Of a DNA stretch of 64,000 bases, positions 1 to 64,000 are shown one piece after another. The notes below the pieces were generated by a model, which was not told the DNA's origin, ran no database searches, and saw only the letters and a program-made list of their open reading frames with translations. A program made the position numbers and the translations under genes. The stretch comes from an uncultured Gaiellaceae bacterium (GTDB lineage: Bacteria > Actinomycetota > Thermoleophilia > Gaiellales > Gaiellaceae): contig CAVTXQ010000010.1 of assembly GCA_963738795.1 (NCBI GenBank), forward strand, positions 358,257 to 422,256, given 5' to 3'. Position 1 is the first letter of the stretch. Every line of letters begins with the position of its first letter.

Positions 1-664
1 ACTCGGCCGACGAGAAGCGCATGCCCGTCAAGTCACTCGGTCGCGATCGCACCCCCGCAGAGGATCGTGCGGACCTCGCGCAAGAGGACACGGTCATAGG
101 CATCGGCCGTTCCGTCGTCAAGCCTGCCGACGAGTCAGCTCGGCTGGCCCGCGCTGGACGACGACCTCACGCCGGACAGACGCCCAGCTCGCCGCAGCGG
201 CACCTCGCGGGCCAAGGCGACGACCGGATCGCGTCACTACGGGTGCTGCAAGATCTAACCCGGTAGGTGAGCCTACTGGCCGTTCGCCGGTGTCATGTCA
301 GCCGTCAGGCGTGAGAGGGTTCGGTCGGTGGGGCGAGCGCCCGTGGGCCGCACATGGGCCGCTCGCCCCATATCTCAACGACGTCGAGGGGACGCCGAAG
401 GCTGCCCGGGGCCGAGCGCCCGAGCCCCGCGCAACACTCCCCGAAACCCTGGCCGGACCTACCCGGACAAAGATGGCATGTTGTCGCTAGCGGCACGGCG
501 GGTTCGAGGAGGCAGGCGGCACCTCCTCGAGCCTGCAGCTTCGTTGGCGTGCAGCGGAGCGCGAGTTCGGCCGGTGGAGCCGGCGCGCTTAGCGCGCCGC
601 AGCCCCGGTCGATGGACCCACTTGGGTCACTGACCCTGCCGGTGGCGTTCGTCAGACTCTGCCC

Positions 665-1186
665 GTGGGACTCGCTCAAGAATTCGTCATATCGCCGCTC
701 GCTGGTGTCATGGTCGGCGCTGCCGCGACCGCAATCGGCGGGTTCTTCGCGAACCGGTCACTACAGCAGTCAAGACAGCACCATGAACTCCTTGCGATCA
801 GCAACGAGCGGTTGTTCTCCGCGGCCCTCGATTTCTCCCAAACCAGCCGGGAGATGTGGCACCTCGCTTGCGAGACGTCGCGAAGAGGACAGCCGGGGTT
901 TGACGCGGAGCTCGAGGCTTGTCATGCCAAGTTACGCGCGCTGTATGCCCGCATTCGTCTCGTCGGCGACGCTGCCGTTCAGGAGTCCGCGCGCCTGATC
1001 GTTCGCGAAGCCTACGCTGCCAGGAGCGTGACCACCGGAGGTGAGGATCCGCGCCCCGTCGCCACTGGAGATAACCCACAGAAGCGGCTGAATCTCGAAT
1101 TGAGGGAATTCCTCACCGCGGCACGCCACCAGCTCGACACTGCGGATCCCGGCGCTGTCCCTTCGCTCGACGTGGACGACGACTAG
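665..1186 (+). CDS. hypothetical protein with N-terminal transmembrane helix
   Basis: 173-aa track ORF. It has an N-terminal hydrophobic segment (PLAGVMVGAAATAIGGFFA) followed by a helical region. Many A/T-ending codons, unlike most of the window. No family recognised. Confidence 0.4.
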   Translation: MGLAQEFVISPLAGVMVGAAATAIGGFFANRSLQQSRQHHELLAISNERLFSAALDFSQTSREMWHLACETSRRGQPGFDAELEACHAKLRALYARIRLVGDAAVQESARLIVREAYAARSVTTGGEDPRPVATGDNPQKRLNLELREFLTAARHQLDTADPGAVPSLDVDDD

Positions 1187-2191
1187 AGCGCTAGAGGGCC
1201 GAGCCGCAAAGGCTGAGGAGGCCGCCGCCGCATCACCGCGAGAATCGGCGTAGGTTTGCTCTACGACGTCCGCGCGAAGCACGACAACGGCAACACGCGC
1301 CGCTTTGCCCGAAGCGAGCAGACCGAGACGAGGCGAGATCGCGCCGCTCGAACCGTGGGACCCAGACCCGGAGCCGCAGCCCTCGTACACGGACGACGAC
1401 GGCTGGACGTACTACGAGTGCGGCGACGGCGAGGACTGTCGGCGACCGTCTAGCCGAGCTCGCGATGCGGCTCGCCCTACGAAGGATCCGGATGACCGGA
1501 TACACGGCATTGCTGGCGCGGCTCGAGGACGTCACCACACCCCCGTGGGCGTCGGTGTTCGAGGCAGTCATGGCGGTCGACGTGGAGACGGCCGCGTGAA
1601 CACCCCATGGGGCACACTGAACACCCCCGTGGGGCAAGGTCGACTGGAGGGCGGAGCGGGTACTGGAGGGCTGAGCGCCATCGGTACCCCCGTCCCGGCG
1701 CTCAAGCCCTCCTGCCCTTACCGGGGCCGCCCGGTGTGGGCTAGTTCGAGTGCGCGGGTGCAGGACGCTCGACAGACCCCAGAAGATCCTCGCGGCATCC
1801 GGTTCGCTCACCCGCGCTTCCTCGAACTCCCTGGTTATCCCCAACCGTCCGCGGCTGGAAACCGGATGCGACCGTGAGCGAGCGGCCGGCGGCGTCGGTG
1901 CTGCTCGAAACCCCCGGTGCCCTGCTGTGCGGTCGCACTTGCGCGAGCTCGGCCTCGAGCGTCGTGCGGTCGACGCGGTGTTCCGCGCGCTCGACGTCGT
2001 CGTGCTGCCTGGCTACAGCCGACCGCTCGTTCGCACGGAGGATTACCTCGAGCTGCTCAGGCGGTCGACGTTCTCGGACGATCGGGTGCGGGCGGCGTGA
2101 CGCTACTCGTCGATCGTACGCATGGCGTGGAAGACGGGGCCGTCGGGGCCGTCGGAGATCTCGGTCGTGAGTGCGATGGCGCCGCCGGGGG

Positions 2192-2542
2192 TCAGAAGTC
2201 GATGCCGAACAGCTGGCGACCGACGATGATCCAGACGGCATAACTCACGCCAGTGGCAACGCATGCGAGAGCGAGTGCGGGCCAGAAGTTGACCCCGCCA
2301 CGCAGCGCCGCGGGGAACACGACGAAGAACACCAGCGAAGGCAGGACGACCCAGAGAATCGACCAAGAGAGCGACGCGACCTCGTCCGTGTCGTTCGTAT
2401 CGCGGTATAGCCAGATGGCGGCGAGGATCGACGACAGCGGCAGCGAGATGAGGATCGCCCCCATCAGCGATGATCGTCGAGCGATCTCGCTAGCGGCGGC
2501 GATGATTGCGCCCGAGAGGAGCGCTTTGAACAGCAGGTACAC
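2192..2542 (-). CDS. DUF3147-like small membrane protein
   Basis: Track ORF 2192..2596, trimmed to the in-frame GTG at 2542 (VYLLFKALLSGAIIAAASEIA...). About 116 aa with four hydrophobic helices, matching my recollection of DUF3147 proteins. Confidence 0.55.
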   Translation of the reverse strand: MYLLFKALLSGAIIAAASEIARRSSLMGAILISLPLSSILAAIWLYRDTNDTDEVASLSWSILWVVLPSLVFFVVFPAALRGGVNFWPALALACVATGVSYAVWIIVGRQLFGIDF

Positions 2543-2568
2543 GCCGCGCGATGTTACGTGGTCACACG

Positions 2569-2592
2569 GTGCTACCCCCCGTGCTATCCCCC
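2569..2592. repeat. tandem pair of 12-nt direct repeats GTGCTAYCCCCC
   Basis: GTGCTACCCCCC (2569-2580) is directly followed by GTGCTATCCCCC (2581-2592), just upstream of the proposed DUF3147 start. Confidence 0.7.
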
Positions 2593-2720
2593 GCATGAGA
2601 AAAGCGGCCGTTTGCTGGGGTGTCCGAGTCCCGTATGGGCCTTCCTCTCTAGCTTGGCTTCACGGTACCCCGCATGGTTGCGTGGGTCAGGCGTGTCATG
2701 GGGTCTCGGATGTCCGGGCC

Positions 2721-2742
2721 GTGCTATCCCCGTGCTATCCCC
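2721..2742. repeat. second tandem pair of the GTGCTATCCCC repeat
   Basis: GTGCTATCCCC at 2721-2731 and again at 2732-2742, about 130 bp from the first pair. Confidence 0.7.
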
Positions 2743-2760
2743 GGCGTCGGGCAGGTGATT

Positions 2761-2787
2761 GACGAAGGGGGCTTTTGCCCCCTCGTC
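2761..2787 (-). terminator. GC-rich hairpin downstream of the 2798..3526 gene
   Basis: gacgaagggggc-tttt-gccccctcgtc forms an 11-12 bp stem with one bulge, 11 nt after the minus-strand stop codon. There is no clear U tract. Confidence 0.5.
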
Positions 2788-2797
2788 ATTCGCTGAG

Positions 2798-3526
2798 TTA
2801 CGGCAACTCGGTTGTCGTCCCAGCTGGGTACCGGACGAGTGTCGCGCTCGAGACACTCGTTGCCTGAAGCGTCGCGTAGAAGACCGTCGGGTTGTCGCCG
2901 CTCGGGCTCCCCGGCACCTCGGGAACCTCCGCCTGCCAACACTCCAGCGTCACGGTTCCGCCGCCGGCCGGAATGCTCAGGACACCGCTGCCCGACACGG
3001 TGTTTCGCTTGATATGGCCCGGGGCGTCACCCAGGGTCGTTCGCGTGAAGATTCTGAACACGGGGCCATTGAGCACCCAACAGAGGAAGTCGCCGTTTCC
3101 GAATCCCTTCCGGACCGCGACCGTGGCGTCTGCCATGTAAATGCCCTGAGGCAGGTGCATCGCCAGGATGTGTGTGCCATTCGCTTCCGGGAGCCCGATC
3201 GGGCCGGTACCGACGACGGTGACCTCGACCTCGTCCGGCGTTGCCCTAAGGACGCGGTACCCGCGCACGGTCTCACCTGCCGGTCCCTGAGCCCCAGGCG
3301 GTCCCTGAACGCCCTGCTGGTTCCAGTTCACCGCATTCTCGGACGCGCGACAGGTCTGCCCTGCCTCGGCGTCGATGATCCTCACGATCCCCGAGCCCTT
3401 GCCATAGCACGCTGCGATCGTGCCGTCGTCACCTGGTATCGCCGCATACGCTGCCGCGCCCGTGACAACGGCGGCAACAATCGCCAGCGCCGCCCATGGG
3501 CGAGCCCTGCGAGACAAGACCCTCAT
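2798..3526 (-). CDS. secreted hypothetical protein with a short collagen-like G-x-y run
   Basis: 242-aa track ORF. Signal-peptide-like N-terminus (RARPWAALAIVAAVVTGAAAYA) and the run GVQGPPGAQGPAGE. No family recognised. Confidence 0.65.
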   Translation of the reverse strand: MRVLSRRARPWAALAIVAAVVTGAAAYAAIPGDDGTIAACYGKGSGIVRIIDAEAGQTCRASENAVNWNQQGVQGPPGAQGPAGETVRGYRVLRATPDEVEVTVVGTGPIGLPEANGTHILAMHLPQGIYMADATVAVRKGFGNGDFLCWVLNGPVFRIFTRTTLGDAPGHIKRNTVSGSGVLSIPAGGGTVTLECWQAEVPEVPGSPSGDNPTVFYATLQATSVSSATLVRYPAGTTTELP

Positions 3527-3960
3527 TTGTGCCCTCCTGACCTAACGCGAGACGCCAATCCCCGCTTGCAGAGAGTCTGCGCCTCGACAACTCAGACTTC
3601 AACCGTTCGAACTGGCTCGGCCGTCTCGCGCTCGAGTGGGCCGAACTCTCCCTGGACGACGCGCAGCTCGCCGCGGCTGCGCTTCAGGCGCTGCCGCGCC
3701 ACCCTGACTCGGCGTTGCGCGGCTCACCGACCTGTCTCGCCCTTCGGTCAGCGGAATCGAGGGACGATCACAGCGATCATCTGCGCATGGGTGAGGGGGT
3801 CACTGAGGGCTACGTGCATGTGCTCGTTTGCGTCGAGTTTTCGCGCGTGAGCAGCGTTACGGCACGCGGTTGGCGGAGCGGCGCTCATCCGGTGACTCCC
3901 GCTGAAGCGCGCAGCGCAAGACGATTGAACCCCGAGTAGCAGAAGCGCATCATTGGAGCT

Positions 3961-4137
3961 ATGAGGGGATCCCGCTGGCGCTGCTTCTGGCGGTGGCCAA
4001 TCGGCCATCAGTGGGAACACATCGTTGAAGGCCGGTCGGCCCACAAGCGTTGCCGCGACTGCGGCAAGCAGAAGGGTCATTGGTCCCCCGACTCACGCGA
4101 CTTCCCAAGCCACTTGTCCGGGGGCGGCGGCGACTAA
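3961..4137 (+). CDS. 58-aa Cys/His/Trp-rich small protein (possible zinc-ribbon), below the ORF-track size cut-off
   Basis: My own translation from the ATG at 3961 to the TAA at 4135-4137: MRGSRWRCFWRWPIGHQWEHIVEGRSAHKRCRDCGKQKGHWSPDSRDFPSHLSGGGGD. The G-H-x-W ... C-R-D-C-G pattern resembles small DUF1660-type proteins. Confidence 0.35.
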   Translation: MRGSRWRCFWRWPIGHQWEHIVEGRSAHKRCRDCGKQKGHWSPDSRDFPSHLSGGGGD

Positions 4138-4269
4138 CTCCCGAAGCACCGTCGAGAGGCCGACAGGTCACACCGCGCGCGTGAGCTTTCCCGCCGCTCG
4201 AACGTCGGTCGACCCCCGGCCGTAGCTCAGCGCCGCTCATCGGCTTTCTTCCTGCCTTGTGCTCTTAGC

Positions 4270-4293
4270 TCATCGAGTTTCCGGCGAAGCGGT
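4270..4293. repeat. 24-nt box tcatcgagtttccggcgaagcggt, copy A
   Basis: Identical 24-mer to 5260-5283. Lies about 140 nt downstream of the stop of the 4430..4919 gene. Confidence 0.75.
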
Positions 4294-4317
4294 TCCGGCA
4301 CCTCGGTCTCTGCGGAC

Positions 4318-4342
4318 ACGGGTTCGAATCCCGTATTGCGAG
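4318..4342 (+). other. tRNA T-arm/acceptor-like fragment (not a complete tRNA)
   Basis: ACGGG-TTCGAAT-CCCGT is a perfect 5-bp T-stem with the canonical T-loop (GGTTCGAATCC core), followed by 7 nt (attgcga). I could not fold a matching 5' acceptor strand, D-arm or anticodon arm upstream. Confidence 0.3.
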
Positions 4343-4429
4343 AGGTCGCCCGCCTCGGGCAGCAGAAGAGAGGCCCGTGTACTGCGGGGGCAGCGCTGCT
4401 GCTGCCCCCGCAAGCCCCGAACGGGTCCG

Positions 4430-4919
4430 TCAGCCGATTGCCTCGAGCGCGTCGCAGAACACGGCGTCGCCCTGCTCGAAGATGTCGTGCGGGCCGTGGA
4501 CCACCACGCCGCCCGGCGAGAAGACGATCTTGCCGACGTCGTGGAACAGCACTCCGAGACCGGGGTAGGTCTGCTTGAAGACTTGGCCCAAGTTCGCCTC
4601 GGTGTCTGTCGCGTAGTCGTACTTGATCGTAAAGCTCCCCGTCCCCGTCATCGAAACGGACGGGTCGTCGGAGCGCCAGTTCGTCTCCACCCGCTTGAAG
4701 TGCACGATGTCCGCGACCGGGTTCCCGGCCTTGTCGAACGTCGTCATCCCTGAGAGTCTCGATCGACCCTTCCCATACGTTGTCGAACCCGCCGCACGGG
4801 GCAGAGCCGGAGTACGTGAACGAGTCCGTGAACCGTTCCGGCGGCTTCGCGGAGGCCGCGCCGGCGAGCATCAGCGCGACACCGCAGGTCGCAGCGGCTG
4901 ATGCTAGGAGTCCCTTCAT
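4430..4919 (-). CDS. secreted hypothetical protein, paralogue of 5443..5907; frame broken near 4750
   Basis: The signal-peptide part (MKGLLASAAATCGVALMLAGAASAKPPERF..., in the frame of track ORF 4227..5024, ATG at 4919 preceded by GGGAAGG) continues into track ORF 4430..4747 (TTFDKAGNPV...CDALEAIG). It has the same size and layout as the neighbouring intact paralogue. Confidence 0.55.
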
Positions 4920-5259
4920 GTCCTTCCCTTCATCTGACCCCATTTCCCACCCCGCGCGGCCACCGTCGCACACCCGCGCAGTCGAGGTCAAGCCAGGCCC
5001 GGACTGAATCAAAGGCCGCCCCACGCGCGGTCTGAAACCGAGTCAGACCCAACTCGCGAATCGAGCGGAGCGTCTTCGCTGCGGTCAGCGGGGCGTCTCT
5101 CAGCGCGCGACGAGCCCGACGGCCGTCGCTCCGCCGCAAGCCACCGGGCCGATCCAGCACACCTCGTAGAAGAGCGGGACACGCGAGAACAATCAGGAGG
5201 GCCCACCCTCGCGGTGGGCCCTCCTCTCGTGCAGGGTGGCTGCGGTTCGACCCGTCAGT

Positions 5260-5283
5260 TCATCGAGTTTCCGGCGAAGCGGT
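5260..5283. repeat. 24-nt box tcatcgagtttccggcgaagcggt, copy B
   Basis: Identical 24-mer to 4270-4293. Lies about 160 nt downstream of the stop of the 5443..5907 gene. Confidence 0.75.
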
Positions 5284-5442
5284 GCCGCGCAAGCGCGTGC
5301 CTGCATGCTTCGGTGATACCCCGAGCCGGCTTCGCGCTGACGATGCCAGTTAGGACAAGCGCGGGACGGGCAGGTCGACGGCCACCCTGGCACGGCACCG
5401 CCCCCATCTCAAACCCGGGAGGGGGCGGCGCCGCGCCGGCGG

Positions 5443-5907
5443 CTACGCGGTCAGCCTGGCGCAGACGCGCGTGGTGTCGTACCCGGCGCTGGGCTCATGC
5501 AAGACCTCGCCGGTCTCCGGATCGATCTTCAGCACGCCTTTGAAGTCGAACGGGACCTGGCCGATGATGCTCAGGATCAGCTGGCCGTCAGGCGTGATCC
5601 GCACATGGTCCGCGCCGACGTCGCGGAACCGCGCAGTGTTGTCACCCGCCGTGGCCGTGAGTGTGAAGTTGACATTGTTGACGGCGAGAGTGCCCTTCGT
5701 GCGGTCGAACTCACGCAGACGAACCCTGCCGACGATGTGCGTCGTGACGTCGACGCCGCATTCCTCAGTGAGGAACGTGTCAGCAATCGTCTCGTCGATC
5801 TCGATCACCTCGACGGTCGGCTTTCCCGCGTTCGCGATTCCTACCAAGGGAAACGCGACGATCGACAGAGCTGCCACGACGAGGGTGAAACCACGACGCT
5901 GGCTCAT
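5443..5907 (-). CDS. secreted hypothetical protein
   Basis: Track ORF 5443..6003, trimmed to the ATG at 5907 preceded by AAAGGAG. Signal peptide MSQRRGFTLVVAALSIVAFPLVGIANA. 154 aa, with two Cys residues like its paralogue. Confidence 0.65.
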   Translation of the reverse strand: MSQRRGFTLVVAALSIVAFPLVGIANAGKPTVEVIEIDETIADTFLTEECGVDVTTHIVGRVRLREFDRTKGTLAVNNVNFTLTATAGDNTARFRDVGADHVRITPDGQLILSIIGQVPFDFKGVLKIDPETGEVLHEPSAGYDTTRVCARLTA

Positions 5908-6239
5908 GGAGTCTCCTTTCAGAACCTCTAGCGAATCCTTGTAAGAGGTCGGGGCCTCCCCCTTGCGAGCGCTCCGCCTCTCCCGCAGTCGCGCGAGCAT
6001 CACCCGAACGCAGCGCGCGAGTCAAGCCCGGCGGCCCGGCGCGTGCACTAAAGTCAGCGCAATTGCGTCATAGCGGCAGCCGTCGCGGCGTCGGTACCTT
6101 CGCGCCGAGGACGTGAGGCGGCGCCGTCTTCTTGCGACGGGCCCGCGTTCGCGTATCGCCCCCACGTGCGCGAGCGCGGGTCCGTACGCACTCCGACGCA
6201 GCGGCGCGGCCGTCCGAAAGCTCGGCTACCCTGCCGCAC

Positions 6240-6629
6240 ATGCGGCGTTGGACTTCGACCCTCGTGGTCGTCGTATCTGTGGGTCTCTTGTTTGCGGTCG
6301 GTCATGCATCGGCGGTCGACACGCGCCTGAACGTGGCGGAGAAGTGCTCGTTCAGCCTCCTCCCCGACGACGGCCTGATGCTGACCACGACGTTCACCGT
6401 GACGAATGCCCGCCACGGGCGTCCCGCCTCCGTTCGCATCGTCGCCGGGTGGAACATCGGCGGTCGCTACCTCAAGGCCGGCTCACCGACGAACGTTCGG
6501 CTAGGGCCGGGCCGGTCGGCTCAGCGGGTCGTCAAACGGACGGTGCTCCACGCGCCGGCGCTGTGGAAGAGCCTGCGCGACGACGCGCGCTTCAACTGCG
6601 CGTCGACGAAGACGTACACGATCGGCTAG
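6240..6629 (+). CDS. secreted hypothetical protein
   Basis: Track ORF 6132..6629, trimmed to the ATG at 6240 (MRRWTSTLVVVVSVGLLFAVGHASA...). The rest looks beta-rich. No family recognised. Confidence 0.55.
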   Translation: MRRWTSTLVVVVSVGLLFAVGHASAVDTRLNVAEKCSFSLLPDDGLMLTTTFTVTNARHGRPASVRIVAGWNIGGRYLKAGSPTNVRLGPGRSAQRVVKRTVLHAPALWKSLRDDARFNCASTKTYTIG

Positions 6630-6633
6630 CGCG

Positions 6634-6849
6634 TCAGTCGAGCACGCGCGTCACGACCTGCTCGTGCGACGCGCGCCACACCTGCAGCAGCAAGTCGAGC
6701 TCGAGCCGCCGCTCCGGCGCGCTCTTCGAGCCGAGGAGCGACACTTCGATTTCGTCCGGCGCGACCTGTTCGGCCACGGTATGAACGCGCTCGCGCAGGA
6801 AGACGAGCAGGCTCGGAACGAGTTCTGGGTCGCTGAGATGGATGCGCAT
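6634..6849 (-). CDS. small hypothetical protein (71 aa)
   Basis: Track ORF 6634..6966, trimmed to the ATG at 6849 (MRIHLSDPELVPSLLVFLRERV...). Lies downstream of the MEDS gene on the same strand. Confidence 0.35.
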   Translation of the reverse strand: MRIHLSDPELVPSLLVFLRERVHTVAEQVAPDEIEVSLLGSKSAPERRLELDLLLQVWRASHEQVVTRVLD

Positions 6850-7027
6850 AGCCGCAGGAGACGCGCCGTCTCTCACCGACCGTAGGCGCATTCGGCTGCC
6901 GGCGCCATGCCTCGAATGGGCAGTTACGGGGATGGACGCCGACGCGGCGGCCCGGCCGGCGTCCATCCCGCCGCGCGCACCCTCTCATGTCGCCCAGCCT
7001 GGCGACAACCAAACAATTGGCCAGCTT

Positions 7028-7816
7028 TCAGGCAGCGGGACGAACGTAGTGTGTCCGGGCCGAGGCGAGGATCTGGCTCGACTGCAGCGGCAGGTTCTCG
7101 CTCACCCACATCAGGATCGACTGCGCGAGCGGAACCTGATCGTGGTCCGGCTCCCGCGAGACGAGGACGTACACCGTCGCGGCCTGGTTCGGGCCGAGCA
7201 CCTCGCGCAGCGCGTTGTCGACCGCCCGGGCGAAGCGCGGGTAGTTCTGCGCCGGCAGGACATGAGAGTGCTCGCGGCAGATGTGCGGCAGCGTCTCGGT
7301 CTGCGTTCCGGGATCGAAGACGTCGAGGCGGTAGCCGCAGAGGAGCGAGAACCGGCGCTTCAGCGCGAGCTCGTTCCAGAGCCGCTCGAGCTCGTCTGCG
7401 GCGCCCGGCCGGCCGCTGCGCGAGAGCACGTCGACCATCTCGCCGAACACCCGCGCCGGGCGCTCGGGCCGGTCGCGCTGCACCCGGTCGAGCAGCTCGC
7501 CGACGACGCGCTCGAACCGCTCGCGGTCGGGCCGGTCCGAGTCGAGGATCGTCGGGAGCGTCTCCTCGGCGTCCGCGACGACCAGCAGGCCCGCGCCCTG
7601 CGCGTCGCCGAGCGGCCACCCGCGCGACCCGAGCCGATCGGCGAAGAGGGTCAGATGCTCCGGTGTGGCGACGAGGATTCCGGGCTGGTCCCGCTCGAAT
7701 CCGGCGGCGAGGTACGCGGCGACCGACTCTGCGAGCTCGGCTGCGTCGCCGTAGACCTGGACGCCGTGCGACCGGGCGCTTGCGCCTTTGAGGAAGTCGC
7801 CCCAGGACTGTCGCAT
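7028..7816 (-). CDS. MEDS-domain protein
   Basis: Track ORF 7028..7975, trimmed to the ATG at 7816. The opening HGVQVYGDAAELAESVAAYLAAGFERDQPGILVATPEH matches the MEDS (DcmR-like sensory) domain as I recall it. Confidence 0.6.
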   Translation of the reverse strand: MRQSWGDFLKGASARSHGVQVYGDAAELAESVAAYLAAGFERDQPGILVATPEHLTLFADRLGSRGWPLGDAQGAGLLVVADAEETLPTILDSDRPDRERFERVVGELLDRVQRDRPERPARVFGEMVDVLSRSGRPGAADELERLWNELALKRRFSLLCGYRLDVFDPGTQTETLPHICREHSHVLPAQNYPRFARAVDNALREVLGPNQAATVYVLVSREPDHDQVPLAQSILMWVSENLPLQSSQILASARTHYVRPAA

Positions 7817-8039
7817 CGGCCAAGTGTAGAACGGCGCGGCCGTTTTGCGGTAACCACTTCTTAACGCGGCGACCCCCGAAAAGGGGACTCGTGGCTCACC
7901 GCTTCGGGGCACAGTGAATGTGGGCGCGCCCTGCGACCGAGCCGCCCGAGTGACCCCCCGGTCCCCCGGAGGCACTCGTGGTCAACGATCGCACCTGTGG
8001 GAGTGCCGCAGCTCCTGCTGGGCGCGCCCCGTACGTTTT

Positions 8040-9035
8040 CTAGTCCGACGCGGCGGCCCGCGCGTAGATCGCGGCGAGCGCGAGGATGATCAGCCCGTAG
8101 AGCATCTGGCGAACGGCTTGCGAGGCGTTCAGGATCGTCAGCAGCGAGTCGAGCACGGTCAGGATCAGGGCACCGAGGATCGTCCCCGCGTAGCCGCCGA
8201 CGCCGCCGAAGATCGAGGTGCCGCCGATCACGACCGCCGCGACGGACGGCAGCAGAAACGGCGTCGCGATCCCGAGGTCGGCCGCGTCGTTGAAGCCGAC
8301 GAGCAGGATCCCGGCCGCGGCGCTGAGCACGCCGCAGAGCGCGTAGACCGCAAGGAGCACCTGCCAGGTCCGCACCCCGGCGAGCCGGCAGGCGGTCGCG
8401 TTGTCGCCGACCGCGTAGATCATCCGGCCGAAGCCGCTGTAGCGAAGGCCGAGGATGATCAGCGCCGAGATCGGCACCCAGACGAGCAGGCCGTAGGGGA
8501 TGTAGGTGAAGAAGCGCTCGGAGCCGAGCTTCTTGACGAGCTCGGGTGCCGGCGCGAGGAAACGCGTCTGGCTGTAGATCGTCAGCGCGCCGAGGGTCAC
8601 CGTGCTGACGCCGAGGGTCATGATCAGCGGATTGACGCGGAAGACGGCGACGCCGATCCCGTTGACGACGCCGATCCCGAGGCCGGCGAGCAGGGCCATC
8701 CCGATCGCGATCGCGGCGCCGTCGGTGGCGTAGCTCGAGATCATGAAGGCGCCCGTGGTCGCGGTGGTCGCGACCGAGAGGTCGACGCCGCCCGTCAGCA
8801 TCACGAGCGTCTGGCCCGCCGCCATCAGCCCGAGGATCGCGGCGTAGAGAAACGTCGTCGACACCTGCTTCGGCGTCAGGAACGCCTCGCCCGACTGGAC
8901 GCGGTTGACGATGTCCGTCGCGACGAAGAGGCCGACGAAGACGAGCGTCAGCACGGCGACCGGGTTGTCGGCGAAGAGGCGGCGAATGTCGAAACCGGTG
9001 GAGCGAGGCTCCGCGGCCTGCGGCGCCGAGCTCAC
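8040..9035 (-). CDS. sugar ABC transporter permease (RbsC/AraH family)
   Basis: 331-aa polytopic membrane ORF with a 4-nt overlap to the upstream permease gene. Confidence 0.9.
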   Translation of the reverse strand: MSSAPQAAEPRSTGFDIRRLFADNPVAVLTLVFVGLFVATDIVNRVQSGEAFLTPKQVSTTFLYAAILGLMAAGQTLVMLTGGVDLSVATTATTGAFMISSYATDGAAIAIGMALLAGLGIGVVNGIGVAVFRVNPLIMTLGVSTVTLGALTIYSQTRFLAPAPELVKKLGSERFFTYIPYGLLVWVPISALIILGLRYSGFGRMIYAVGDNATACRLAGVRTWQVLLAVYALCGVLSAAAGILLVGFNDAADLGIATPFLLPSVAAVVIGGTSIFGGVGGYAGTILGALILTVLDSLLTILNASQAVRQMLYGLIILALAAIYARAAASD

Positions 9036-10048
9036 AGATTCTTCCCCCGCTGGCGGAGCGCCAGGCCGCCGACCATGACGACGAGGACGATCAGCGTCCC
9101 CTGGATCACCTGCGCCCAGTTCTGGTCAACGCCCTTCAGGATCATGATCGACTTGACCAGCGTGAGCACGAAGGCGGCCGCGATCGGCCCGATCAGGCCG
9201 CCGATGCCGCCGACGAGCGCGACCCCGCCGAGCACGACCGCCGCGACGCTGTTCAGCGTGTAGTACTGGCCGGAAAGGGCGTCGCCGATCCCGGACGTGG
9301 CCGTCAGCGCGAGGCCGCCCATCGCCGCGAACGCCGAGCCGAGCGCGTAGGCGCCGATCCGCGTCCGGGCGACCGAGATCCCCGCCAGGAACGAGGCCTG
9401 CCGGCTCGACCCGATCGCGTACAGGGAGAGGCCCGGCTTGCGCCAGCGGATCGGCACCCAGACGAGCAGCACGACCGCGGCCAGGATCACGATCCCGGAC
9501 GGCAGCCAGGGCGTCAGCGTGTAGCCGATCGCGAGCTTCGAGAACTCGAGCGGAGCGCCGCCGCCGGGGATCTGCATCACGGCGAGCGCCGCACCGCCCC
9601 AGACGAACAGCATCGCGAGCGTGACGATGATGTCCGCGACCTTGGTCACCGTGATGATCAGACCCGTCAGCGCGCCGGCGAGCGCCGCGCCGAGGATGAG
9701 CACGACCGAGACCACGATCGCCTCGCGGAAGCTGACGGCCAGCCCGGTCGTCGCATCGAACATGTACTTCGCCGAGAGGACGTTGACGAGGCCCATCAGC
9801 GAGCCGATCGAGAGGTCGATCCCGCCCGAGATGATCACAACCGCCTGCGCCATCGCTGCGAACGCAAACGGCAGCGCGTCGATCGCGAGCGACTGCACGT
9901 CGAACGTGCCCCACGCGGCCGGGATCGTGCTCCAGTACAGGAGCAGGCCGACGAGGAGCACGTAGACGCCGACCGTCCAGCCATGCCGGCGCGCGAGCCG
10001 GCCCCAGTGGATCCCGGTCCGGCGCGGCTCGGCGGCAACGGTCGTCAT
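9032..10048 (-). CDS. sugar ABC transporter permease (RbsC/AraH family)
   Basis: 338-aa polytopic membrane ORF, overlapping both neighbouring genes by 4 nt. Confidence 0.9.
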   Translation of the reverse strand: MTTVAAEPRRTGIHWGRLARRHGWTVGVYVLLVGLLLYWSTIPAAWGTFDVQSLAIDALPFAFAAMAQAVVIISGGIDLSIGSLMGLVNVLSAKYMFDATTGLAVSFREAIVVSVVLILGAALAGALTGLIITVTKVADIIVTLAMLFVWGGAALAVMQIPGGGAPLEFSKLAIGYTLTPWLPSGIVILAAVVLLVWVPIRWRKPGLSLYAIGSSRQASFLAGISVARTRIGAYALGSAFAAMGGLALTATSGIGDALSGQYYTLNSVAAVVLGGVALVGGIGGLIGPIAAAFVLTLVKSIMILKGVDQNWAQVIQGTLIVLVVMVGGLALRQRGKNL

Positions 10049-11532
10049 GCTGCCTCGTCCCGCTCGAGCCCGTGCATCGCCCGCAGCAGCGTCGCCTCGT
10101 CGGCTCCGGCGGCCTCCAGCTCGGCGGTCACGCGCCCGCCGTAGAGGCAGACGGCGCGGTCGCAGACGAGCGGGATCTCGGCCAGCTCGCTCGTGAACAG
10201 AAGCACGGCGGCACCGTCGGAGGCGAGCTGCCGAAGGAGCGCGTAGATCTGCCGCTTCGTGCCGACGTCGATGCCGCGGGTCGGGTCGAAGCAGAGCAGG
10301 GTCTGGAAGCCGTTCGCGAGCCAGCGGGCGATCGTCACCTTCTGCTGGTTGCCGCCCGAGAGCCGCCGCACCTGCCGTTGCGCGCGCGTGTCGATCGAGA
10401 GAGCCTCGATCGCGCCAAGCACCCGCCGCCGCTCCTCCCTCATGCCCACAGGCCCCCAGCGACGCGGGTTGTTGAAGCGCGGCGCGGCGATGTTCTCCGC
10501 GATCGAGCGTTGCGGCAGCAGCGCCTGCAGCCGGTCGGCGGGAACCAGCACGACGCCGGCGCGGATCGCGTCGTACGGATGACGGGCCCGTAACGGCTTG
10601 CCCTGGACGAGCACGTCGCCTGCCGTCGGCTTCCGCTGGCCCGAGAGCACCTCGAAGAGCTCGTCCTGGCCCTGGGCCTCGAGCGCGGCGATTCCGAGAA
10701 TCTCGCCGGGCCGGAGCGCAAACGAGACGTCGGTGAGTGTCTCCCCGACTTGCAGCCTGCGGACCTCGAGCGCCGTCGGCCCCGCCGCTGCGACCTCGAT
10801 CCGCTCACGCGGCGGCGTCGCCTCGGCGGTTCCGGCGGCACGGGCGACCTCCTCGCCGAGCATGAACTCAACGATCTTCTCCTCCCCGCCCTCCTGCGGC
10901 ACGAGCGTGCCGACGTCGCGGCCGTCGCGGAGCACGGTCGCCCGGTCGCAGTGGGCGATCACCTCGCGCAGGCGATGGGTGATGAAGAGCGCCGAGCGCC
11001 CCCGCTCCTTCTGGCGGCGCATCACGTCGAAGACGCGTTCGGCGAGATCGGACGGGAGCGCGGCCGTGATCTCGTCCAGGATCAGGAGCTGCGGGTCACG
11101 GGCGAGTGCGCGAGCGAGGTCGAGCATCCGCAGCAGCGGCAGCGGGAGATCGAGCGCCAGCTCCGCGAAGTCGACGTCGAGGTCGAGGTCACGCAGGTGC
11201 CGGCGAACCTCCGCCACCGGCGTCCCCGTCAGGCGCAGGTTTTGCCCGATCGTCAGGTCGGGCACGAGCGCCGGATCCTGGAAGACGGGTGCGAGTCCGA
11301 TCCGCGCCGCCTGGGCGGGCGAGGAGACGGTGCTCGCCTTGCCGTTGACGAGGATCGTCCCTCCGTCCGGCCGGATCACGCCGGTCAGCACTTTCACGAG
11401 CGTGCTCTTGCCGGCGCCGTTCGCCCCGAGCAGGGCGTGCACCTCGCCGGGCTCGACGACGAGGGTGGCCGACTGCAACGCGACGACCGGGCCGTAGCGC
11501 TTCGACACCTCGCGTGCGGTCAGGAGGCTCAT
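10045..11532 (-). CDS. sugar ABC transporter ATP-binding protein with two nucleotide-binding domains (RbsA/MglA type)
   Basis: 495 aa. Walker A GANGAGKST and the second-domain signature LSGGNQQK. Confidence 0.9.
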   Translation of the reverse strand: MSLLTAREVSKRYGPVVALQSATLVVEPGEVHALLGANGAGKSTLVKVLTGVIRPDGGTILVNGKASTVSSPAQAARIGLAPVFQDPALVPDLTIGQNLRLTGTPVAEVRRHLRDLDLDVDFAELALDLPLPLLRMLDLARALARDPQLLILDEITAALPSDLAERVFDVMRRQKERGRSALFITHRLREVIAHCDRATVLRDGRDVGTLVPQEGGEEKIVEFMLGEEVARAAGTAEATPPRERIEVAAAGPTALEVRRLQVGETLTDVSFALRPGEILGIAALEAQGQDELFEVLSGQRKPTAGDVLVQGKPLRARHPYDAIRAGVVLVPADRLQALLPQRSIAENIAAPRFNNPRRWGPVGMREERRRVLGAIEALSIDTRAQRQVRRLSGGNQQKVTIARWLANGFQTLLCFDPTRGIDVGTKRQIYALLRQLASDGAAVLLFTSELAEIPLVCDRAVCLYGGRVTAELEAAGADEATLLRAMHGLERDEAA

Positions 11533-11586
11533 GCGTGGGTGAGGGAGGGAACGCCGGACGGCGCCCCTCCCTCTTCACCCTGGGGG

Positions 11587-12648
11587 CTACGGCCCCTTGC
11601 AGCCCACGAGCTGGGCTGCCGTGTACGTCGTCCACGGCTTGATGAACAGCTGCGAGCTGTAGGTCGGCGGACGCTTCGGCGAGTAGTACGACTTGATCGT
11701 CTTCGAGTCGTTCGCCATGTCCCAGACCTCGGGCGTCAGCTTCGTCCACTTCTTGACGGTGCCGCCGCCGAGGACCTTGATCGCGACCGCGGCGCCAACG
11801 CCGCCGATCGTCGCCGGGTTCGTCACAGCCGAGCCCTGGAACTTCGGGTTCAGGTTGATCAGCTGCTTGAGGAACTCGTTGTTATCGGCCCCCACGACGG
11901 GAACGTACGGCTTGCCGGCCGTCTTGAACGCGTTCACGATCGTGTAGTCGATCCCAGACGTCCAGACGCCGTCGACCTTCACGCCCGAGTTGAGGATGTC
12001 GAGCATCTGCTTGCCACCCGGCGCGAACGACCACTGGGTGAACGTCTGCTTGACGACCTTGATCCCCGGGTACTTCTTCAGCGCCTGCTGGAAGCCCGTG
12101 TGGCGGTCGGTGTCGGCCGGGACGCCGGCGATGCCGCGCATCTCGACCACGTTGCCCTTGCCGCCGAGCTTCTTGAACAGCCACATCGCGCCGAGGCGGC
12201 CGTACGCGACCTGGTCGTTCGTGACGTTGAAGGCCTGCGGTGCCGTGATCCGCTGGTCGACGGACACGATCTTCACCCCGCGTGCCGCCGCCTGGGCGAC
12301 GACCGCGTTGAGCGCGTTCGCGCTCGACGGGTTGATGATGATCGCGTTCGCGCCGGCCGAGATCAGGTTGCGGATGTCGGCGATCTGCTCCGCCGGGCCG
12401 CCGTTGCGGTTGGCGACGATCACCTTCGAGACCTTGCCGCTCGAAAGCGCCTGGGCCTTGACCGCGCAGATCATCTCCTCGCGCCAGCCGTTGCCGACGA
12501 GCGTGTTGCTGACGCCGAGCACCCACTTCTGCCCGCCGACCGGCTTCGCGCTGGCTGTGCCGACGATTCCCATGACCGCGACGAGCGTCACGGCCGCGAG
12601 TGCTACGAGCGGCGCACCGAAGCGGCCGCGGATCCTGCCTTGCGTCAT
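11587..12648 (-). CDS. sugar ABC transporter substrate-binding protein (RbsB-like periplasmic binding fold)
   Basis: 353 aa with an N-terminal signal/anchor (LVALAAVTLVAVMGIVGTASA). It is the first gene of the transporter operon. Confidence 0.9.
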   Translation of the reverse strand: MTQGRIRGRFGAPLVALAAVTLVAVMGIVGTASAKPVGGQKWVLGVSNTLVGNGWREEMICAVKAQALSSGKVSKVIVANRNGGPAEQIADIRNLISAGANAIIINPSSANALNAVVAQAAARGVKIVSVDQRITAPQAFNVTNDQVAYGRLGAMWLFKKLGGKGNVVEMRGIAGVPADTDRHTGFQQALKKYPGIKVVKQTFTQWSFAPGGKQMLDILNSGVKVDGVWTSGIDYTIVNAFKTAGKPYVPVVGADNNEFLKQLINLNPKFQGSAVTNPATIGGVGAAVAIKVLGGGTVKKWTKLTPEVWDMANDSKTIKSYYSPKRPPTYSSQLFIKPWTTYTAAQLVGCKGP

Positions 12649-12809
12649 GCGATTCCTCCCTCTCCTGGAGTCCGAAACGAGTTTATGACCCTGGGGGCGC
12701 GGTCAACAAGCCGCACTCGTGTCATTCGCGGCGACCCTACAGCGCCTTTTGTCGGAAATCAAGAGAAGTCTTGTCGATCGCAGCAGATGTCCTTACACTC
12801 GGAGCCGAA

Positions 12810-14051
12810 GTGGCCACGCAGGCCCCCACGCCCGAGCCGAACGATCTCGTCGACGTGCTCGACCACGTCCGTGCCAACGGCGAGTCGTCGCGCGCCGAGC
12901 TGGCGCGGGCGACGGGTCTCGGCCGCTCCGTCCTGACCCAGCGCGTCGATGCGCTCCGCAACTACGGGCTGCTCGCCGAGGACCGCGTCGGCGTCTCGAC
13001 CGGCGGCCGGGCGCCGCGACTGCTCCGATTCCGCTCCGACGCGGGCTACCTACTCGTCGCCGACCTCGGCGCGACGAGCACCGACGTCGCGCTCGCCGAC
13101 CTGGCGGGCCGAATCGTCGTCCACCGGCAGGAGCCCTCCGACATCGCCGCCGGCCCGGACGCAGTGCTCGACCACGTCGAGGAGCTGTTCGAGGAGTGCG
13201 TCGCCGAGGCGGGCGGCGACCGCTCGCTCTGGGGCATCGGCATCGGCGTCCCCGGCCCGGTCGAGTTCGACTCGGGCAAGCCGGTCTCGCCACCGATCAT
13301 GCCCGGCTGGGACGGCTACGCCGTGCGGGAGCGCTTCGCCGGGCGGAACGTGCCCGTCTGGGTCGACAACGACGTCAACGTGATGGCGCTCGGCGAGCTG
13401 ACCGCCGGCTGCGGCCGCGGCGTCGACGACTTCGTCTTCGTCAAGATCGGAACCGGGATCGGCGCCGGGATCGTCGTCGACGGCCGGATCCACCGCGGCG
13501 CCAAGGGCTCGGCCGGCGACGTCGGCCACATCCACGTCCAGGCCGGCCGCGAGGTGACGTGCCGCTGCGGGATGAGCGGCTGCCTGGAGGCATTCGCGGG
13601 CGGCGCTGCCCTCGCACGCGACGCGGAGGCGGCTGCGCGCGAGGGGCGAAGCCCGATCCTGCAGGCACTGCTCGCGGAGAAGGGCTTCCTCGACGCCGCC
13701 GATGTCGCCGCCGCGTCGAAGCACGGCGACCCCGTCTCGATCGAGCTGATCACCGAGGCCGGGCGGCTGATCGGACAGATGCTCACCGGCATCGTCAACT
13801 TCTTCAACCCTTCGCTGATCGTGATCGGCGGCGGCGTCGCGGGCGCGGGCGACCTCTTGCTCGCGACGATCCGCCAGGCGATCTACCGGCGTTCGCTCCC
13901 GCTTGCGACGCGCGACCTGACCGTCCGGCGCTCGGCGCTCGACGGTCGCGCCGGAGTGATCGGCGCCGCGACCATGGCCGCGAACGAGCTCTTCGCCCGC
14001 GAGTTCCTACCCCGCTGGCTCGCCGCCGGCAGCCCCGCCCGCTCCGCGTAG
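12810..14051 (+). CDS. ROK-family transcriptional regulator
   Basis: Track ORF 12600..14051, trimmed to the GTG at 12810 after GGAG. N-terminal winged-helix segment ([29 protein letters not shown]), ROK sugar-kinase-like body and Cys motif [10 protein letters not shown]. Divergent from the transporter operon. Confidence 0.85.
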
Positions 14052-14799
14052 CACCTGCGCGGCGCGGCGCGCATGTTCGGCGTACGCCGCGTCGAAGAGC
14101 CGCTGCGACTCCTCCATGCCGACGAGCGCCGGGCTCGTGAGGACGGGCGGCAGTGCGCCCTGCTCGAGCAGCAGCTCGGCGGTCCGCACCTTGACCGCGT
14201 TCACGAGCACGGCCGCGGCGACCGTCGATCCAGGACCGACCGGCGTCTCGAGCCCGTCGAGCTCGACGAGTGCGTCGCCGACCGGCGTGCAGAGGTCGAG
14301 GACGACGTCCGCGTGGTCGCGCAGCCGCTGCTCCCTCTCCCGCCTCGGCCTGCGCGACCGAGGTCACGGCGACGACGGCCAGTCCGCGCGCCTTGGCGCC
14401 GCGCGCGATCTCGATCGGGACGGCGGTGCCGCCGCCGGCGCTGAAGACGATCATCACGTCCGGCGGCGCGAGCTCGAAGTTGGCGAGGATCGTCTCCGCG
14501 AGGCCCTCGACCCGCTCGATGAACATCGCCTGCCGCTGGCCGTTCGCGCCGACGACCTGCGTGTGGAAGGTCATCGAGAGCTCGACGATCGGGTGGAAGC
14601 CGGGATAGGAGCCGTAGCGCGGGAACATCTCCTCGACCGGGATCCGCGAGTGACCGGTGCCGAAGAGGTGGACGAGCCCGCCCGCGGCGATCGCTCGAGC
14701 GCAGAGCTGCGCGACCTCCTCGACGGCTTCGTTCTGGCTCTCGAGTCGGTCCAGCAGCGCTTTGGCGGCCGCGAGGTACCGCGTAGGCTCCGTGCTCAC
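14007..14799 (-). CDS. SIS-domain sugar isomerase-like protein; frame broken near 14340
   Basis: The N-terminal part lies in the frame of the 13804..16557 track ORF ([16 protein letters not shown]...[12 protein letters not shown]...[10 protein letters not shown]). The C-terminal part lies in the frame of 14007..14210 (...[18 protein letters not shown]...). The junction is at a G run. The start and the 3' end, which overlaps the ROK gene by 45 nt, are uncertain. Confidence 0.65.
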
Positions 14800-14850
14800 G
14801 TCGCCGTCGAACGAGGAGGAAGCTGCACGGTGGTCGGCCACAGGGTGAGC

Positions 14851-16023
14851 ATGCTCGGCACGGGTCTCATCGGACTCTTCTACACGAGAACGCTGCACGG
14901 GCAGCGCAACCGCGACCGCGTCCACGTCGTCTACTCGCGCTCGGAGCAACGGGCGAAGGCGTTCTGCGCTGACAACGACGTCCCCGCCTGGACGACCGAC
15001 CTCGAGGAGGCGATCGCCCACCCCGAGACCGACACGGTCGTGATCGGCCTTCCGAACCAGCTGCACGAGGAGGCGGTCGAGCTCTGCGCGAAGCACGGTA
15101 AGAACGTCCTCTGCACGAAGCCGCTCGCCCGCACGGCCGAGGAAGCGAAGCGGATGCTCGACACGGCCGAGCGCGCCGGCATCTTCGCCGGCTATCTCGA
15201 GGACCTCGTCTACACCCCGAAGACGCTGAAGGCAGTCGCGGCGGTACAGGCCGGCCAGATCGGCGACGTGCTCTGGGCGCGCTCGCGCGAGACGCACCCG
15301 GGGCCGCACAGCGCCTGGTTCTGGGATGCGGCGCAGGCGGGCGGCGGGCCGATTGTCGACCTCGGCTGCCACTGCATCGAGATCATCCGCTCCTACATGG
15401 GCAAGGAGAACCGGCCCGTCGAAGTGATGTGCTGGACCGACACGCTCGTCCATCCGATCGAGGCCGAGGACAACGCGATCGCGCTGATCCGGTTCGAGAG
15501 CGGTGCGATGGGCCAGTTCGAGGTCAGCTGGACGTTCCGCGGCGGCATGGACCTCCGCGACGAGGTCGCCGGCACCGAAGGGACGATCTGGACGAACCAT
15601 TTCCTCCGCACGGGCTTCGAGATGTTCACGTCGGGCGGCGGCGAGGGCTACGTCGCCGAGAAGGCCGAGAGCGCGAGCGGTTGGCTCTTCCCGGTCGGCG
15701 ACGAGGTGGCGGAGCTCGGCTACGTCGACATGTTCACGGACATGTTCGACGCGATCGACTCCGGCCGGGCGCCGCGGGAGACCTTCTACGACGGCTACGT
15801 GGTCAACGGGGTCATCGACGCCTGCTACCGCTCGGCGGAGACGCGGCAGTGGGAGCCGGTGCAGCTCGAGGACTGGCGTGGCGGCGGCGTCCCCCGGATC
15901 GCGCGCGAGCGCCGCGAGCACGACGGCAAGACGGTGATCAAGGAGGAGAAGATGCCGGACGGCCGCTCGAAACTGATCCTGAAGGACGAGGCCACGGGCG
16001 AGTTCGTCGACGTCGTCGGCTGA
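14851..16023 (+). CDS. Gfo/Idh/MocA-family oxidoreductase
   Basis: Track ORF 14116..16023, trimmed to the ATG at 14851 ([15 protein letters not shown]...; a GTG at 14845 is possible). Rossmann N-terminus and a typical C-terminal alpha/beta domain. Confidence 0.85.
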
Positions 16024-16056
16024 AGAGCGCACGCGGGCTGGGGATAGTGTGCGGGC

Positions 16057-17640
16057 GTGACAGCCCGGACAGCCGTGCTCTCCAAGGGACAGCTCGCCCT
16101 GCTCGCCGAGCACGGCGAGGAGCGCCGCGCGGACGTCGGCGACGTGCTCTTTCGGGTCGGTGACCGACGCTATCCGCTGATCGCGATCATCGAAGGCGAG
16201 GCGGCCGTTCTCGACCAGAACGGTGCGGAGATCAACCGCCACGGCCCGGGTGGCTTCCTCGGCGAGTCGAACCTGCTCTCGGGACAGACCGTCTTCTTCA
16301 CGGCCGTCGTGACCGAGCCGATGCGCTACATCGCCGTCGAGCGTGAGGAGCTGCGAGCGCTCCTGTTCGAGGACACCGCGCTCAGCGACCTGTTGCTCTG
16401 GACCTTCATGGCTCGCCGGGAGGGGCTTCAGGCGCGGGACGGTGTCGGCGTCGAGATCGTCGGGCCGCATTCGTCCGAGGCGACGCGACAGCTCGTCGAG
16501 TTCGCGCGCCGCAACCGCCTGCCGTTCACGTGGCTGGACACCGACCGCCCCGAGCATGCGGAGGGGCTCGCCCGGATCGCCGGGCTCGCGGATGACGAGA
16601 TCCCGCTCGTGCGCCTACCGGGAGGGCCTGAGCTTCGGAATCCCTCCGCCGGCGAGGTGTCCCGGGCGCTGGGCATCGGGCTCGAGCTCGACCAGGCGGA
16701 GACGGTCGACCTGCTCGTCGTCGGCGGCGGCCCGGCCGGGCTCGGCGCCGCCGTCTACGGTGCGTCGGAGGGGCTGGACACGCTCGTGGTCGAGGGCAGC
16801 GCTCTCGGCGGCCAGGCGGGAACGTCGCGGAGGATCGAGAACTACCTCGGCTTCCCGGCGGGCATCAGCGGCTCGGAGCTGACGGTTCGCGCCGTCGGCC
16901 AGGCGCGGAAGTTCGGCGCCCGCATGGCCACGCCGTACCGCGCCGTCGCGCTCGAGCCCGGCGCCGAGCTTCACCTCGTCCGGCTCGAGAGCGGCCAGGA
17001 GATGAGGGCGCGCGCCGTCGTTCTCGCGACCGGCGCCGAGTACCGCCGGCTTCCGATCCCGGAGATCGAGTCGTACGAAGGCGTCAGCATCTTCTACGCC
17101 GCGGGGCCACAGGAGGCCCGGCGCTGCAGCGCCACGCGGGTCGGCGTCGTCGGCGGCGGGAACTCGGCGGCCCAGGCGGCGATCTGGCTCGCCCGCGGCG
17201 GCGCGCTCGTGACGCTCTTCCACCGCCGGGCCGACCTCAGCGAGACGATGTCGGACTACCTGATCCACGACCTCGAGCGCGCCGGCGTCCTCGTCCGAGG
17301 ACGCAGCGAGATCGCCGCGCTGCACGGCGCCGACGGCCAGCTCGAGGCGGCGACGCTCCGCGACGGCGAGCGGATTCCGCTCTCCTCCCTCTTCCTCTTC
17401 CTCGGAGCCGCACCGAACACCGACTGGCTCGGTGGCACGGTCGCGCTCGACGACGACGGCTTCGTCCTCACGGGCCAGAGGGCCGGTGCCGAGGGCATCC
17501 TCGAGACGAGCGTGCCCGGCGTCTTCGCGGTGGGCGATGTTCGCTCGGGGTCGGTCAAGCGTTGCGCCACCGCGGTCGGCGAGGGAGCGATGGTCGTGCG
17601 CTTCGTCCACGAGCGCTTCTCCGCCGACGTCGTCAGCTGA
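16057..17640 (+). CDS. cyclic-nucleotide-binding domain fused to a thioredoxin-reductase-like FAD/NAD(P) oxidoreductase
   Basis: 527 aa. N-terminal cNMP-binding-like segment (GDVLFRVGD...GFLGESNLLSG). FAD motif DLLVVGGGPAGLGAA and NAD motif VGVVGGGNSAAQAA. Confidence 0.85.
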   Translation: MTARTAVLSKGQLALLAEHGEERRADVGDVLFRVGDRRYPLIAIIEGEAAVLDQNGAEINRHGPGGFLGESNLLSGQTVFFTAVVTEPMRYIAVEREELRALLFEDTALSDLLLWTFMARREGLQARDGVGVEIVGPHSSEATRQLVEFARRNRLPFTWLDTDRPEHAEGLARIAGLADDEIPLVRLPGGPELRNPSAGEVSRALGIGLELDQAETVDLLVVGGGPAGLGAAVYGASEGLDTLVVEGSALGGQAGTSRRIENYLGFPAGISGSELTVRAVGQARKFGARMATPYRAVALEPGAELHLVRLESGQEMRARAVVLATGAEYRRLPIPEIESYEGVSIFYAAGPQEARRCSATRVGVVGGGNSAAQAAIWLARGGALVTLFHRRADLSETMSDYLIHDLERAGVLVRGRSEIAALHGADGQLEAATLRDGERIPLSSLFLFLGAAPNTDWLGGTVALDDDGFVLTGQRAGAEGILETSVPGVFAVGDVRSGSVKRCATAVGEGAMVVRFVHERFSADVVS

Positions 17641-17758
17641 CCAGCTGCTCCGCCGATGTCGATTCGCGCGTGGGCCGTTCGTCGTACCGATGAGTTTCGA
17701 ATCGCACTGCCGTCTAACACCGTGATCGACGTCCGCCGTCGCTACCGGAGGTGAGTTC

Positions 17759-18835
17759 ATGTCGAAAACGCTCGTGATCGTCGGGACACGCAAGGGCTGC
17801 TTCTTTGTCGAGAGCGACGAACGGCGGCTCGAGTGGGAGCTGCGTGGCCCGTTCTGCGAAGGGTGGCCGATCTACCACGCCGTCCACGACGCCGACACCG
17901 GCGCGATCTACGCGGCCGGGGCGAGCGAATGGCACGGCGCGAGCGTCTGGCGCAGCCCCGATCTCGGCGAGACATGGACGCAGTCGAGCGAGGGCCTCGA
18001 GTACGGCGAGACCGGGCTCAAGCTCTCGAAGGTCTCGGGCCTGACCGCCGCCCACGGGCGGCTCTTCGCCGGCGCGGAGATGCCCGGCATCTTCGAGAGC
18101 CGTGACCGCGGCCAGACGTGGAAGCTCCTGAGCACGCTCGAAGGACAGCCCGGCAGCGAGGGATGGAACGATCCCGAGAACCAGCCGCCGGGACACCTCG
18201 GCATCCCCGCGATCCTCCCCCACCCCGAGGACTCCGCCCGCTACTGGGCGATCGTCCAGGGCGTCGGCATCTTCGAGACGGCCGACGACGGCACCTCGTG
18301 GACGCCGCGGAACCACGGGTTGCGCGCGGACTGGCCGCTCGAGAACCCCGAGGTCGGCTACTGCGTCCACAAGCTCGTGATGTCGCCGATCGACAACGAC
18401 CGGCTGTACCAGCAGAACCATGTCGGCATGCACCGGAGTGACGACGCGGGACTGACCTGGACGGAGATCTCGGACGGCCTACCGACCGAGTTCGGATTCG
18501 CAGCGGCGGCGCACCCGCACGACCGGGACACGTTCTACGTGATCCCGCTCGATCCCGGCCACGCGCGCTGCATGCCCGACGGGAGCGCGGCTGTCTGGCG
18601 CACGGGTGACGCGGGCTCGACCTGGCAGCGGCTCGACGAGGGGTTGCCGCAGCACGACGCGCACGTCGGCGTCCTGCGCGAAGGGATGACGATCGACACG
18701 CACGACGTGCCGGGCGTGTACTTCGGCACGAGCACGGGCCAGGTGTTCGCCAGCGCCGACGAAGGCGAGAGCTGGCGCGAGATCGCGAGCTACCTGCCGG
18801 GCATCGCGTCGGTCGAGGTCGCGATCGTCGAGTAG
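17759..18835 (+). CDS. BNR/Asp-box repeat beta-propeller protein (annotated in databases as exo-alpha-sialidase-like)
   Basis: 358 aa with GGAGG before the ATG. Repeated S-x-D-x-G-x-T-W motifs (SPDLGETW, SRDRGQTW, TADDGTSW, SDDAGLTW, TGDAGSTW, SADEGESW). Confidence 0.8.
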   Translation: MSKTLVIVGTRKGCFFVESDERRLEWELRGPFCEGWPIYHAVHDADTGAIYAAGASEWHGASVWRSPDLGETWTQSSEGLEYGETGLKLSKVSGLTAAHGRLFAGAEMPGIFESRDRGQTWKLLSTLEGQPGSEGWNDPENQPPGHLGIPAILPHPEDSARYWAIVQGVGIFETADDGTSWTPRNHGLRADWPLENPEVGYCVHKLVMSPIDNDRLYQQNHVGMHRSDDAGLTWTEISDGLPTEFGFAAAAHPHDRDTFYVIPLDPGHARCMPDGSAAVWRTGDAGSTWQRLDEGLPQHDAHVGVLREGMTIDTHDVPGVYFGTSTGQVFASADEGESWREIASYLPGIASVEVAIVE

Positions 18836-18837
18836 CC

Positions 18838-19101
18838 ATGGCCGAGCTCTACCTGCCTTCGACGCTGCGGCCGCTCTTCGCGGGGCTTCCGCGCCACCTC
18901 GAAATCGACGCCGTCACGGTCGACGAGGCGCTCGACCGGCTCGAGGAACGCTGGCCGGGCTTCCGCGACCGCCTCTGCGAACCGGGGCCGGAGCTGCGCC
19001 GCCACATTCACGTCTATGTCGACCGGGAGCGCGCGAAACTCGACACTCCGCTCGAGGCGCGCTCCCGGGTCGACGTGATCGCCGCCATCAGCGGCGGCTG
19101 A
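18838..19101 (+). CDS. MoaD/ThiS-family ubiquitin-like protein ending in Gly-Gly
   Basis: 87 aa. Starts 3 nt after the BNR gene stop. C-terminus ...VDVIAAISGG, typical of sulfur-carrier beta-grasp proteins. Confidence 0.7.
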   Translation: MAELYLPSTLRPLFAGLPRHLEIDAVTVDEALDRLEERWPGFRDRLCEPGPELRRHIHVYVDRERAKLDTPLEARSRVDVIAAISGG

Positions 19102-19111
19102 GCGGCGCCCC

Positions 19112-20812
19112 TCAGCGCGCCGTCGCCGGGCCTGTCCCGTTGCGCAGGAGGCTTCCGCGTCCCGTCGGCCACGGCAGGAGGTTCGTGCCCGAGCCTGGCA
19201 CCCGGAAGACGTCGATGCCGTGGTCGAACGTCGAGAGCACGATCTCGAGCCTGCCGTCGCCGTCCAGGTCGCCGATCGAGGGCGCGGCAGGAACGCCGAT
19301 TCCGTTCCCGTTTCTCCCCTGGCGCGGGAGTCGGATGTCGTGCAGCCGCTTACCCGCAGCGGAAAGCACGACCAGCCGGCCGGAGCCCGGGGCGAGCGCG
19401 TACGTGCCGAAGACGAGCTCGGGCTTGCCGTCCCGGTTGAGGTCGGCGGCCACGACCTCGGAGGCGAACGTCTTCGGGGCGCTCCGGGCGTAGTCGAACC
19501 GCCACAGCCGCTTGCCCGTCGGGCCGACGGCGTAGACGAAGCCGTCGGGCACTGAGGCCACGATCTCCGGCCGCCCGTCGCCGGAGATGTCGACGACCGT
19601 GGGCGCCGGGATCCCTGACGGCGGATACCAGTCCCCGGAGGGTCTCACCGCAGGCTTGCCGGACCGCGGCGGCGTCGTGAAGCCTTGGTGCCGGCGCGCC
19701 GACCGGGAGCCGTCGCCGTACGCGCCGTCGAGCACCATGAACGCGTATCCCTGGGTCTCGTACGGCTCCTTCTGCTCCGCGTTCGGCAGGCCGATCACCT
19801 CGTTCCGGCCGTCGCGGTCGAGGTCGGCGATCGACGGCGGCGAGTCCGTCCACTGCAGCCACATCGTCTTCCGAACGTCGGGCCACGGGCCCGCATGCTC
19901 GTGGTAGTGGCGGGCTTCGACCGCCGGGTCGAGCCAGCGGATGAACTGGCCCCACCCGAGCCGCCGCCCTGCGTGTCGGCTGTCGCGGTTGCGGAACCAC
20001 GGCGAGGCGAGCACGGAGGTGCCGTCGTAGTTGAAGACGTTGATCTGGTGGTTGTCGAAGGTGACCACGATCTCGAGCTGCGCGTCGTCGTCGAGGTTGC
20101 CAATGCCGACGTTCTCGCCGTAGGCGCCGTAGCCGCGGTTGCCGACGCCGTTGAAGTCGGCGTCGTTGCCCTTGCCGCGCAGTCGGTTGTATCGCGGCCA
20201 TGCTGTCACTGGAGCGCCCTTCGGCCGGTAGAGCGAGCCCCGTGCGCCGAAGACGAACACCTGTGCGCCGGTCGGCGAGGTGTTCGTCGTCGTCACGACG
20301 ACCTCGATCCGGCCGTCTCCGTCGAGATCGGCCGCCGCGAGTCCCCGCGCCTCGGGGCATTGGCCCCCGCTGCACGTCGAGGCCGGCCAGCCCGGTTCGA
20401 GACGGAGGCGACCACCGCGGAGCTCGTAGGCAGCCACCGTGCCCTCGTTGCCGCCGACGACGATCTCCTTCCGCCCGTCGCCGTCGAGGTCCGCGACTGC
20501 GCCGGGGGCGTAGACCCGCCCTCTTGTCGCAGTGCCCTTGCCGAGCTGGCGACCCTTCGCGTCGAAGACGAACGTCGAGTAGAAGGGCGCGACGAGCTCG
20601 AGCCGGCCGTCGCCGTTCAGGTCGACGAGCCCGGGTGACGAGAACCAGCCCGTCTCCCCGGTGCTGATGTTGCGCACGAAGCGCGGGGCTGCGACAGCGG
20701 CGGGCACCGCTGTCGGGCGGACGACGGTGCGGTCCGCCGACGCTGCGCTGTCGCGGCTCGAGGGCGCAAACGCCAAGACCAGGAACGCGGCGACGGCCGC
20801 CACGCGGAGCAT
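19112..20812 (-). CDS. secreted FG-GAP/VCBS repeat protein
   Basis: 566 aa with a signal peptide. Repeated D-x-D/N-G-D-G-x-x-E motifs (DLNGDGRLE, DLDGDGRKE, DLDGDGRIE, DLDRDGRNE, DISGDGRPE, DLNRDGKPE, DLDGDGRLE). Confidence 0.85.
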   Translation of the reverse strand: MLRVAAVAAFLVLAFAPSSRDSAASADRTVVRPTAVPAAVAAPRFVRNISTGETGWFSSPGLVDLNGDGRLELVAPFYSTFVFDAKGRQLGKGTATRGRVYAPGAVADLDGDGRKEIVVGGNEGTVAAYELRGGRLRLEPGWPASTCSGGQCPEARGLAAADLDGDGRIEVVVTTTNTSPTGAQVFVFGARGSLYRPKGAPVTAWPRYNRLRGKGNDADFNGVGNRGYGAYGENVGIGNLDDDAQLEIVVTFDNHQINVFNYDGTSVLASPWFRNRDSRHAGRRLGWGQFIRWLDPAVEARHYHEHAGPWPDVRKTMWLQWTDSPPSIADLDRDGRNEVIGLPNAEQKEPYETQGYAFMVLDGAYGDGSRSARRHQGFTTPPRSGKPAVRPSGDWYPPSGIPAPTVVDISGDGRPEIVASVPDGFVYAVGPTGKRLWRFDYARSAPKTFASEVVAADLNRDGKPELVFGTYALAPGSGRLVVLSAAGKRLHDIRLPRQGRNGNGIGVPAAPSIGDLDGDGRLEIVLSTFDHGIDVFRVPGSGTNLLPWPTGRGSLLRNGTGPATAR

Positions 20813-20913
20813 CGCCGAACCCTAACGACCCAACCGGTCGCGGTAGTCGCGTCGTGCCACGAGCACGAGAGATCGGTAACGTTCGATCCGGCCGAGCGGG
20901 GCGTCGCGCCGGG

Positions 20914-20942
20914 CCTGGACCAGCGCCCGGAAGATCACCCGA
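20914..20942 (+). repeat. module-boundary repeat R0 (degenerate)
   Basis: cctggaccagcgcccggaagatcacccga. The 5' block TGGaCCAGCG matches the consensus. Lies between the FG-GAP start and the cupin stop. Confidence 0.5.
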
Positions 20943-20951
20943 CCTACCTTG

Positions 20952-21422
20952 TTACTGACTCGGCGGCAAGTCAAAGCGAGCGATGATCCCGGTGTCGCCG
21001 TCTTCGGGCACCGGACGTTCGGGGTGGCGGGTCGCCACCCATGCGTACCCCTGCTCGGGGTACGCGACAACATCGGGAAATCTCTTCGAGGAGATGGCGA
21101 GCAGGCGAGCCGACTCGTCGGTTGGGTTCGAGAAATCGTGCAGCCCGTCTGGGCCTTCCGGGAAGTACACGACATCTCCGGGCGAAAGCTGCTCTTCGCC
21201 CTCCGGAGTGCGCACGGTGGGTGTGCCGGCGAGGACGAAGAACATCTCCTCGACGCCGTAGTGCATGTGCAACGGGCCTCCTGGTGAGCCTGGCCGAAGC
21301 TCGCGCAGAGAGGCTCCTAGGATGTCCGCTCCAAACCGGTGCCCGAACCACCGCGCGCGCGTCCGATCCTCGTCGTTCACCTCATCCCAGGGTTCTTCGG
21401 CCAGGAAGTTCAAGCGGTGCAT
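20952..21422 (-). CDS. cupin-domain protein
   Basis: 156 aa. Cupin motifs (GPLHMHYGVEEMFFVLAGT...GDVVYFPEGPDGLH). Close paralogue of 26860..27324. Confidence 0.85.
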   Translation of the reverse strand: MHRLNFLAEEPWDEVNDEDRTRARWFGHRFGADILGASLRELRPGSPGGPLHMHYGVEEMFFVLAGTPTVRTPEGEEQLSPGDVVYFPEGPDGLHDFSNPTDESARLLAISSKRFPDVVAYPEQGYAWVATRHPERPVPEDGDTGIIARFDLPPSQ

Positions 21423-21467
21423 GGCTCCTCCGTCTCGAATCGCTGCCGGTCAAGGAGATTATTGGCG

Positions 21468-21495
21468 TGCGCCAATGTGCCGCGATGGCGTCCGA
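21468..21495 (+). repeat. module-boundary repeat R1 (degenerate)
   Basis: tgcgccaatgtgccgcgatggcgtccga, about 17 of 27 positions matching the consensus. Occupies the same position relative to the YciI leader as R5. Confidence 0.45.
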
Positions 21496-21616
21496 AGAAG
21501 TGAGGCTGGATCTGGCCGGACCGATGAGTTCTCGGTGGTTTGTCGGTCTTCATTGCGCGTGTGTCCGCAGCAGGGTGAGATGCGGCCGGAGCAGGCCGCC
21601 GAGAAAGGAGTCGGAG
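21496..21616 (+). promoter_or_regulatory. conserved 5' leader of YciI gene 1
   Basis: Alignable with 25508-25625. Shared blocks are GATGAGTyyTCGGTGGTTTGTCrGTCT and TGAGATGCGGCCGGAGCAGGCCGCCGAGAAAGGAGTC. The hairpin GCGGCC-GGAGCA-GGCCGC (21582-21599) sits just 5' of the RBS. Confidence 0.5.
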
Positions 21617-21958
21617 ATGACGCGGTATCTGATCTCGTTCGATGACGGGGCAATGACGTTTCCCGAGGAGGATCTCCCCGACGTGGCCGAGGCAGCGCAC
21701 GCAGTGGCGCAAGAGGCAATGGACGCAGGCGTTTGGGTGTTCGGCGGCGGGCTGCATTCCCACGAAGACGTGAGCGTGGTGGCCACCGACGGGACGGTCA
21801 CCGACGGCCCATACCCTGAGAGCAAGGCGTACATTGGCGGATTCTCGGTTGTCGACGTTCCCTCACGCGAGGAGGCGCTGGAGTGGGCCGGCAGGATCGC
21901 CGTCGCCTGCCGTTGTGCGCAGGAGGTTCGCGAGTTCGTGCCCGGCTCTACGCCCTGA
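21617..21958 (+). CDS. YciI-like (YCII/DGPF) protein
   Basis: ATG at 21617 after AAAGGAG. 113 aa, MTRYLISFDDGAMTF...GPYPESKAYIGGFSVVDVPSREEALEWA. Paralogue of 25626..25976. Confidence 0.85.
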   Translation: MTRYLISFDDGAMTFPEEDLPDVAEAAHAVAQEAMDAGVWVFGGGLHSHEDVSVVATDGTVTDGPYPESKAYIGGFSVVDVPSREEALEWAGRIAVACRCAQEVREFVPGSTP

Positions 21959-22027
21959 TCACGGCCATCCGCGAGAGGCGGCGGAAGGCGTCTCGCGTTT
22001 CGCCGTTCGCCCACCATCGCCTGCGCC

Positions 22028-22059
22028 AGTGTTCCGGAATAAGGCCAGGGCGCCGCTTG
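22028..22059 (+). repeat. module-boundary repeat R2
   Basis: cgcctgcgccagtgttccggaataaggccagg, in a convergent intergenic spacer. Confidence 0.6.
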
Positions 22060-22177
22060 CCCCGCGTTACGAAGGGCCGCACGATCGAGCGAAGCGCCGG
22101 GTGCGCACGCTGCTATCGCGAGTCCCGCGCGTCCGCCGCAAGGTGGTCTCGAGGACCGCGCTCCGACTTGCGTCGTC

Positions 22178-22909
22178 CTAGTTCCGGCGGGGAACCTTCG
22201 GCCCACCGTCCGCGTGCGTGAGCCACGTCGGAGCGGCTAGCGCGAGCACGCGCCGCTGTCCCTCGGACGCGCCGCTCCCGAGCTCGTCGTACGTGTACGC
22301 GACGTCGCCGCCGATGACGACGAGCCCGTCGGGCGTGTCGACAAGGACGCTCTGGTGGCCATTTGTGTGGCCGGGCGTCGGCAGCAGCCGGATGCCGGGG
22401 AGCACCTCCGCCTCGCCGTCGTGCTCGACGTAGGTCGCACCCGGAAAGTCGACCCATTCGGGCGGGTCATAAGGCGCTTGCAGCTCGAGCCGCTGAACGT
22501 GGATCGGCACACCGGGAAACAGGCGGTTGCCGCCGCAGTGGTCGAAGTGAAGGTGCGTGTTGATGACGCACACGACGTCTCGCGGGATGTTCTCCGGCAT
22601 CGGCACCGGCGCGCCTTCCTCGTCCAGCTCCGGCGTCGAGTCGAGCATGCCGGTGTCGACGAGGACGACACCGTCGGCATGCTCGATCGTGTGCACGTAG
22701 ACGGGTAAGCCCGCGAAGGTAGCCGCGAGGTGAGCCGTAATCGCGTTGGCGGAGAGCTTGGGAACGCCAGTGTCACCCTGGTAGGGCAATTGGTCCTCCA
22801 GATCGCTGGTTGTGGATCGGCCTTCGGCGTTGAGACTGCGATCGGGGACGGAACTCATCTGTCGACGAGCCTTCGACTGGCGGCCCGGGATGGGAATCGC
22901 CGCCTTCAC
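22178..22909 (-). CDS. MBL-fold metallo-hydrolase (lactonase-like)
   Basis: Track ORF of 243 aa with motif THLHFDHCGG. The true start may be the internal ATG at 22858. Confidence 0.8.
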   Translation of the reverse strand: MKAAIPIPGRQSKARRQMSSVPDRSLNAEGRSTTSDLEDQLPYQGDTGVPKLSANAITAHLAATFAGLPVYVHTIEHADGVVLVDTGMLDSTPELDEEGAPVPMPENIPRDVVCVINTHLHFDHCGGNRLFPGVPIHVQRLELQAPYDPPEWVDFPGATYVEHDGEAEVLPGIRLLPTPGHTNGHQSVLVDTPDGLVVIGGDVAYTYDELGSGASEGQRRVLALAAPTWLTHADGGPKVPRRN

Positions 22910-22954
22910 TCAGCAGGGATCGCCATCGGCGCACCGAGTAGCCTCGGCAGTCGG

Positions 22955-22983
22955 TTGGGCCAGCGTTCGCGAATGGCCCCTGA
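22955..22983 (+). repeat. module-boundary repeat R3
   Basis: ttgggccagcgttcgcgaatggcccctga, in a divergent spacer. Confidence 0.7.
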
Positions 22984-23071
22984 AAGCATTGGCGGCAACG
23001 TCCCCCGGGACTACGAACGATCCGCGCGACCGGATTCGCCGCTCCGTCGGCGGATTAGAGTGTCTCGGCCT

Positions 23072-24107
23072 GTGGCCGAACGAGTCCTCACGCTGCGAGA
23101 ACTGAACCGCGCGACACTCGCGCGGCAGCTCCTACTCCAGCGCACGCGACTCTCGCCAATGGCGGTGATCGAGCGCCTCGTCGGGATGCAGGCGCAGTCG
23201 CCGCAGGCTCCGTACGTCGGTATCTGGACGCGCACCACGGGGTTCCGGCGCGGGTCGCTCGAGCGACTGCTCCGGCGGTCCGCGATCGTGAGGGCGACCG
23301 CGATGCGGCAGACGCTGCACCTCGTCACCCCGCGCGACTACGCGCTCATCTGGGCGGCGATGAGCGAGACGAACTTCCCCTGGGAGACGGAGCGGGCGAA
23401 GCAGCTCGCGCTGTCGGTGCGCGCGCTCGCCGCGAACCGACCCGTGACGTCGACGGAAGCGATCGCCCAACTTGAGAGCGAGTACGGCTTCGCCGGCGTC
23501 GATGCGCGCCGCGCCTGGCGGATGGCGCGAGTCGCCGCGCTCATCGTCCACCACCACGAGAGGGCGCTCTGGCAGCCGCGCAACGACCAGCGGTTCGTCG
23601 CGATCGCCGAGCCGCAGCCGCACGTCCCCGTCGAGGCACGCGCCGAGATCTTCCGCCGCTACCTCGCGGCCTTCGGCCCTTCGACGCGCCGCGACATCGG
23701 GGCCTGGAGCAGGATGCGCGTGGCCGAGATCGACGCTGCACTGGAGCTGCTCGAGCCGCTGCGCCGCTTCCGCGACGAGCAGGGCCGCGAGCTCCTCGAC
23801 GTCCCACGAGCGCCGCTGCCGGACGCCGAGGACGCCGGCGCCCGTCCGCTTCCTGCCGAAGTGGGACAACGTCCTGCTCGCCTGGGCCGACCGCACGCGC
23901 GTACTCCCGGAGCAGTACCGGAAGACGGTGATCAAGGTGAACGGCGACGTCGCACAGACGTTCCTCGTCGACGGCTTCGTCGCCGGGATCTGGCGCGTCG
24001 ACGACGGCCGTGTCGTGCTGGAGCCGTTCGAGCCGCTTTCAGCCGCGGCGCGGCGCGAGATCGAGGACGAGGCAGGGCGTCTGGAGGCGTTCCTCGCCGA
24101 GCCCTAG
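23072..24107 (+). CDS. winged-helix DNA glycosylase-like protein (YcaQ/AlkZ family); frame broken near 23835
   Basis: Starts at the GTG at 23072 (VAERVLTLRELNRATLARQLLLQR...GMQAQSPQAPYVG) in the frame of track ORF 22730..24247. The C-terminus (PVRFLPKWDNVLLAWADR...FVAGIWRV...) is in the frame of 23472..24107. Confidence 0.7.
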
Positions 24108-24222
24108 TCGCGCTCGGCGAGCAGCCGCTGCATGCGCGCGATCTCGATCCGCTGGCCGTCCTCGACGTTATGCGGTGCCACGCTTCGGATCGTACGCAGC
24201 ACCGGCACAACGTCCATCCCCT

Positions 24223-24254
24223 CGCCTGGGCCAGCGTTCGGGAATGACGCCTGA
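24223..24254 (+). repeat. module-boundary repeat R4 (consensus copy)
   Basis: cgcctgggccagcgttcgggaatgacgcctga, in a convergent spacer. Confidence 0.8.
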
Positions 24255-24505
24255 CCGCGGCGCCTCGGGCGGTCGCTGATCATCGACCGCTACCTAACAT
24301 TCGAGTACCTACCCCGAACCGCCGCCAACGTCGCGCTCGCAAACATCCAAACACAACACCCGGACGCGACCCCGTAACGCAGCCGCGAGGGCCTTACCCG
24401 ACCGTGCCTCGAGTGCGCCGGCCCGCATGCTTCCGCCCGCGTCAACGTTGGCGGGCGGCCCGAAGCGCGCCGCCCGCCATAACTCCTGCTTCCTAGTTCG
24501 GCCTC

Positions 24506-25255
24506 CTACCCAGGCCCGTTCTTCCCGCCGGTGGCGAAGTAACTCACACAGTCGCCCTGGTTCTTGAATCCCAAGCCCAGCAGTGTGGTCCAACCGCCGT
24601 TCTTACAGTCATTCTTGTCGAACGTCTGGGCAAGCAGGCTGAAGTTGTCGAGCTGCAGATGGGCCGGACCCGTGAAGAACTGCGGGATCGTGGCCTTGAC
24701 CTCGACGCGGATCGCCGAGCCCTTGTAGGCGCTCAGGTCGAAGGTTGAGCTCATCGCGCCTGTGTCGAGGTTCATCGTCGCTGCGTTCGCTGTCAACACG
24801 TTGGTCGTCTGCAGCGGAGTTCCGCCACCGCCCGGCTCGACCACAAAGTCGAGTGTCCGGTTCAGAGTCGAACCCCCGAAGTTGAACATATCCCAGCCAG
24901 CACGCCAGTCGAAGGTCAGCGTGGCCCGTACAACAGTCCCCGGTGCCGCGGCAGGAATCGAGACGTCCTGCCAGATCGCAATCGTGTCGGGGCCGCCACC
25001 GTCGAAGCCGCTGTCGGCGACGAAGCTGCCGTTAGTCGGTGCCGTCTGAAACAGCCCAAAGCCCGGCGTGAACCCAGCTCCGCGGACGGCGAGCGGGACG
25101 AACGGGACCGCCATGTCCTGCGTGCCCCAGCCAGTGAAGCCGGTCTCGAAGCTGCCGTTCACGAGCAACTGCTGCGGAGGCGCTGCCAGCGTGGCCGAGG
25201 TGAAAACAGCCATCACCGTTGCACACACCAGCGCGAGACCTGTCACGTACTTCAT
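24506..25255 (-). CDS. secreted hypothetical protein with Cys-containing C-terminal motif
   Basis: Track ORF 24506..25327, trimmed to the ATG at 25255 after GGAGG. Signal peptide MKYVTGLALVCATVMAVFTSATLA. C-terminal motif DCKNGGW...FKNQGDCVSYF. Confidence 0.7.
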   Translation of the reverse strand: MKYVTGLALVCATVMAVFTSATLAAPPQQLLVNGSFETGFTGWGTQDMAVPFVPLAVRGAGFTPGFGLFQTAPTNGSFVADSGFDGGGPDTIAIWQDVSIPAAAPGTVVRATLTFDWRAGWDMFNFGGSTLNRTLDFVVEPGGGGTPLQTTNVLTANAATMNLDTGAMSSTFDLSAYKGSAIRVEVKATIPQFFTGPAHLQLDNFSLLAQTFDKNDCKNGGWTTLLGLGFKNQGDCVSYFATGGKNGPG

Positions 25256-25478
25256 CGTTCCTCCCTTGTTCAAGAGAGATGGAAGGGTCACGGAAAAACG
25301 CGATCCTCCATCGAGTGACTCTGTCACCTGTCAACGCCGCAGTCAACCGGCTTGGCGCGAGAAGAAGGCCCGACGCTGCGTTCGCGGAGGACACCGGCTC
25401 CGGTCCGGACGTCAGGCGTCCTTGGCTGGGCGAGTGCAGCATCAGACCCGACGGGGCTGGGATGGGGATAAGCCTGAG

Positions 25479-25507
25479 CTGGGCCAGCGTTCGGGAATGA
25501 CGCCTGA
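25479..25507 (+). repeat. module-boundary repeat R5 (consensus copy)
   Basis: ctgggccagcgttcgggaatgacgcctga. An 11-bp perfect inverted partner cgtcaggcgtc lies at 25409-25419. Confidence 0.8.
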
Positions 25508-25625
25508 CGAGGTGAACCCGGATCGGCCGGAGCAGCGATGAGTCTTCGGTGGTTTGTCAGTCTCTACCGCGTACGGGCGAGGCTGAGATGCGGCCGGAGC
25601 AGGCCGCCGAGAAAGGAGTCATGAG
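25508..25625 (+). promoter_or_regulatory. conserved 5' leader of YciI gene 2
   Basis: Alignable with 21496-21616. The same hairpin GCGGCC-GGAGCA-GGCCGC occurs at 25590-25607, before AAAGGAG. Confidence 0.5.
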
Positions 25626-25976
25626 ATGACGCGGTACCTGATTTCGTTCCCCAGCGGCGCGATGGACCACATCCCCGCTGAGGAGTTCCCCGCCGTGGGA
25701 GAGGCTGCTCATGCGGTGGTCCAGGAGGCCATGGACGCAGGCGTGTTGGTGTTCGGCGGCGGGTTGGCCGAGAACGTGGATCCCGTCATGGTGGCCGGTG
25801 ACGGGACGATCACCGCTGGCACGTACCCGCAGACCAAGGAGTTCAACGGCGGGTTCACGGTCCTCGACGTTGCCTCTCGGGAGGCAGCCGTGGAGTGGGC
25901 CGCGAAGATCGCGGCCGCCTGCCGCTGTGCTCAAGAGATCCGCGAGTTCGGGCCCGACTCAGCGGTGGGCAATTGA
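25626..25976 (+). CDS. YciI-like (YCII/DGPF) protein
   Basis: 116-aa track ORF, MTRYLISFPSGAMDHIP...GTYPQTKEFNGGFTVLDVASREAAVEWA. Confidence 0.85.
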   Translation: MTRYLISFPSGAMDHIPAEEFPAVGEAAHAVVQEAMDAGVLVFGGGLAENVDPVMVAGDGTITAGTYPQTKEFNGGFTVLDVASREAAVEWAAKIAAACRCAQEIREFGPDSAVGN

Positions 25977-26023
25977 GCGAAGCCCCAGATCGCCCTTCAT
26001 GGCCAAGGCTCCCGACAGACGAT

Positions 26024-26054
26024 CGCCTGGGCCAGCGTGCAGAAGGGGTCCTCG
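26024..26054 (+). repeat. module-boundary repeat R6 (3' half degenerate)
   Basis: cgcctgggccagcgtgcagaaggggtcctcg. The first 17 nt match copy R7 exactly. Confidence 0.55.
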
Positions 26055-26086
26055 TTGTTTGAACCAGAAGCCAGCGTGACAGACTT

Positions 26087-26725
26087 GTGACCATGCGTGA
26101 GCTGCGGCCGGGTGTCTGGCATTGGCAATCGTCGCATCCCGGCTGGAACGAGGAGGAGGAGTGGCCCGAGGCTGTCTCGTCTTATGGGATCGAGCTCGGC
26201 AACGATTTCGTGTTGTTCGATCCGCTCGCCGTTCCCGACGAGCTACGTGAGCGCGCGACCGCCGTCGTCCTGACGGCGCCGTATCACGAGCGCGATGCCC
26301 GTGGACTTGGCCTCCCGGTGCACACGCCGCCGGCGGACACCTGGCAGGACTGGGTCGAGAAGTTCGGCATCGACCCCGACCGCGTGCGCGGCATGGAGAG
26401 TGAGGACCTTGCCTGGCTGCGCGCGGGTGGAGGCGAAGGACACTTTCACGGTCCTGGAGCGTGGCCGTTCGGCATCGACGCGTACGCGGGCCGCGAGGAC
26501 AACGATCTCATCCTCTGGCTCCCGTCGATCGGCGCGATCGTCACCGGCGACTCGCTCTCCGACTTCGGCGACGGACTGGACATCTGGATCGGCGATCGCA
26601 AGCACGTGACGCGCGACGATGTCGTGCAACGGCTGCGTCCGCTGCTCGACCTGCCGGTCGAGCTCGTGCTGCCCGCACACGGCGAGCCGACGGATCGCGC
26701 GGCGCTCGAGCACGTGCTCTCGTGA
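26087..26725 (+). CDS. MBL-fold-like protein with a degenerate metal motif
   Basis: 212-aa track ORF. VVLTAPYHERDA replaces HxHxDH. Later segments (LILWLPSIGAIVTGDS, LVLPAHGEP) resemble the MBL fold. The assignment is tentative. Confidence 0.5.
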   Translation: MTMRELRPGVWHWQSSHPGWNEEEEWPEAVSSYGIELGNDFVLFDPLAVPDELRERATAVVLTAPYHERDARGLGLPVHTPPADTWQDWVEKFGIDPDRVRGMESEDLAWLRAGGGEGHFHGPGAWPFGIDAYAGREDNDLILWLPSIGAIVTGDSLSDFGDGLDIWIGDRKHVTRDDVVQRLRPLLDLPVELVLPAHGEPTDRAALEHVLS

Positions 26726-26761
26726 GCGGTGCCGACAGGATCAGAGGCTCAGGCGACGTGG

Positions 26762-26793
26762 CGCCTGGGCCAGCGTGCCGGAATGTCCCCTGA
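26762..26793 (+). repeat. module-boundary repeat R7
   Basis: cgcctgggccagcgtgccggaatgtcccctga, in a convergent spacer. Confidence 0.8.
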
Positions 26794-26859
26794 GCCGAGC
26801 ACGACGAGGCCGCTCGTGCAGCCTCGTCGGCTCTGCCGCTGGCCGATACAGCCGCGGGA

Positions 26860-27324
26860 TTACTCGATCGGGATCTCGAAGCGCGCGATGATGCCGGGGT
26901 CGCCGCCCCTCGCGAGTAGCTCGGGATCGGGATCGCGCGTCGCCACCCACGCATAACCGGCTTCGGGATAGGCGACGACGTCCGGGAAGCTCCCGGCACT
27001 GATCGCGAGGATCCGAGCGGGTTCTTCCGTGGGGTTGCTGAACGTGTGAAGACCGGCCCGACCCTCCGGGCAGAAGACGAAGTCGCCCGGAGCCAACTCC
27101 TCTTCTCCGTTTCTGTTGCGGAACACCGGACGGCCGCTAAGAACGAGGAACATCTCTTCGGCTCCGAAGTGCATGTGCATCGGCTCGTCGGGCGCGCCGG
27201 GGGCCAGCTCGTACAGCGTTGCTCCCATCCTGGCGTCGTCCGGCCGCCAGAAGATTCGATGCTGAGTTCGTGCGTCGAGGTTCTCTCCGTCCCATGCGTT
27301 GGAGAAGAGGTTCTGACGATTCAT
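26860..27324 (-). CDS. cupin-domain protein
   Basis: Track ORF 26860..27390, trimmed to the ATG at 27324 after GGAGG. EPMHMHFGAEEMFLVLSGR...GDFVFCPEGRAGLH. Its C-terminal half is nearly collinear with that of 20952..21422. Confidence 0.85.
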   Translation of the reverse strand: MNRQNLFSNAWDGENLDARTQHRIFWRPDDARMGATLYELAPGAPDEPMHMHFGAEEMFLVLSGRPVFRNRNGEEELAPGDFVFCPEGRAGLHTFSNPTEEPARILAISAGSFPDVVAYPEAGYAWVATRDPDPELLARGGDPGIIARFEIPIE

Positions 27325-27385
27325 GGTGGTACCTCCGCGTCGCAGCAGTGGCACGCAGCTTGCCCCGAGCCCGCAGTACGGCCTC

Positions 27386-27416
27386 GGCAAGGCCAGCGTC
27401 CGGGAATGTCACCTGA
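27386..27416 (+). repeat. module-boundary repeat R8
   Basis: ggcaaggccagcgtccgggaatgtcacctga, in a tandem (minus/minus) spacer. Confidence 0.7.
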
Positions 27417-27441
27417 GCTCTAACGTGCGCACAGCCCCGGC

Positions 27442-27846
27442 TCAGGTGCGCGGACGGTACTCCGACGGGCCGGCCAACACGACGAGGTACCCATCGGGAT
27501 CGCGCAGCCAGATTTCTCGCTGTTTGGCGTTGGGGTTCACATGCACGTCGCGCTCGACCCTCGCATCAACTTCTCTTACCCGCTTCACAGCCGCATCGAA
27601 GTCAGAAACCTCGAACCAGAGCAGACTGCCGTTGCCGAGGGGAACATCGGGCGATGCAAGAGGGCCGTGATGGTGCTCGACGTCGATGTGGTGCAGCTGC
27701 AGGATGAGTTCCCCACCACTGACGAGTTGCTCGTACTCGTCGCCTCCGTGGGCGCTCTCGGCCTCGAGGATCTGCGCGTAGAACACGCTGGACGCCCGGA
27801 CGTCGCGGACGACGATGAGTGGCTGCGGCCAGACCTTCGTGATCAT
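27442..27846 (-). CDS. VOC/glyoxalase-bleomycin-resistance family protein
   Basis: 134-aa track ORF with a typical paired beta-alpha-beta-beta-beta layout (LIVVRDVRASSVFYAQIL..., REIWLRDPDGYLVVL). Confidence 0.8.
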   Translation of the reverse strand: MITKVWPQPLIVVRDVRASSVFYAQILEAESAHGGDEYEQLVSGGELILQLHHIDVEHHHGPLASPDVPLGNGSLLWFEVSDFDAAVKRVREVDARVERDVHVNPNAKQREIWLRDPDGYLVVLAGPSEYRPRT

Positions 27847-27872
27847 TCAGACAACTGTAAGGCCAGAACTGC

Positions 27873-27904
27873 TGCCTGCGCGAGTGTTCGCGAATACACC
27901 CTGA
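27873..27904 (+). repeat. module-boundary repeat R9
   Basis: tgcctgcgcgagtgttcgcgaatacaccctga, in a tandem (minus/minus) spacer. Confidence 0.6.
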
Positions 27905-27911
27905 GCGCCTT

Positions 27912-28675
27912 CTACATGGAGGGAGTGATGCCGCCGTCGATGCGGATCGTGGTCCCGGTGATCGTGCCGGCGCGGGTGCTTGCGAGGAAGGCGACCAGGT
28001 CGCCGACCTCCTCAGGTGTTGTGAACCGGCCGATCGGTATTTCGGCGATCGTCTCGTCGACGACCGTCTGCGGGTCCGATCCGGTGCGAGCGGCCACGGT
28101 CGCGGCGACACCCGTGGGGCCGAGCCACAACGGCGTGCTGACCGGCCCCGGGGCGACACCGACAACGCGGACGCCGTGGCGTGCGAACTCGTGGGAGAGG
28201 CCGACGGTCAGGTTGTCCATGGCCGCCTTGCCTGCGCTGTACGCATAGATCGAGGTGCTGGGTAGGTGGCCGTTCACGCTCGAGATGTTCACGACCACGC
28301 CACCACCCTCGACGAGGTGCGGGAGCGCCGCACGGGTGGTGCGAATTGCCGTCATCAGGTTCAGCTCGATCACCTCCGCCCAGTGCGCGTCGGATTCGTA
28401 GGCGAAGCCTGTCGACGGACGTCCGCTGCCGACGTTGTTGACGAGGATGTCCAGTGAGCCCAGCCGCACGACCGTCTCGTCGACTGCACGGTCGGCGCCG
28501 CCGGGCTTGGACATGTCCAGTTGAAGGTGCGTGAGACCGGCGACCGCCGGAGGGGCGGAGCGGCTGGTGCCGAGTACGCGAGCGCCCTCGGCCAGCAGGG
28601 AGGTCGCGCACGCGAGCCCGATCCCCGACTCACACCGGTGACCAGCGCAGCCTTGCCTTCCAGACCGAGTTCCAC
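27912..28675 (-). CDS. short-chain dehydrogenase/reductase; frame broken near 28624
   Basis: The N-terminus MELGLEGKAALVTGVSRG (frame of 28370..28675) continues as IGLACATSLLAEGARVLG... in the frame of 27912..28514. Catalytic YSAGK motif present. The break is in a 4-G run where 5 Gs would restore the frame. Confidence 0.8.
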
Positions 28676-28745
28676 GAACCCACCCTAATCCGACTCCGCG
28701 GCACGCGAATCGCGGGCGGCAGCACCGGTCCGTCTCGAATGTGGT

Positions 28746-28777
28746 CGCCTGGGCCAGCGTTCGGGAATGTCCCCTGA
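28746..28777 (+). repeat. module-boundary repeat R10 (near-consensus)
   Basis: cgcctgggccagcgttcgggaatgtcccctga, in a divergent spacer. Its internal ATG is the start of the next track ORF. Confidence 0.8.
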
Positions 28778-29105
28778 GCGGAGGATGACCGTCGCGACGT
28801 CAACCACCGACGATGACTCGGTGGCGATGATTGCTCGTCGATCGGCTCGCGGGTCGGTGGCCGCAGCGGCTGTGGCCGTCGTCGCCGCGCTTTGGGCTCT
28901 GGTGCAGTGGGGCAGCGGGAGCCCGGGTCCTGCGCTTGTCGTGAGCGTGGTCGGCTGCCTCGTTGGGTTCGCTCTTGCGCTGGTCGCTGAGGCTGTCGGG
29001 GCAGACCGTCGCGACCTGAAGCTGGGACTTGCTGGCCTTGTCGGGAACGCGGTGATCGCCGCAGGTTGGGCTCTCGTGGTGGTCGCGGCTTGGATCGGGT
29101 CTTAG
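28767..29105 (+). CDS. small membrane protein (three predicted helices)
   Basis: 112-aa track ORF. The start is uncertain (ATG at 28767 lies inside repeat R10; the alternative is the ATG at 28785). Hydrophobic segments AAAAVAVVAALWALV, LVVSVVGCLVGFALALVA and VIAAGWALVVVAAWI. Confidence 0.45.
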   Translation: MSPERRMTVATSTTDDDSVAMIARRSARGSVAAAAVAVVAALWALVQWGSGSPGPALVVSVVGCLVGFALALVAEAVGADRRDLKLGLAGLVGNAVIAAGWALVVVAAWIGS

Positions 29106-29110
29106 CCACT

Positions 29111-29137
29111 CGCCTGCGCGAGCGTGCTTACGCCTGA
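29111..29137 (+). repeat. module-boundary repeat R11 (shortened terminal copy)
   Basis: cgcctgcgcgagcgtgcttacgcctga. Both ends of the consensus are kept and the central block is shortened. Confidence 0.5.
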
Positions 29138-29147
29138 AGCCCCGCGC

Positions 29148-30056
29148 CTAGACGATCAGCGGCCGGAGTGTGTTCCGCGCCAGCAGGAAGCCGCGCTTGA
29201 CGAGCTCCTCGTCGCCCTCGAAGCGGCGGTCCTCGTGCTCGATCGAGATCCACCGGTCGTAGCCGACGGCGTAGAGCGCCGCCAGGAACCGCGGCCAGTC
29301 GACCTCGCCGAGCCCCGGCAGCCGCGGCACCTGCCACCCCATCCCCGCCGACAACGTCCCGTGCCGGTAGAGGCCGTCGCGCCGGATCTCGAGGTCCTTC
29401 GCGTGGACGTGGAGGATCCGGTCGGCGAAGTCGTAGACGGCGCGCTCGTAGTCGATCATCAGCCAGACGAGATGCGACGGGTCGAGGTTGAGCCCGAAGC
29501 TCTCGTCCGGGATCGCCTCGAACATCTGCTCCCAGATCGCGGGCGACCAGGCGAGGTTGTTGCCGCCCGGCCACTCGTCCTCGCTGAAGATCATCGGGCA
29601 GTTCTCGATCGCGATCTTCACGCCCTGGTCGCCCGCGTGGCGGACGAGGTCGGGCCAGATCCGCGCGAAGCGCTCCAGGTTCTCCGCGAGCGGCCGGTCC
29701 TTGTCGTTGCCGACGAACGTCCCGACCACCTCGACCTCGAGCGCCGCGGCCGCGTCGACGACCTTGCGCAGGTGGCCGTTCACCTCTTCGCGGTGCGCGT
29801 CGTCCGGGTGGAGGTTGTTCGGGTAGTAGGCGAGCGACGAGATCTCGAGGCCGTGGCGGTCGAGGATGTCGCGCACCTCGCCCGCGTCGAACGAGTCGAC
29901 GTCGATGTGCGTGACGCCCGCGTAGCGCCGTTTCTCTCCCCCGCCGCCGGGCCAGCACGCGACCTCGAGCGACTCGAACCCCTCGCTCGCCGCCCAGGCT
30001 GCAACCTCGTCGAGCGAGAGATCGGGCAGCGCTGCCGTCAGGAAGCCGAGCTTCAC
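29148..30056 (-). CDS. sugar phosphate isomerase/epimerase (xylose-isomerase-like TIM barrel)
   Basis: 302-aa track ORF with a GTG start that overlaps the upstream stop (GTGA). Typical ...IAIENCP..., ...LDPSHL... and ...ISIEHED... segments. Confidence 0.85.
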   Translation of the reverse strand: MKLGFLTAALPDLSLDEVAAWAASEGFESLEVACWPGGGGEKRRYAGVTHIDVDSFDAGEVRDILDRHGLEISSLAYYPNNLHPDDAHREEVNGHLRKVVDAAAALEVEVVGTFVGNDKDRPLAENLERFARIWPDLVRHAGDQGVKIAIENCPMIFSEDEWPGGNNLAWSPAIWEQMFEAIPDESFGLNLDPSHLVWLMIDYERAVYDFADRILHVHAKDLEIRRDGLYRHGTLSAGMGWQVPRLPGLGEVDWPRFLAALYAVGYDRWISIEHEDRRFEGDEELVKRGFLLARNTLRPLIV

Positions 30057-31187
30057 CGTTCCACCTCGATCCAGCGCTCCTCCGCCGCCGAGCGGGCGAT
30101 CGCTTCGCCGAGCACGATCTCCTCGTGACCGTCGGCGAACGTCGGGAAGTCGGGCTCTGCGGGCATGCGTCCCTCCTCGACGGCGGCGTAGACCGCCCTG
30201 TAGAGCTGCTTGAACGTGTCAGGGAAGCCCTCGGCGTGACCGCCGGGGTAGTCGGTGAAGGCGGCGGCGCTCGAGTCGAGCTGGGCCGGGTCGCGCAGGA
30301 GGAGCTCGTTCGGCGCGGTCGCGGTGGCCGAGCCAGAGCTCCTCCGGACGCTCCGACGACCACGCCAGCGAGCCCTCGGCGCCGTCGAGCTCGAAGGCGA
30401 GGCAGTTCTTCCGGCCGGCCGCGAGCTGCGAGATCGTGACGTTGCCGCGCGAGCCGTCCTCGTAGCGGAGCAGGACGTGCGCCATGTCCTCCGACTCGAT
30501 CGCCCGGTCGACGCGCTCGACGTCGTCCTGGTCGCCCGCGAACGTCTCCACCGGCCCCGTCGGGACGCGCCGCGTCGCGTGGACGGTGTGCAGGTCGGCG
30601 AAGACGGACGCGATGCGCTTGCCGGTGACGAAGCTCGTCAGGTCGAGCCAGTGGGTGCCGATGTCGGCGACGGCGCGCAGCAACCCGCCCTGCTCCGGGT
30701 CGAGCCGCCAGTTCCAGTCGGTCGGCTTCAGCAGCCAGTCCTGGATGTAGACGCCGTGGACGCCGTGCACCGCGCCGAGGTCGCCGCGGCGCACACGCGC
30801 GCGGGCCTCCCGGCAGAGCGCGTAGAAGCGGATGTTGTAGTTCGTGCAGTGGACGAGCCCGCTCTCGTCGGCGAGCCGGAGCAGCTCGCCGGACTCCGCC
30901 GAGGTCAGCGCCAGCGGCTTCTCGCAGACGACGTGCTTGCCCGCCGCGAGCACGGCCTTCACCTGCGGGTAGTGGAGATGGTTCGGAGTCGTCAGGTGGA
31001 CGACGCGCACGCGGTCGTCGTCGAGCATCGCCTCGAAGCTCTCGTAGGGCTCCGGCAGTTCGGGCTTCTCGCGCGCCCGCGCGGGCGACGAGCCGACGAC
31101 GCCCGTCACCTCGACGCCGAGCCGTCGGAGCGCCTCGACATGGACGACGCCGATGAACCCGGTCCCGACGACGGCCGCTCCGATCAC
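30053..31187 (-). CDS. Gfo/Idh/MocA-family oxidoreductase; frame broken near 30314
   Basis: N-terminal 290 aa are in track ORF 30219..31187 (MIGAAVVGTGFIGVVHVEAL...). My translation of the shifted frame gives RPNELLLRDPAQLD...FPDTFKQLYRAVY...ERWIEVER, ending at the TGA at 30053. Confidence 0.8.
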
Positions 31188-31223
31188 GCGCCGACTCTAT
31201 CCGCGCTCAGAGAAGATGACGCG

Positions 31224-31910
31224 GTGGAGGGGAAGCTCGCAGTCGTCACCGGATCGGCCGGCGGGATCGGCAGCGCCGTGGCCGCTGCGTTCGCCGACGC
31301 GGGAGCCGAGGTCGTCGGGCTCGACCGCGAGCAGGCCGACCTGACCCAGCCGGACGAGGTGGCGGCATTCTTCGCGGAGCTCCCTCGGCTCGACGTCCTC
31401 TTCAACGGCGCCGGCATCAGCGGCCGCTCGCTGGGCGACGGGCCGGTCGACGAGTGCACGGTCGAGGGCTGGAACGCCGTGCTCGCGACGAACCTGACGA
31501 GCGTCTTCCTCTGCTCGAAGCACGCAATCCCGCTGCTGCGGGCGGCCGGCGGCGGCGCGATCGTCAACCTCTCGTCGGTCATGGGGATCATGGCCGGCGA
31601 CGACGACTTCTCGACGCACGCCTATCAGGTGAGCAAGGGCGGGATCATCACGCTGACGCGGTCGATGGCCTTCCACTACGGGCGTGACGGGATCCGCGTC
31701 AACGCGATCGCGCCCGGGCTGATCGCGACGCCGATGAGCGCGCGGGCACAGTCCGATCCCGCGATCGTCGCGAGGTTGCCGGAGCTCCATCCACTCACGG
31801 GAGACTTCGGGCAGCCCGCGGATGTGGCCGGGGCCGCGCTCTTCCTCGCGACGGCGCCGTTCGTCACCGGCACGGTGCTGACCGTCGACGGCGGGTGGGC
31901 GCTCGGATGA
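31224..31910 (+). CDS. short-chain dehydrogenase/reductase
   Basis: Frame of track ORF 30255..31910, starting at the GTG at 31224 (VEGKLAVVTGSAGGIGSAV...). YQVSK catalytic motif. Confidence 0.8.
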   Translation: MEGKLAVVTGSAGGIGSAVAAAFADAGAEVVGLDREQADLTQPDEVAAFFAELPRLDVLFNGAGISGRSLGDGPVDECTVEGWNAVLATNLTSVFLCSKHAIPLLRAAGGGAIVNLSSVMGIMAGDDDFSTHAYQVSKGGIITLTRSMAFHYGRDGIRVNAIAPGLIATPMSARAQSDPAIVARLPELHPLTGDFGQPADVAGAALFLATAPFVTGTVLTVDGGWALG

Positions 31911-32704
31911 GGCAGCTCGGGCTCGACCTCGGCGCGACCTACATCAAGTGGGTCGTGCTCGAGGAGGACGAGGTCGTGGCGGATGGAAAGCTCGAGACCC
32001 GCGCCGTCCATGGTCCGGCGGCGGTGGTCGGGCGGCTGACGTCGGTCGGCGCAGTGGCCGGAGCGGTGGACACGGTCGGGATCGGCGTTCCCGGCATGTT
32101 CGACGCCGAACTCGGCGTCGCCACGTTCCTCCCGAATCTGCCCGGCGACTGGGAGAAGGTTCCACTCGTCGCCCGCGTCGCGGCTGCGATCGGCGCACCG
32201 GTCGCGCTGATCAACGACGCGCGGGCGTTCGCGCTGGCGGAGTCGGAGCTCGGCGCCGCCCGTGGCTGCGACACGGCCGTTTTCGTCGCCGTCGGCACCG
32301 GTGTCGGCGGCGGCATCACCGTCGGCGGCCGCCTCCACCAGGGCTGGGCGGGCCGCGCGGGCGAGATCGGCCACATGACGATCGCCGAGAAGGGCCCACC
32401 CTGCACGTGCGGCAACCGTGGCTGTGTCGAGGCGCTCGTTCGTGAGGCGCTCGCCGCCCGCCGGCTGCGACGGGCCGGTCAGCTGCTCGGCATCGGCGTC
32501 GCGAACGCGATCGCGCTGCTCGCGCCCGACCGCGTCGTCGTCGGCGGCGGGGTCGGCTCCACCGGTGAGAAGCTGCTCGAGCCCCTCCGGCAAGAGGTCG
32601 CTCGGCGCAGTTTCGTCTCCGTGCCGGTCGAGATCGTGCAGGCGGAGCTGGGCGTAAAGGCGGGCGCGATCGGGGCGGCGCTACGCGGCGCCGGCCGTGG
32701 CTAG
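31907..32704 (+). CDS. ROK-family sugar kinase
   Basis: ATG at 31907 overlaps the SDR stop (ATGA). MRQLGLDLGATYIKW..., zinc motif CTCGNRGCVE. 265 aa. Confidence 0.75.
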   Translation: MRQLGLDLGATYIKWVVLEEDEVVADGKLETRAVHGPAAVVGRLTSVGAVAGAVDTVGIGVPGMFDAELGVATFLPNLPGDWEKVPLVARVAAAIGAPVALINDARAFALAESELGAARGCDTAVFVAVGTGVGGGITVGGRLHQGWAGRAGEIGHMTIAEKGPPCTCGNRGCVEALVREALAARRLRRAGQLLGIGVANAIALLAPDRVVVGGGVGSTGEKLLEPLRQEVARRSFVSVPVEIVQAELGVKAGAIGAALRGAGRG

Positions 32705-33409
32705 ACCGGCCTTGCGCGCCTTGAAGTCCTCGAGGATCGCCTCGGTCGCGGTCGCGCCGATCCGCGTGACGCCGACGTTCATCACCTCGAGCAAGGCGTC
32801 GAGCGTGCGCACACCGCCGGCCGCCTTCACCTGCACGTGAGCCGGGCTGTGCTCGCGCATCAGCTTCAGATCCTCGATCGTGGCTCCGGACGAGGCGAAC
32901 CCGGTCGACGTCTTGACGAAGCCGGCACCCGCGGCGGCGGTCAGCTCGCAGGCGCGGATCTTCTGTGCGTCGTCGAGGTACGCGTTCTCGAAGATCACCT
33001 TGACGAGGCGGCCCTGCGCGGCGTCGACGACCGCGCGGATGTCGCGCTCGACGTACGCGTCCTCGCCGGAGATGAGGCGGCCGATGTTCAGCACCATGTC
33101 GATCTCGTGGGCACCCGCCGCGATCAGCTCCTCGGTCTCGGCGGCCTTCGTCGCCGTCGTGTGGCTCCCGTGCGGGAAGCCGACGACGGTGGAGACGAGC
33201 ACGTCCGATCCCGCGACCAGCTCTGCAGCCGTCGCCACGTCGGCCGGACGCACCGTCGCCGACGCGACGTCGTAGCGGACGGCGAGCTCGACGCCCTCGC
33301 GCACACTCACGAGGTCGAGCTCGGGGCGCAGCAGCGAGTGGTCGATCGTCTTCGCGACGTCGCGGTACTCCAGGCTGTCGATCTCGATCACGGTGCGAGG
33401 ATACGCCAA
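32681..33409 (-). CDS. deoC: deoxyribose-phosphate aldolase
   Basis: 242 aa. IDHSLLRPE..., ...EIDMVLNIG..., ...FVKTSTGF... (Schiff-base lysine context), as in DeoC. Confidence 0.8.
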   Translation of the reverse strand: MAYPRTVIEIDSLEYRDVAKTIDHSLLRPELDLVSVREGVELAVRYDVASATVRPADVATAAELVAGSDVLVSTVVGFPHGSHTTATKAAETEELIAAGAHEIDMVLNIGRLISGEDAYVERDIRAVVDAAQGRLVKVIFENAYLDDAQKIRACELTAAAGAGFVKTSTGFASSGATIEDLKLMREHSPAHVQVKAAGGVRTLDALLEVMNVGVTRIGATATEAILEDFKARKAGLATAGAA

Positions 33410-34412
33410 TGACTCTGCTGCGCACGACCGTGATCGGCAGCTACCCGTTCCCCGGCTGGCTCGAGCACGCCGCCGAGCACCTCGACCGCTTCGGGCCCGA
33501 CGACATCGCCGAGCTGCAGGAGGACGCCGTCATCGCCGCCGTGCACGACCAGGTCGCGGCCGGGCTCGACGCGATCACGGACGGCGAGCAGACGCGGCTC
33601 GACTTCAACCTCGGCTTCTACGGCTTCCTCGAGGGGATCGAGCAGGGCGACGCGCCGCGCCGCTTCGGCCCGCCCGCGCACGACCAGCGCGGGAAGCACC
33701 GGATCGTCGGCGAGCTCGCCGCGCCGCGCGGCCTCGGCACGGTCGAGGAGTTCGAGCGCCTGCGGCGCGTCGCGCCACCCGGGCCGACGCTGAAGGTCGC
33801 GTCCCCGGCCCGTACACGCTCGCCGGCCGGCTCGAAGGCGACCGCTGGGAGACGGCGGAGGCGCTGCTGCCGATCGTGCAGGCGGAGCTCGCCGCGCTCG
33901 CGGACGCCGGCTGCGCCGAGATCGCAGTCGACGAGCCGTCGATGAGCTGCTACGCCCACCGCGAGGATCCGGAGCGGCTCGTCGACCTGTTCAACCGCAC
34001 CGTCGCGCCGGTCGCCGGCCGCGCACGGCTCTCGACGCATCTCTGCTTCGGCAACTACAAGGGCCGCGCCGTCGCGCCGCGGCAGTATGCACCGCTCTTC
34101 CCGGCCTTCCTCGACGTCGCCGTCGACGAGATCCACCTCGAGATGGCGAGCCGCGAGTTCGCCGAGGTGGAGCTCGTCGGCACGATCGCGGAGACGAAGG
34201 ACGTCGCCGTCGGCGTGATCGACGTCAAGAGCTACTACGTCGAGACGCCCGAGGACGTGGCCGCGCGCGTGCGGCGGTTCACGCAGCTCGCGCCGCCGGA
34301 GCGGCTCGCCTTCTCGACCGACTGCGGCCTCAGCCAGACCGCGCGCTGGGCGGCGAAGCAGAAGCTCGCGAACCTGGTCGCCGGCGTCCGGATCGTGCGC
34401 GACGAGCTGTGA
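33409..34412 (+). CDS. cobalamin-independent methionine synthase II-like (MetE C-terminal domain family) protein; frame broken near 33800
   Basis: The N-terminus in track ORF 33409..33945 (MTLLRTTVIGSYPFPGWL...) continues in the frame of 33393..34412 (VPGPYTLAGRL...AEIAVDEPS...THLCFGN...FSTDCGL). Confidence 0.75.
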
Positions 34413-35121
34413 TCGAGCCGTCCGCCGGCGGCACCCACGTCTGGTGGCTCGGGCAGAGCGGCTTCCTGATCGGTCACGAGGGCCGGCACCTGCTCGTCGA
34501 TCCTTATCTCTCCGACTCGCTGACCGCGAAGTACGAGGGCACCGAGACGCCGCACGTCCGGATGCACCCGCGGGTCGTCGCGCCCGAGCAGCTCCGGTTC
34601 GTCGACGTCGTCCTCTCGACGCACGGCCACACCGACCACCTCGACGCCGAGACGCTGCGCGCGGTCGGGGCGCCGCTCGTCGCACCGGCGCGCATCGTCG
34701 ACCTCGCGCGCGAGCGCAGCGGCGGTGAGGTGACGCCGATCTCCGAAGGCGAGACCGTCGAGATCGGCGGCTTCCGCATCGAGGCAGTCCCGGCCGAGCA
34801 TCCCGGCGAGCACTGCGTCGGCTACGTGATCGGGGCCGGCGGGCGCACGGCTCTACCACTCGGGCGACACGACCTGGGTCGACCCCGGCGTGCGCGGCGT
34901 CGACGTCGCCTGCCTCCCGATCAACGGCAAGCTCGACAACCTCGACGGCCCGGAGGCGGCTCGGCTCGCGCACCTGGTCGAAGCCGCGCTCGCCGTCCCG
35001 TGCCACTACGACATGTTCGAGTTCAACACGGCGACGCCCGACGCGTTCGTCGCCGAGTGCCGAGCGCCTGGGCCAGCCCTACCGGGTGCTCGCGCTGGGC
35101 GAGCGGCTCACGCTGGGTTGA
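34409..35121 (+). CDS. MBL-fold metallo-hydrolase; two frame breaks (about 34850 and 35067)
   Basis: Track ORF 34409.. (THVWWLGQSGFLI...STHGHTDHLD) continues in the frame of 34890..35303 (LYHSGDTTWVDP...VPCHYDMFEF...). A third frame gives LGQPYRVLALGERLTLG ending at the TGA at 35119-35121. Confidence 0.65.
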
Positions 35122-35545
35122 GGAAGCGGAAGAGCGCTTCCGCGACGCAGGCCGGCTTCTCCTGCCCTTCGAGCTCGATCGTCCCGGAGACGCGCGCCTG
35201 CTTGCCGAACGCGACCTCCTCGACGTCCTCGACCGTGAAGCGGCCCCGGATGCGCGCGCCCGACGGCACCGGCGAGGTGAAGCGGACGCGGTTGAGCCCG
35301 TAGTTGAGCGTCATTCCGTAGCCGTCCAGGGGCGGCAGCGCCTCCGCGAACATCGGCACGACGAGCGAGAGCGTCAGGAAGCCGTGCGCGATCGTCGTCC
35401 CGAACGGCCCCGCGGCCGCGGCCTCCGGATCGGTGTGGATCCACTGTGCGTCGTCGGTCGCGTGGGCGAACTCGTCGATCCGCGCCTGCTCGATCGTGCG
35501 CCACTCGGACACGAGCTCCTGCCCGATCAGATCCTCGATCACCAC
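35108..35545 (-). CDS. MaoC-family dehydratase
   Basis: 145-aa track ORF. Hot-dog-fold signature FAHATDDAQWIHTDPEAA...TIAHGFLTLSL. Confidence 0.85.
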   Translation of the reverse strand: MVIEDLIGQELVSEWRTIEQARIDEFAHATDDAQWIHTDPEAAAAGPFGTTIAHGFLTLSLVVPMFAEALPPLDGYGMTLNYGLNRVRFTSPVPSGARIRGRFTVEDVEEVAFGKQARVSGTIELEGQEKPACVAEALFRFLNPA

Positions 35546-36528
35546 TTGATCACCGAGGCCGCCCAGGTGTAGCCGGTGCCCGCCGCCAACAGCAGGACGA
35601 GATCGCCGTCCGAGAGCTCGCCGGCGCGGTCGGCGCGGTCGAGCCCGAGCAGCGAGTCGACCCCGCTCATGTGGCCGGTGTCGTCGAGGTACGCCGCCTG
35701 CGGGCTCCCGAGCGCGGAGACGATCGCGTCGTGCATCGAGCGCTTCATGTGGATCCCGCAGAGGTAGGACACGTCGTCGAGTGTCGCACCCGAGCGCTCG
35801 ACCGCGCCGCGCGCGGCGGCGACGAAGTTCGGCAGGCTGACCTCGTCGAGCCCGCCTTTCATCTCCGCCGGGTCGGCGACGTCGAGGAAGTGACGGCGGC
35901 CGGCGACGCTCTCGGCGGACGCGGGCTCGACCGAGCCGCCGGCCGGCACCTTCACCTGCAGCGAGAAGGAGCCGTCGGTGAGCGCGTGGCAGCCGAGCAG
36001 CTCGTGACCGCCGTCGCGCGTCAGCAGCCCGGCGACGGCCCCGTCACCGAAGTTGAACATGAAGCGCGAGCGCTTGTTCCCGTAGTCGAGCAGGTGCGAC
36101 TCGCGGCAGGCCGCGACGACCAGCACGTTACGGAGGTCGGGCTCCGCGAGCAGGAAGTTGCGGGCGAGCCGGAGCGCCACCGGCGTCCCGCAGGAGACGT
36201 TCGCGTACTCGAGCGCGTACGCGTTGACGCAGCCGAGCCGGTGCGCGATCCACGGCGCCGCCTGCCAGACCGGATAGTCCTTCCAGAGCGAGCCGTAGTA
36301 GATGACCACGTCGATCTCGGCCGGATCGACGTCGTGCTGGCCGAGCAGGCGCGACGCCGCCTCGACCGACATGTCGCTGACGTGCTCGTCGGCCGCCGCG
36401 ATGTGCTTCCCGCGCAGCCCGAACTTCTCCAGGATCACCTGCTCCGGGATCCCGCTCGCCACCGAGATCTCGGCGGCGCTCATCCAGGATTCCGGGAGGT
36501 AGGTCGCCGTCGCGGCGAGCCCGATCAC
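35539..36528 (-). CDS. 3-oxoacyl-ACP synthase III (FabH/KAS III)-like protein
   Basis: Track ORF 35539..36666, trimmed to the GTG at 36528, which overlaps the TetR stop. 329 aa, with ...NVSCGTPVAL... and ...AGTGYTWAA... segments. Confidence 0.8.
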   Translation of the reverse strand: MIGLAATATYLPESWMSAAEISVASGIPEQVILEKFGLRGKHIAAADEHVSDMSVEAASRLLGQHDVDPAEIDVVIYYGSLWKDYPVWQAAPWIAHRLGCVNAYALEYANVSCGTPVALRLARNFLLAEPDLRNVLVVAACRESHLLDYGNKRSRFMFNFGDGAVAGLLTRDGGHELLGCHALTDGSFSLQVKVPAGGSVEPASAESVAGRRHFLDVADPAEMKGGLDEVSLPNFVAAARGAVERSGATLDDVSYLCGIHMKRSMHDAIVSALGSPQAAYLDDTGHMSGVDSLLGLDRADRAGELSDGDLVLLLAAGTGYTWAASVIKW

Positions 36529-37121
36529 GCGGGCTCGCCCTCGACGCCGAGCATCCGAACGATGATGTGCGCCAGCTCCTCGAAGACCTCGTCCGACATC
36601 TCCTGCTCGCCGTTCCAGAGGATCCAGCGCATGCCGACGAGCTCGCCGATCCCCATCAGGCTCCACGCGAGCACCTCGGCGTCGCCGCGCGCGACCTCGC
36701 CGGCCTCCATCGCCTGCTCGAGCCCGGCGGCGTACGGCCGCATCAGCCGCTCGTAGTGCGTCACGAGCGTCTCGGGCGAGACGAACTCGGCCTGGCGAAT
36801 GATCCGGTAGAGCGCCGGATGCTCGGCGGTGAAGCGGAAGAACGCGCTGAAGCCGAGCAGCTCCCGCTCCGCGCGCGTGACGCCCTTCTCCGACGCCTCG
36901 GTCATCGCATGCCGGACGCGCAGGTTCAGGTCGAGCACGACCTCGTCGAAGACTTCCTTCTTGCTCGGGAAGTAGAGGTAGAACGTCCCCTGTCCGACAC
37001 CGGCCGCCTCGGTGATCTTCACGATCGAGGCGTCGTGGTAGCCGACCTCGGCGAAGATCCGCTCGGCCGACTCGAGCAGCTTCCGGCGGGTGCGCTCGCC
37101 GCGTGCCGTCAGCTGCTTCAC
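36525..37121 (-). CDS. TetR/AcrR-family transcriptional regulator
   Basis: Frame of track ORF 36525..37961, starting at the GTG at 37121, which overlaps the upstream stop. HTH segment RRKLLESAERIFAEVGYHDASIVKITEAAGVGQGTFYLYF. Confidence 0.85.
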   Translation of the reverse strand: MKQLTARGERTRRKLLESAERIFAEVGYHDASIVKITEAAGVGQGTFYLYFPSKKEVFDEVVLDLNLRVRHAMTEASEKGVTRAERELLGFSAFFRFTAEHPALYRIIRQAEFVSPETLVTHYERLMRPYAAGLEQAMEAGEVARGDAEVLAWSLMGIGELVGMRWILWNGEQEMSDEVFEELAHIIVRMLGVEGEPA

Positions 37122-38581
37122 GACGCCGGCTCCAGCAGCTCGGACTTGACGACCTTGTCGAGCGCGTTCCGCGGCAGCGACGCGACGAAGCGGACGCCCT
37201 TCGGCACCTTGTAGCGCGCGAGCCGGCCGCGGCAGTGCTCGAGCAGCTCCTCCTCGCTCGCCTCGCCGGCGAGGACGACGAACGCGAGGCACGCCTCGCC
37301 CCAGCGCTCGTCCGGAACGCCGACGACCGCCGCCTCCTTCACGGCCGGATGCTCGTGGAGCACGTTCTCGATCTCGGCTGGATAGACGTTCTCGCCGCCG
37401 GAGATGACCATGTCCTTCGTCCGGCCGACGATCCGGTAGTAGCCCTCCTCGTCGCGCGCGGCGACGTCGCCGGTGACGAGCCAGCCGTCGGCGAACGCGG
37501 CCTCGGTCGCCTCGGCGTTGCGCCAGTAGCCGGCGAAGACGTTCGGGCCGCGCACGAGCAGCTCGCCCTCGGCGCCGCCGTCGAGCAGACGCCCCGTCTC
37601 GGTGTCGCGCAGGGCGACGTCGACGTGCGGGTACGGCTTGCCGGCGAACCCGCGCTTGCGCGCCGCGTCCTCCGGCGGCAGGCAGAGCACGTTCGGCGCC
37701 GCCTCGGTCAGCCCGTAGCCCTGGACGATCTCGACGCCGCGCTCGTGCCAGGTCTCGAGCAGCGCCTCGGGCATCGGCGCGCCGCCCACGACCGCGCGGC
37801 GCAGCGTCCAGAGGTCGGCCGTCGCGAAGCCGGGAGCCTGCGCCATGAAGAGATACGTCGCGGGGACGCCCATCATCGTCGTCACGCCCTTCTCGGCGAT
37901 CAGGTCGAGCGCGCGCGCCGGGTCGAAGGCCGGCTCGAGCACGACCGTCGCGCCCTTCCACCAGGCGAGCAGCGGCTGCACGTTCCAGCCGCCGACGTGG
38001 AACTGCGGCAGCACCTGCAGCACCGTGTCCTCGGCACCGAGCCCGGCGACGCGGTCGAAGGAGAGGTTCGTCCAGAAGCAGTTCGCGTGCGTGAGCAGCG
38101 CGCCCTTCGGCTTCCCGGTCGTGCCGGACGTGTAGACGAGCAGGAGCCCGTCGTCGTCGCCCGGCTCGGGGAGGACTTTGTGTTTCTGAAACACAAGCTC
38201 CTCGAGCGCGGCAGTGCGCTCGTGCAGGCTCGCCGCGAGCTCGGCGTACTCGTCCGAGCAGAGGAGGACGGCCGGCTCGGCGTCCTCGAGCTGGTAGCGG
38301 AGCTCGGGCGCGGCGAGGCGCGTGTTCAGGGGCATCAGGATCAGTCCCGCCTTGGCGCAGGCGAAGAAGACGACGACGTGCTCGGCGCTCGCGGCCGTCA
38401 GCGTCGCGACGCGGTCGCCCGGCGACAGGCCGGCCGCGAGCAGGCCGGCGGCGAGCAGATCGGAGCGCTCGTCGAGCTCGGCGTAGGTGGTCTCGACGCC
38501 GAGGCAGTCGATCGCGACGCGCGCCGGGGTCGTCCGCGCCCGGTCTCGGATCCAGCGGTCCAGAGTCAGCTCGCCGCTCAC
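37118..38581 (-). CDS. AMP-dependent acyl-CoA synthetase/ligase
   Basis: 487-aa track ORF with AMP-binding motif LVYTSGTTGKPKGALLTH. Intact. Confidence 0.9.
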   Translation of the reverse strand: MSGELTLDRWIRDRARTTPARVAIDCLGVETTYAELDERSDLLAAGLLAAGLSPGDRVATLTAASAEHVVVFFACAKAGLILMPLNTRLAAPELRYQLEDAEPAVLLCSDEYAELAASLHERTAALEELVFQKHKVLPEPGDDDGLLLVYTSGTTGKPKGALLTHANCFWTNLSFDRVAGLGAEDTVLQVLPQFHVGGWNVQPLLAWWKGATVVLEPAFDPARALDLIAEKGVTTMMGVPATYLFMAQAPGFATADLWTLRRAVVGGAPMPEALLETWHERGVEIVQGYGLTEAAPNVLCLPPEDAARKRGFAGKPYPHVDVALRDTETGRLLDGGAEGELLVRGPNVFAGYWRNAEATEAAFADGWLVTGDVAARDEEGYYRIVGRTKDMVISGGENVYPAEIENVLHEHPAVKEAAVVGVPDERWGEACLAFVVLAGEASEEELLEHCRGRLARYKVPKGVRFVASLPRNALDKVVKSELLEPAS

Positions 38582-39318
38582 GACAGGTACTCCGTCACGA
38601 CTTCGACGAACCGGTCGGGCTGCTCCCAGAAGAAGAGGTGGCCGCCGCCGGGGAAGAGCTCGACGCGCGCGTCCGGGATCCGCAGCGCGAGCAGGGCCGT
38701 GTTCCGCGAGTCCACGACCGCATCTTCCGTCCCGTGGAGGACGAGCGTCGGCGCGGCGATCGCCTCGATCCGGTCGAGCGCGTCGAAGGTCGCGCCCGCG
38801 GCGGCCTGCGCGCTCCAGGCGTCGAACGGCTGCGCGGTCCGCTCGCGGTGGCGGAGGATCTGCTCGACGAGCTCGCCGTCGGCGTCCGGCGCAAGCGCGT
38901 TCTCGACGAACTGTCGCAGCGTCGCGCCGCTCGTCATCAGCGCGACGGTCTGCTCGGGCATCGGGAACGACTCGGGCCCGCCGGGCGTCGTCGAGACGAG
39001 GACGAGCCGGTCGACGCGCTCGGGCGCGGTCAGCGCGAGCTCCTGCGCGACCATGCCGCCGAGGCTCGTCCCGAGCACGTGTGCACGCTCGACCTCGGCC
39101 TCGTCGAGCACCTGCAGCGCGTCGGCGGCGAGCTCGGCCGCGGTGTACGGCCCCGGCGGCGCGTCGCTCTCGCCGATGCCGCGGTTGTCGAAGAGGAGCA
39201 CGTCGAACGACCGCGTGAGCGGCTCGACGACCGGCTCCCAGCCCCAGCGCGCGTAGCCGAGCCCGTGGATCAGGAGCAGCGGCGCTCCCTCCCCGTGCCG
39301 TTCCCAGGCGAGCTTCAC
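38578..39318 (-). CDS. alpha/beta hydrolase
   Basis: Frame of track ORF 38578..39822, starting at the GTG at 39318, which overlaps the permease stop. HGLGY oxyanion region and nucleophile elbow GTSLGG. Confidence 0.85.
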   Translation of the reverse strand: MKLAWERHGEGAPLLLIHGLGYARWGWEPVVEPLTRSFDVLLFDNRGIGESDAPPGPYTAAELAADALQVLDEAEVERAHVLGTSLGGMVAQELALTAPERVDRLVLVSTTPGGPESFPMPEQTVALMTSGATLRQFVENALAPDADGELVEQILRHRERTAQPFDAWSAQAAAGATFDALDRIEAIAAPTLVLHGTEDAVVDSRNTALLALRIPDARVELFPGGGHLFFWEQPDRFVEVVTEYLS

Positions 39319-40372
39319 GGCATCCCCTCGACCGACGGCATGCGCCGCATTCGCTTCACGCGCGGGCCGATGCTCGCGAGCCCACCGGGGACGAAGAAGA
39401 CGAGCAGGATGAAGAGCGTGCCGAGGATGAAGAGCGGCTCCGAGAGCGGCGTCGAGAGCACGGTGGGCAGATCGTCGACTCGCGACGAGCCGGCGAGCGT
39501 GCCGAGCCGCTGGTCGGCGAGTGTGTAGAGGAAGCCGCCGAGCAGCGCGCCGTAGCGCGTGCCGGCGCCGCCGATCACGACCATCACGAGCAGCGTCAGC
39601 GTGAAGCTCGCGGTCGTCACCTGCGGCGAGGCGCCGGTGCCGAGCACGAGCAGCCAGACGACGCCGCCGGCCGTGGCGAGGAACGAGGCGAGCACGAACG
39701 CGAGCAGCTTGAAGCGGAAGGGCTGCAGCCCGATCACCTCGACGCGCCGCTCGTTCTCGCGGATCGCCTGCCAGCACGTGGCCCGGCGAGCTGTTCACCG
39801 CCCAGCGGACGATCAGGAACACGACCGCCGCGTAGCCGAGCGCGAGCCAGTAGAGGTGCTTCGTGTTGAGGACGCCGACGAGCGCAGTCGGGGATCGACT
39901 CGAAGTTGAGCCCGAGCCCTTCCTCGCCGCCGGTGAGCCCGTCCGGGTTCTTCTGCACCAGCACCTGGCCGGCCTGCGCGAACGCGAGCGTCACCATCGC
40001 GAACGCGATCCCGCCGACGCGGAGGCTGATCGCGCCGAGCACGAGCGGGACGAGGATCCCGACGACCGCGACGACGAGCAGCGCCTGGGCGAACCCCCAC
40101 TCCCACTTCGTCAGCGCGATCGTCGTCAGGTAGACGCCGACCGCGAAGTAGAGCGCGTGCCCGAACGAGAGCAGGCCGGTGAAGCCGAAGAGGAGGTCGT
40201 AGGTGAGCGCGACACCGGCGAACGTGAGGCAGAGCGCGAGCAGGCCGAGCGTGCCGGGGCTGTCGAGCGGGCCGCCGAAGAGCACCGGCAGGTCGAGCGA
40301 GAGCAGCGGCACGACGGCGAACACCGCCAGCAACGACGACCGGGATGACGATGTTGCGACGCGCCGGCTCAA
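39315..40372 (-). CDS. branched-chain amino acid-type ABC transporter permease (LivM-like); two frame breaks (about 39771 and 39886)
   Basis: TTG start at 40372. The segments lie in the frames of 39734..42799, 38578..39822 and 39315..39737. Removing one base at 39771 restores [20 protein letters not shown], the conserved LivM motif. Confidence 0.8.
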
Positions 40373-41251
40373 TGCGCCACCTTCGGCGCGAGCCCTTCCG
40401 GCTTCAACAGCAGCACGATCGCGAGCAGGAGCACGACGGCGAGGTCGCCGAGCCCGCTCGAGGCGTAGTAGTTCGCGTACTGCTGGATCAGGCCGACCGC
40501 GACGGCGGCGACTGCGGTGCCGCCGATCGAGCCGAAGCCGCCGATGACGACGACGATGAAGGCGAAGATCAGGAGCGAGGTGCCGCGGCTCGGGTCGACG
40601 ACGCCGTAGTAGACGCCCGAGAGGACGCCCGCGAGCGCGGCGAGGGCACCGCCGATCGCGAAGACGAGCGTGAACGCCTTGCGCACGTCGATCCCGAGCG
40701 CCGTCACCATCGCGCGGTTCTCGACGCCGGCGCGGATGATCAGGCCGTAGCGGGTGAAGCGGAGGAACGCGTTCAGGCCGACGAGGACGAGCGCGGCGGC
40801 AGCGATCTCGACGAAGCGGTCGTTCGGGATCGAGGCGCCGAGGATCGAGGTCGTGTCGATCATCCAGCTCGGGACGGGAAACGGCCGCGCGTCGAAGCCC
40901 CAGATCGCCTCGACGAGCGCGGTGAGCGCGAGCGCCAGCCCGACGGTGACGAGCACCTGCTCGACTGGGCGGCGGTAGAGCGGCCGGATCAGGACGAGCT
41001 CGATCAGCGCGGCCAGCACCGCGCCGACGGCGAGCCCGGCGACCGCGCCGACGAGCAGCTTCGTCCCCGGCGCTGCCGTCGACCTTCGTCGACGTCCACC
41101 AGGTCGCGTAGGCGCCGACCGTCAGCAGAGCGCCGTGCGCGAAGTTGAGCACGCCCATCAGGCCGTAGATCAGCGAGAGCCCGGACGCGATCAGGAAGTA
41201 CATCGCCCCGAGCCCGAGCCCGGTGATCGTGAGCAGGACGAAGGTGCTCAA
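40369..41251 (-). CDS. branched-chain amino acid-type ABC transporter permease (LivH-like); frame broken near 41068
   Basis: TTG start at 41251. The N-terminus [29 protein letters not shown] (frame of 39734..42799) joins track ORF 40369..41019. Confidence 0.8.
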
Positions 41252-41950
41252 TGCCCACCTCCGGCGACACCGAGGAGCGAGCGCACCTTCTCGGGGTCGC
41301 CGAGCAGCTCGGCGGCCGGACCGGCGTGGACGACCGTGCCCATGTCGAGCACGACGACCTGCTGCGCCACGCGCGCGACGACGGCGAGGTTCTGCTCGAC
41401 GAGCAGCACCGTCGTCAGCTCGGCCGCGCGCTCGAGTGCGGCGGCGACCTCGGTCACGAGCAGCGGCGCCAGCCCCTTCGTCGGCTCGTCGACGAGCAGG
41501 ACCGGGTTGTCGTTCAGGAGCGCCCGCGCGATCGCGACCATCTGCTGCTGGCCGCCGGAGAGCGTCCCGGCCTTCTGCGCGCCGCGCGATCTTCAGCTCC
41601 GGGAACAGCTCGTAGACGAGCTCGTAGCGCGGCTTCCCGTCGCGCTCGGCGAGCCGCAGGTTCTCGTCGACCGAGAGCCCGGCGAAGACGTCGCGGTCCT
41701 CGGGCACGTAGCCGACGCCGCGCCGCACGATCGCGTGCGTCTGCAGCCTCGTCAGCTCCTCGCCGGCGAGTGCGACGGTCCCGCGGCGCGGCACGAGGCC
41801 CATCATCGCGCGCAGCGTCGTCGTCTTCCCGACGCCGTTCCGGCCGAGCAGCGCCGTGACGCCGCCCTCCGGCACCTCGAACGAGACACCCTGGAGCACG
41901 TGCGACTCGCCCAGGTTGACGTGCAGGTCGTGGACGCGGATCAGCGGCAC
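41248..41950 (-). CDS. ABC transporter ATP-binding protein (LivF-like); frame broken near 41579
   Basis: GTG at 41950. Walker [10 protein letters not shown] (frame of 39734..42799) joins [16 protein letters not shown]... (track ORF 41248..41541). Confidence 0.8.
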
Positions 41951-42712
41951 TAGAGCGGCTCTCCGAGGTAGGCGGTCTGGACGGTCTCGTTCGCCATCAC
42001 CGCGGCCGGCTCGTCGAACGCGAGCAGCGCGCCGTGGTGCATGACGGCGATCCGCTCGGCGAGCCCGATCACGACCTCCATCCGGTGCTCGACGATCAGC
42101 ACCGTCTTCCCTTCCTCGCGGTGCACCGAGCGGATCAGCTCGACGAGCTCGTCGACGTCCTCGGCCGAGACGCCGGCCATCGGCTCGTCGAGGAGGATCA
42201 CGTCGGGACGGCTCGCGAGCAGCATCGCCAGCTCGAGCTTGCGCTTGTCGCCGTGCGAGAGCAGGCCCGCGGGCCAGAGCATGCGCGCGCCGAGCCCGAC
42301 CCGGACGAGCGCGTCGTTCGCCCGCTCGAGCGCCTCGCGGACCGAGGCGGCGCGCCGCCAGATCCGGAGCGAGCCGCCGAGCTCCGCCTCCGCAGCGAGG
42401 CGGACGTTCTCGTGCACGGTCAGCAGCGGGAAGACGCTCGAGACCTGGAACGTGCGGCCGAGACCCGGCACGGGCACGCCGGTACGGCGGCTCACCGGTG
42501 ATGTCCCGGCCGTGCAGCTCGACGCTCCCCGCGGTCGGGCGCAGCAGCCCCGAGAGCAGGTTGAAGAGCGTCGTCTTGCCGGCGCCGTTCGGCCCGATGA
42601 TGCCCACGAGCTCGCCCGCGCGGACCTCGAGCGAGACATCGGCGACGATCTTGGCGCCGCCGATGTCGAGCCCGAGATTGCGCGTGGCGAGGATCGGGGT
42701 GGAGGTGGCCAC
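41950..42712 (-). CDS. ABC transporter ATP-binding protein (LivG-like); frame broken near 42463
   Basis: GTG at 42712. Walker [10 protein letters not shown] (frame of 39734..42799) joins [10 protein letters not shown]...[10 protein letters not shown]... (track ORF 41950..42639). Confidence 0.8.
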
Positions 42713-42732
42713 GATCCCCTTGGGAGCCGTCG

Positions 42733-43941
42733 CTAGCTGCGCGGCTCCGGCGGGGCGACGAACTGCCCCTTGATCCGGGAAACGATCCTCGGCGCCCACT
42801 TCCCGTTCGCCTGCTTGACCAGCTTCACCTGGAACATCGGCTGGATCATCGCGTGGTCGGACTTGCGGATCGTCTGCTGGCCCTTCGGGCCGACGAAGCT
42901 CCAGCCCTCGAGCGCGGCGATCATCCGGTCGACGTTGTCGCCCTTCGCGCCCGTCAGCGCCTGCACGATCATCTGGCCGGCGACGAAGCCGTCCGGCGTG
43001 AACAGGTCGGGCACCTGGCCGCGCTTCCGCATCGAGTTGACGAGGAAGTCGTTCACCTTGTTCTTCGGCGCCGTGTGGACGTAGTGCGAGAGGAAGTCGA
43101 TCTTCGCGGCGACGTCACCGAACGTCGACCAGGTCGCGCGCTCGGCGAGGCCGGTGGTGATCTTGTTCGAGACGCCGAACGCCCCCTGCTGCTCGAGCGC
43201 ACGCCACATCGCCGGCGCGGTCGTGCCGGCCCAGGCGACGAAGAGCAGATCCGGGTTCGCCTGTTTCACCTGCTGCGCGAACGGCGTGAAGTCCTGCGCC
43301 GAGAGCGGCACCAGCATCCGGCCGACGGTGTGGCCCTGCGAGCCGACGATCGAGTTGACCGCCGTGTAGTTACCGGCGCCGAACGCCGAGTCCTGCGCGA
43401 AGACGGTCACCTTCTTGCCGATCCCCTTCAGGAAGGTCGCCGCGGTCTTGACGTCCTGGTAGGTCTGGCGGCCGGAGCGGAACGTGTACTTGTTGATCCC
43501 GGTGACCGCGTCCGTCGCGGCCGGGCCGGAGATGAAGAGCACCTGGTTCTGGGCCGCGAGCGGCGCCATCTGGAGCGCGACGCCCGAGGAGACGCTGCCG
43601 GCGAGGATCTTGTACCCCTTGCCGATCAGGTCGCGCCCGGCGGCGACGGCCTTCGTCGGATCGGTGCCGTCGTCGACGATCGTCAGCTCGATCGGGCGGC
43701 CGTTCACCTTCATCGTGCCCTTGGTCGCGTACGCGAGCCCGTACCGCAGCCCCTGGATGTACTCGGCGCCGTACGCGGCCAGGAGGCCGGTGCGCGAGTA
43801 GACGATCCCGACCTTGTACGCCGCCGCGGCGGTCGCGCCGTCGCCGGCGTCCGTGCGGGCCTGCGCCCCGCCTGCGAACGCCGCGAGGAGCGTCGTTACC
43901 GCCGCGAGTGTCGCGACGCCACGCCAATGCCGTGCCTGCAT
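42733..43941 (-). CDS. ABC transporter substrate-binding protein (LivK/type I periplasmic binding fold)
   Basis: 402-aa intact track ORF with a signal peptide. It is the first gene of the operon. Confidence 0.9.
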
Positions 43942-43972
43942 CTCCCTGACCTCCGTGAGAATCGTGACGAGA

Positions 43973-43992
43973 ACCTGAGACCTGATTCAGGT
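43973..43992. promoter_or_regulatory. palindrome ACCTGA-N8-TCAGGT upstream of the transporter operon (candidate operator)
   Basis: acctgagacctgattcaggt lies 32 nt upstream of the livK-like start, in a locally AT-richer spacer. A TetR gene sits inside the operon. Confidence 0.25.
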
Positions 43993-44187
43993 GTAACTTA
44001 CGCTCGCCCCTCGCGGTGTGTCAAGGTCTGGTGAAGGGCACTCCCTGGCGTTCCTGGCGTGCCGCTCGCGGTGCGTAGGCCGGTGGAACAGTACGGACGT
44101 ACGGGCCGCCGGACGGAGCGCCGCGAGCGGCACGAGGCTGCGCCGGAGGCCGGCTCCGCCGGCCGGGAGGCGCAGCCGGCCAGGGCG

Positions 44188-45696
44188 TCAGGCGCCGAGC
44201 TCGTGCAGCAGCGGCGCCGTGTCGAACGGCTCGTAGCCGATCCGCGCGGCGATCTCCTCGCTCGTCGGCTTCGTTCCCTCGCGCCAGAGCGCGCGCAGAC
44301 GCTCGCCCGTCTCGGGGCGCCGCCACCAGTCCTCGCCGACCTCTCGGACGAGGTGCTGCCGCAGCTGCGCGGAGCGGATCCAGGCACGCAGGTAGTCGGC
44401 CGAGTAGAAGCCCGAGTCCATGTCGGAGAGGTAGTTCTCGGCCGGGTAGCGGATCCCGGTCGCCTCGGTCAGGCGCTCGGAGTAGCCCGCCGGCGTGCCG
44501 CCGTCCTCGCCGTAGCGGCCCCAGAAGTCGAGCTCGAAGCGCAGCTTCGCGGCGTAGCGGCGGAAGAGGAGCGCCTCGAGGAAGACGGTCGCCTCGGCGT
44601 TCTCGGCTGCCTGCTCGTCCGAGAGGTCGAAGTGGTGCGCGTGCCAGGCCGGCTCACGCGAGATCGCCTCGACGATGTACGAGTAGATCTCGGTCAGCGC
44701 GTGGTCGCGCGAGAGCTTGCGGAAGGTGTACGGCAGCCCGGGATCGACGCTGGCGTAGTGGAGCGCGTGCCCGGCCTCGTGCAGGAACGCCTGGTAGTCG
44801 TGCAGCCCGCCCTGGGCGCGCGTGATCAGGTGGACGACGTTCGGCGGGTCGGAGGCGATCACGCAGGCGCGCGGCGACTTTTGCGGCCGGTCGTCGAGGT
44901 CGAGCCGGATCCCCGGCATCTCGTCCATGTTCAGCCCGATCGCGTTCAGCGTCGCGACGCAGACCTCGACGGCGCGCTCCTTCGTGTACGTCTGCTCGAG
45001 CGGCGAGAGCCGGCGCAGGTAGCTCGTGTGGTTCGAGGTCGGGACGTCCTCGCGCTCGGGGCCGAGCAGCGTGTCGAACCAGCGCTGCCGCATCCGGTCG
45101 TAGACGCCGGCGGAGGCGCGGGCGGCCGCGGCGAGCGCCCGCTCGAGCTCCTCCAGCGAGATTCCCTTCTCCTCGCCGTTGCGCGCGATCGCGTCGGGCT
45201 CACCGGACAGCTCGGCCTCGAGCGTCTCCCCGGCGGCGAGCAGGTCGCGCCGGTCGTCGTTGAAGGTCGCGCTGACCGCGTTCGCGAGCGACCCGAGCTC
45301 GTCGCGGTCGCGGTAGGCGGCCAGGACGGCGAGCTTCGCCTGCGCGGTCCGCAGCGGCAGCTCCTCGCCCTTCCAGTCGACGCGGGCGGCCAGGATCCGG
45401 TTCTCGAGCTCGTCCTCGCGCGCGGCGAGCTCACCGGCGACGATCCCGGCCTCGCAGGTCTTGCGGAGCCGGTAGAGCAGCTCGCGCTCGTCGCCGTCGG
45501 CGGCGTCCTCGGCCTCGCGGAGGACGTCGAGCTGCCCGTGCGAGAAGAGATCGCTGTAGCGCTCGACGATCGCCGCCTGCTCCGAGGTCTCCTTCTCCCC
45601 GACGCGCACGGCGCGGCCTTCCTCGGAGCGCTCGAAGAGGTAGCGCGCCAGGCGCTCCTCGTACTCGACCGGCGTCCTCACCCCCGTCACGCTCAC
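44188..45696 (-). CDS. pepF: M3-family oligoendopeptidase (PepF-like)
   Basis: Frame of track ORF 44188..46173, starting at the GTG at 45696 (a GTG at 45690 is possible). Zinc motif HEAGHALH. 502 aa. Confidence 0.8.
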   Translation of the reverse strand: MSVTGVRTPVEYEERLARYLFERSEEGRAVRVGEKETSEQAAIVERYSDLFSHGQLDVLREAEDAADGDERELLYRLRKTCEAGIVAGELAAREDELENRILAARVDWKGEELPLRTAQAKLAVLAAYRDRDELGSLANAVSATFNDDRRDLLAAGETLEAELSGEPDAIARNGEEKGISLEELERALAAAARASAGVYDRMRQRWFDTLLGPEREDVPTSNHTSYLRRLSPLEQTYTKERAVEVCVATLNAIGLNMDEMPGIRLDLDDRPQKSPRACVIASDPPNVVHLITRAQGGLHDYQAFLHEAGHALHYASVDPGLPYTFRKLSRDHALTEIYSYIVEAISREPAWHAHHFDLSDEQAAENAEATVFLEALLFRRYAAKLRFELDFWGRYGEDGGTPAGYSERLTEATGIRYPAENYLSDMDSGFYSADYLRAWIRSAQLRQHLVREVGEDWWRRPETGERLRALWREGTKPTSEEIAARIGYEPFDTAPLLHELGA

Positions 45697-45707
45697 GTGG
45701 GCCGAGA

Positions 45708-46082
45708 CTACCGGACGAGCGTGCCGGTGACTGCGGCCGCGAGGCGCTTCAGGTCGAACGGCTTCCCGAGCACCGAGTCGACGCGCGCCCGCAGCGCCGG
45801 GCCGACCTCGCTCGTCCCCGACAGGAGGACGACGCGTGTCTGCAGTTCCTGGGCGGCGATCTCGTCGAGCAGCTCGAGGCCGTCGTCGGCGCCGACGTGG
45901 ACGTCGAGCAGGATCACGTCCGGTGTCGCCCGCTCGAGCTCGCGCCTGGCCTCGGCGAGGCTGCCCGCCTCGCGGACGCGATGACCGTCCAGCTCGAGGT
46001 TGACGCGGCAGAGCAGACGGAGGGAATGCTCGTCGTCGACGACGAGCACGTCCTTGACGTCCGGCCCCCCTTGAACGCCCAT
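45708..46082 (-). CDS. single-domain response regulator (receiver only)
   Basis: Track ORF 45708..46124, trimmed to the ATG at 46082. VLVVDDE...DVILLDVHVG...GKPF are receiver-domain landmarks. No output domain. Confidence 0.75.
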   Translation of the reverse strand: MGVQGGPDVKDVLVVDDEHSLRLLCRVNLELDGHRVREAGSLAEARRELERATPDVILLDVHVGADDGLELLDEIAAQELQTRVVLLSGTSEVGPALRARVDSVLGKPFDLKRLAAAVTGTLVR

Positions 46083-46285
46083 CAGGCCGCGCACTGTACC
46101 CGCTTGCGTACCGCACCAGGGCAAAATCCCGTTTACCCATTACAAATGGGAAGCACGGGGCACTCCGAAGCATGAGAGGGCGATGAAGGACAAGGCCGAA
46201 CGCAATTTCCTGCCGACGCCGAGCGCGAGCTACCGGCGCCGGGCGTGGATCCAGTTCCAGCGGGCGCTCGACCCGCTGGCGCCGA

Positions 46286-47547
46286 TCAAGCCGCTGCCGC
46301 CGCCGCGGCCTTGAGCCGGGCGAGCGACTCGTCGCGGCCGAGCAGCTCCAGGCTCTCGTAGAGGCCGGGCGAGATCTTCGATCCGGTCACGGCGACGCGG
46401 ATCGGCTGGAACGCCTGCCGTGGCTTCAGGCCGAGGCTCTCCGTCACCTGCTTGAGCGTGGTCTCGAGCGGCTCCGCCTGCCACGGCTCGACCTGCTCGA
46501 GTGCGGTCGCCGTCGCGGTCAGGACGTCGCGGTCGAGAAGCGCCGGGTCCGGCTCGACGTCGTGGAAGAGGAAGCCGGCGAACTCGGGGAACTCCCCCAG
46601 CTTCGCGATCTTCTCCTGCACGAGCGGCGCGGCCGCGGCGATCCGCTCCTGCCGGCCAGTCGTGGCCCTGCTCGCGGAGGAAGGTTGTGAGTGCCTCGGC
46701 GTAGTCGCCGGATGAGAGCTCGCGGAGGTAGACGCCGTTCATCCAGTCGAGCTTCGCGTAGTCGAACGTCGCCGGGCTGGCGCCGACCCGCTCGAGCGAG
46801 AACCGCTCGATCAGCTCGTCCCTGCGACATGATCGTCGTCTCGCCGTCGGGCGCCCAGCCGAGCAGCGCGAGGAAGTTCATCAGCGCCGGCGCGACGTAG
46901 CCGGCCTCGCGGAACTCGTCGACCGAGACGGCGCCGTGCCGCTTCGAGAGCTTCTTCCCGTCCTCGCCGAAGACGTTCGGCACGTGCGCGTAGATCGGGA
47001 TCTCGGAGCCGAGCGCCTGCAGGATCTGGATCTGCTTCGGCGTGTTCGAGACGTGGTCGTCGCCGCGGATCACGTGCGTGATCCCGTCGAGCCAGTCCTC
47101 GACCGGCGAGGCGAAGTTGTAGGTCGGCCGCCCGTCGGAGCGGACGAGGACGAGATCCTCGAGCTGCTCGCTCGGGAACTCGATCCGCCCCTTGACCGCG
47201 TCGTCCCAGCCGGTCGTGCCCTCGTCGGGCATGCGGAAGCGGATCGCACCCTCGTCCTCGTAGGCCTTGCCGTCCGCGACGAGCCGCCGCGCCTCCTCGC
47301 CGCAGCGCTCGAGCCGGTCGAGCTGGAAGGTGACGTCACCGTCCCAGTCGATCCCGAGCCAGCGCAGCGACGACTGGATCTGCTCGACCGACTCCGCCAC
47401 CTCGCGGCTCGTGTCGGTGTTCTCGATCCGGAGCAGGCACTCGCCGCCCTGCCCGCGCGCGAAGAGCCAGTTGAAGAGAAAGGTGCGGACGCCGCCGATG
47501 TGGAGGAAGCCGGTGGGGCTCGGAGCCATGCGGACGCGGACGGACAT
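46286..47547 (-). CDS. gltX: glutamate--tRNA ligase; two frame breaks (about 46823 and 46650)
   Basis: ATG at 47547. MSVRVRMAPSPTGFLHIGG (HIGH motif) and KLSKRHG (KMSKS motif) lie in track ORF 46519..47586. Deleting the single t at 46823 restores IMSRDELIERFSLERV. The C-terminus is in the frames of 46230..46742 and 46286..46621. Confidence 0.85.
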
Positions 47548-47568
47548 CGGGCTGGCTAGGTTACCCGG

Positions 47569-48418
47569 GTGCTCTACGGCGCCCACTGCTCAGGCGGCAT
47601 CAAGGGCGCGCTCGACCGGGCGGTCGAGATCGGGGCCGACGCCGTGCAGCTGTTCGCGCAGAGCCCGCGCGCCTGGCGTTTTCCCGAGCACGCGGAGGAG
47701 GATCTGGCGAGCTTCCGGGAGCGCCGCGCGGAGGCGGGGATCGGGTCGGTGCTCGTGCACGCGCTCTACCTCTGCAATCTCGCGACGCCCGACGAGGTGG
47801 TCTACGGCAAGAGCCTCGAGACGATGGTCTCGACCGTCGACGCCGCCTGCGCGATCGAGGCGGACGGCGTCGTCTTCCACGTCGGCTCGCACCTCGGCAC
47901 GGGCTTCGAGGCCGGGCTCGAGCGCTGCGTGCCGGCACTGCGCGGAGGTGCTCGAGCACTGCTCCGACACGACGTGGCTCCTGCTCGAGAACTCCGCCGG
48001 CGCCGGCGGCACGGTCGGCCGCTCGATCGAGGAGCTGGCCGCGATCGTCGACGCGCTCGACGGCCACGAGCGGCTCGGCATCTGCCTCGACTCCTGCCAC
48101 CTCTACGTCTCCGGCGTCGACGTCGGCGAGCCGAAGACGATGACGGCGACGCTGAAGGAGGTGAAGACGCGAATCGGACTCGACCGGCTCCGCGCGCTGC
48201 ACGTCAACGACGCCGCCGCGCCGCTCGGCTCGAACCGCGACCGGCACGCGAACGTGCTCGAGGGCGAGCTCGGCGAGCGGATGGGCGCCTTCCTCGCCCC
48301 GCGAGCGCTCCAGAAGCTGCCGGCGGTGATGGAGACCCCGGGCCCGGACGACCACGGCCCAGACGCCGCCGAGGTGCAGAAGCTTCGCGACCTGCACGCC
48401 CGCTGGACGAAGCGGTAG
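47569..48418 (+). CDS. nfo: deoxyribonuclease IV (endonuclease IV); frame broken near 47941
   Basis: GTG at 47569 (LYGAHCSGGIKGALDRAVEIGADAVQLF...) joins the frame of 47267..48418 (...LLENSAGAGGTVG...CLDSCHLYVSG...HVND...). Confidence 0.8.
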
Positions 48419-48427
48419 CGCACTACG

Positions 48428-48463
48428 GAGGCTTGTGTCGTATCAGACACAAGCCTCTTTTTC
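48428..48463 (+). terminator. rho-independent terminator of nfo
   Basis: GAGGCTTGTGTC-gtatca-GACACAAGCCTC, a 12-bp perfect stem followed by TTTTTC, 10 nt after the stop. Confidence 0.75.
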
Positions 48464-48820
48464 GCCCGCGCGTACTCGAGCGCGTCGAGGGCGATCGGCA
48501 GGTCAACTACGCGGGACGAGCCGGCCGCGCCGAGAACGGCGCGAGGCCGCCTGCCGGGTACGCAGTCCGGGCCGCCGGCGCAGCTCGCTCGGCGCGGACG
48601 AGCTCGCGGATCGTGTGGTAGCTCGGACGGCGCGATTCCCAGCTCCTCAGGCGGCTTCGCCCGACCGTCGCCAGGTCGCGGCGACCGACGTGCTCGTCGC
48701 GGTGGAGACGCGACGACGAGCGCGTGGATCCGAGGATCCTTCGCGGGCGATCGAGAAGCGCATCTTCCGAGCGTGCCCACGCCGCCGCGGGACCGTTCGT
48801 CACGACTTCGTCACGAAGGA

Positions 48821-48855
48821 CGAAAAGAAGGCTTGTGTCTGAACAGACACAAGCC
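48821..48855 (-). terminator. rho-independent terminator of the 48875..49289 gene, with the same stem sequence as 48428..48463
   Basis: On the minus strand: GGCTTGTGTC-tgttca-GACACAAGCC followed by TTCTTTTCG. Confidence 0.65.
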
Positions 48856-48874
48856 CGTTCGACCCGGTCGCGGC

Positions 48875-49289
48875 TTACGCGCTCGGGTTGATCTGCGCGA
48901 TCACGCGGAAGCTCGGGCGCTCGCGCGGGAGCTCGTGGAACTCCGGATTCCGGCAGCCGAGCTCGTCGCCGCGGCTCTCGTAGCAGGGCGACACCTCGAC
49001 CTTGCACATCGGCAGCGGCGCCCCGGTGGCGCGGATGCCGCCGAAGCCCTCGCGCCTCGCCTCGGCCGCCCGCAGCAGGTCGAGGTCGATCTCGACCGCC
49101 GTACACGCGCTGCATGCAGCCGACGTAGGTGTGGCCCCACGCCTCGTACGCGTAGACGAAGGGGCACGACCGCTCGATGCAGGCTCCGGGGTAGACGACC
49201 TTGTCGCAGTGCACCTCGCACCGTCGGCACTCGACCTCGTCCTGAGGTCGGAGAGGGAGCTCGACGGGGGCTTGTGCAGCCTCGTCCAT
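48875..49289 (-). CDS. cysteine-rich hypothetical protein; frame broken near 49100
   Basis: ATG at 49289 (MDEAAQAPV...ECRRCEVHCDKVVYPGACIERSCPFVYAYEAWGHTYVGCMQRVY, frame of 48507..49334) joins AVEIDLDLLRAAEARREGF...PMCKVEVSPCYESRGDELGCRNPEF (track ORF 48875..49324). Ten Cys residues. Confidence 0.5.
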
Positions 49290-49411
49290 GGTCGGATTGT
49301 GGTCACGGTTTTCACGTCCCGCAAGACTTGACAAGCGCCCGATTTTCAGGCACGCACCGGGCGCGCGGAACCGTCCAGCGAGTGTCCATCCGTCGTTAGG
49401 ATCGCCGGTTC

Positions 49412-50455
49412 ATGGTCCGGCGCATCCTCTTCACCTCGGTCGCGCTGGCGCCGATCGTCGTCCTGATCCACTACGTCTTCCACCCGACCGAGACGGTCGA
49501 CTTCGTGCTCGCGGCCGCCGCACTGATCCCGCTCGCGTGGCTGATCGGCGAGGCGACCGAGCACGCCGCGGAGCACACGGGACCGGGGATCGGCGGCTTC
49601 CTCAACGCGACGTTCGGCAACGCGCCTGAGCTGATCATCGCGCTCTTCGCCGTCCAGCGCGATGGAGTTCGAGGTCGTGCGCGGGTCGCTCACCGGCTCC
49701 GTCGTCGGCAACCTCCTGCTCGTGCTCGGCTTCTCGCTGCTCTTCGGCGGCCGCGGCGAGATCGACCGGCCGTCGAGCTTCCTCGCGCTCGCACTCGTCG
49801 CCGGCACGACCCTGCTGCTGCTGATCCCGTCGATCCCCGGCTGGGATGGCGATCCCGAGCGCGACGAGCTGGTCAAGCTCTCGATCCCGGTCTCCATCGT
49901 CCTGCTCGTCGCCTACGTGATCCTCACCGTGTACTCGCTCCGGCGACACGCGGCGCTGCACATAGCGAGCGACGCGGAGATCACCGGCTGGTCGCTGCGG
50001 CTCGCGCTCGTCGTGCTCGGGCTCGCGACAGTCGTCACCGCGCTGGTGGCGGAGATCCTCGTCGGCTCGATCGACAAGTTCGCCGAGGAGTCGGGGCTGA
50101 GCGAGTTCTTCCTCGCGGCGGTCGTGATCGCGATCGTCGGCAACGCGGCCGAGCACGGCGGCGCCGTCGTCGTCGCCGCCCGCGGCAAGATCAAGCTCGC
50201 GGCCGAGATCGCGCTCGCATCGAGCGCGCAGGTCGCCGTCTTCCTGATCCCCGCCGTCGCGCTGCTCGGCGCTCCTGATCGAGCCGCTCGCGCTCTCCTT
50301 CCGCAAGGTCGAGATCGCCGCGCTCGCGGTCGGTGTGGTGGTGACGTCGATCCTGCTCGCCGACGGGCGCTCGAGCCGCCTCAAGGGCGTGATCCTGATC
50401 GTGACGTACGTCGGTGTCGCGTCGCTTCTACTGCCGGCGACGCGGCGAGGGCTGA
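49412..50455 (+). CDS. Ca2+/H+ (CaCA family, ChaA/Cax-like) antiporter; at least two frame breaks (about 49661 and 50270); 3' end uncertain
   Basis: The alpha-repeat motifs [12 protein letters not shown] and [10 protein letters not shown] lie in the frames of 49412..50278 and 49662..50996. The last helices ([14 protein letters not shown]) are in the frame of 50335... The stop at 50453-50455 requires one more shift. Confidence 0.7.
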
Positions 50456-50506
50456 GCGTCGGGCCGCGCTGGCGCCCCGACGCTGCGTCCCAGTCGCGCA
50501 GCTCGG

Positions 50507-51860
50507 CTATCGGTGCTCCTGGTCCTTGCCTCGGAACGCATCGCGACGGCTCGCGGCGCACGGGAGTACGTCGCGAAGTAGAGCTTCTCGACCCCGCCGT
50601 CCGCGTCTCGGACGACGCGCAGCAGCTCGCCGCGCTCGCGCCCTTCGACGCTGCGGAAGCGGTCGTCGCCGTCCGGCTCGAGATAGGAGGTGTCGCGTCC
50701 GGGCACGCCGCCGAGGAGCTTCGCCTCGAGCCTGCCCTGCCGCCACGAGAGCACGATCTGATGCCCCTCGGTCCACCAGGGGCCGAGGAGCGGCTCGATC
50801 TCGGCCGGCGCCGGCTCGCCCGCCTGCCACGCGTCCGTCGCCGCGCGGCAGCGCGGCGATCGCCGCCGTCGCGAGATCGAGCGCGAGCTTCTCGGGCGCC
50901 GCGCCTGCGCCGGTGTTCGTCAGCACCGCGGCACCGATCTTCGTCTTCCGGTCGACGACGAGCCCTGCGAGGTGCCCCGGCATCGCGCCGCCGTGACCGA
51001 CGAAGAGGTGCTCGCCGCGACGGTAGAGCTCGAGCCCCGTCCCCCAGGCCATCGTCCAGCCCGCGTGGTCGACCATCGCCCGGACGTGCGCCATCTCCTC
51101 CAGCGTCGAGCTCTGCAGCACGTCGTCGTCGCCGGACGCGAGAAATGCACCCCAGCGCGCCAGGTCGCCGGTCGTCGACCACAGCTTGCCGAGCGCGCCG
51201 GCGCCGCCGAGATCGAGCTCCGGCTCCAGCCGAACGGCGTCCGAGTACGGCTCGACGAAGTAGCCGCGCGGCCGCCGGCTCGGACTCGTCGGGCGTCGTC
51301 CGCGACAGTCCGAGCGGAGCGAGGATCCGCTCCTGCAGCGCCTCCTCCCAGGTGCCGCCGTGCGCGCGGGCGACGACCTCGCCGAGCAGCGCGAACGCGA
51401 GGTTCGAGTAGTGCCACCAGGTGCCGGGGTCGAGCACCTGCTCCGCGTCCGCGGTGCCGGAGAGCAGCTCCTCGCGCGACGGCGCCTTCATCGTCTCCCA
51501 GATCTCGCCCGGCGGCTCGCGCTGGAGGCCGGAGGAGTGCGCGAGCATGCGGCCGAGCGTCGGCCCGTGCGCGCTGTCGGGCAGATGCTTCGTCAGCGGA
51601 TCGTCGAGCGAGAGCTCGCCTGCGTCGCGCAGCTGGAGGATCCCGACCGCAGTGAACGTCTTCGTGATCGAGCCGATCCGGTACTGGGTCTGCGGCGTCG
51701 CCTCCCGCTTCGCCTCGACGTCCGCGAGCCCGAGCGCCTGCTCCCAGATCACTTCACCGTCGCGGAAGACGGCTGCGCTGACCGACGGCAGCCGCTCCTC
51801 CGCCTGGGCGGCGGCAAGCTTGCCTTCGAGGTCCTCGCGGAGCAGGTCAGGCGCTGACAC
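50507..51860 (-). CDS. serine hydrolase (beta-lactamase/transpeptidase-like) with extra C-terminal domain; frame breaks at about 51273 and 50851; 3' end uncertain
   Basis: GTG at 51860. The motif IGSITKTFTA (S-x-x-K) lies in the frame of 49635..52346. It continues in track ORFs 50507..51121 and 50428..50754. The end is at either 50428 or 50507. Confidence 0.7.
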
Positions 51861-52885
51861 GGGCTCCGAGCGCCTGCGGGATCGCGTCGACCGCAACCTC
51901 GATCGCGTCGTCGTCGACGCCGGCGTACGTAACGGCGCGCAGGAACCCGGGCCGTAGCGTCGAGACGAGCACGCCTTGCTCGGCGATCCGTGCCGCCGCA
52001 TCGCTCGCGCCGAGCCCGAGCGGCCGGACGTCGATCGCGACGAAGTTCGACTCGGTCGCGGCCGGATCGACGGCGAGTCCCGCGTCGGCGAGCCCCTCGG
52101 CGAGACGACGAGCCCGGCGGTGATCGTCAGCCAGTCGGTCGACGTGATGATCGAGTGCGTGCAGCATGGCCGCTGCGACGACTCCCGCCTGGCGCAGAGC
52201 GCCGCCGAACTGGAACTTGCAGCGCCAGGCTTCCTCCATCCGCTCAGCCGAGGTCGCCAGCACGGCGCCGAACGGACAGCCGAGGCCCTTGGAGAAACAG
52301 ACCGTGACGGTGTCGGCGAGCCCGCCCCACGTTGCCGCGGGCACACCGCTGGCCACAGATGCGTTCAGCAGGCGAGCGCCGTCGAGATGGACACCGACGT
52401 CGAGCTCGCGCGCCGCGGCGACGGTGCTCTTGTACAGATCGAGCGGCCAAACCCGCCCGCCTGCCGACCGGTGCGTCTGCTCGAGCACGACCACCGACGG
52501 AGGCTGGAGCGCCCCGTCGCAGAGGCCCTCCCACTCACGGAGGTGCGCCGGCGTCAGCCAACCCGCCTCGGCCGGCGACGCCGCGCATCACGAGACCGCT
52601 GTGCGCGGCAGCGCCGCCCGACTCGTACACGAGGACGTGCGTCCGCTCTTCCGCGAGCAGCTCGCCGCCTCGCGTACCGAGGAGCCGCAGCGCGATCTGG
52701 TTCGCCATCGTGGCGGTCGGGACGAAGAGGGCCTGCTCCTGTCCGAGCAGCTCCGCCGCCCGGCGCTGGAGCTCGTTCACGGTCGGATCCTCGCGGCGCT
52801 GCTCGTCGCCGAGCTCGGCTTCGGCCATCGCCGCGTACATCTCCGGCGTCGGCTTGGTCGCGGTGTCGGAGCGGAGGTCGATCAC
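51847..52885 (-). CDS. ltaE: low-specificity L-threonine aldolase; frame broken near 52572
   Basis: Track ORF 52535..52885 (MIDLRSDTATKPTPEMYAAMAEAELGDE...) joins track ORF 51847..52494 (...HLDGARLLNA...FSKGLG...). Confidence 0.8.
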
Positions 52886-52939
52886 GCGCGCAGACTATCG
52901 GCTCACATCTTCTATAACCGATGTGCTATACACGACTCA

Positions 52940-53254
52940 GTGAACGCGCTCGCAGCACTCGCCGACCCGACGCGCCGCCGCATCGTCGAGCTGCTCGCGG
53001 AGCGTGAGCACGACGTCGCGCAGCTGAATGCCCACTTCCAGATCAGCCAGCCCGCCGTCTCGAGGCACCTCCGGGTCCTGCGCGAGCACGGGCTCGTCCG
53101 CTCCCGGCCGGACGCACAGCGGCGCATCTACTCGCTCGACCCCACCCCACTCGCCGAGCTCGACGACTGGCTCGGCCGCTACCGCGCCTTCTGGGGGCAG
53201 CGGCTCGACGCGCTCGAGACTGAGCTCCGGCGCGCTCGAAAGGAGACGACGTGA
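52940..53254 (+). CDS. ArsR/SmtB-family transcriptional regulator
   Basis: GTG at 52940 in the frame of 52166..53254. ALADPTRRRIVELLAEREHDVAQLNAHFQISQPAVSRHLRVLREHGLV. Confidence 0.85.
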   Translation: MNALAALADPTRRRIVELLAEREHDVAQLNAHFQISQPAVSRHLRVLREHGLVRSRPDAQRRIYSLDPTPLAELDDWLGRYRAFWGQRLDALETELRRARKETT

Positions 53255-54221
53255 CCGAGCTGACCGCCGACGTCGGCGCCCTGCGGAACGACGACGAGCG
53301 CTGCGCCGTCCGCTTCGAGCGTCTGTACGACTTCACTCCCGACGAAGCTCTGGTCGGCTCTGACCGACCCGGACCGGCTGGGACGCTGGCTCGCGATGGC
53401 CGACGTCGCAGCCCGGCGCGGGCGGTCACGTGAAGCTCGGGTTCGACGACGGCGTCACGGAGGGCCGCATCCTCACGTGGGACGAGCCGCGCGTCCTGGA
53501 GTACGAGTGGCGCTTCACCGGCGAGGACGAGTCGGTCGTCCGCTTCGAGCTCCACCCGCAGGAGTACGGGACGCTGCTCGTGCTCGACCACCGCCGCCTC
53601 GGCCGCGCCGCCGGCATGGGCTACGCGGCCGGCTGGCATGCGCATCTCGACGCGCTCGCGGGGACGATCGAGCTCGAGGCGTGGCAGCAGCGGTTCGAGG
53701 AGCTGCTGCCCACTTACCGTGAACAGGCCGACGAGCTCGGCTGGAACCGCAAGCCGACATCCACCGTGCGCGAAGCGCTCTACCGCGGCGACCGCGATGC
53801 GGCCGAAGCCGCGGCGTACGGTGCGGAGCTGGACGTGTTCGATGCGGCGGCACTCGGTCGGGCTGACAGGTTGCGCGAGCTCCTCGACGCGAATCCGGAG
53901 CTCGTGCAGACGCTGTCCGACGACGGCTTCACCCCCCTCCACCTCGCCTGCTTCGCAGGCGGCGCCGACGCCGTTCGGCTGCTCGTCGAGCGGGGCGCGC
54001 CGCTCGAACGGCTTGCGGAAGCGTCGTTCGCACGGGTGCGCCCGCTCGGGACCGCGGTCTTCGCGGGACAGGTCGACGCGGCTCGGATCCTCCTCGAGGC
54101 CGGCGCAGACCCGAACGGCGGCGACTCCGGCGAGCACCGGCCGCTGCAGACGGCGGAGGCGAACGGGAACGAGGAGCTCGCCGGGCTCCTGCGCGAGCAC
54201 GGGGCTACCCTGCCCGTGTGA
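53251..54221 (+). CDS. SRPBCC/AHSA1-like domain fused to ankyrin repeats; two frame breaks (about 53347 and 53411)
   Basis: GTG at 53251 overlaps the ArsR stop. Removing single bases gives ...FTPDELWSALTDPDRLGRWLAMADVAPGAGGHVKLGF...VLEYEWRF... The ankyrin part is DGFTPLHLACFAGGADAVRLLVERGAP... and ...HRPLQTAEANGNEELAGLL. Confidence 0.65.
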
Positions 54222-55199
54222 ACCTCGAGCTCCTCGCGGACGTGCTCGCCGACCGCGGCCAGCCCGCCTTCCGCGCCCGGCAGGTGTGGGAGTGGACGGC
54301 CCGCGGCGTGTCCGGCTACGAGGAGATGACGAACCTGCCGCGTGCTCTGCGCGACGAGCTCGCCGAGGCGGTGCCGTTCTCGACCCTGACCGTCGAGGAC
54401 GAGGCGCACGCCGCCGACGGCACGGTCAAGGCGCTCTTCCGCACCGCCGACGGCCATCCGGTCGAGGCCGTGCTGATGCGCTACCGCGACGGCAGGCGCT
54501 CCGTCTGCGTCTCGTCCCAGTCCGGCTGCCCGCTCACCTGCACCTTCTGCGCCACCGGCGCGATGCGCTTCGGGCGCAACCTGCGCGCGTCCGAGATCCT
54601 CGACCAGGTGCTCCACTTCCGGCGGATCGAGCCGGTGAACCACCTCGTCTTCATGGGCATGGGCGAGCCGTTCCTCAACTACGACGAGGTACTCGCCGCC
54701 GCGCTGCGGCTGCCTGAGGTCGGGATCACCCACAGGCGCACGACGATCTCGACCGTCGGCTGGCTGCCCGGCCTGACCCGCTTCGTCGACGAGGTCGACA
54801 AGCCGATCCGCCTCGCGCTCTCGATCCACGCAGCCGATCCGCGCCTGCGCTCCGAGATCATGCCGGTCAACGACCGCTATCCACTGCCGAGCGTCCTCGA
54901 CGAGTGCCGCCGCTACTTCGAGCTCCGCCGGCGGAAGGTCTTCGTCGAGTACGTGCATGCTCGCCGGGGTCAACGACTCGCCGGAGCGGGCGCAGGAGCT
55001 GGCCGGGCTGCTCGACCCGAAGGTCTTCAAGGTCAACCTGATCCCGTACAACCCGACGGGGATGTACGACGGCTCCTCGCGGGACGCGATTGCGGCGTTC
55101 AAAGCCGTTCTCGACCGCGCACGCCTGCCGTCGACCGTCCGCCTCACCCGTGGGCGCGACATCGCCGCCGCGTGCGGTCAGCTGGCCGCGACACGTTAG
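54218..55199 (+). CDS. rlmN: 23S rRNA/tRNA m2A methyltransferase RlmN (radical SAM); frame broken at 54956
   Basis: CPLTCTFCATG radical-SAM motif. Removing the c at 54956 restores FVEYVMLAGVNDS and joins track ORFs 54218..55213 and 54957..55199. Confidence 0.85.
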
Positions 55200-55268
55200 A
55201 CCTACCCCTTTAGAGGCATTTCGCACGACCCTCTTGCCCGACTCGGCAACGCTGCCGATAGTGAGAAG

Positions 55269-56285
55269 GTGGAAGCGGCCCACATCACCTGGCGACCACT
55301 CGGGCGACTGCTCGTCGAACAGGGCCTGCTCACGGACGACGAGCTCGAGCGCGCGCTGGCGGAGCAGCAGACGACGGGGCAGCGCCTCGGCGAGACGATC
55401 GTCAAGCTCGGCTTCGTCTCCGGCCCCGAGCTCGCAAGCGCGCTCGCGGCCCAGTACGGGATCGAGCTGACGACCGAGAAGGGCTTCGGCACCGGTCTCC
55501 GCTCCGAGATCCAGCGGCGGCACGAGAGCGGACGCGAGCGCGTCGTCCAGCTCGTACCGAACGCGAACGCCGATACCGACTCGGAGCCCGAGCCGGAGAC
55601 CCAGGCGGAGATCTTCGAGTTCGTCCCGGCGTCCGAGCCGGTGCCGGACTCCGGCGAGGCGGCGCTGCTCGCCCAGCTCGAGGAGCAGTGGGCGAAGCTC
55701 GCTGCGGCGGAGGCGGCGGTTGCCGAGCGCGAACGCGAGCTCACCGAGCTCAACCGAGAGCCGCGAGCGCGAGCTTGCCGAGCTGGTCGAGAGCCGCGAC
55801 CGTGCGCTCGCCGAGTCCGCCGAGCGCGAGCGGGAGTCGAGGAGCGGGCCGAGAGCCGTGAGCGCGAGCTTGCAGAACTGGCCGAGAGCCGCGAGCGCGA
55901 CGGCGAGCTGGCCGAGCGCGAGCGCGAGCTTCGCGAGCTCGCCGAGAGCCGTGAGCGCGAACTGGCGGAGCTGACCGAGCGCCACCACGGCGACCTGCGC
56001 CGGCTCGAGGAGCTGAACGAGCGGCTGCGCGGGGAGATCGAGGAGCTGCGGAACGCGCCGATGCCGGCGCCGGACGAGCCCGCTCCCGTCGTGCCTTCGA
56101 GCCACCTCCTCTTCGTTCAGCTCGGCGAGCGCTACGAGCTGATCTCACGCGACGGCCCACCCCCGCTCCAGAGCACGCCGCTTTCGCTGCCGGACGTCGA
56201 CGACGGAACCTTCGTCGCCGCCGGACGACGCGCATCGCCGCTGCCGGGCGACGAGCGGCCCTGCGTCGTCGTCCAGCGCGGCTAG
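55269..56285 (+). CDS. MshEN/T2SSE_N-like domain protein with coiled-coil repeat region
   Basis: 338-aa track ORF. The N-terminus carries two 24-residue motifs (PLGRLLVEQGLLTDDELERALAEQ and RLGETIVKLGFVSGPELASALAAQ). The central ESRERELAEL repeats run partly in the frame of 55720..55974, which suggests compensating indels near 55753 and 55845. Confidence 0.65.
   Translation: MEAAHITWRPLGRLLVEQGLLTDDELERALAEQQTTGQRLGETIVKLGFVSGPELASALAAQYGIELTTEKGFGTGLRSEIQRRHESGRERVVQLVPNANADTDSEPEPETQAEIFEFVPASEPVPDSGEAALLAQLEEQWAKLAAAEAAVAERERELTELNREPRARACRAGREPRPCARRVRRARAGVEERAESRERELAELAESRERDGELAERERELRELAESRERELAELTERHHGDLRRLEELNERLRGEIEELRNAPMPAPDEPAPVVPSSHLLFVQLGERYELISRDGPPPLQSTPLSLPDVDDGTFVAAGRRASPLPGDERPCVVVQRG
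55743..55990 (+). repeat. imperfect tandem coding repeats (unit about 33 nt, GCCGAGAGCCGYGAGCGCGARCTKGCSGARCTG)
   Basis: Read directly. At least four units encode (A)ESRERELAEL, with related RERELRELAE units between them. Confidence 0.6.
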
Positions 56286-56875
56286 CCGCTCGGCCACGCA
56301 GGCGTCTCCGGGCGGAGGTCGTACAGGCCTCCGGGCCGGCACTGCGACGAGTGGTACTCACCTTCAGGAGCGCGCGCGTCCTCGGCGGCAACCCGCACGG
56401 CGATCGCCCGGGCATCGGCCGCTGCGACGCCGAGACCACGCGCGACCGCCTCGGCCGACTGGACGGCGTAGCACTGCGTCTGCGCCTCGTTGACGATCCC
56501 GCGCAGGTGCCACGACTCGTGTGCGAGCGTGACGATGCCGCTGACCGCCGCGAGCGTGCGCTCGTCGCAGCCACCGGTGAGGAGACATGCGAACGAGCCC
56601 TGCTGCCCGCGCCAGATCCGCTCGAGGCTCCCGCACGTCGATGCGGAGAGGCTCGTCTCGTCGGACGGCCTGCCGTGCTCGTCGAAGTCGACCCAGCCGG
56701 CGTTCGGGGTGATCTCGATCAGGCGTGTCCAGAACCCGGGACAGCTGACGTCGACGTCGCGCAACGCGACGGCGCTCGCCACGAGCGCAAGCCGGTTCTC
56801 GTTCTCCTCCCGGCGCGTGTACTGCCAGGCGGAGAAGAGCAACAGCGGGATCAGCAGCACCAGCACGATTCGCAT
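56282..56875 (-). CDS. membrane-anchored hypothetical protein with an HExxH motif
   Basis: Track ORF 56282..57160, trimmed to the ATG at 56875 (MRIVLVLLIPLLLFSAW...). Contains LAHESWHL and six Cys residues. Confidence 0.5.
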   Translation of the reverse strand: MRIVLVLLIPLLLFSAWQYTRREENENRLALVASAVALRDVDVSCPGFWTRLIEITPNAGWVDFDEHGRPSDETSLSASTCGSLERIWRGQQGSFACLLTGGCDERTLAAVSGIVTLAHESWHLRGIVNEAQTQCYAVQSAEAVARGLGVAAADARAIAVRVAAEDARAPEGEYHSSQCRPGGLYDLRPETPAWPSG

Positions 56876-56920
56876 ACGAGCGTTATCGGCCGCGTCCGCC
56901 GTCGCCCGTAGATTCAGGCG

Positions 56921-57595
56921 ATGCGCCGACGCCGCAGACAGCCCCGGCGGCAGCCGCCTGCCGTCGCGCGCCACGGCCAGGCGCGCCCGCGTGCACTGTC
57001 CGACGTCCTCCGGCTGCCCCGGCGCAGCCCTCTCTACCCGGAGCTCGCCCGAGCCCTCGCCGCCGCGGACGCGGTGCACGTCCTTTGCTCCGATCTCGAG
57101 CCCGTGCCGGTGCGTGCGACCTCGACCACGAGCCAGAGCGGCTGCTATCGCCTGCGCCACGGCGACCCCGTCGACCTGCGCGTCTCACGACGGCACGGCC
57201 GCGTCGCGCTCAGCTTCCTCCACGAGCTGGGGCACTTCGCCGACCATCAGCTCGGGCACGAGCTCGGCCCCGCGTGGGCGTCCGGACACCACGAGTCGTT
57301 CGAGGGCTGGCGCGAGGCCGCTGCGCAGCTCCCGTCCCGGCTGCCCGCGGGCGTCGGCCGCTCACGGCGGCGCTACTTCACCTCGTCGAAGGAGCTGTGG
57401 GCGCGCAGCTACGCGCAGACCGTCTTGACGGTCACGCACGACCCGACGCTCCACGCCGCGCTCGCCGGCCTGATCGAGGTGGAGGATGTCTTCGTCTGGC
57501 CCGCTGCCGAGTTCGAGCCAGTCGCGCACGCCGTCGAAGCGACGTTCGAGCGCCTAGGGCTTCTCCGAGTTCCGAGAATCACGGTCGCCGCCTGA
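56921..57595 (+). CDS. hypothetical protein with an HExxH motif (putative metallopeptidase)
   Basis: 224-aa track ORF. FLHELGHFADH. The start is uncertain because the N-terminus is Arg-rich. Confidence 0.45.
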   Translation: MRRRRRQPRRQPPAVARHGQARPRALSDVLRLPRRSPLYPELARALAAADAVHVLCSDLEPVPVRATSTTSQSGCYRLRHGDPVDLRVSRRHGRVALSFLHELGHFADHQLGHELGPAWASGHHESFEGWREAAAQLPSRLPAGVGRSRRRYFTSSKELWARSYAQTVLTVTHDPTLHAALAGLIEVEDVFVWPAAEFEPVAHAVEATFERLGLLRVPRITVAA

Positions 57596-57823
57596 TCCGG
57601 CGGCCTTGTCCCACTGGCGTTGGAACCAGCCCCGGGTGTCGACGCGATCCATCACCGCCTTGTCGAACGTCGCACCACGCTCGAGCAGGATCTGCTGCAG
57701 CAGCTCTTTCTCGTCGCCGTTCAGGTCTGCGGCGAGCGCCTTGATCGCATCGGCGAACGCCCGGCCGGAGTGCTGCGCGGCGAGCTCGTCGACGCGCCAC
57801 TCGAGGTCGGCGCGGCCCAGCAC
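57554..57823 (-). CDS. small hypothetical protein
   Basis: 89-aa track ORF immediately downstream of gcvPB. Helical and acidic. No family recognised. Confidence 0.35.
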   Translation of the reverse strand: MLGRADLEWRVDELAAQHSGRAFADAIKALAADLNGDEKELLQQILLERGATFDKAVMDRVDTRGWFQRQWDKAAGSGGDRDSRNSEKP

Positions 57824-57826
57824 TAC

Positions 57827-59327
57827 TCAGGCGCCCTTCTGCGCCTCGAGTTGACGGACCTTCCCCGGCTCCGCCGAGAGATCGGGGTGCTCCTCGAAGC
57901 CGTACTTGACGACGGCGCGCTTCGCCGCCTTCACCTCGTCGAGCCGGCGCACCGGCCGCGAGGTCGGCGCCTCCTTCAGCAGCTCGGGCGTCTCCGCCGC
58001 CTCGCCCGCGATCGCCAGCATCGCCTCGATGAACGCATCCAGCCGCTCCTTCGGCTCGGTCTCGGTCGGCTCGATCATCAGCGCCTCCGGCACGACGAGC
58101 GGGAAGTAGATCGTCGGCGGGTGATAGCCGTAGTCCATCAGCCGCTTCGCCACGTCCAGCGCCGTGATTCCGTGCTCGCGCTTGAGCGTGCGGGCGCTGA
58201 GCACGAACTCGTGCATCGCGAGGCGGTCGTACGGCAGGTCGTAGGCGTCGCGCAGCTTCGCGAGCAGGTAGTTCGCGTTCAGCACCGCCGTCTCCGACAT
58301 CTCGCGCAAGCCGGGGCCGTAGGAGCGGATGTAGGCGTAGGAGCGGACGAAGACGCCGAACGGGCCCGTGAAGCCGCGCACCTTGCCGATCGACTTCGGC
58401 CGGTCGTGGTCGAGCCGGAACGCGTCGCCGTTCTTGACGACCGCCGGCACCGGGAGGAACGGCTCGAGCTTCTTCCGCACGACGATCGGCCCGCCGCCGG
58501 GACCGCCGCCGCCGTGCGGCTGCGAGAACGTCTTGTGCAGGTTGATGTGGACGATGTCGAAGCCCATGTCGCCCGGCCGGGAGATCCCGCAGACGGCGTT
58601 CAGGTTCGCCCCGTCGTAATAGAGCAGTGAGCCGGCGTCGTGAAAGATCTTCGCGACCTCCTCGATGTTCTCGTCGAAGAGGCCGAGCGTGGACGGGTTC
58701 GTCAGCATCAGCCCGGCCGTCCGCTCGTTCACCTTCGCGCGCAGGTCGTCGACGTCGAGGTTGCCGCGCGCGTCGGTGGCGACCTTCTCGAGCTTGTAGC
58801 CGGCCATCGTCACGCTCGCCGGGTTCGTGCCGTGGGCGGTGTCGGCGGTGATGATCGTGTCGCGACTGGTCGCCCTCGCCGATGTCCTCGAAATAGGCGC
58901 GCATCAGCATCAGCCCGGTCAGCTCGCCCTGCGAGCCCGCAGCGGGCTGCAGCGAGCACGCGTCCAGACCCGCGACCTCCTGCAGGATCTCCTGCAGCCG
59001 CCACATCAGCTCGAGCGCGCCCTGCGCTCCGTCCTCCTCCTGATGGGGATGGAGATCCTTGAAGCCGGGCAGCATCGCGAGCCGTTCGTTGATCCGCGGG
59101 TTGTGCTTCATCGTGCAGCTGCCGAGCGGGTAGAAGCCCGTGTCGATCCCGAAGTTGCGCGTCGAGAGCTCGGTGAAGTGGCGCACGAGCTCGGGCTCGG
59201 CGAGCTCCGGCAGGCGCGGTGGCTCGGCGCGCCGCAGGTGCGCCGGAACCTCGGGCGTCGGCAGGCCGTACCGAGGCACCGCCGACGCGCGACGGCCGGG
59301 CTTCGACTTCTCGTAGATCAGCTCCAT
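57827..59327 (-). CDS. gcvPB: glycine dehydrogenase (decarboxylating) subunit 2; frame broken at about 58865
   Basis: The N-terminus of track ORF 57579..59327 (MELIYEKSKPGRRA...GSCTMKHNP...) joins track ORF 57827..58813 (...NLHKTFSQPHGGGGPG...). Removing the a at 58865 restores EGDQRDTIITADTAHGTNPAS. Confidence 0.9.
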
Positions 59328-60658
59328 CAGGCCCGGACCTCGTGCAGGACCTGGGCGAGCCGGTCGATGTCGGCCGGGCTGCGCTTCTCGGTCACTGCGA
59401 CGAGGAGCACGTCGTCCATGCCCTCATAGTCGCGCCCGATCGCATAGCCCGGATGAACGCCGTGCGCGCGCGCCTCGCGGATGACGTCGCGTGCGGATCG
59501 CTTCAGCCGGACGGCGAACTCCTTGAACGTCGACCGGTCGGGAAACGCGAGCGGCAGGCCGAGTTGGTCCTTCGCGTAGGCGCCGAGGCTCATGCACGTC
59601 TCCCCGACCTCGCGCAGACCCTGTGGGCCGAGCCAGGAGAGCTGGACGAGCCCGGCGAGCGCGAGCAGCGTCTGGTTCGTGGTCATGTTCGACGTCGCCT
59701 TCTCGCGGCGGATGTGCTGCTCGCGCGTCTGCAGCGTCAGCACGTAGCCGCGATCGCCGTTCAGGTCGGTCGTCTCGCCGATGATCCGCCCCGGCAGCCG
59801 CCGCGTGTACTCCGCCTTCGAGGCGAGGAAGCCGTAGTGCGGGCCGGCGTAGGACTGGTAGTTGCCGGCGCTCTGGCCCTCTCCGATCGCCAGGTCGGCG
59901 CCGTAGTTGCCGGGCGCCTCGAGCACGCCGAGCGAGACGGGATCGACGTGCGTGATCGCGAGTGCTCCTGCGTCCTTCGCCGCGGCCGCCAGCTCGGGCG
60001 CGTTCTCGAGGATGCCGAAGACGTTCGGCTGCTGGAAGATCACGGCGGCCGCGTCCTGCGACGCGGCGGCGAGACGATCCGGCTCGATCGCGCCGTTCGT
60101 GTGCGGCACCTCGACGACCTCGAGGCCGAAACCGACCGCGTAGGTCTTCACGACCTGCCGCACCTGCGGGTTCAGCGTCTCCGCGAGCACGACCTTGGCG
60201 CGGCCGGTCGCGTGCTTCGCGACGAGGCAGGCGTCCGCCGCGACCGTCGTCCCGTCGTACCCGGACGCGTTCGAGACGTCCATCGCAGTCAGCTCGCAGA
60301 TCGCGGTCTGGTACTCGAAGATCGCCTGCAGGACGCCCTGGCTCATCTCCGGCTGGTAGGGCGTGTACGCGGTCAGGAACTCGCCCCGCTGGAGCACGGC
60401 GTCGACGACCGCGGGCACGTAGTGGTCGTAGATGCCCATCCCGAGGAACGAGAGCTCCTTGGTCGTGTCGACGTTGCGGGACGCCAGCTCCTCGAGGTGC
60501 CGGTTCAGCTCGGGCTCGGAGAGCGCCGGCTCGAGGTCGAGCTCGCGCTGAAAGCGCACGCCCGCCGGGATGTCGCGGAAGAGCTCGTCGACCGACGCGA
60601 CGCCGATCGCAGCCAGCATCTCCTCGCGATCGGTATCGGTCGTCGAGAGCTGGCTCAT
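59327..60658 (-). CDS. gcvPA: glycine dehydrogenase (decarboxylating) subunit 1
   Basis: Frame of track ORF 59327..60955, starting at the ATG at 60658 (MSQLSTTDTDREEMLAAIGV...). 443 aa. ATGA overlaps with both neighbouring genes. Confidence 0.9.
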   Translation of the reverse strand: MSQLSTTDTDREEMLAAIGVASVDELFRDIPAGVRFQRELDLEPALSEPELNRHLEELASRNVDTTKELSFLGMGIYDHYVPAVVDAVLQRGEFLTAYTPYQPEMSQGVLQAIFEYQTAICELTAMDVSNASGYDGTTVAADACLVAKHATGRAKVVLAETLNPQVRQVVKTYAVGFGLEVVEVPHTNGAIEPDRLAAASQDAAAVIFQQPNVFGILENAPELAAAAKDAGALAITHVDPVSLGVLEAPGNYGADLAIGEGQSAGNYQSYAGPHYGFLASKAEYTRRLPGRIIGETTDLNGDRGYVLTLQTREQHIRREKATSNMTTNQTLLALAGLVQLSWLGPQGLREVGETCMSLGAYAKDQLGLPLAFPDRSTFKEFAVRLKRSARDVIREARAHGVHPGYAIGRDYEGMDDVLLVAVTEKRSPADIDRLAQVLHEVRA

Positions 60659-61050
60659 TGCTCTGCCAGCTGCTGCTTGTAGGCCTCGACGTCGAGCAGG
60701 CTGTCGACCTCGGCGGGATCGGCGAGCCGGATCCGGACGAGCCAGCCGTCGCCGTACGGGTCCTCGTTCACGGTCTCGGGCGCGTCGACGACCTTCTGGT
60801 TCACCTCGAGGATCTCGCCCGAGAGCGGCGCGATCACGTCCGAGACGGCCTTGACCGACTCGACTTCGCCGTAGGACGCGTCCTTGGTCGTCGAGCTGCC
60901 GTCCGCCGGCGCCTCGAAGTGGACGAGCTCGCCGAGTGCGTCCTGCGCGAACCACGTCACGCCGAGCGTCGCCTCGTCGCCCTCGATCCGGGCCCAGTCG
61001 TGCTCGGCGTGGTACTTGAGCCCGTCGGGATAGTCCTCGGCTGCAGCCAC
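60655..61050 (-). CDS. gcvH: glycine cleavage system H protein
   Basis: GTG at 61050 in the frame of 60655..61527. Lipoyl-lysine context GEVESVKAVSD. 131 aa. Confidence 0.9.
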   Translation of the reverse strand: MAAAEDYPDGLKYHAEHDWARIEGDEATLGVTWFAQDALGELVHFEAPADGSSTTKDASYGEVESVKAVSDVIAPLSGEILEVNQKVVDAPETVNEDPYGDGWLVRIRLADPAEVDSLLDVEAYKQQLAEQ

Positions 61051-61055
61051 GTCGC

Positions 61056-62104
61056 CTACTCCTCTCGCTTGTAGATCGGTTTCGGGACGACGGTCGCGCG
61101 GCGATGCTTGCCTCGGACGTCGATCTGGAGGTCGGTGCCCGGAGTCGCGGACGCGGCGGGGACGTAACCCATCCCGATCCCCTTGTCGAGCATCGGCGAG
61201 TGCGTCCCGGACGTCACCTCGCCACCGCCGTCGATCGGCATCCCGTTGCGCGGCACCGCCTTCTCCTCCATCACGAACGCGACGAGCTTCTGCGCGGGAC
61301 CGGCCTCCTTGATCTTCCGCAGCTCGCCGGCGCCGCTGAACTCCTTGCCGAGCGCGCAGGTCCAGGCGAGGCCGGCGGAGATCGCGTCGGTGTCGGGCGT
61401 GATGTCGTTGCCGTGCAGCGGGTAGCAGACCTCGAGCCGGAGCGTGTCGCGCGCGCCGAGCCCGGCCGGCGTGACGCCGCGGGCGGCGATCGCGTCCCAG
61501 AGCTCCTCGGCGTCCTCGGCCGGGCACATCAGCTCGACGCCCTGCTCGCCGGTGTAGCCGGTGCGGTTGACCATCACCTCGACACCGTCGACCTCGCCCA
61601 TCGCGTGCGTGAACGGCTTCGCCTCGGACAGCCCGAGCCGCTCGAGCGACCGGGCCCCTGCACCGCGAGCAGCGCGTACTCGTCGGAGGCGTCGCGGATC
61701 TCGGAGCCGCGGATCTCGCGCTCCTTCATCCACGCGTACGCGGCGTCGCGGTTGCCCGCGTTGACGACGACGAGATAGTGGTGCGCGTCGATCCGGTACG
61801 CGATCAGGTCGTCGACGATCCCGCCGCGCTCGTTCGTCAGCAGCGTGTACTGCGCCTCGCCGTCGCCGATCTTGTCGAGGTCGTTCGAGAGCAGCGACTG
61901 GAGCAGCTCGTGCGCGCTCGGGCCCTCGACGTGGAACTGGCCCATGTGCGAGACGTCGAAGACGCCGGCGTCCGTGCGCACCGCCTTGTGCTCCGGGATC
62001 ACGCCCTCGTACTGGACGGGCATCTCCCAGCCGGCGAAGGGAACCATCCGCGCCCCGGCAGCGACGTGGCGGGCGTGGAGCGGCGTGCGGAGGAGCGTCT
62101 GCAC
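61056..62104 (-). CDS. gcvT: glycine cleavage system aminomethyltransferase T; frame broken near 61655
   Basis: Track ORF 61574..62104 (MQTLLRTPLHARHVAAGARMVPFAGWEMPVQY...) joins the frame of 61056..62219 (...NRTGYTGEQGVEL...). Confidence 0.9.
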
Positions 62105-62312
62105 GCGCTGACTCTAACGCACTGGAGAAAGCACGAGGCCCCGGCGAACCGGGGCCTCGGACCGGGTCTCCTAGACCGACCGGGCAGTCGGCCAAGAGGG
62201 CATGGGCGCAGGATTCCACTCGAACGCAAACCGAACCTGAGAACTGCGGAAGCGAGCCTCCCCTTCAGGGTCTTCGCGCGGGTACGGGCTTTGCCCGTGC
62301 CCTGCGCAGAAA
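62105..62312 (-). ncRNA. candidate glycine riboswitch (single aptamer plus terminator-like hairpin) in the gcvT leader
   Basis: Read on the minus strand. P1 is GCGCAGG (62307-62301) paired with CCTGCGC (62212-62206). Inside it lie the hairpin ACGGGC-AAA-GCCCGT, CTGAAGGGGAGG (compare CCGAAGGGGCAA) and TTCTCAGG (compare CTCAGGCA). Next comes GGCCCCGG-TTCG-CCGGGGCC (62156-62137), followed by a U-containing tract before the start codon. This is a match from memory only. Confidence 0.45.
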
Positions 62313-63392
62313 TCAGTCGTCGCGGAGGAAGGACGGGATCTCGAGATCCGCGTCGGAACGTTCGCGTTCGCGCTCGCGCTCGACGGGCGCCTCACCGACG
62401 CCGACGGGCTGCGGGACGGCCGCCTCCACCCGCCGGCGGCGCATGCGAGTGCCGAAGCCGGTTGCGATCACCGTCACGCGCACCTCGTCGCCGAGCGAGT
62501 CGTCGATGACGGCGCCGAAGATCACGTTCGCGTTCGAGTCGGCTGCGCCGGTGACGACCTCGGCCGCCTCGTTGACCTCGAAGAGGCCGAGCTCGGTGCC
62601 GCCGGTGACGTTGAGCAGGATCCCGGTCGCGCCGTCGACCGACTGCTCGAGCAGCGGCGAGGAGACGGCGGTGCGCGCTGCCTCGGCGGCGCGATTCTCG
62701 CCCGACGCGGTTCCGATTCCCATCAGCGCCGAACCGGCGTCGCGCATGATCGTGCGAACGTCGGCGAAGTCGAGGTTGACGATCCCGGGCACGGTGATCA
62801 GGTCGGTGATCCCCTGGACGCCCTGGCGAAGGATGTCGTCGGCGATCCGGAAGGCCTCGGTGACCGGCGTCTTCTTCTCGACCACCTGCAGGAGGCGGTC
62901 GTTCTCGATCACGATCAGCGTGTCGACCCGGTCACGGAGGTTCTGCGTCCCGACTTCTGCCTGCTCGGCGCGCCGGCGTCCTTCGAACGCGAACGGCTTC
63001 GTGACGACGCCGACTGTGAGCGCGCCGAGCTCGCGGCCCAGCTCGGCCACGACCGGTGCGCCGCCGGTTCCGGTGCCGCCGCCCTCGCCGGCGGTGACGA
63101 AGATCATGTCGGCGCCCTTCAGCGCCTCCTTCAGCTCGTCGCGACTCTCGGTCGCCGCCGCGAGCCCGACCGCTGGATCGGCTCCGGCGCCGAGGCCGCG
63201 TGTCGCCTCGGAGCCGATGTGGATCTTCACGTCCGCGTCGGCCATCAGCAGCGCCTGCGCGTCCGTGTTAACGGCGATGAACTCGACCCCGCCGAGGCCC
63301 GCGTCGACCATGCGGTTGACCGCGTTCGTGCCGCCGCCGCCGACGCCGACGACCTTGATCACCGCGAGATAGTTGCCTGAGGAATCTTTCAT
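62313..63392 (-). CDS. ftsZ: cell division protein FtsZ
   Basis: Frame of track ORF 62313..63629, starting at the ATG at 63392 ([28 protein letters not shown]...). Tubulin signature [11 protein letters not shown]. 359 aa. Confidence 0.95.
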
Positions 63393-63504
63393 CGAAGGAA
63401 TGTCTCGACCTCTCTCGACCTGAAGCTCGAGTTGAGCATCGTAGCGACCATCTTCCTTTCCGCGTCCAGCGTACGTCTCCTTCTCGGCACTGTCAATCGG
63501 AAAC

Positions 63505-64000
63505 TCAAGGAATGGTCGAGTCCGAAGTCTCGACCTCAACCTGAGAGTTGAGGCTCTCGCCCGCCACCGGCCGCTCCGGGACACTGACGTCGAGGTAACC
63601 GCGAAGGTCACCGAGCTGCGGCAGCACACGGCGGGCGACTTCGAGCTTCACCGCCAGATCGGCCACGTCGCCAAGCCGCAGCTCGACGCCGGAGCGGAGC
63701 GTCAGCGTCACTCCCTCGCGTCCGGCGAGGACGGAGTTGACGGCCGACGGCAGCGGGTCGCCGACGAGCGGCGCCACCGCCGCGACCGCGAGCCGCTGCG
63801 GTCCGCGCAGCGACTCCCCCACGCGCACGTCGACGGTGCGTTTCAGCCAGACACGCGGGAGTCCCGGACGTTCACCCTGCTCGAGCTCGGCGACGATCCG
63901 GCCGCCGGCCGCGGCGAGCCAGGAGGACGAACCCTGGCGGAGCACCGCGACCGGCACCTCGGGGACGACGGCAATCTCGAGCGTGTGCGGGAAGCCCCGG
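63505..64000 (-). CDS. ftsQ: cell division protein FtsQ/DivIB, 3' part (5' end beyond the window)
   Basis: The frame stays open to the window edge (...[28 protein letters not shown]...). The POTRA-to-beta-domain pattern and the position directly upstream of ftsZ both fit FtsQ. Confidence 0.65.

Follow-up and report, generated by a model that had tools for sequence, protein, structure and literature searches.

A likely array of mobile single-gene cassettes bounded by a short asymmetric site in an uncultured Gaiellaceae bacterium

Background

A run of eleven small modules in an uncultured Gaiellaceae genome, parted by a short co-oriented repeat, raises the question of whether these units are mobile and, if so, by what kind of reaction they move. 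The window analysed here is the whole 64,000-nucleotide stretch of DNA that contains this run (Table 1). An earlier note on the sequence had proposed a locus of cassette-type gene shuffling with a site distinct from canonical attC. The two tests that the note had set, clustering of the sites and module-level variation among genomes, both support this proposal, and we consider it likely that mobile single-gene cassettes form an array here and use site-specific recombination, with the recombinase encoded elsewhere in the genome. No prior description of this cassette system was found in the literature searched, and it is best read as previously undescribed.

Results

Each intergenic spacer of the array holds one site, and site-to-site spacing is 366 to 1271 bp. 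The genes lie in both directions (five plus, six minus), and convergent, divergent, and tandem spacers hold the site equally; on rechecking, this layout was the same as first described. The start of each cassette is the right-hand, strongly conserved portion of the 33-bp duplex site, GCCAGYGTTCGGGAATGWCCCCTGA; one gene (occasionally none or two) follows in either orientation, and about 20 weakly conserved nt plus TCGCC(TG) form the end. GC3 is 0.78 to 0.86 in the array genes and exceeds 0.9 in flanking genes.

Twelve copies of the consensus CGCCTGGGCCAGCGTTCGGGAATGwCsCCTGA had been claimed, all on the plus strand. Eight are unambiguous and do lie on that strand, with position-weight-matrix scores of 35 to 53 and none expected by chance, whereas R0, R1, R6, and R11 are weak (decayed). 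Outside 20-30 kb, a background scan of 108,000 positions (both strands of 54 kb) gave a maximum score of -1, in agreement with the statement that there is no full copy elsewhere in the 64 kb; a 13-nt match at 35065-35077, previously called partial, scores at background level. The window is GC-rich, and its best chance matches score at least as high as R0, R1, and R11, whose sole support within the window is their position in an expected spacer. Homology lends support to R1 and R6, as the same cassettes in loci L084 and L096 have intact sites at exactly those positions. At R1, the L084 cassette that matches the window at 95% identity begins at site column -3; at R6, homology to L096 stops at column +7 and the L067 homology of the next cassette begins at column +13. 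The flanking core gene has its stop codon 10 nt from site R11.

Table 1 Features of the cassette array and its sites in the window
Feature	Coordinates	Strand	Evidence or remark
Whole cassette array	20911..29137	+	11 modules, 12 co-oriented sites as bounds
Segment missing in close relatives	19104..29149	.	FG-GAP gene plus array; blastn of L120, L121
Site R0, decayed (GCCTGGaCCAGCG-CCCGGAAGATCACCCGA)	20911..20942	+	Chance-level score; position as sole support
Cassette 1 gene, cupin	20952..21422	-	Pfam Cupin_2, E = 3e-14
Site R1, decayed	21463..21495	+	Score 12.7; homologous to intact L084 site
Cassette 2 gene, YciI-like	21617..21958	+	Pfam YCII; 95% nucleotide identity to L084 5221-5795
Site R2	22017..22049	+	Position-weight-matrix score 34.6
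Cassette 3 gene, metallo-beta-lactamase fold	22178..22909	-	Pfam Lactamase_B, E = 9e-18
Site R3	22951..22983	+	Position-weight-matrix score 40
Cassette 4 gene, AlkZ-like DNA glycosylase	23060..24107	+	Pfam AlkZ-like in two reading frames
Site R4, consensus copy	24222..24254	+	0 mismatches to the earlier consensus; score 51
Cassette 5 gene, putative secreted protein	24506..25327	-	No Pfam match
Site R5	25475..25507	+	Position-weight-matrix score 47
Cassette 6 gene, YciI-like, paralogue of cassette 2	25626..25976	+	Pfam YCII
Site R6, borderline, damaged past column +7	26023..26055	+	Score plus homology to L096/L067
Cassette 7 gene, MBL-like	26087..26725	+	No Pfam match
Site R7	26761..26793	+	Position-weight-matrix score 42
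Cassette 8 gene, cupin	26860..27390	-	Pfam Cupin_2; cassette 96% identical to L096 6437-7059
Site R8	27384..27416	+	Position-weight-matrix score 36
Cassette 9 gene, glyoxalase/VOC	27442..27846	-	Pfam Glyoxalase
Site R9	27872..27904	+	Position-weight-matrix score 35
Cassette 10 gene, SDR	27912..28675	-	Pfam adh_short_C2, E = 2e-39, C-terminal 200 aa
Site R10, consensus copy	28745..28777	+	0 mismatches to the earlier consensus; score 53
Cassette 11 gene, small membrane protein	28767..29105	+	No Pfam match
Site R11, terminal	29109..29137	+	Left half CTCGCCTG intact; right half truncated, CGCGAGCGTGC...TTACGCCTGA

Pfam matches confirm the cupin, YciI, MBL, AlkZ-like, YciI, cupin, VOC, and SDR assignments, and the genes described as secreted, MBL-like, and membrane are without a Pfam match. 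The AlkZ-like gene of cassette 4 is frameshifted near 23760 in this assembly, as is the SDR gene of cassette 10 near 28500, whose N-terminal GxxxGxG part lies in another frame. The YciI-like gene of cassette 6 has more than 6400 homologue clusters in metagenomes.

The locus is empty in close relatives. In the blastn alignments of L120 and L121 (flanks at 88% to 90% nucleotide identity), window position 29150 is joined directly to 19103, and the counterpart of the array locus consists of two convergent stop codons 14-15 nt apart. A different gene occupies the same spot in L122.

A degenerate 25-mer search identified the motif in at least 119 eight-kb blocks, nearly all of them from Thermoleophilia MAGs (Gaiellaceae and Solirubrobacterales), with several motif loci per genome and arrays in many genomic contexts. 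Copies are all on one strand in 86 of the 87 blocks that have two or more, and the family-wide median site spacing is 656 bp. Exactly one ORF is present in 168 of 263 intervals (intervals of at most 4 kb), and ORF direction is random with respect to the site (132 same, 119 opposite). The cargo of the family comprises small accessory enzymes (cupins, GNAT acetyltransferases, alpha/beta hydrolases, methyltransferases, YciI, GFA, glyoxalases, and RibD_C) and resembles that of integron cassettes. Across related metagenome contigs totalling about 600 kb, just two stray motif matches were found, and 80 related loci are essentially without sites.

Six of the 11 window cassettes are found at 90% to 97% nucleotide identity in other species-level genomes with differing neighbours or order, including cassette 4 (94% in L099, 92% in L067), cassette 6 (97% in L096, 94% in L091, 93% in L045), and cassette 7 (96% in L067, 90% in L084 and L060). 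No blast match between the window and these loci covers two cassettes. The second cupin precedes the second YciI in L096, the MBL-like gene adjoins the first YciI in L084, and L067 carries AlkZ and then MBL-like with intervening cassettes that differ from those of the window. Between flanks that are 92% to 95% identical, a lone site in L007 corresponds to one site-to-site unit of 302 bp in L095; only one such clean indel is seen because the genome set comprises one genome per species. Match ends between genomes cluster at site edges. The module-level variation with breakpoints in the repeat that the earlier note had proposed to look for takes the form of reordered shared cassettes, a one-cassette indel, an empty locus in relatives, and a sharp exchange point.

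To locate this exchange point, we used a column-linkage analysis of shared cassettes (n = 50 and 41 site pairs). Variable columns +2 to +44 match at 0.76 at the 5' site (background 0.37) and at 0.35 at the 3' site, and columns -30 to -4 match at 0.62 at the 3' site (background 0.35) and at 0.33 at the 5' site. Linkage switches between columns -4 and -1/+2, inside CC|TGG|GCCAG, so that about 28 nt of the site go with the downstream cassette. The informative core columns (5, 8, 10, 17, 19, and 22) co-segregate with the downstream cassette (0.78 versus 0.51 at the other end, background 0.52). Since these columns follow the downstream cassette alone, exchanges cluster at the core's 5' edge instead of being distributed across it. 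The G|TT crossover of an R' box (GTTRRRY) was rejected as a candidate, as the switch falls 7-10 nt upstream of the GTT (columns 6-8).

A search of the 160 nt flanking the core on each side gave no inverted partner (mean score 13.9-14.0 versus 13.6-13.7 in controls, n = 363), none of the segments folded (upstream, core, downstream, and whole) differs from shuffled sequence on either strand (z about 0), and no Watson-Crick covariation was found in the site. Given that there is no hairpin, inverted partner, or covariation, the site is not an attC. It is asymmetric: about 28 conserved nt flank the break on one side, the opposite side has only about 5-20 weakly conserved nt, and its best dyad axis has a mean complementarity of just 0.44. 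Rfam at the gathering threshold gave no match in the whole window, the eight strong copies included. Caveats raised at the outset, namely no palindrome, no R''/R' boxes used for crossover, and mixed gene orientation (which is random), were well founded.

As previously stated, no tyrosine recombinase is in view in the window; a signature search was negative, and none of the 54 window ORFs tested has a Pfam or NCBIfam match to a recombinase. No protein family recurs at the array ends (53 upstream and 61 downstream, 114 in all), and no recombinase is present among 148 sampled cassette ORFs (top 25 families). Nearby mobile-element genes are limited to isolated integrase fragments (L082, L211) and one IS110-family transposase (L213), which lies 2 kb from one array.

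Discussion

The preferred explanation is that a recombinase encoded elsewhere would read the asymmetric site as double-stranded sequence, not as a folded strand, with strand exchange inside the short palindrome CTGGGCCAG. Two direct sites would recombine to give a circular cassette with one reconstituted site, and in the reverse reaction the circle would insert at any resident site. Arrays could consequently grow, lose, and reorder modules, and cassettes could cross species. Each cassette gene presumably has its own promoter. Several observations count against this explanation. No recombinase was found among the window ORFs tested or recurring at the array ends, and a single clean indel was seen. 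Simple tyrosine- or serine-recombinase core sites typically have two similar inverted arms, which this site lacks; the site strand flips between blocks in contexts longer than 10 kb (L210, L211, L213), a pattern that is not produced by circle integration alone, and some lineages have kept the same genes with decayed sites (L200-L209).

Alternatively, the 33-bp element may have another primary role, such as protein binding or insulation, and exchange may be a RecA-dependent or short-homology by-product that needs no dedicated recombinase. About 30 bp of near-identity suffices for rare homologous exchange, the L007/L095 indel fits deletion between direct repeats equally well, and the search near arrays found no recombinase. 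We nevertheless regard this as unlikely, given that a regulatory role leaves the strict co-orientation and the single site per spacer unexplained, that convergent, divergent, and tandem spacers are equally served, and that exchanges are not spread across the core, whose informative columns stay with the downstream cassette. It is quite unlikely that the modules are non-autonomous transposon-like units, conserved at the left end and weak at the right, that a transposase encoded elsewhere (HUH/rolling-circle, IS110-like, or similar) would mobilise and insert beside the end of a resident copy, so building head-to-tail arrays. The lack of subterminal hairpins and the shuffle-level folding argue against IS200/IS605-type and most Rep/relaxase sites, no transposase was found to recur near arrays, and no target-site duplication is evident besides the site itself; however, the asymmetric conservation around the break is as expected of enzymes that read sequence to one side of a nick only, the sites within a block strictly share one orientation, and the IS110-family transposase close to one array is consistent with such an origin.

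A divergent integron or CALIN, in which the repeats are unusual attC sites served by an IntI-type integrase elsewhere in the genome, would account for the one small accessory gene per site, the shuffling, and the typical cassette cargo; GTTCGGG in the motif is superficially like an R' box, and CALINs likewise have no nearby integrase (PMC4889954). This reading is highly improbable in view of the unfolded, non-covarying site without inverted partner, the crossover upstream of GTT instead of at G|TT, the random ORF orientation (132:119), and a primary sequence that, unlike attC, is conserved across a whole bacterial class. A passive, self-spreading intergenic repeat of REP or MITE type, with no part in gene movement, is hardly credible. 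The motif is indeed short, intergenic, and present at many loci per genome, but it is not palindromic, and the dispersed REP-like element that the earlier note had allowed for is refuted by its clustering and co-orientation, with no copy in the other 56 kb of the window. Furthermore, homology stops inside the repeat on either side of single genes whose neighbours differ, and the shared cassettes and the L007/L095 indel already contradict a passive repeat.

Among known systems, composite SCC islands consist of tandem elements with direct repeats of a short integration-site sequence between them and mixed gene orientation inside, and some SCC elements have no recombinase of their own and rely on one from elsewhere. 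The array is alike in its tandem units parted by direct short sites, its mixed gene orientation, and the recombinase from elsewhere that we propose. SCC elements are multi-gene (3-60 kb), use one fixed attB in rlmH, and carry Ccr serine recombinases, whereas the modules here are about 0.3-1.5 kb, arrays occupy many loci, and nothing ccr-like was seen; in place of a fixed attB in a conserved gene, the array occupies a position that in relatives is an empty 14-15-nt spacer between convergent genes. The pdif modules of Acinetobacter plasmids and the IMEX arrays at dif are likewise gene modules bounded by short sites and have a host recombinase encoded elsewhere, and a Xer-type host enzyme of this kind would account for the missing local recombinase. 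A dif-like site spans 28 bp (11-6-11), is partly dyad-symmetric, and has an AT-rich centre; the orientation of pdif sites alternates, and IMEX elements are at the single chromosomal dif site. By contrast, the site here is GC-rich and asymmetric, and its copies are direct and at several loci per genome. The sfx sites of the plasmid R64 shufflon (Rci recombinase) are asymmetric as well, with core and one arm conserved and the other arm variable, but they are inverted and drive inversions inside one gene (pilV), whereas the sites here are direct and bound whole genes. REP, BIME, and MITE repeats differ in being dispersed genome-wide as palindromic units in both orientations.

The array, whose modules are swapped, gained, and lost among soil Thermoleophilia (Actinomycetota) genomes, is integron-like in its working, yet lacks every molecular hallmark of an integron. 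As in integrons and CALINs, mostly single small accessory genes are bounded by co-oriented recombination sites, and these modules are gained, lost, and reordered. Exchange occurs near one edge of the site, most of which moves with one cassette; cassettes are common to several genomes in different order, the array may be far from its integrase, and the cargo includes GNAT acetyltransferases, glyoxalases, and cupins. In contrast to the 57-141-nt imperfect palindrome of attC, the site is an unstructured 33 bp conserved class-wide in primary sequence, has no R''/R' boxes, and is exchanged away from G|TT. No IntI was found among the window ORFs tested or recurring at the 114 array ends, and there is no attI; IntI is not required for a CALIN. 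Integron cassette ORFs are co-oriented with their sites and mostly promoterless; here genes lie in either direction about equally, and a common Pc promoter therefore cannot serve them. The host phylum is one in which a large survey found no complete integrons (Actinobacteria, PMC4889954). The evidence is evenly poised on the broader proposal that Thermoleophilia, and possibly other soil lineages, possess a gene-capture platform of origin independent from integrons, in which autonomous cassettes of either orientation with a 33-bp double-stranded site are exchanged across species by an unrecognised recombinase encoded away from the arrays. If true, this would be a second, mechanistically distinct route to cassette-based genome plasticity, in a phylum thought to be integron-free.

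The site in the window and in other genomes

A search for repeats, together with a position weight matrix of the 33-bp site, identified eight unambiguous copies in the window, with matrix scores of 35 to 53 and all on the + strand, the orientation that the earlier note had given for every copy. Outside 20-30 kb (108,000 positions on both strands of 54 kb) the best matrix score is -1. The 24-mer of the earlier note has five + strand matches in the window at up to three mismatches, with a chance expectation of 0, and an 18-mer core has six. That note counted 12 copies, R0 to R11, bounding 11 single-gene cassettes; eight of these are clear, R6 is borderline, and R0, R1, and R11 score no higher than the best chance alignments in the window, which has a GC content of 70%. 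R1 and R6 are nonetheless genuine remnants, since their cassettes have counterparts in L084 and L096, two site-bearing blocks from other genomes, with intact sites at exactly the same positions.

A search of related genomes had been proposed, and scanning bacterial and archaeal genomes (one genome per species) with the degenerate pattern GCSAGYGTNCSSGAATRNNNCCTGA revealed clustered, co-oriented arrays, with at least 119 eight-kb blocks matching the pattern. Among the matches listed, nearly all blocks are from metagenome-assembled genomes (MAGs) whose label is Gaiellaceae, Thermoleophilia, Solirubrobacterales, or unclassified Actinomycetes, and a few belong to bins given as Chloroflexia, Gemmatimonadaceae, Acidobacteria, and other groups. 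Several of the blocks with non-Actinomycete labels are short contigs that may be mis-binned; the comparisons rest on MAGs and metagenome contigs. Three blocks from MAGs labelled Chloroflexia (L019, L025, and L058) have arrays of up to 11 sites on contigs of 153 kb to 1.7 Mb, and if these labels are correct the system extends beyond the Actinomycetota. Viral contigs had no matches to the motif, Rfam had no counterpart of it, and plasmids had none either, with distant gene-level matches only.

Several genomes have arrays at three or more separate loci. A matrix rescan of the listed blocks gave up to 11 copies per 8 kb, and in 86 of the 87 listed blocks with two or more copies all are on one strand. 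The median inter-site interval in these blocks is 656 bp (n = 265). Exactly one open reading frame (ORF) is present in 168 of the 263 intervals of up to 4 kb, none in 59, and two to four in 36, with 132 ORFs in the same orientation as the site and 119 in the opposite one. Gene families show no more than a trend toward a preferred orientation relative to the site (majority orientation in 26 of 35, p = 0.15). Sites also form co-oriented blocks in four longer contexts (11 to 20 kb), and in three of these, L210, L211, and L213, the strand switches between blocks (three - then four + sites along L211; one -, eight +, and three - along L213), which implies inversions or independently seeded arrays.

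Gene content of the arrays

Pfam supports the earlier assignment of eight window cassettes (cupin, YciI, MBL, AlkZ-like, YciI, cupin, VOC, and SDR), and the other three ORFs have no Pfam hit; the orientation of five plus and six minus genes is as claimed. Third-position GC content (GC3) is 0.78 to 0.86 in array genes versus more than 0.9 in flanking genes. Exact-protein look-ups found no window protein on record. Two cassette genes are frameshifted, and housekeeping genes of the window are also broken (gcvP in two pieces, gcvT and gltX short). This pattern suggests that the assembly is error-prone; the two cassette frameshifts may then reflect assembly errors rather than gene decay and need not mark pseudogenes. 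Near the start of the window, seven small ORFs (110 to 242 amino acids) without Pfam hits have GC contents of 0.65 to 0.68 and GC3 of 0.72 to 0.83, below those of core genes; this region has no site copies and may be a further accessory region or a fossil cassette region.

Across the arrays, cassette ORFs are enriched in cupins, alpha/beta hydrolases, GNAT acetyltransferases, methyltransferases, YciI, GFA, glyoxalase/VOC, RibD_C, and peptidase S51, and some encode large adenylate-cyclase/ATPase regulators. For the YciI cassette protein alone, public metagenomes contain more than 6400 homologue clusters (E ≤ 1e-20). Contigs encoding the protein P0047 (L200-L209) represent one lineage that has kept the same cassette-type genes (RibD_C, cupin, S51, GNAT, YciI+MBL, YecM, and glyoxalase) while its sites have decayed to remnants such as GGCAGTGCTCGGCGATGACCCCTGA. 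These contexts were considered as cassette polymorphism and rejected, since samples differ by an ordinary internal deletion whose ends do not fall at sites. The YciI and MBL-fold genes are paired 10 nt apart in L041 and in L200-L209, forming a two-gene unit that is read as a single fused ORF in L041; the window has them in separate cassettes, in one case on opposite strands. A 145-amino-acid RNase H-like gene directly 3' of a singleton site is 97% to 98% identical across three genomes, and an RNase_H/RVT_3 gene is present at the edge of the L211 array.

Coordinates of sites, genes, and insertion boundaries in the window and in the compared loci
Feature	Sequence	Position	Strand	Remark
Clear site copies (32-nt motif starts)	window	22018, 22952, 24223, 25476, 26762, 27385, 27873, 28746	+	matrix
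Site R6	window	26023-26055	+	borderline, decayed copy
AlkZ-like	window	23760		apparent frameshift
SDR	window	28500		apparent frameshift
gcvP	window	57827-60955		apparent frameshift/truncation
gcvT	window	61574-62104		apparent frameshift/truncation
gltX	window	46519-47586		apparent frameshift/truncation
Small-ORF region	window	932-6966		no site copies
FG-GAP gene and entire array	window	19104-29149		absent from L120 and L121
Convergent spacer	window	19103/29150		joined in L120 and L121
Segment absent from L123	window	16018-29141
Unrelated 1.2-kb gene	L122	1269-2450		same spot as array
RNase H-like gene	L029	4582-5096		3' of singleton site
RNase H-like gene	L033	4988-5502		3' of singleton site
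RNase H-like gene	L038	1624-2139		3' of singleton site
RNase_H/RVT_3 gene	L211	3502-3903		array edge
YciI + MBL-fold pair	L041	1655-2839		single fused ORF
Phage-type tyrosine integrase	L082	4328-5160	same as site	frameshifted

Cassette exchange between genomes

An all-against-all blastn comparison of the loci and the window recovered many cassette-length matches (0.5 to 1.4 kb) with 90% to 98% identity between genomes of different species. Window cassettes shared in this way include YciI_1 (L084, 95%), AlkZ-like (L099, 94%; L067, 92%), YciI_2 (L096, 97%; L091, 94%; L045, 93%), MBL-like (L067, 96%; L084 and L060, 90%), and cupin_2 (L096, 96%). No blastn match of the window to these loci covers more than one cassette, and both the order of cassettes and their neighbours differ. 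Cupin_2 precedes YciI_2 in L096, YciI_1 adjoins MBL-like in L084, and L067 has about 1.9 kb of unrelated content between AlkZ-like and MBL-like, in place of the "secreted" and YciI_2 cassettes of the window. With site columns numbered from the G of GCCAG (column 0), the 5' ends of matches cluster in columns -15 to -1 and the 3' ends in columns +20 to +29, and none extend past. Blocks L007 and L095 differ by one 302-bp site-to-site unit, the single clean indel seen, with flanks of the site 92% to 95% identical. The presence, absence, and reordering of modules with breakpoints in the repeat, raised earlier as a prediction, are thus borne out.

To locate the exchange point, we took cassettes present in more than one genome and scored the agreement of their flanking sites at each column, using 28 and 18 site pairs initially and 50 and 41 with added loci. 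In the informative columns from -30 to -4, agreement is 0.62 for the site at the 3' end of the cassette, 0.33 for that at the 5' end, and 0.35 for random pairs; in columns +2 to +44 the 5' site reaches 0.76, with 0.35 for the 3' site and 0.37 for random pairs. The core columns 5, 8, 10, 17, 19, 21, and 22 follow the latter pattern (0.78, 0.51, and 0.52, respectively), and column -4 the former (3' site 0.88, 5' site 0.42). The switch therefore lies between column -4 and columns -1/+2, inside CC|TGG|GCCAG, and a cassette has a conserved core of about 28 nt at its start and a weak region plus TCGCC(TG) at its end. The state of R11, with its left half (part of the last cassette) intact and its right half truncated, agrees with this model. 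Together, these comparisons show that single cassettes are mobile and are exchanged at a defined point of the conserved 33-bp site.

The array itself is an insertion at the window locus. We examined 80 metagenome contigs (about 600 kb) with relatives of the flanking xylose-isomerase-like gene (76% to 94% amino-acid identity), in which site hits were limited to two strays. Two relatives' contigs, L120 and L121, have flanks with 88% to 90% nucleotide identity to the window, joined by a 14-15-nt spacer between two convergent stop codons, and lack the FG-GAP gene together with the entire array; L123 lacks a longer segment. This 14-nt convergent spacer is a variation hotspot, being empty in L120 and L121, occupied by the FG-GAP gene and array in the window, and by another gene in L122. 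The L122 gene adjoins a near-perfect hairpin of about 60 nt (GGGTCAGGTCTTG...CAAGACCTGACCC).

Conservation and structure of the site

Among 375 distinct instances, strong conservation spans columns -8 to +24 (TCGCCTGGGCCAGYGTTCGGGAATGWCCCCTGA), and weak conservation reaches back to about column -23. The sole internal symmetry is a 9-bp palindrome, CTGGGCCAG, in columns -4 to +4, and the best dyad axis has a mean complementarity of just 0.44. A reverse-complement partner of the core was not found above control within 160 nt on either side. Predicted folding of upstream, core, downstream, and whole segments on both strands is the same as for shuffled sequence (mean z -0.24 to +0.30), in line with the lack of a conserved palindrome in the earlier note, and mutual information between columns reflects subfamily linkage (for example, columns 10 and 17), with no Watson-Crick covariation. 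On these three negative results an attC-like hairpin is rejected; the site is a primary-sequence element, most simply read as duplex DNA. A weak consensus hairpin upstream (GGCGAG...CTCGCC) is unsupported by folding and is not seen in the window copies. A promoter or terminator role, already doubted in that note, is rejected because copies lie between convergent, between divergent, and between tandem genes, and no conserved -10 element follows GGAAT.

Search for a recombinase

The earlier report of no recombinase in the window was confirmed: none of the 54 window ORFs tested belongs to a recombinase or transposase family. The tyrosine-recombinase signature is absent from the window and from 116 of the 119 blocks listed, and L028 and L082 were the only hits of a motif scan across all loci. 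Clustering of 967 locus ORFs produced no recombinase family and no recurring family, and none of the ORF clusters at 114 array ends (53 upstream, 61 downstream) is recurrent. Recombinases are likewise not among the top 25 Pfam families of 148 flank ORFs and 148 cassette ORFs. In L082, a high-scoring singleton site is preceded, about 25 nt away and on the same strand, by the end of a frameshifted phage-type tyrosine integrase, and a paralogous integrase lies 2.8 kb away; among the blocks listed this is the sole case of an integrase beside a site. The L211 array is edged by a tRNA-Gly and an integrase fragment, and an IS110 transposase lies 2 kb from the array in L213. No further copies of the L082 and L211 integrases were found by tblastn. 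A local recombinase is rejected. The L082, L211, and L213 cases are isolated and non-recurrent, and the dedicated enzyme, if there is one, is encoded away from the arrays.

Mechanism and comparison with known systems

Site-specific recombination by a putative recombinase encoded elsewhere in the genome is, in our moderately confident judgement, the best-supported mechanism. One rival is homology-driven exchange at a repeat with another function; homologous recombination spread over the repeat would produce a gradient across the core, and a step is seen instead. Other explanations are a passive repeat and transposon-like movement driven by a nicking enzyme or transposase. The remaining alternative is a divergent integron. 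The arrays resemble integrons and clusters of attC sites lacking an integrase (CALINs) in having single-gene modules bounded by sites, an exchange point close to one site edge, shuffled cassettes common to several genomes, and no requirement for a nearby integrase. Unlike integrons, they have no attC hairpin, the crossover is elsewhere than G|TT, genes are not co-oriented with the sites, and IntI and attI are lacking. Every tested defining molecular feature of integrons fails for these arrays, and the cassette-type locus with a non-attC site proposed earlier is upheld as integron-like in function.

Complete integrons were lacking in all analysed Actinobacteria genomes (Cury et al. 2016, PMC4889954). 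We found no description of the element in literature on the literal motif, on Thermoleophilia/Gaiella integrons, or on Actinomycetota integron-like systems. If cassettes are also shuffled through a site of another kind, gene capture by cassettes would have evolved more than once, here in soil Actinomycetota that are abundant yet poorly cultured. The system would open a large pool of mobile accessory genes for detoxification-type enzymes, acetyltransferases, and hydrolases; IntegronFinder and attC-primer surveys are blind to these arrays. The sharply defined 33-bp site offers bait for a new site-specific recombinase and, being short, unstructured, and directional, could serve as a genetic tool.

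To our knowledge, integrons are the sole well-understood system for storing and reshuffling cassettes of one gene each. Individual traits of the arrays recur elsewhere: SCC composite islands have tandem elements separated by att sites, Xer/pdif modules use a recombinase supplied from elsewhere, and the sfx sites of shufflons are one-armed. All three differ from the arrays in size, site form, or orientation logic. The general kind, gene cassette arrays bounded by recombination sites, is already known, and the system would be categorically new if its enzyme is unrelated to integron integrases.
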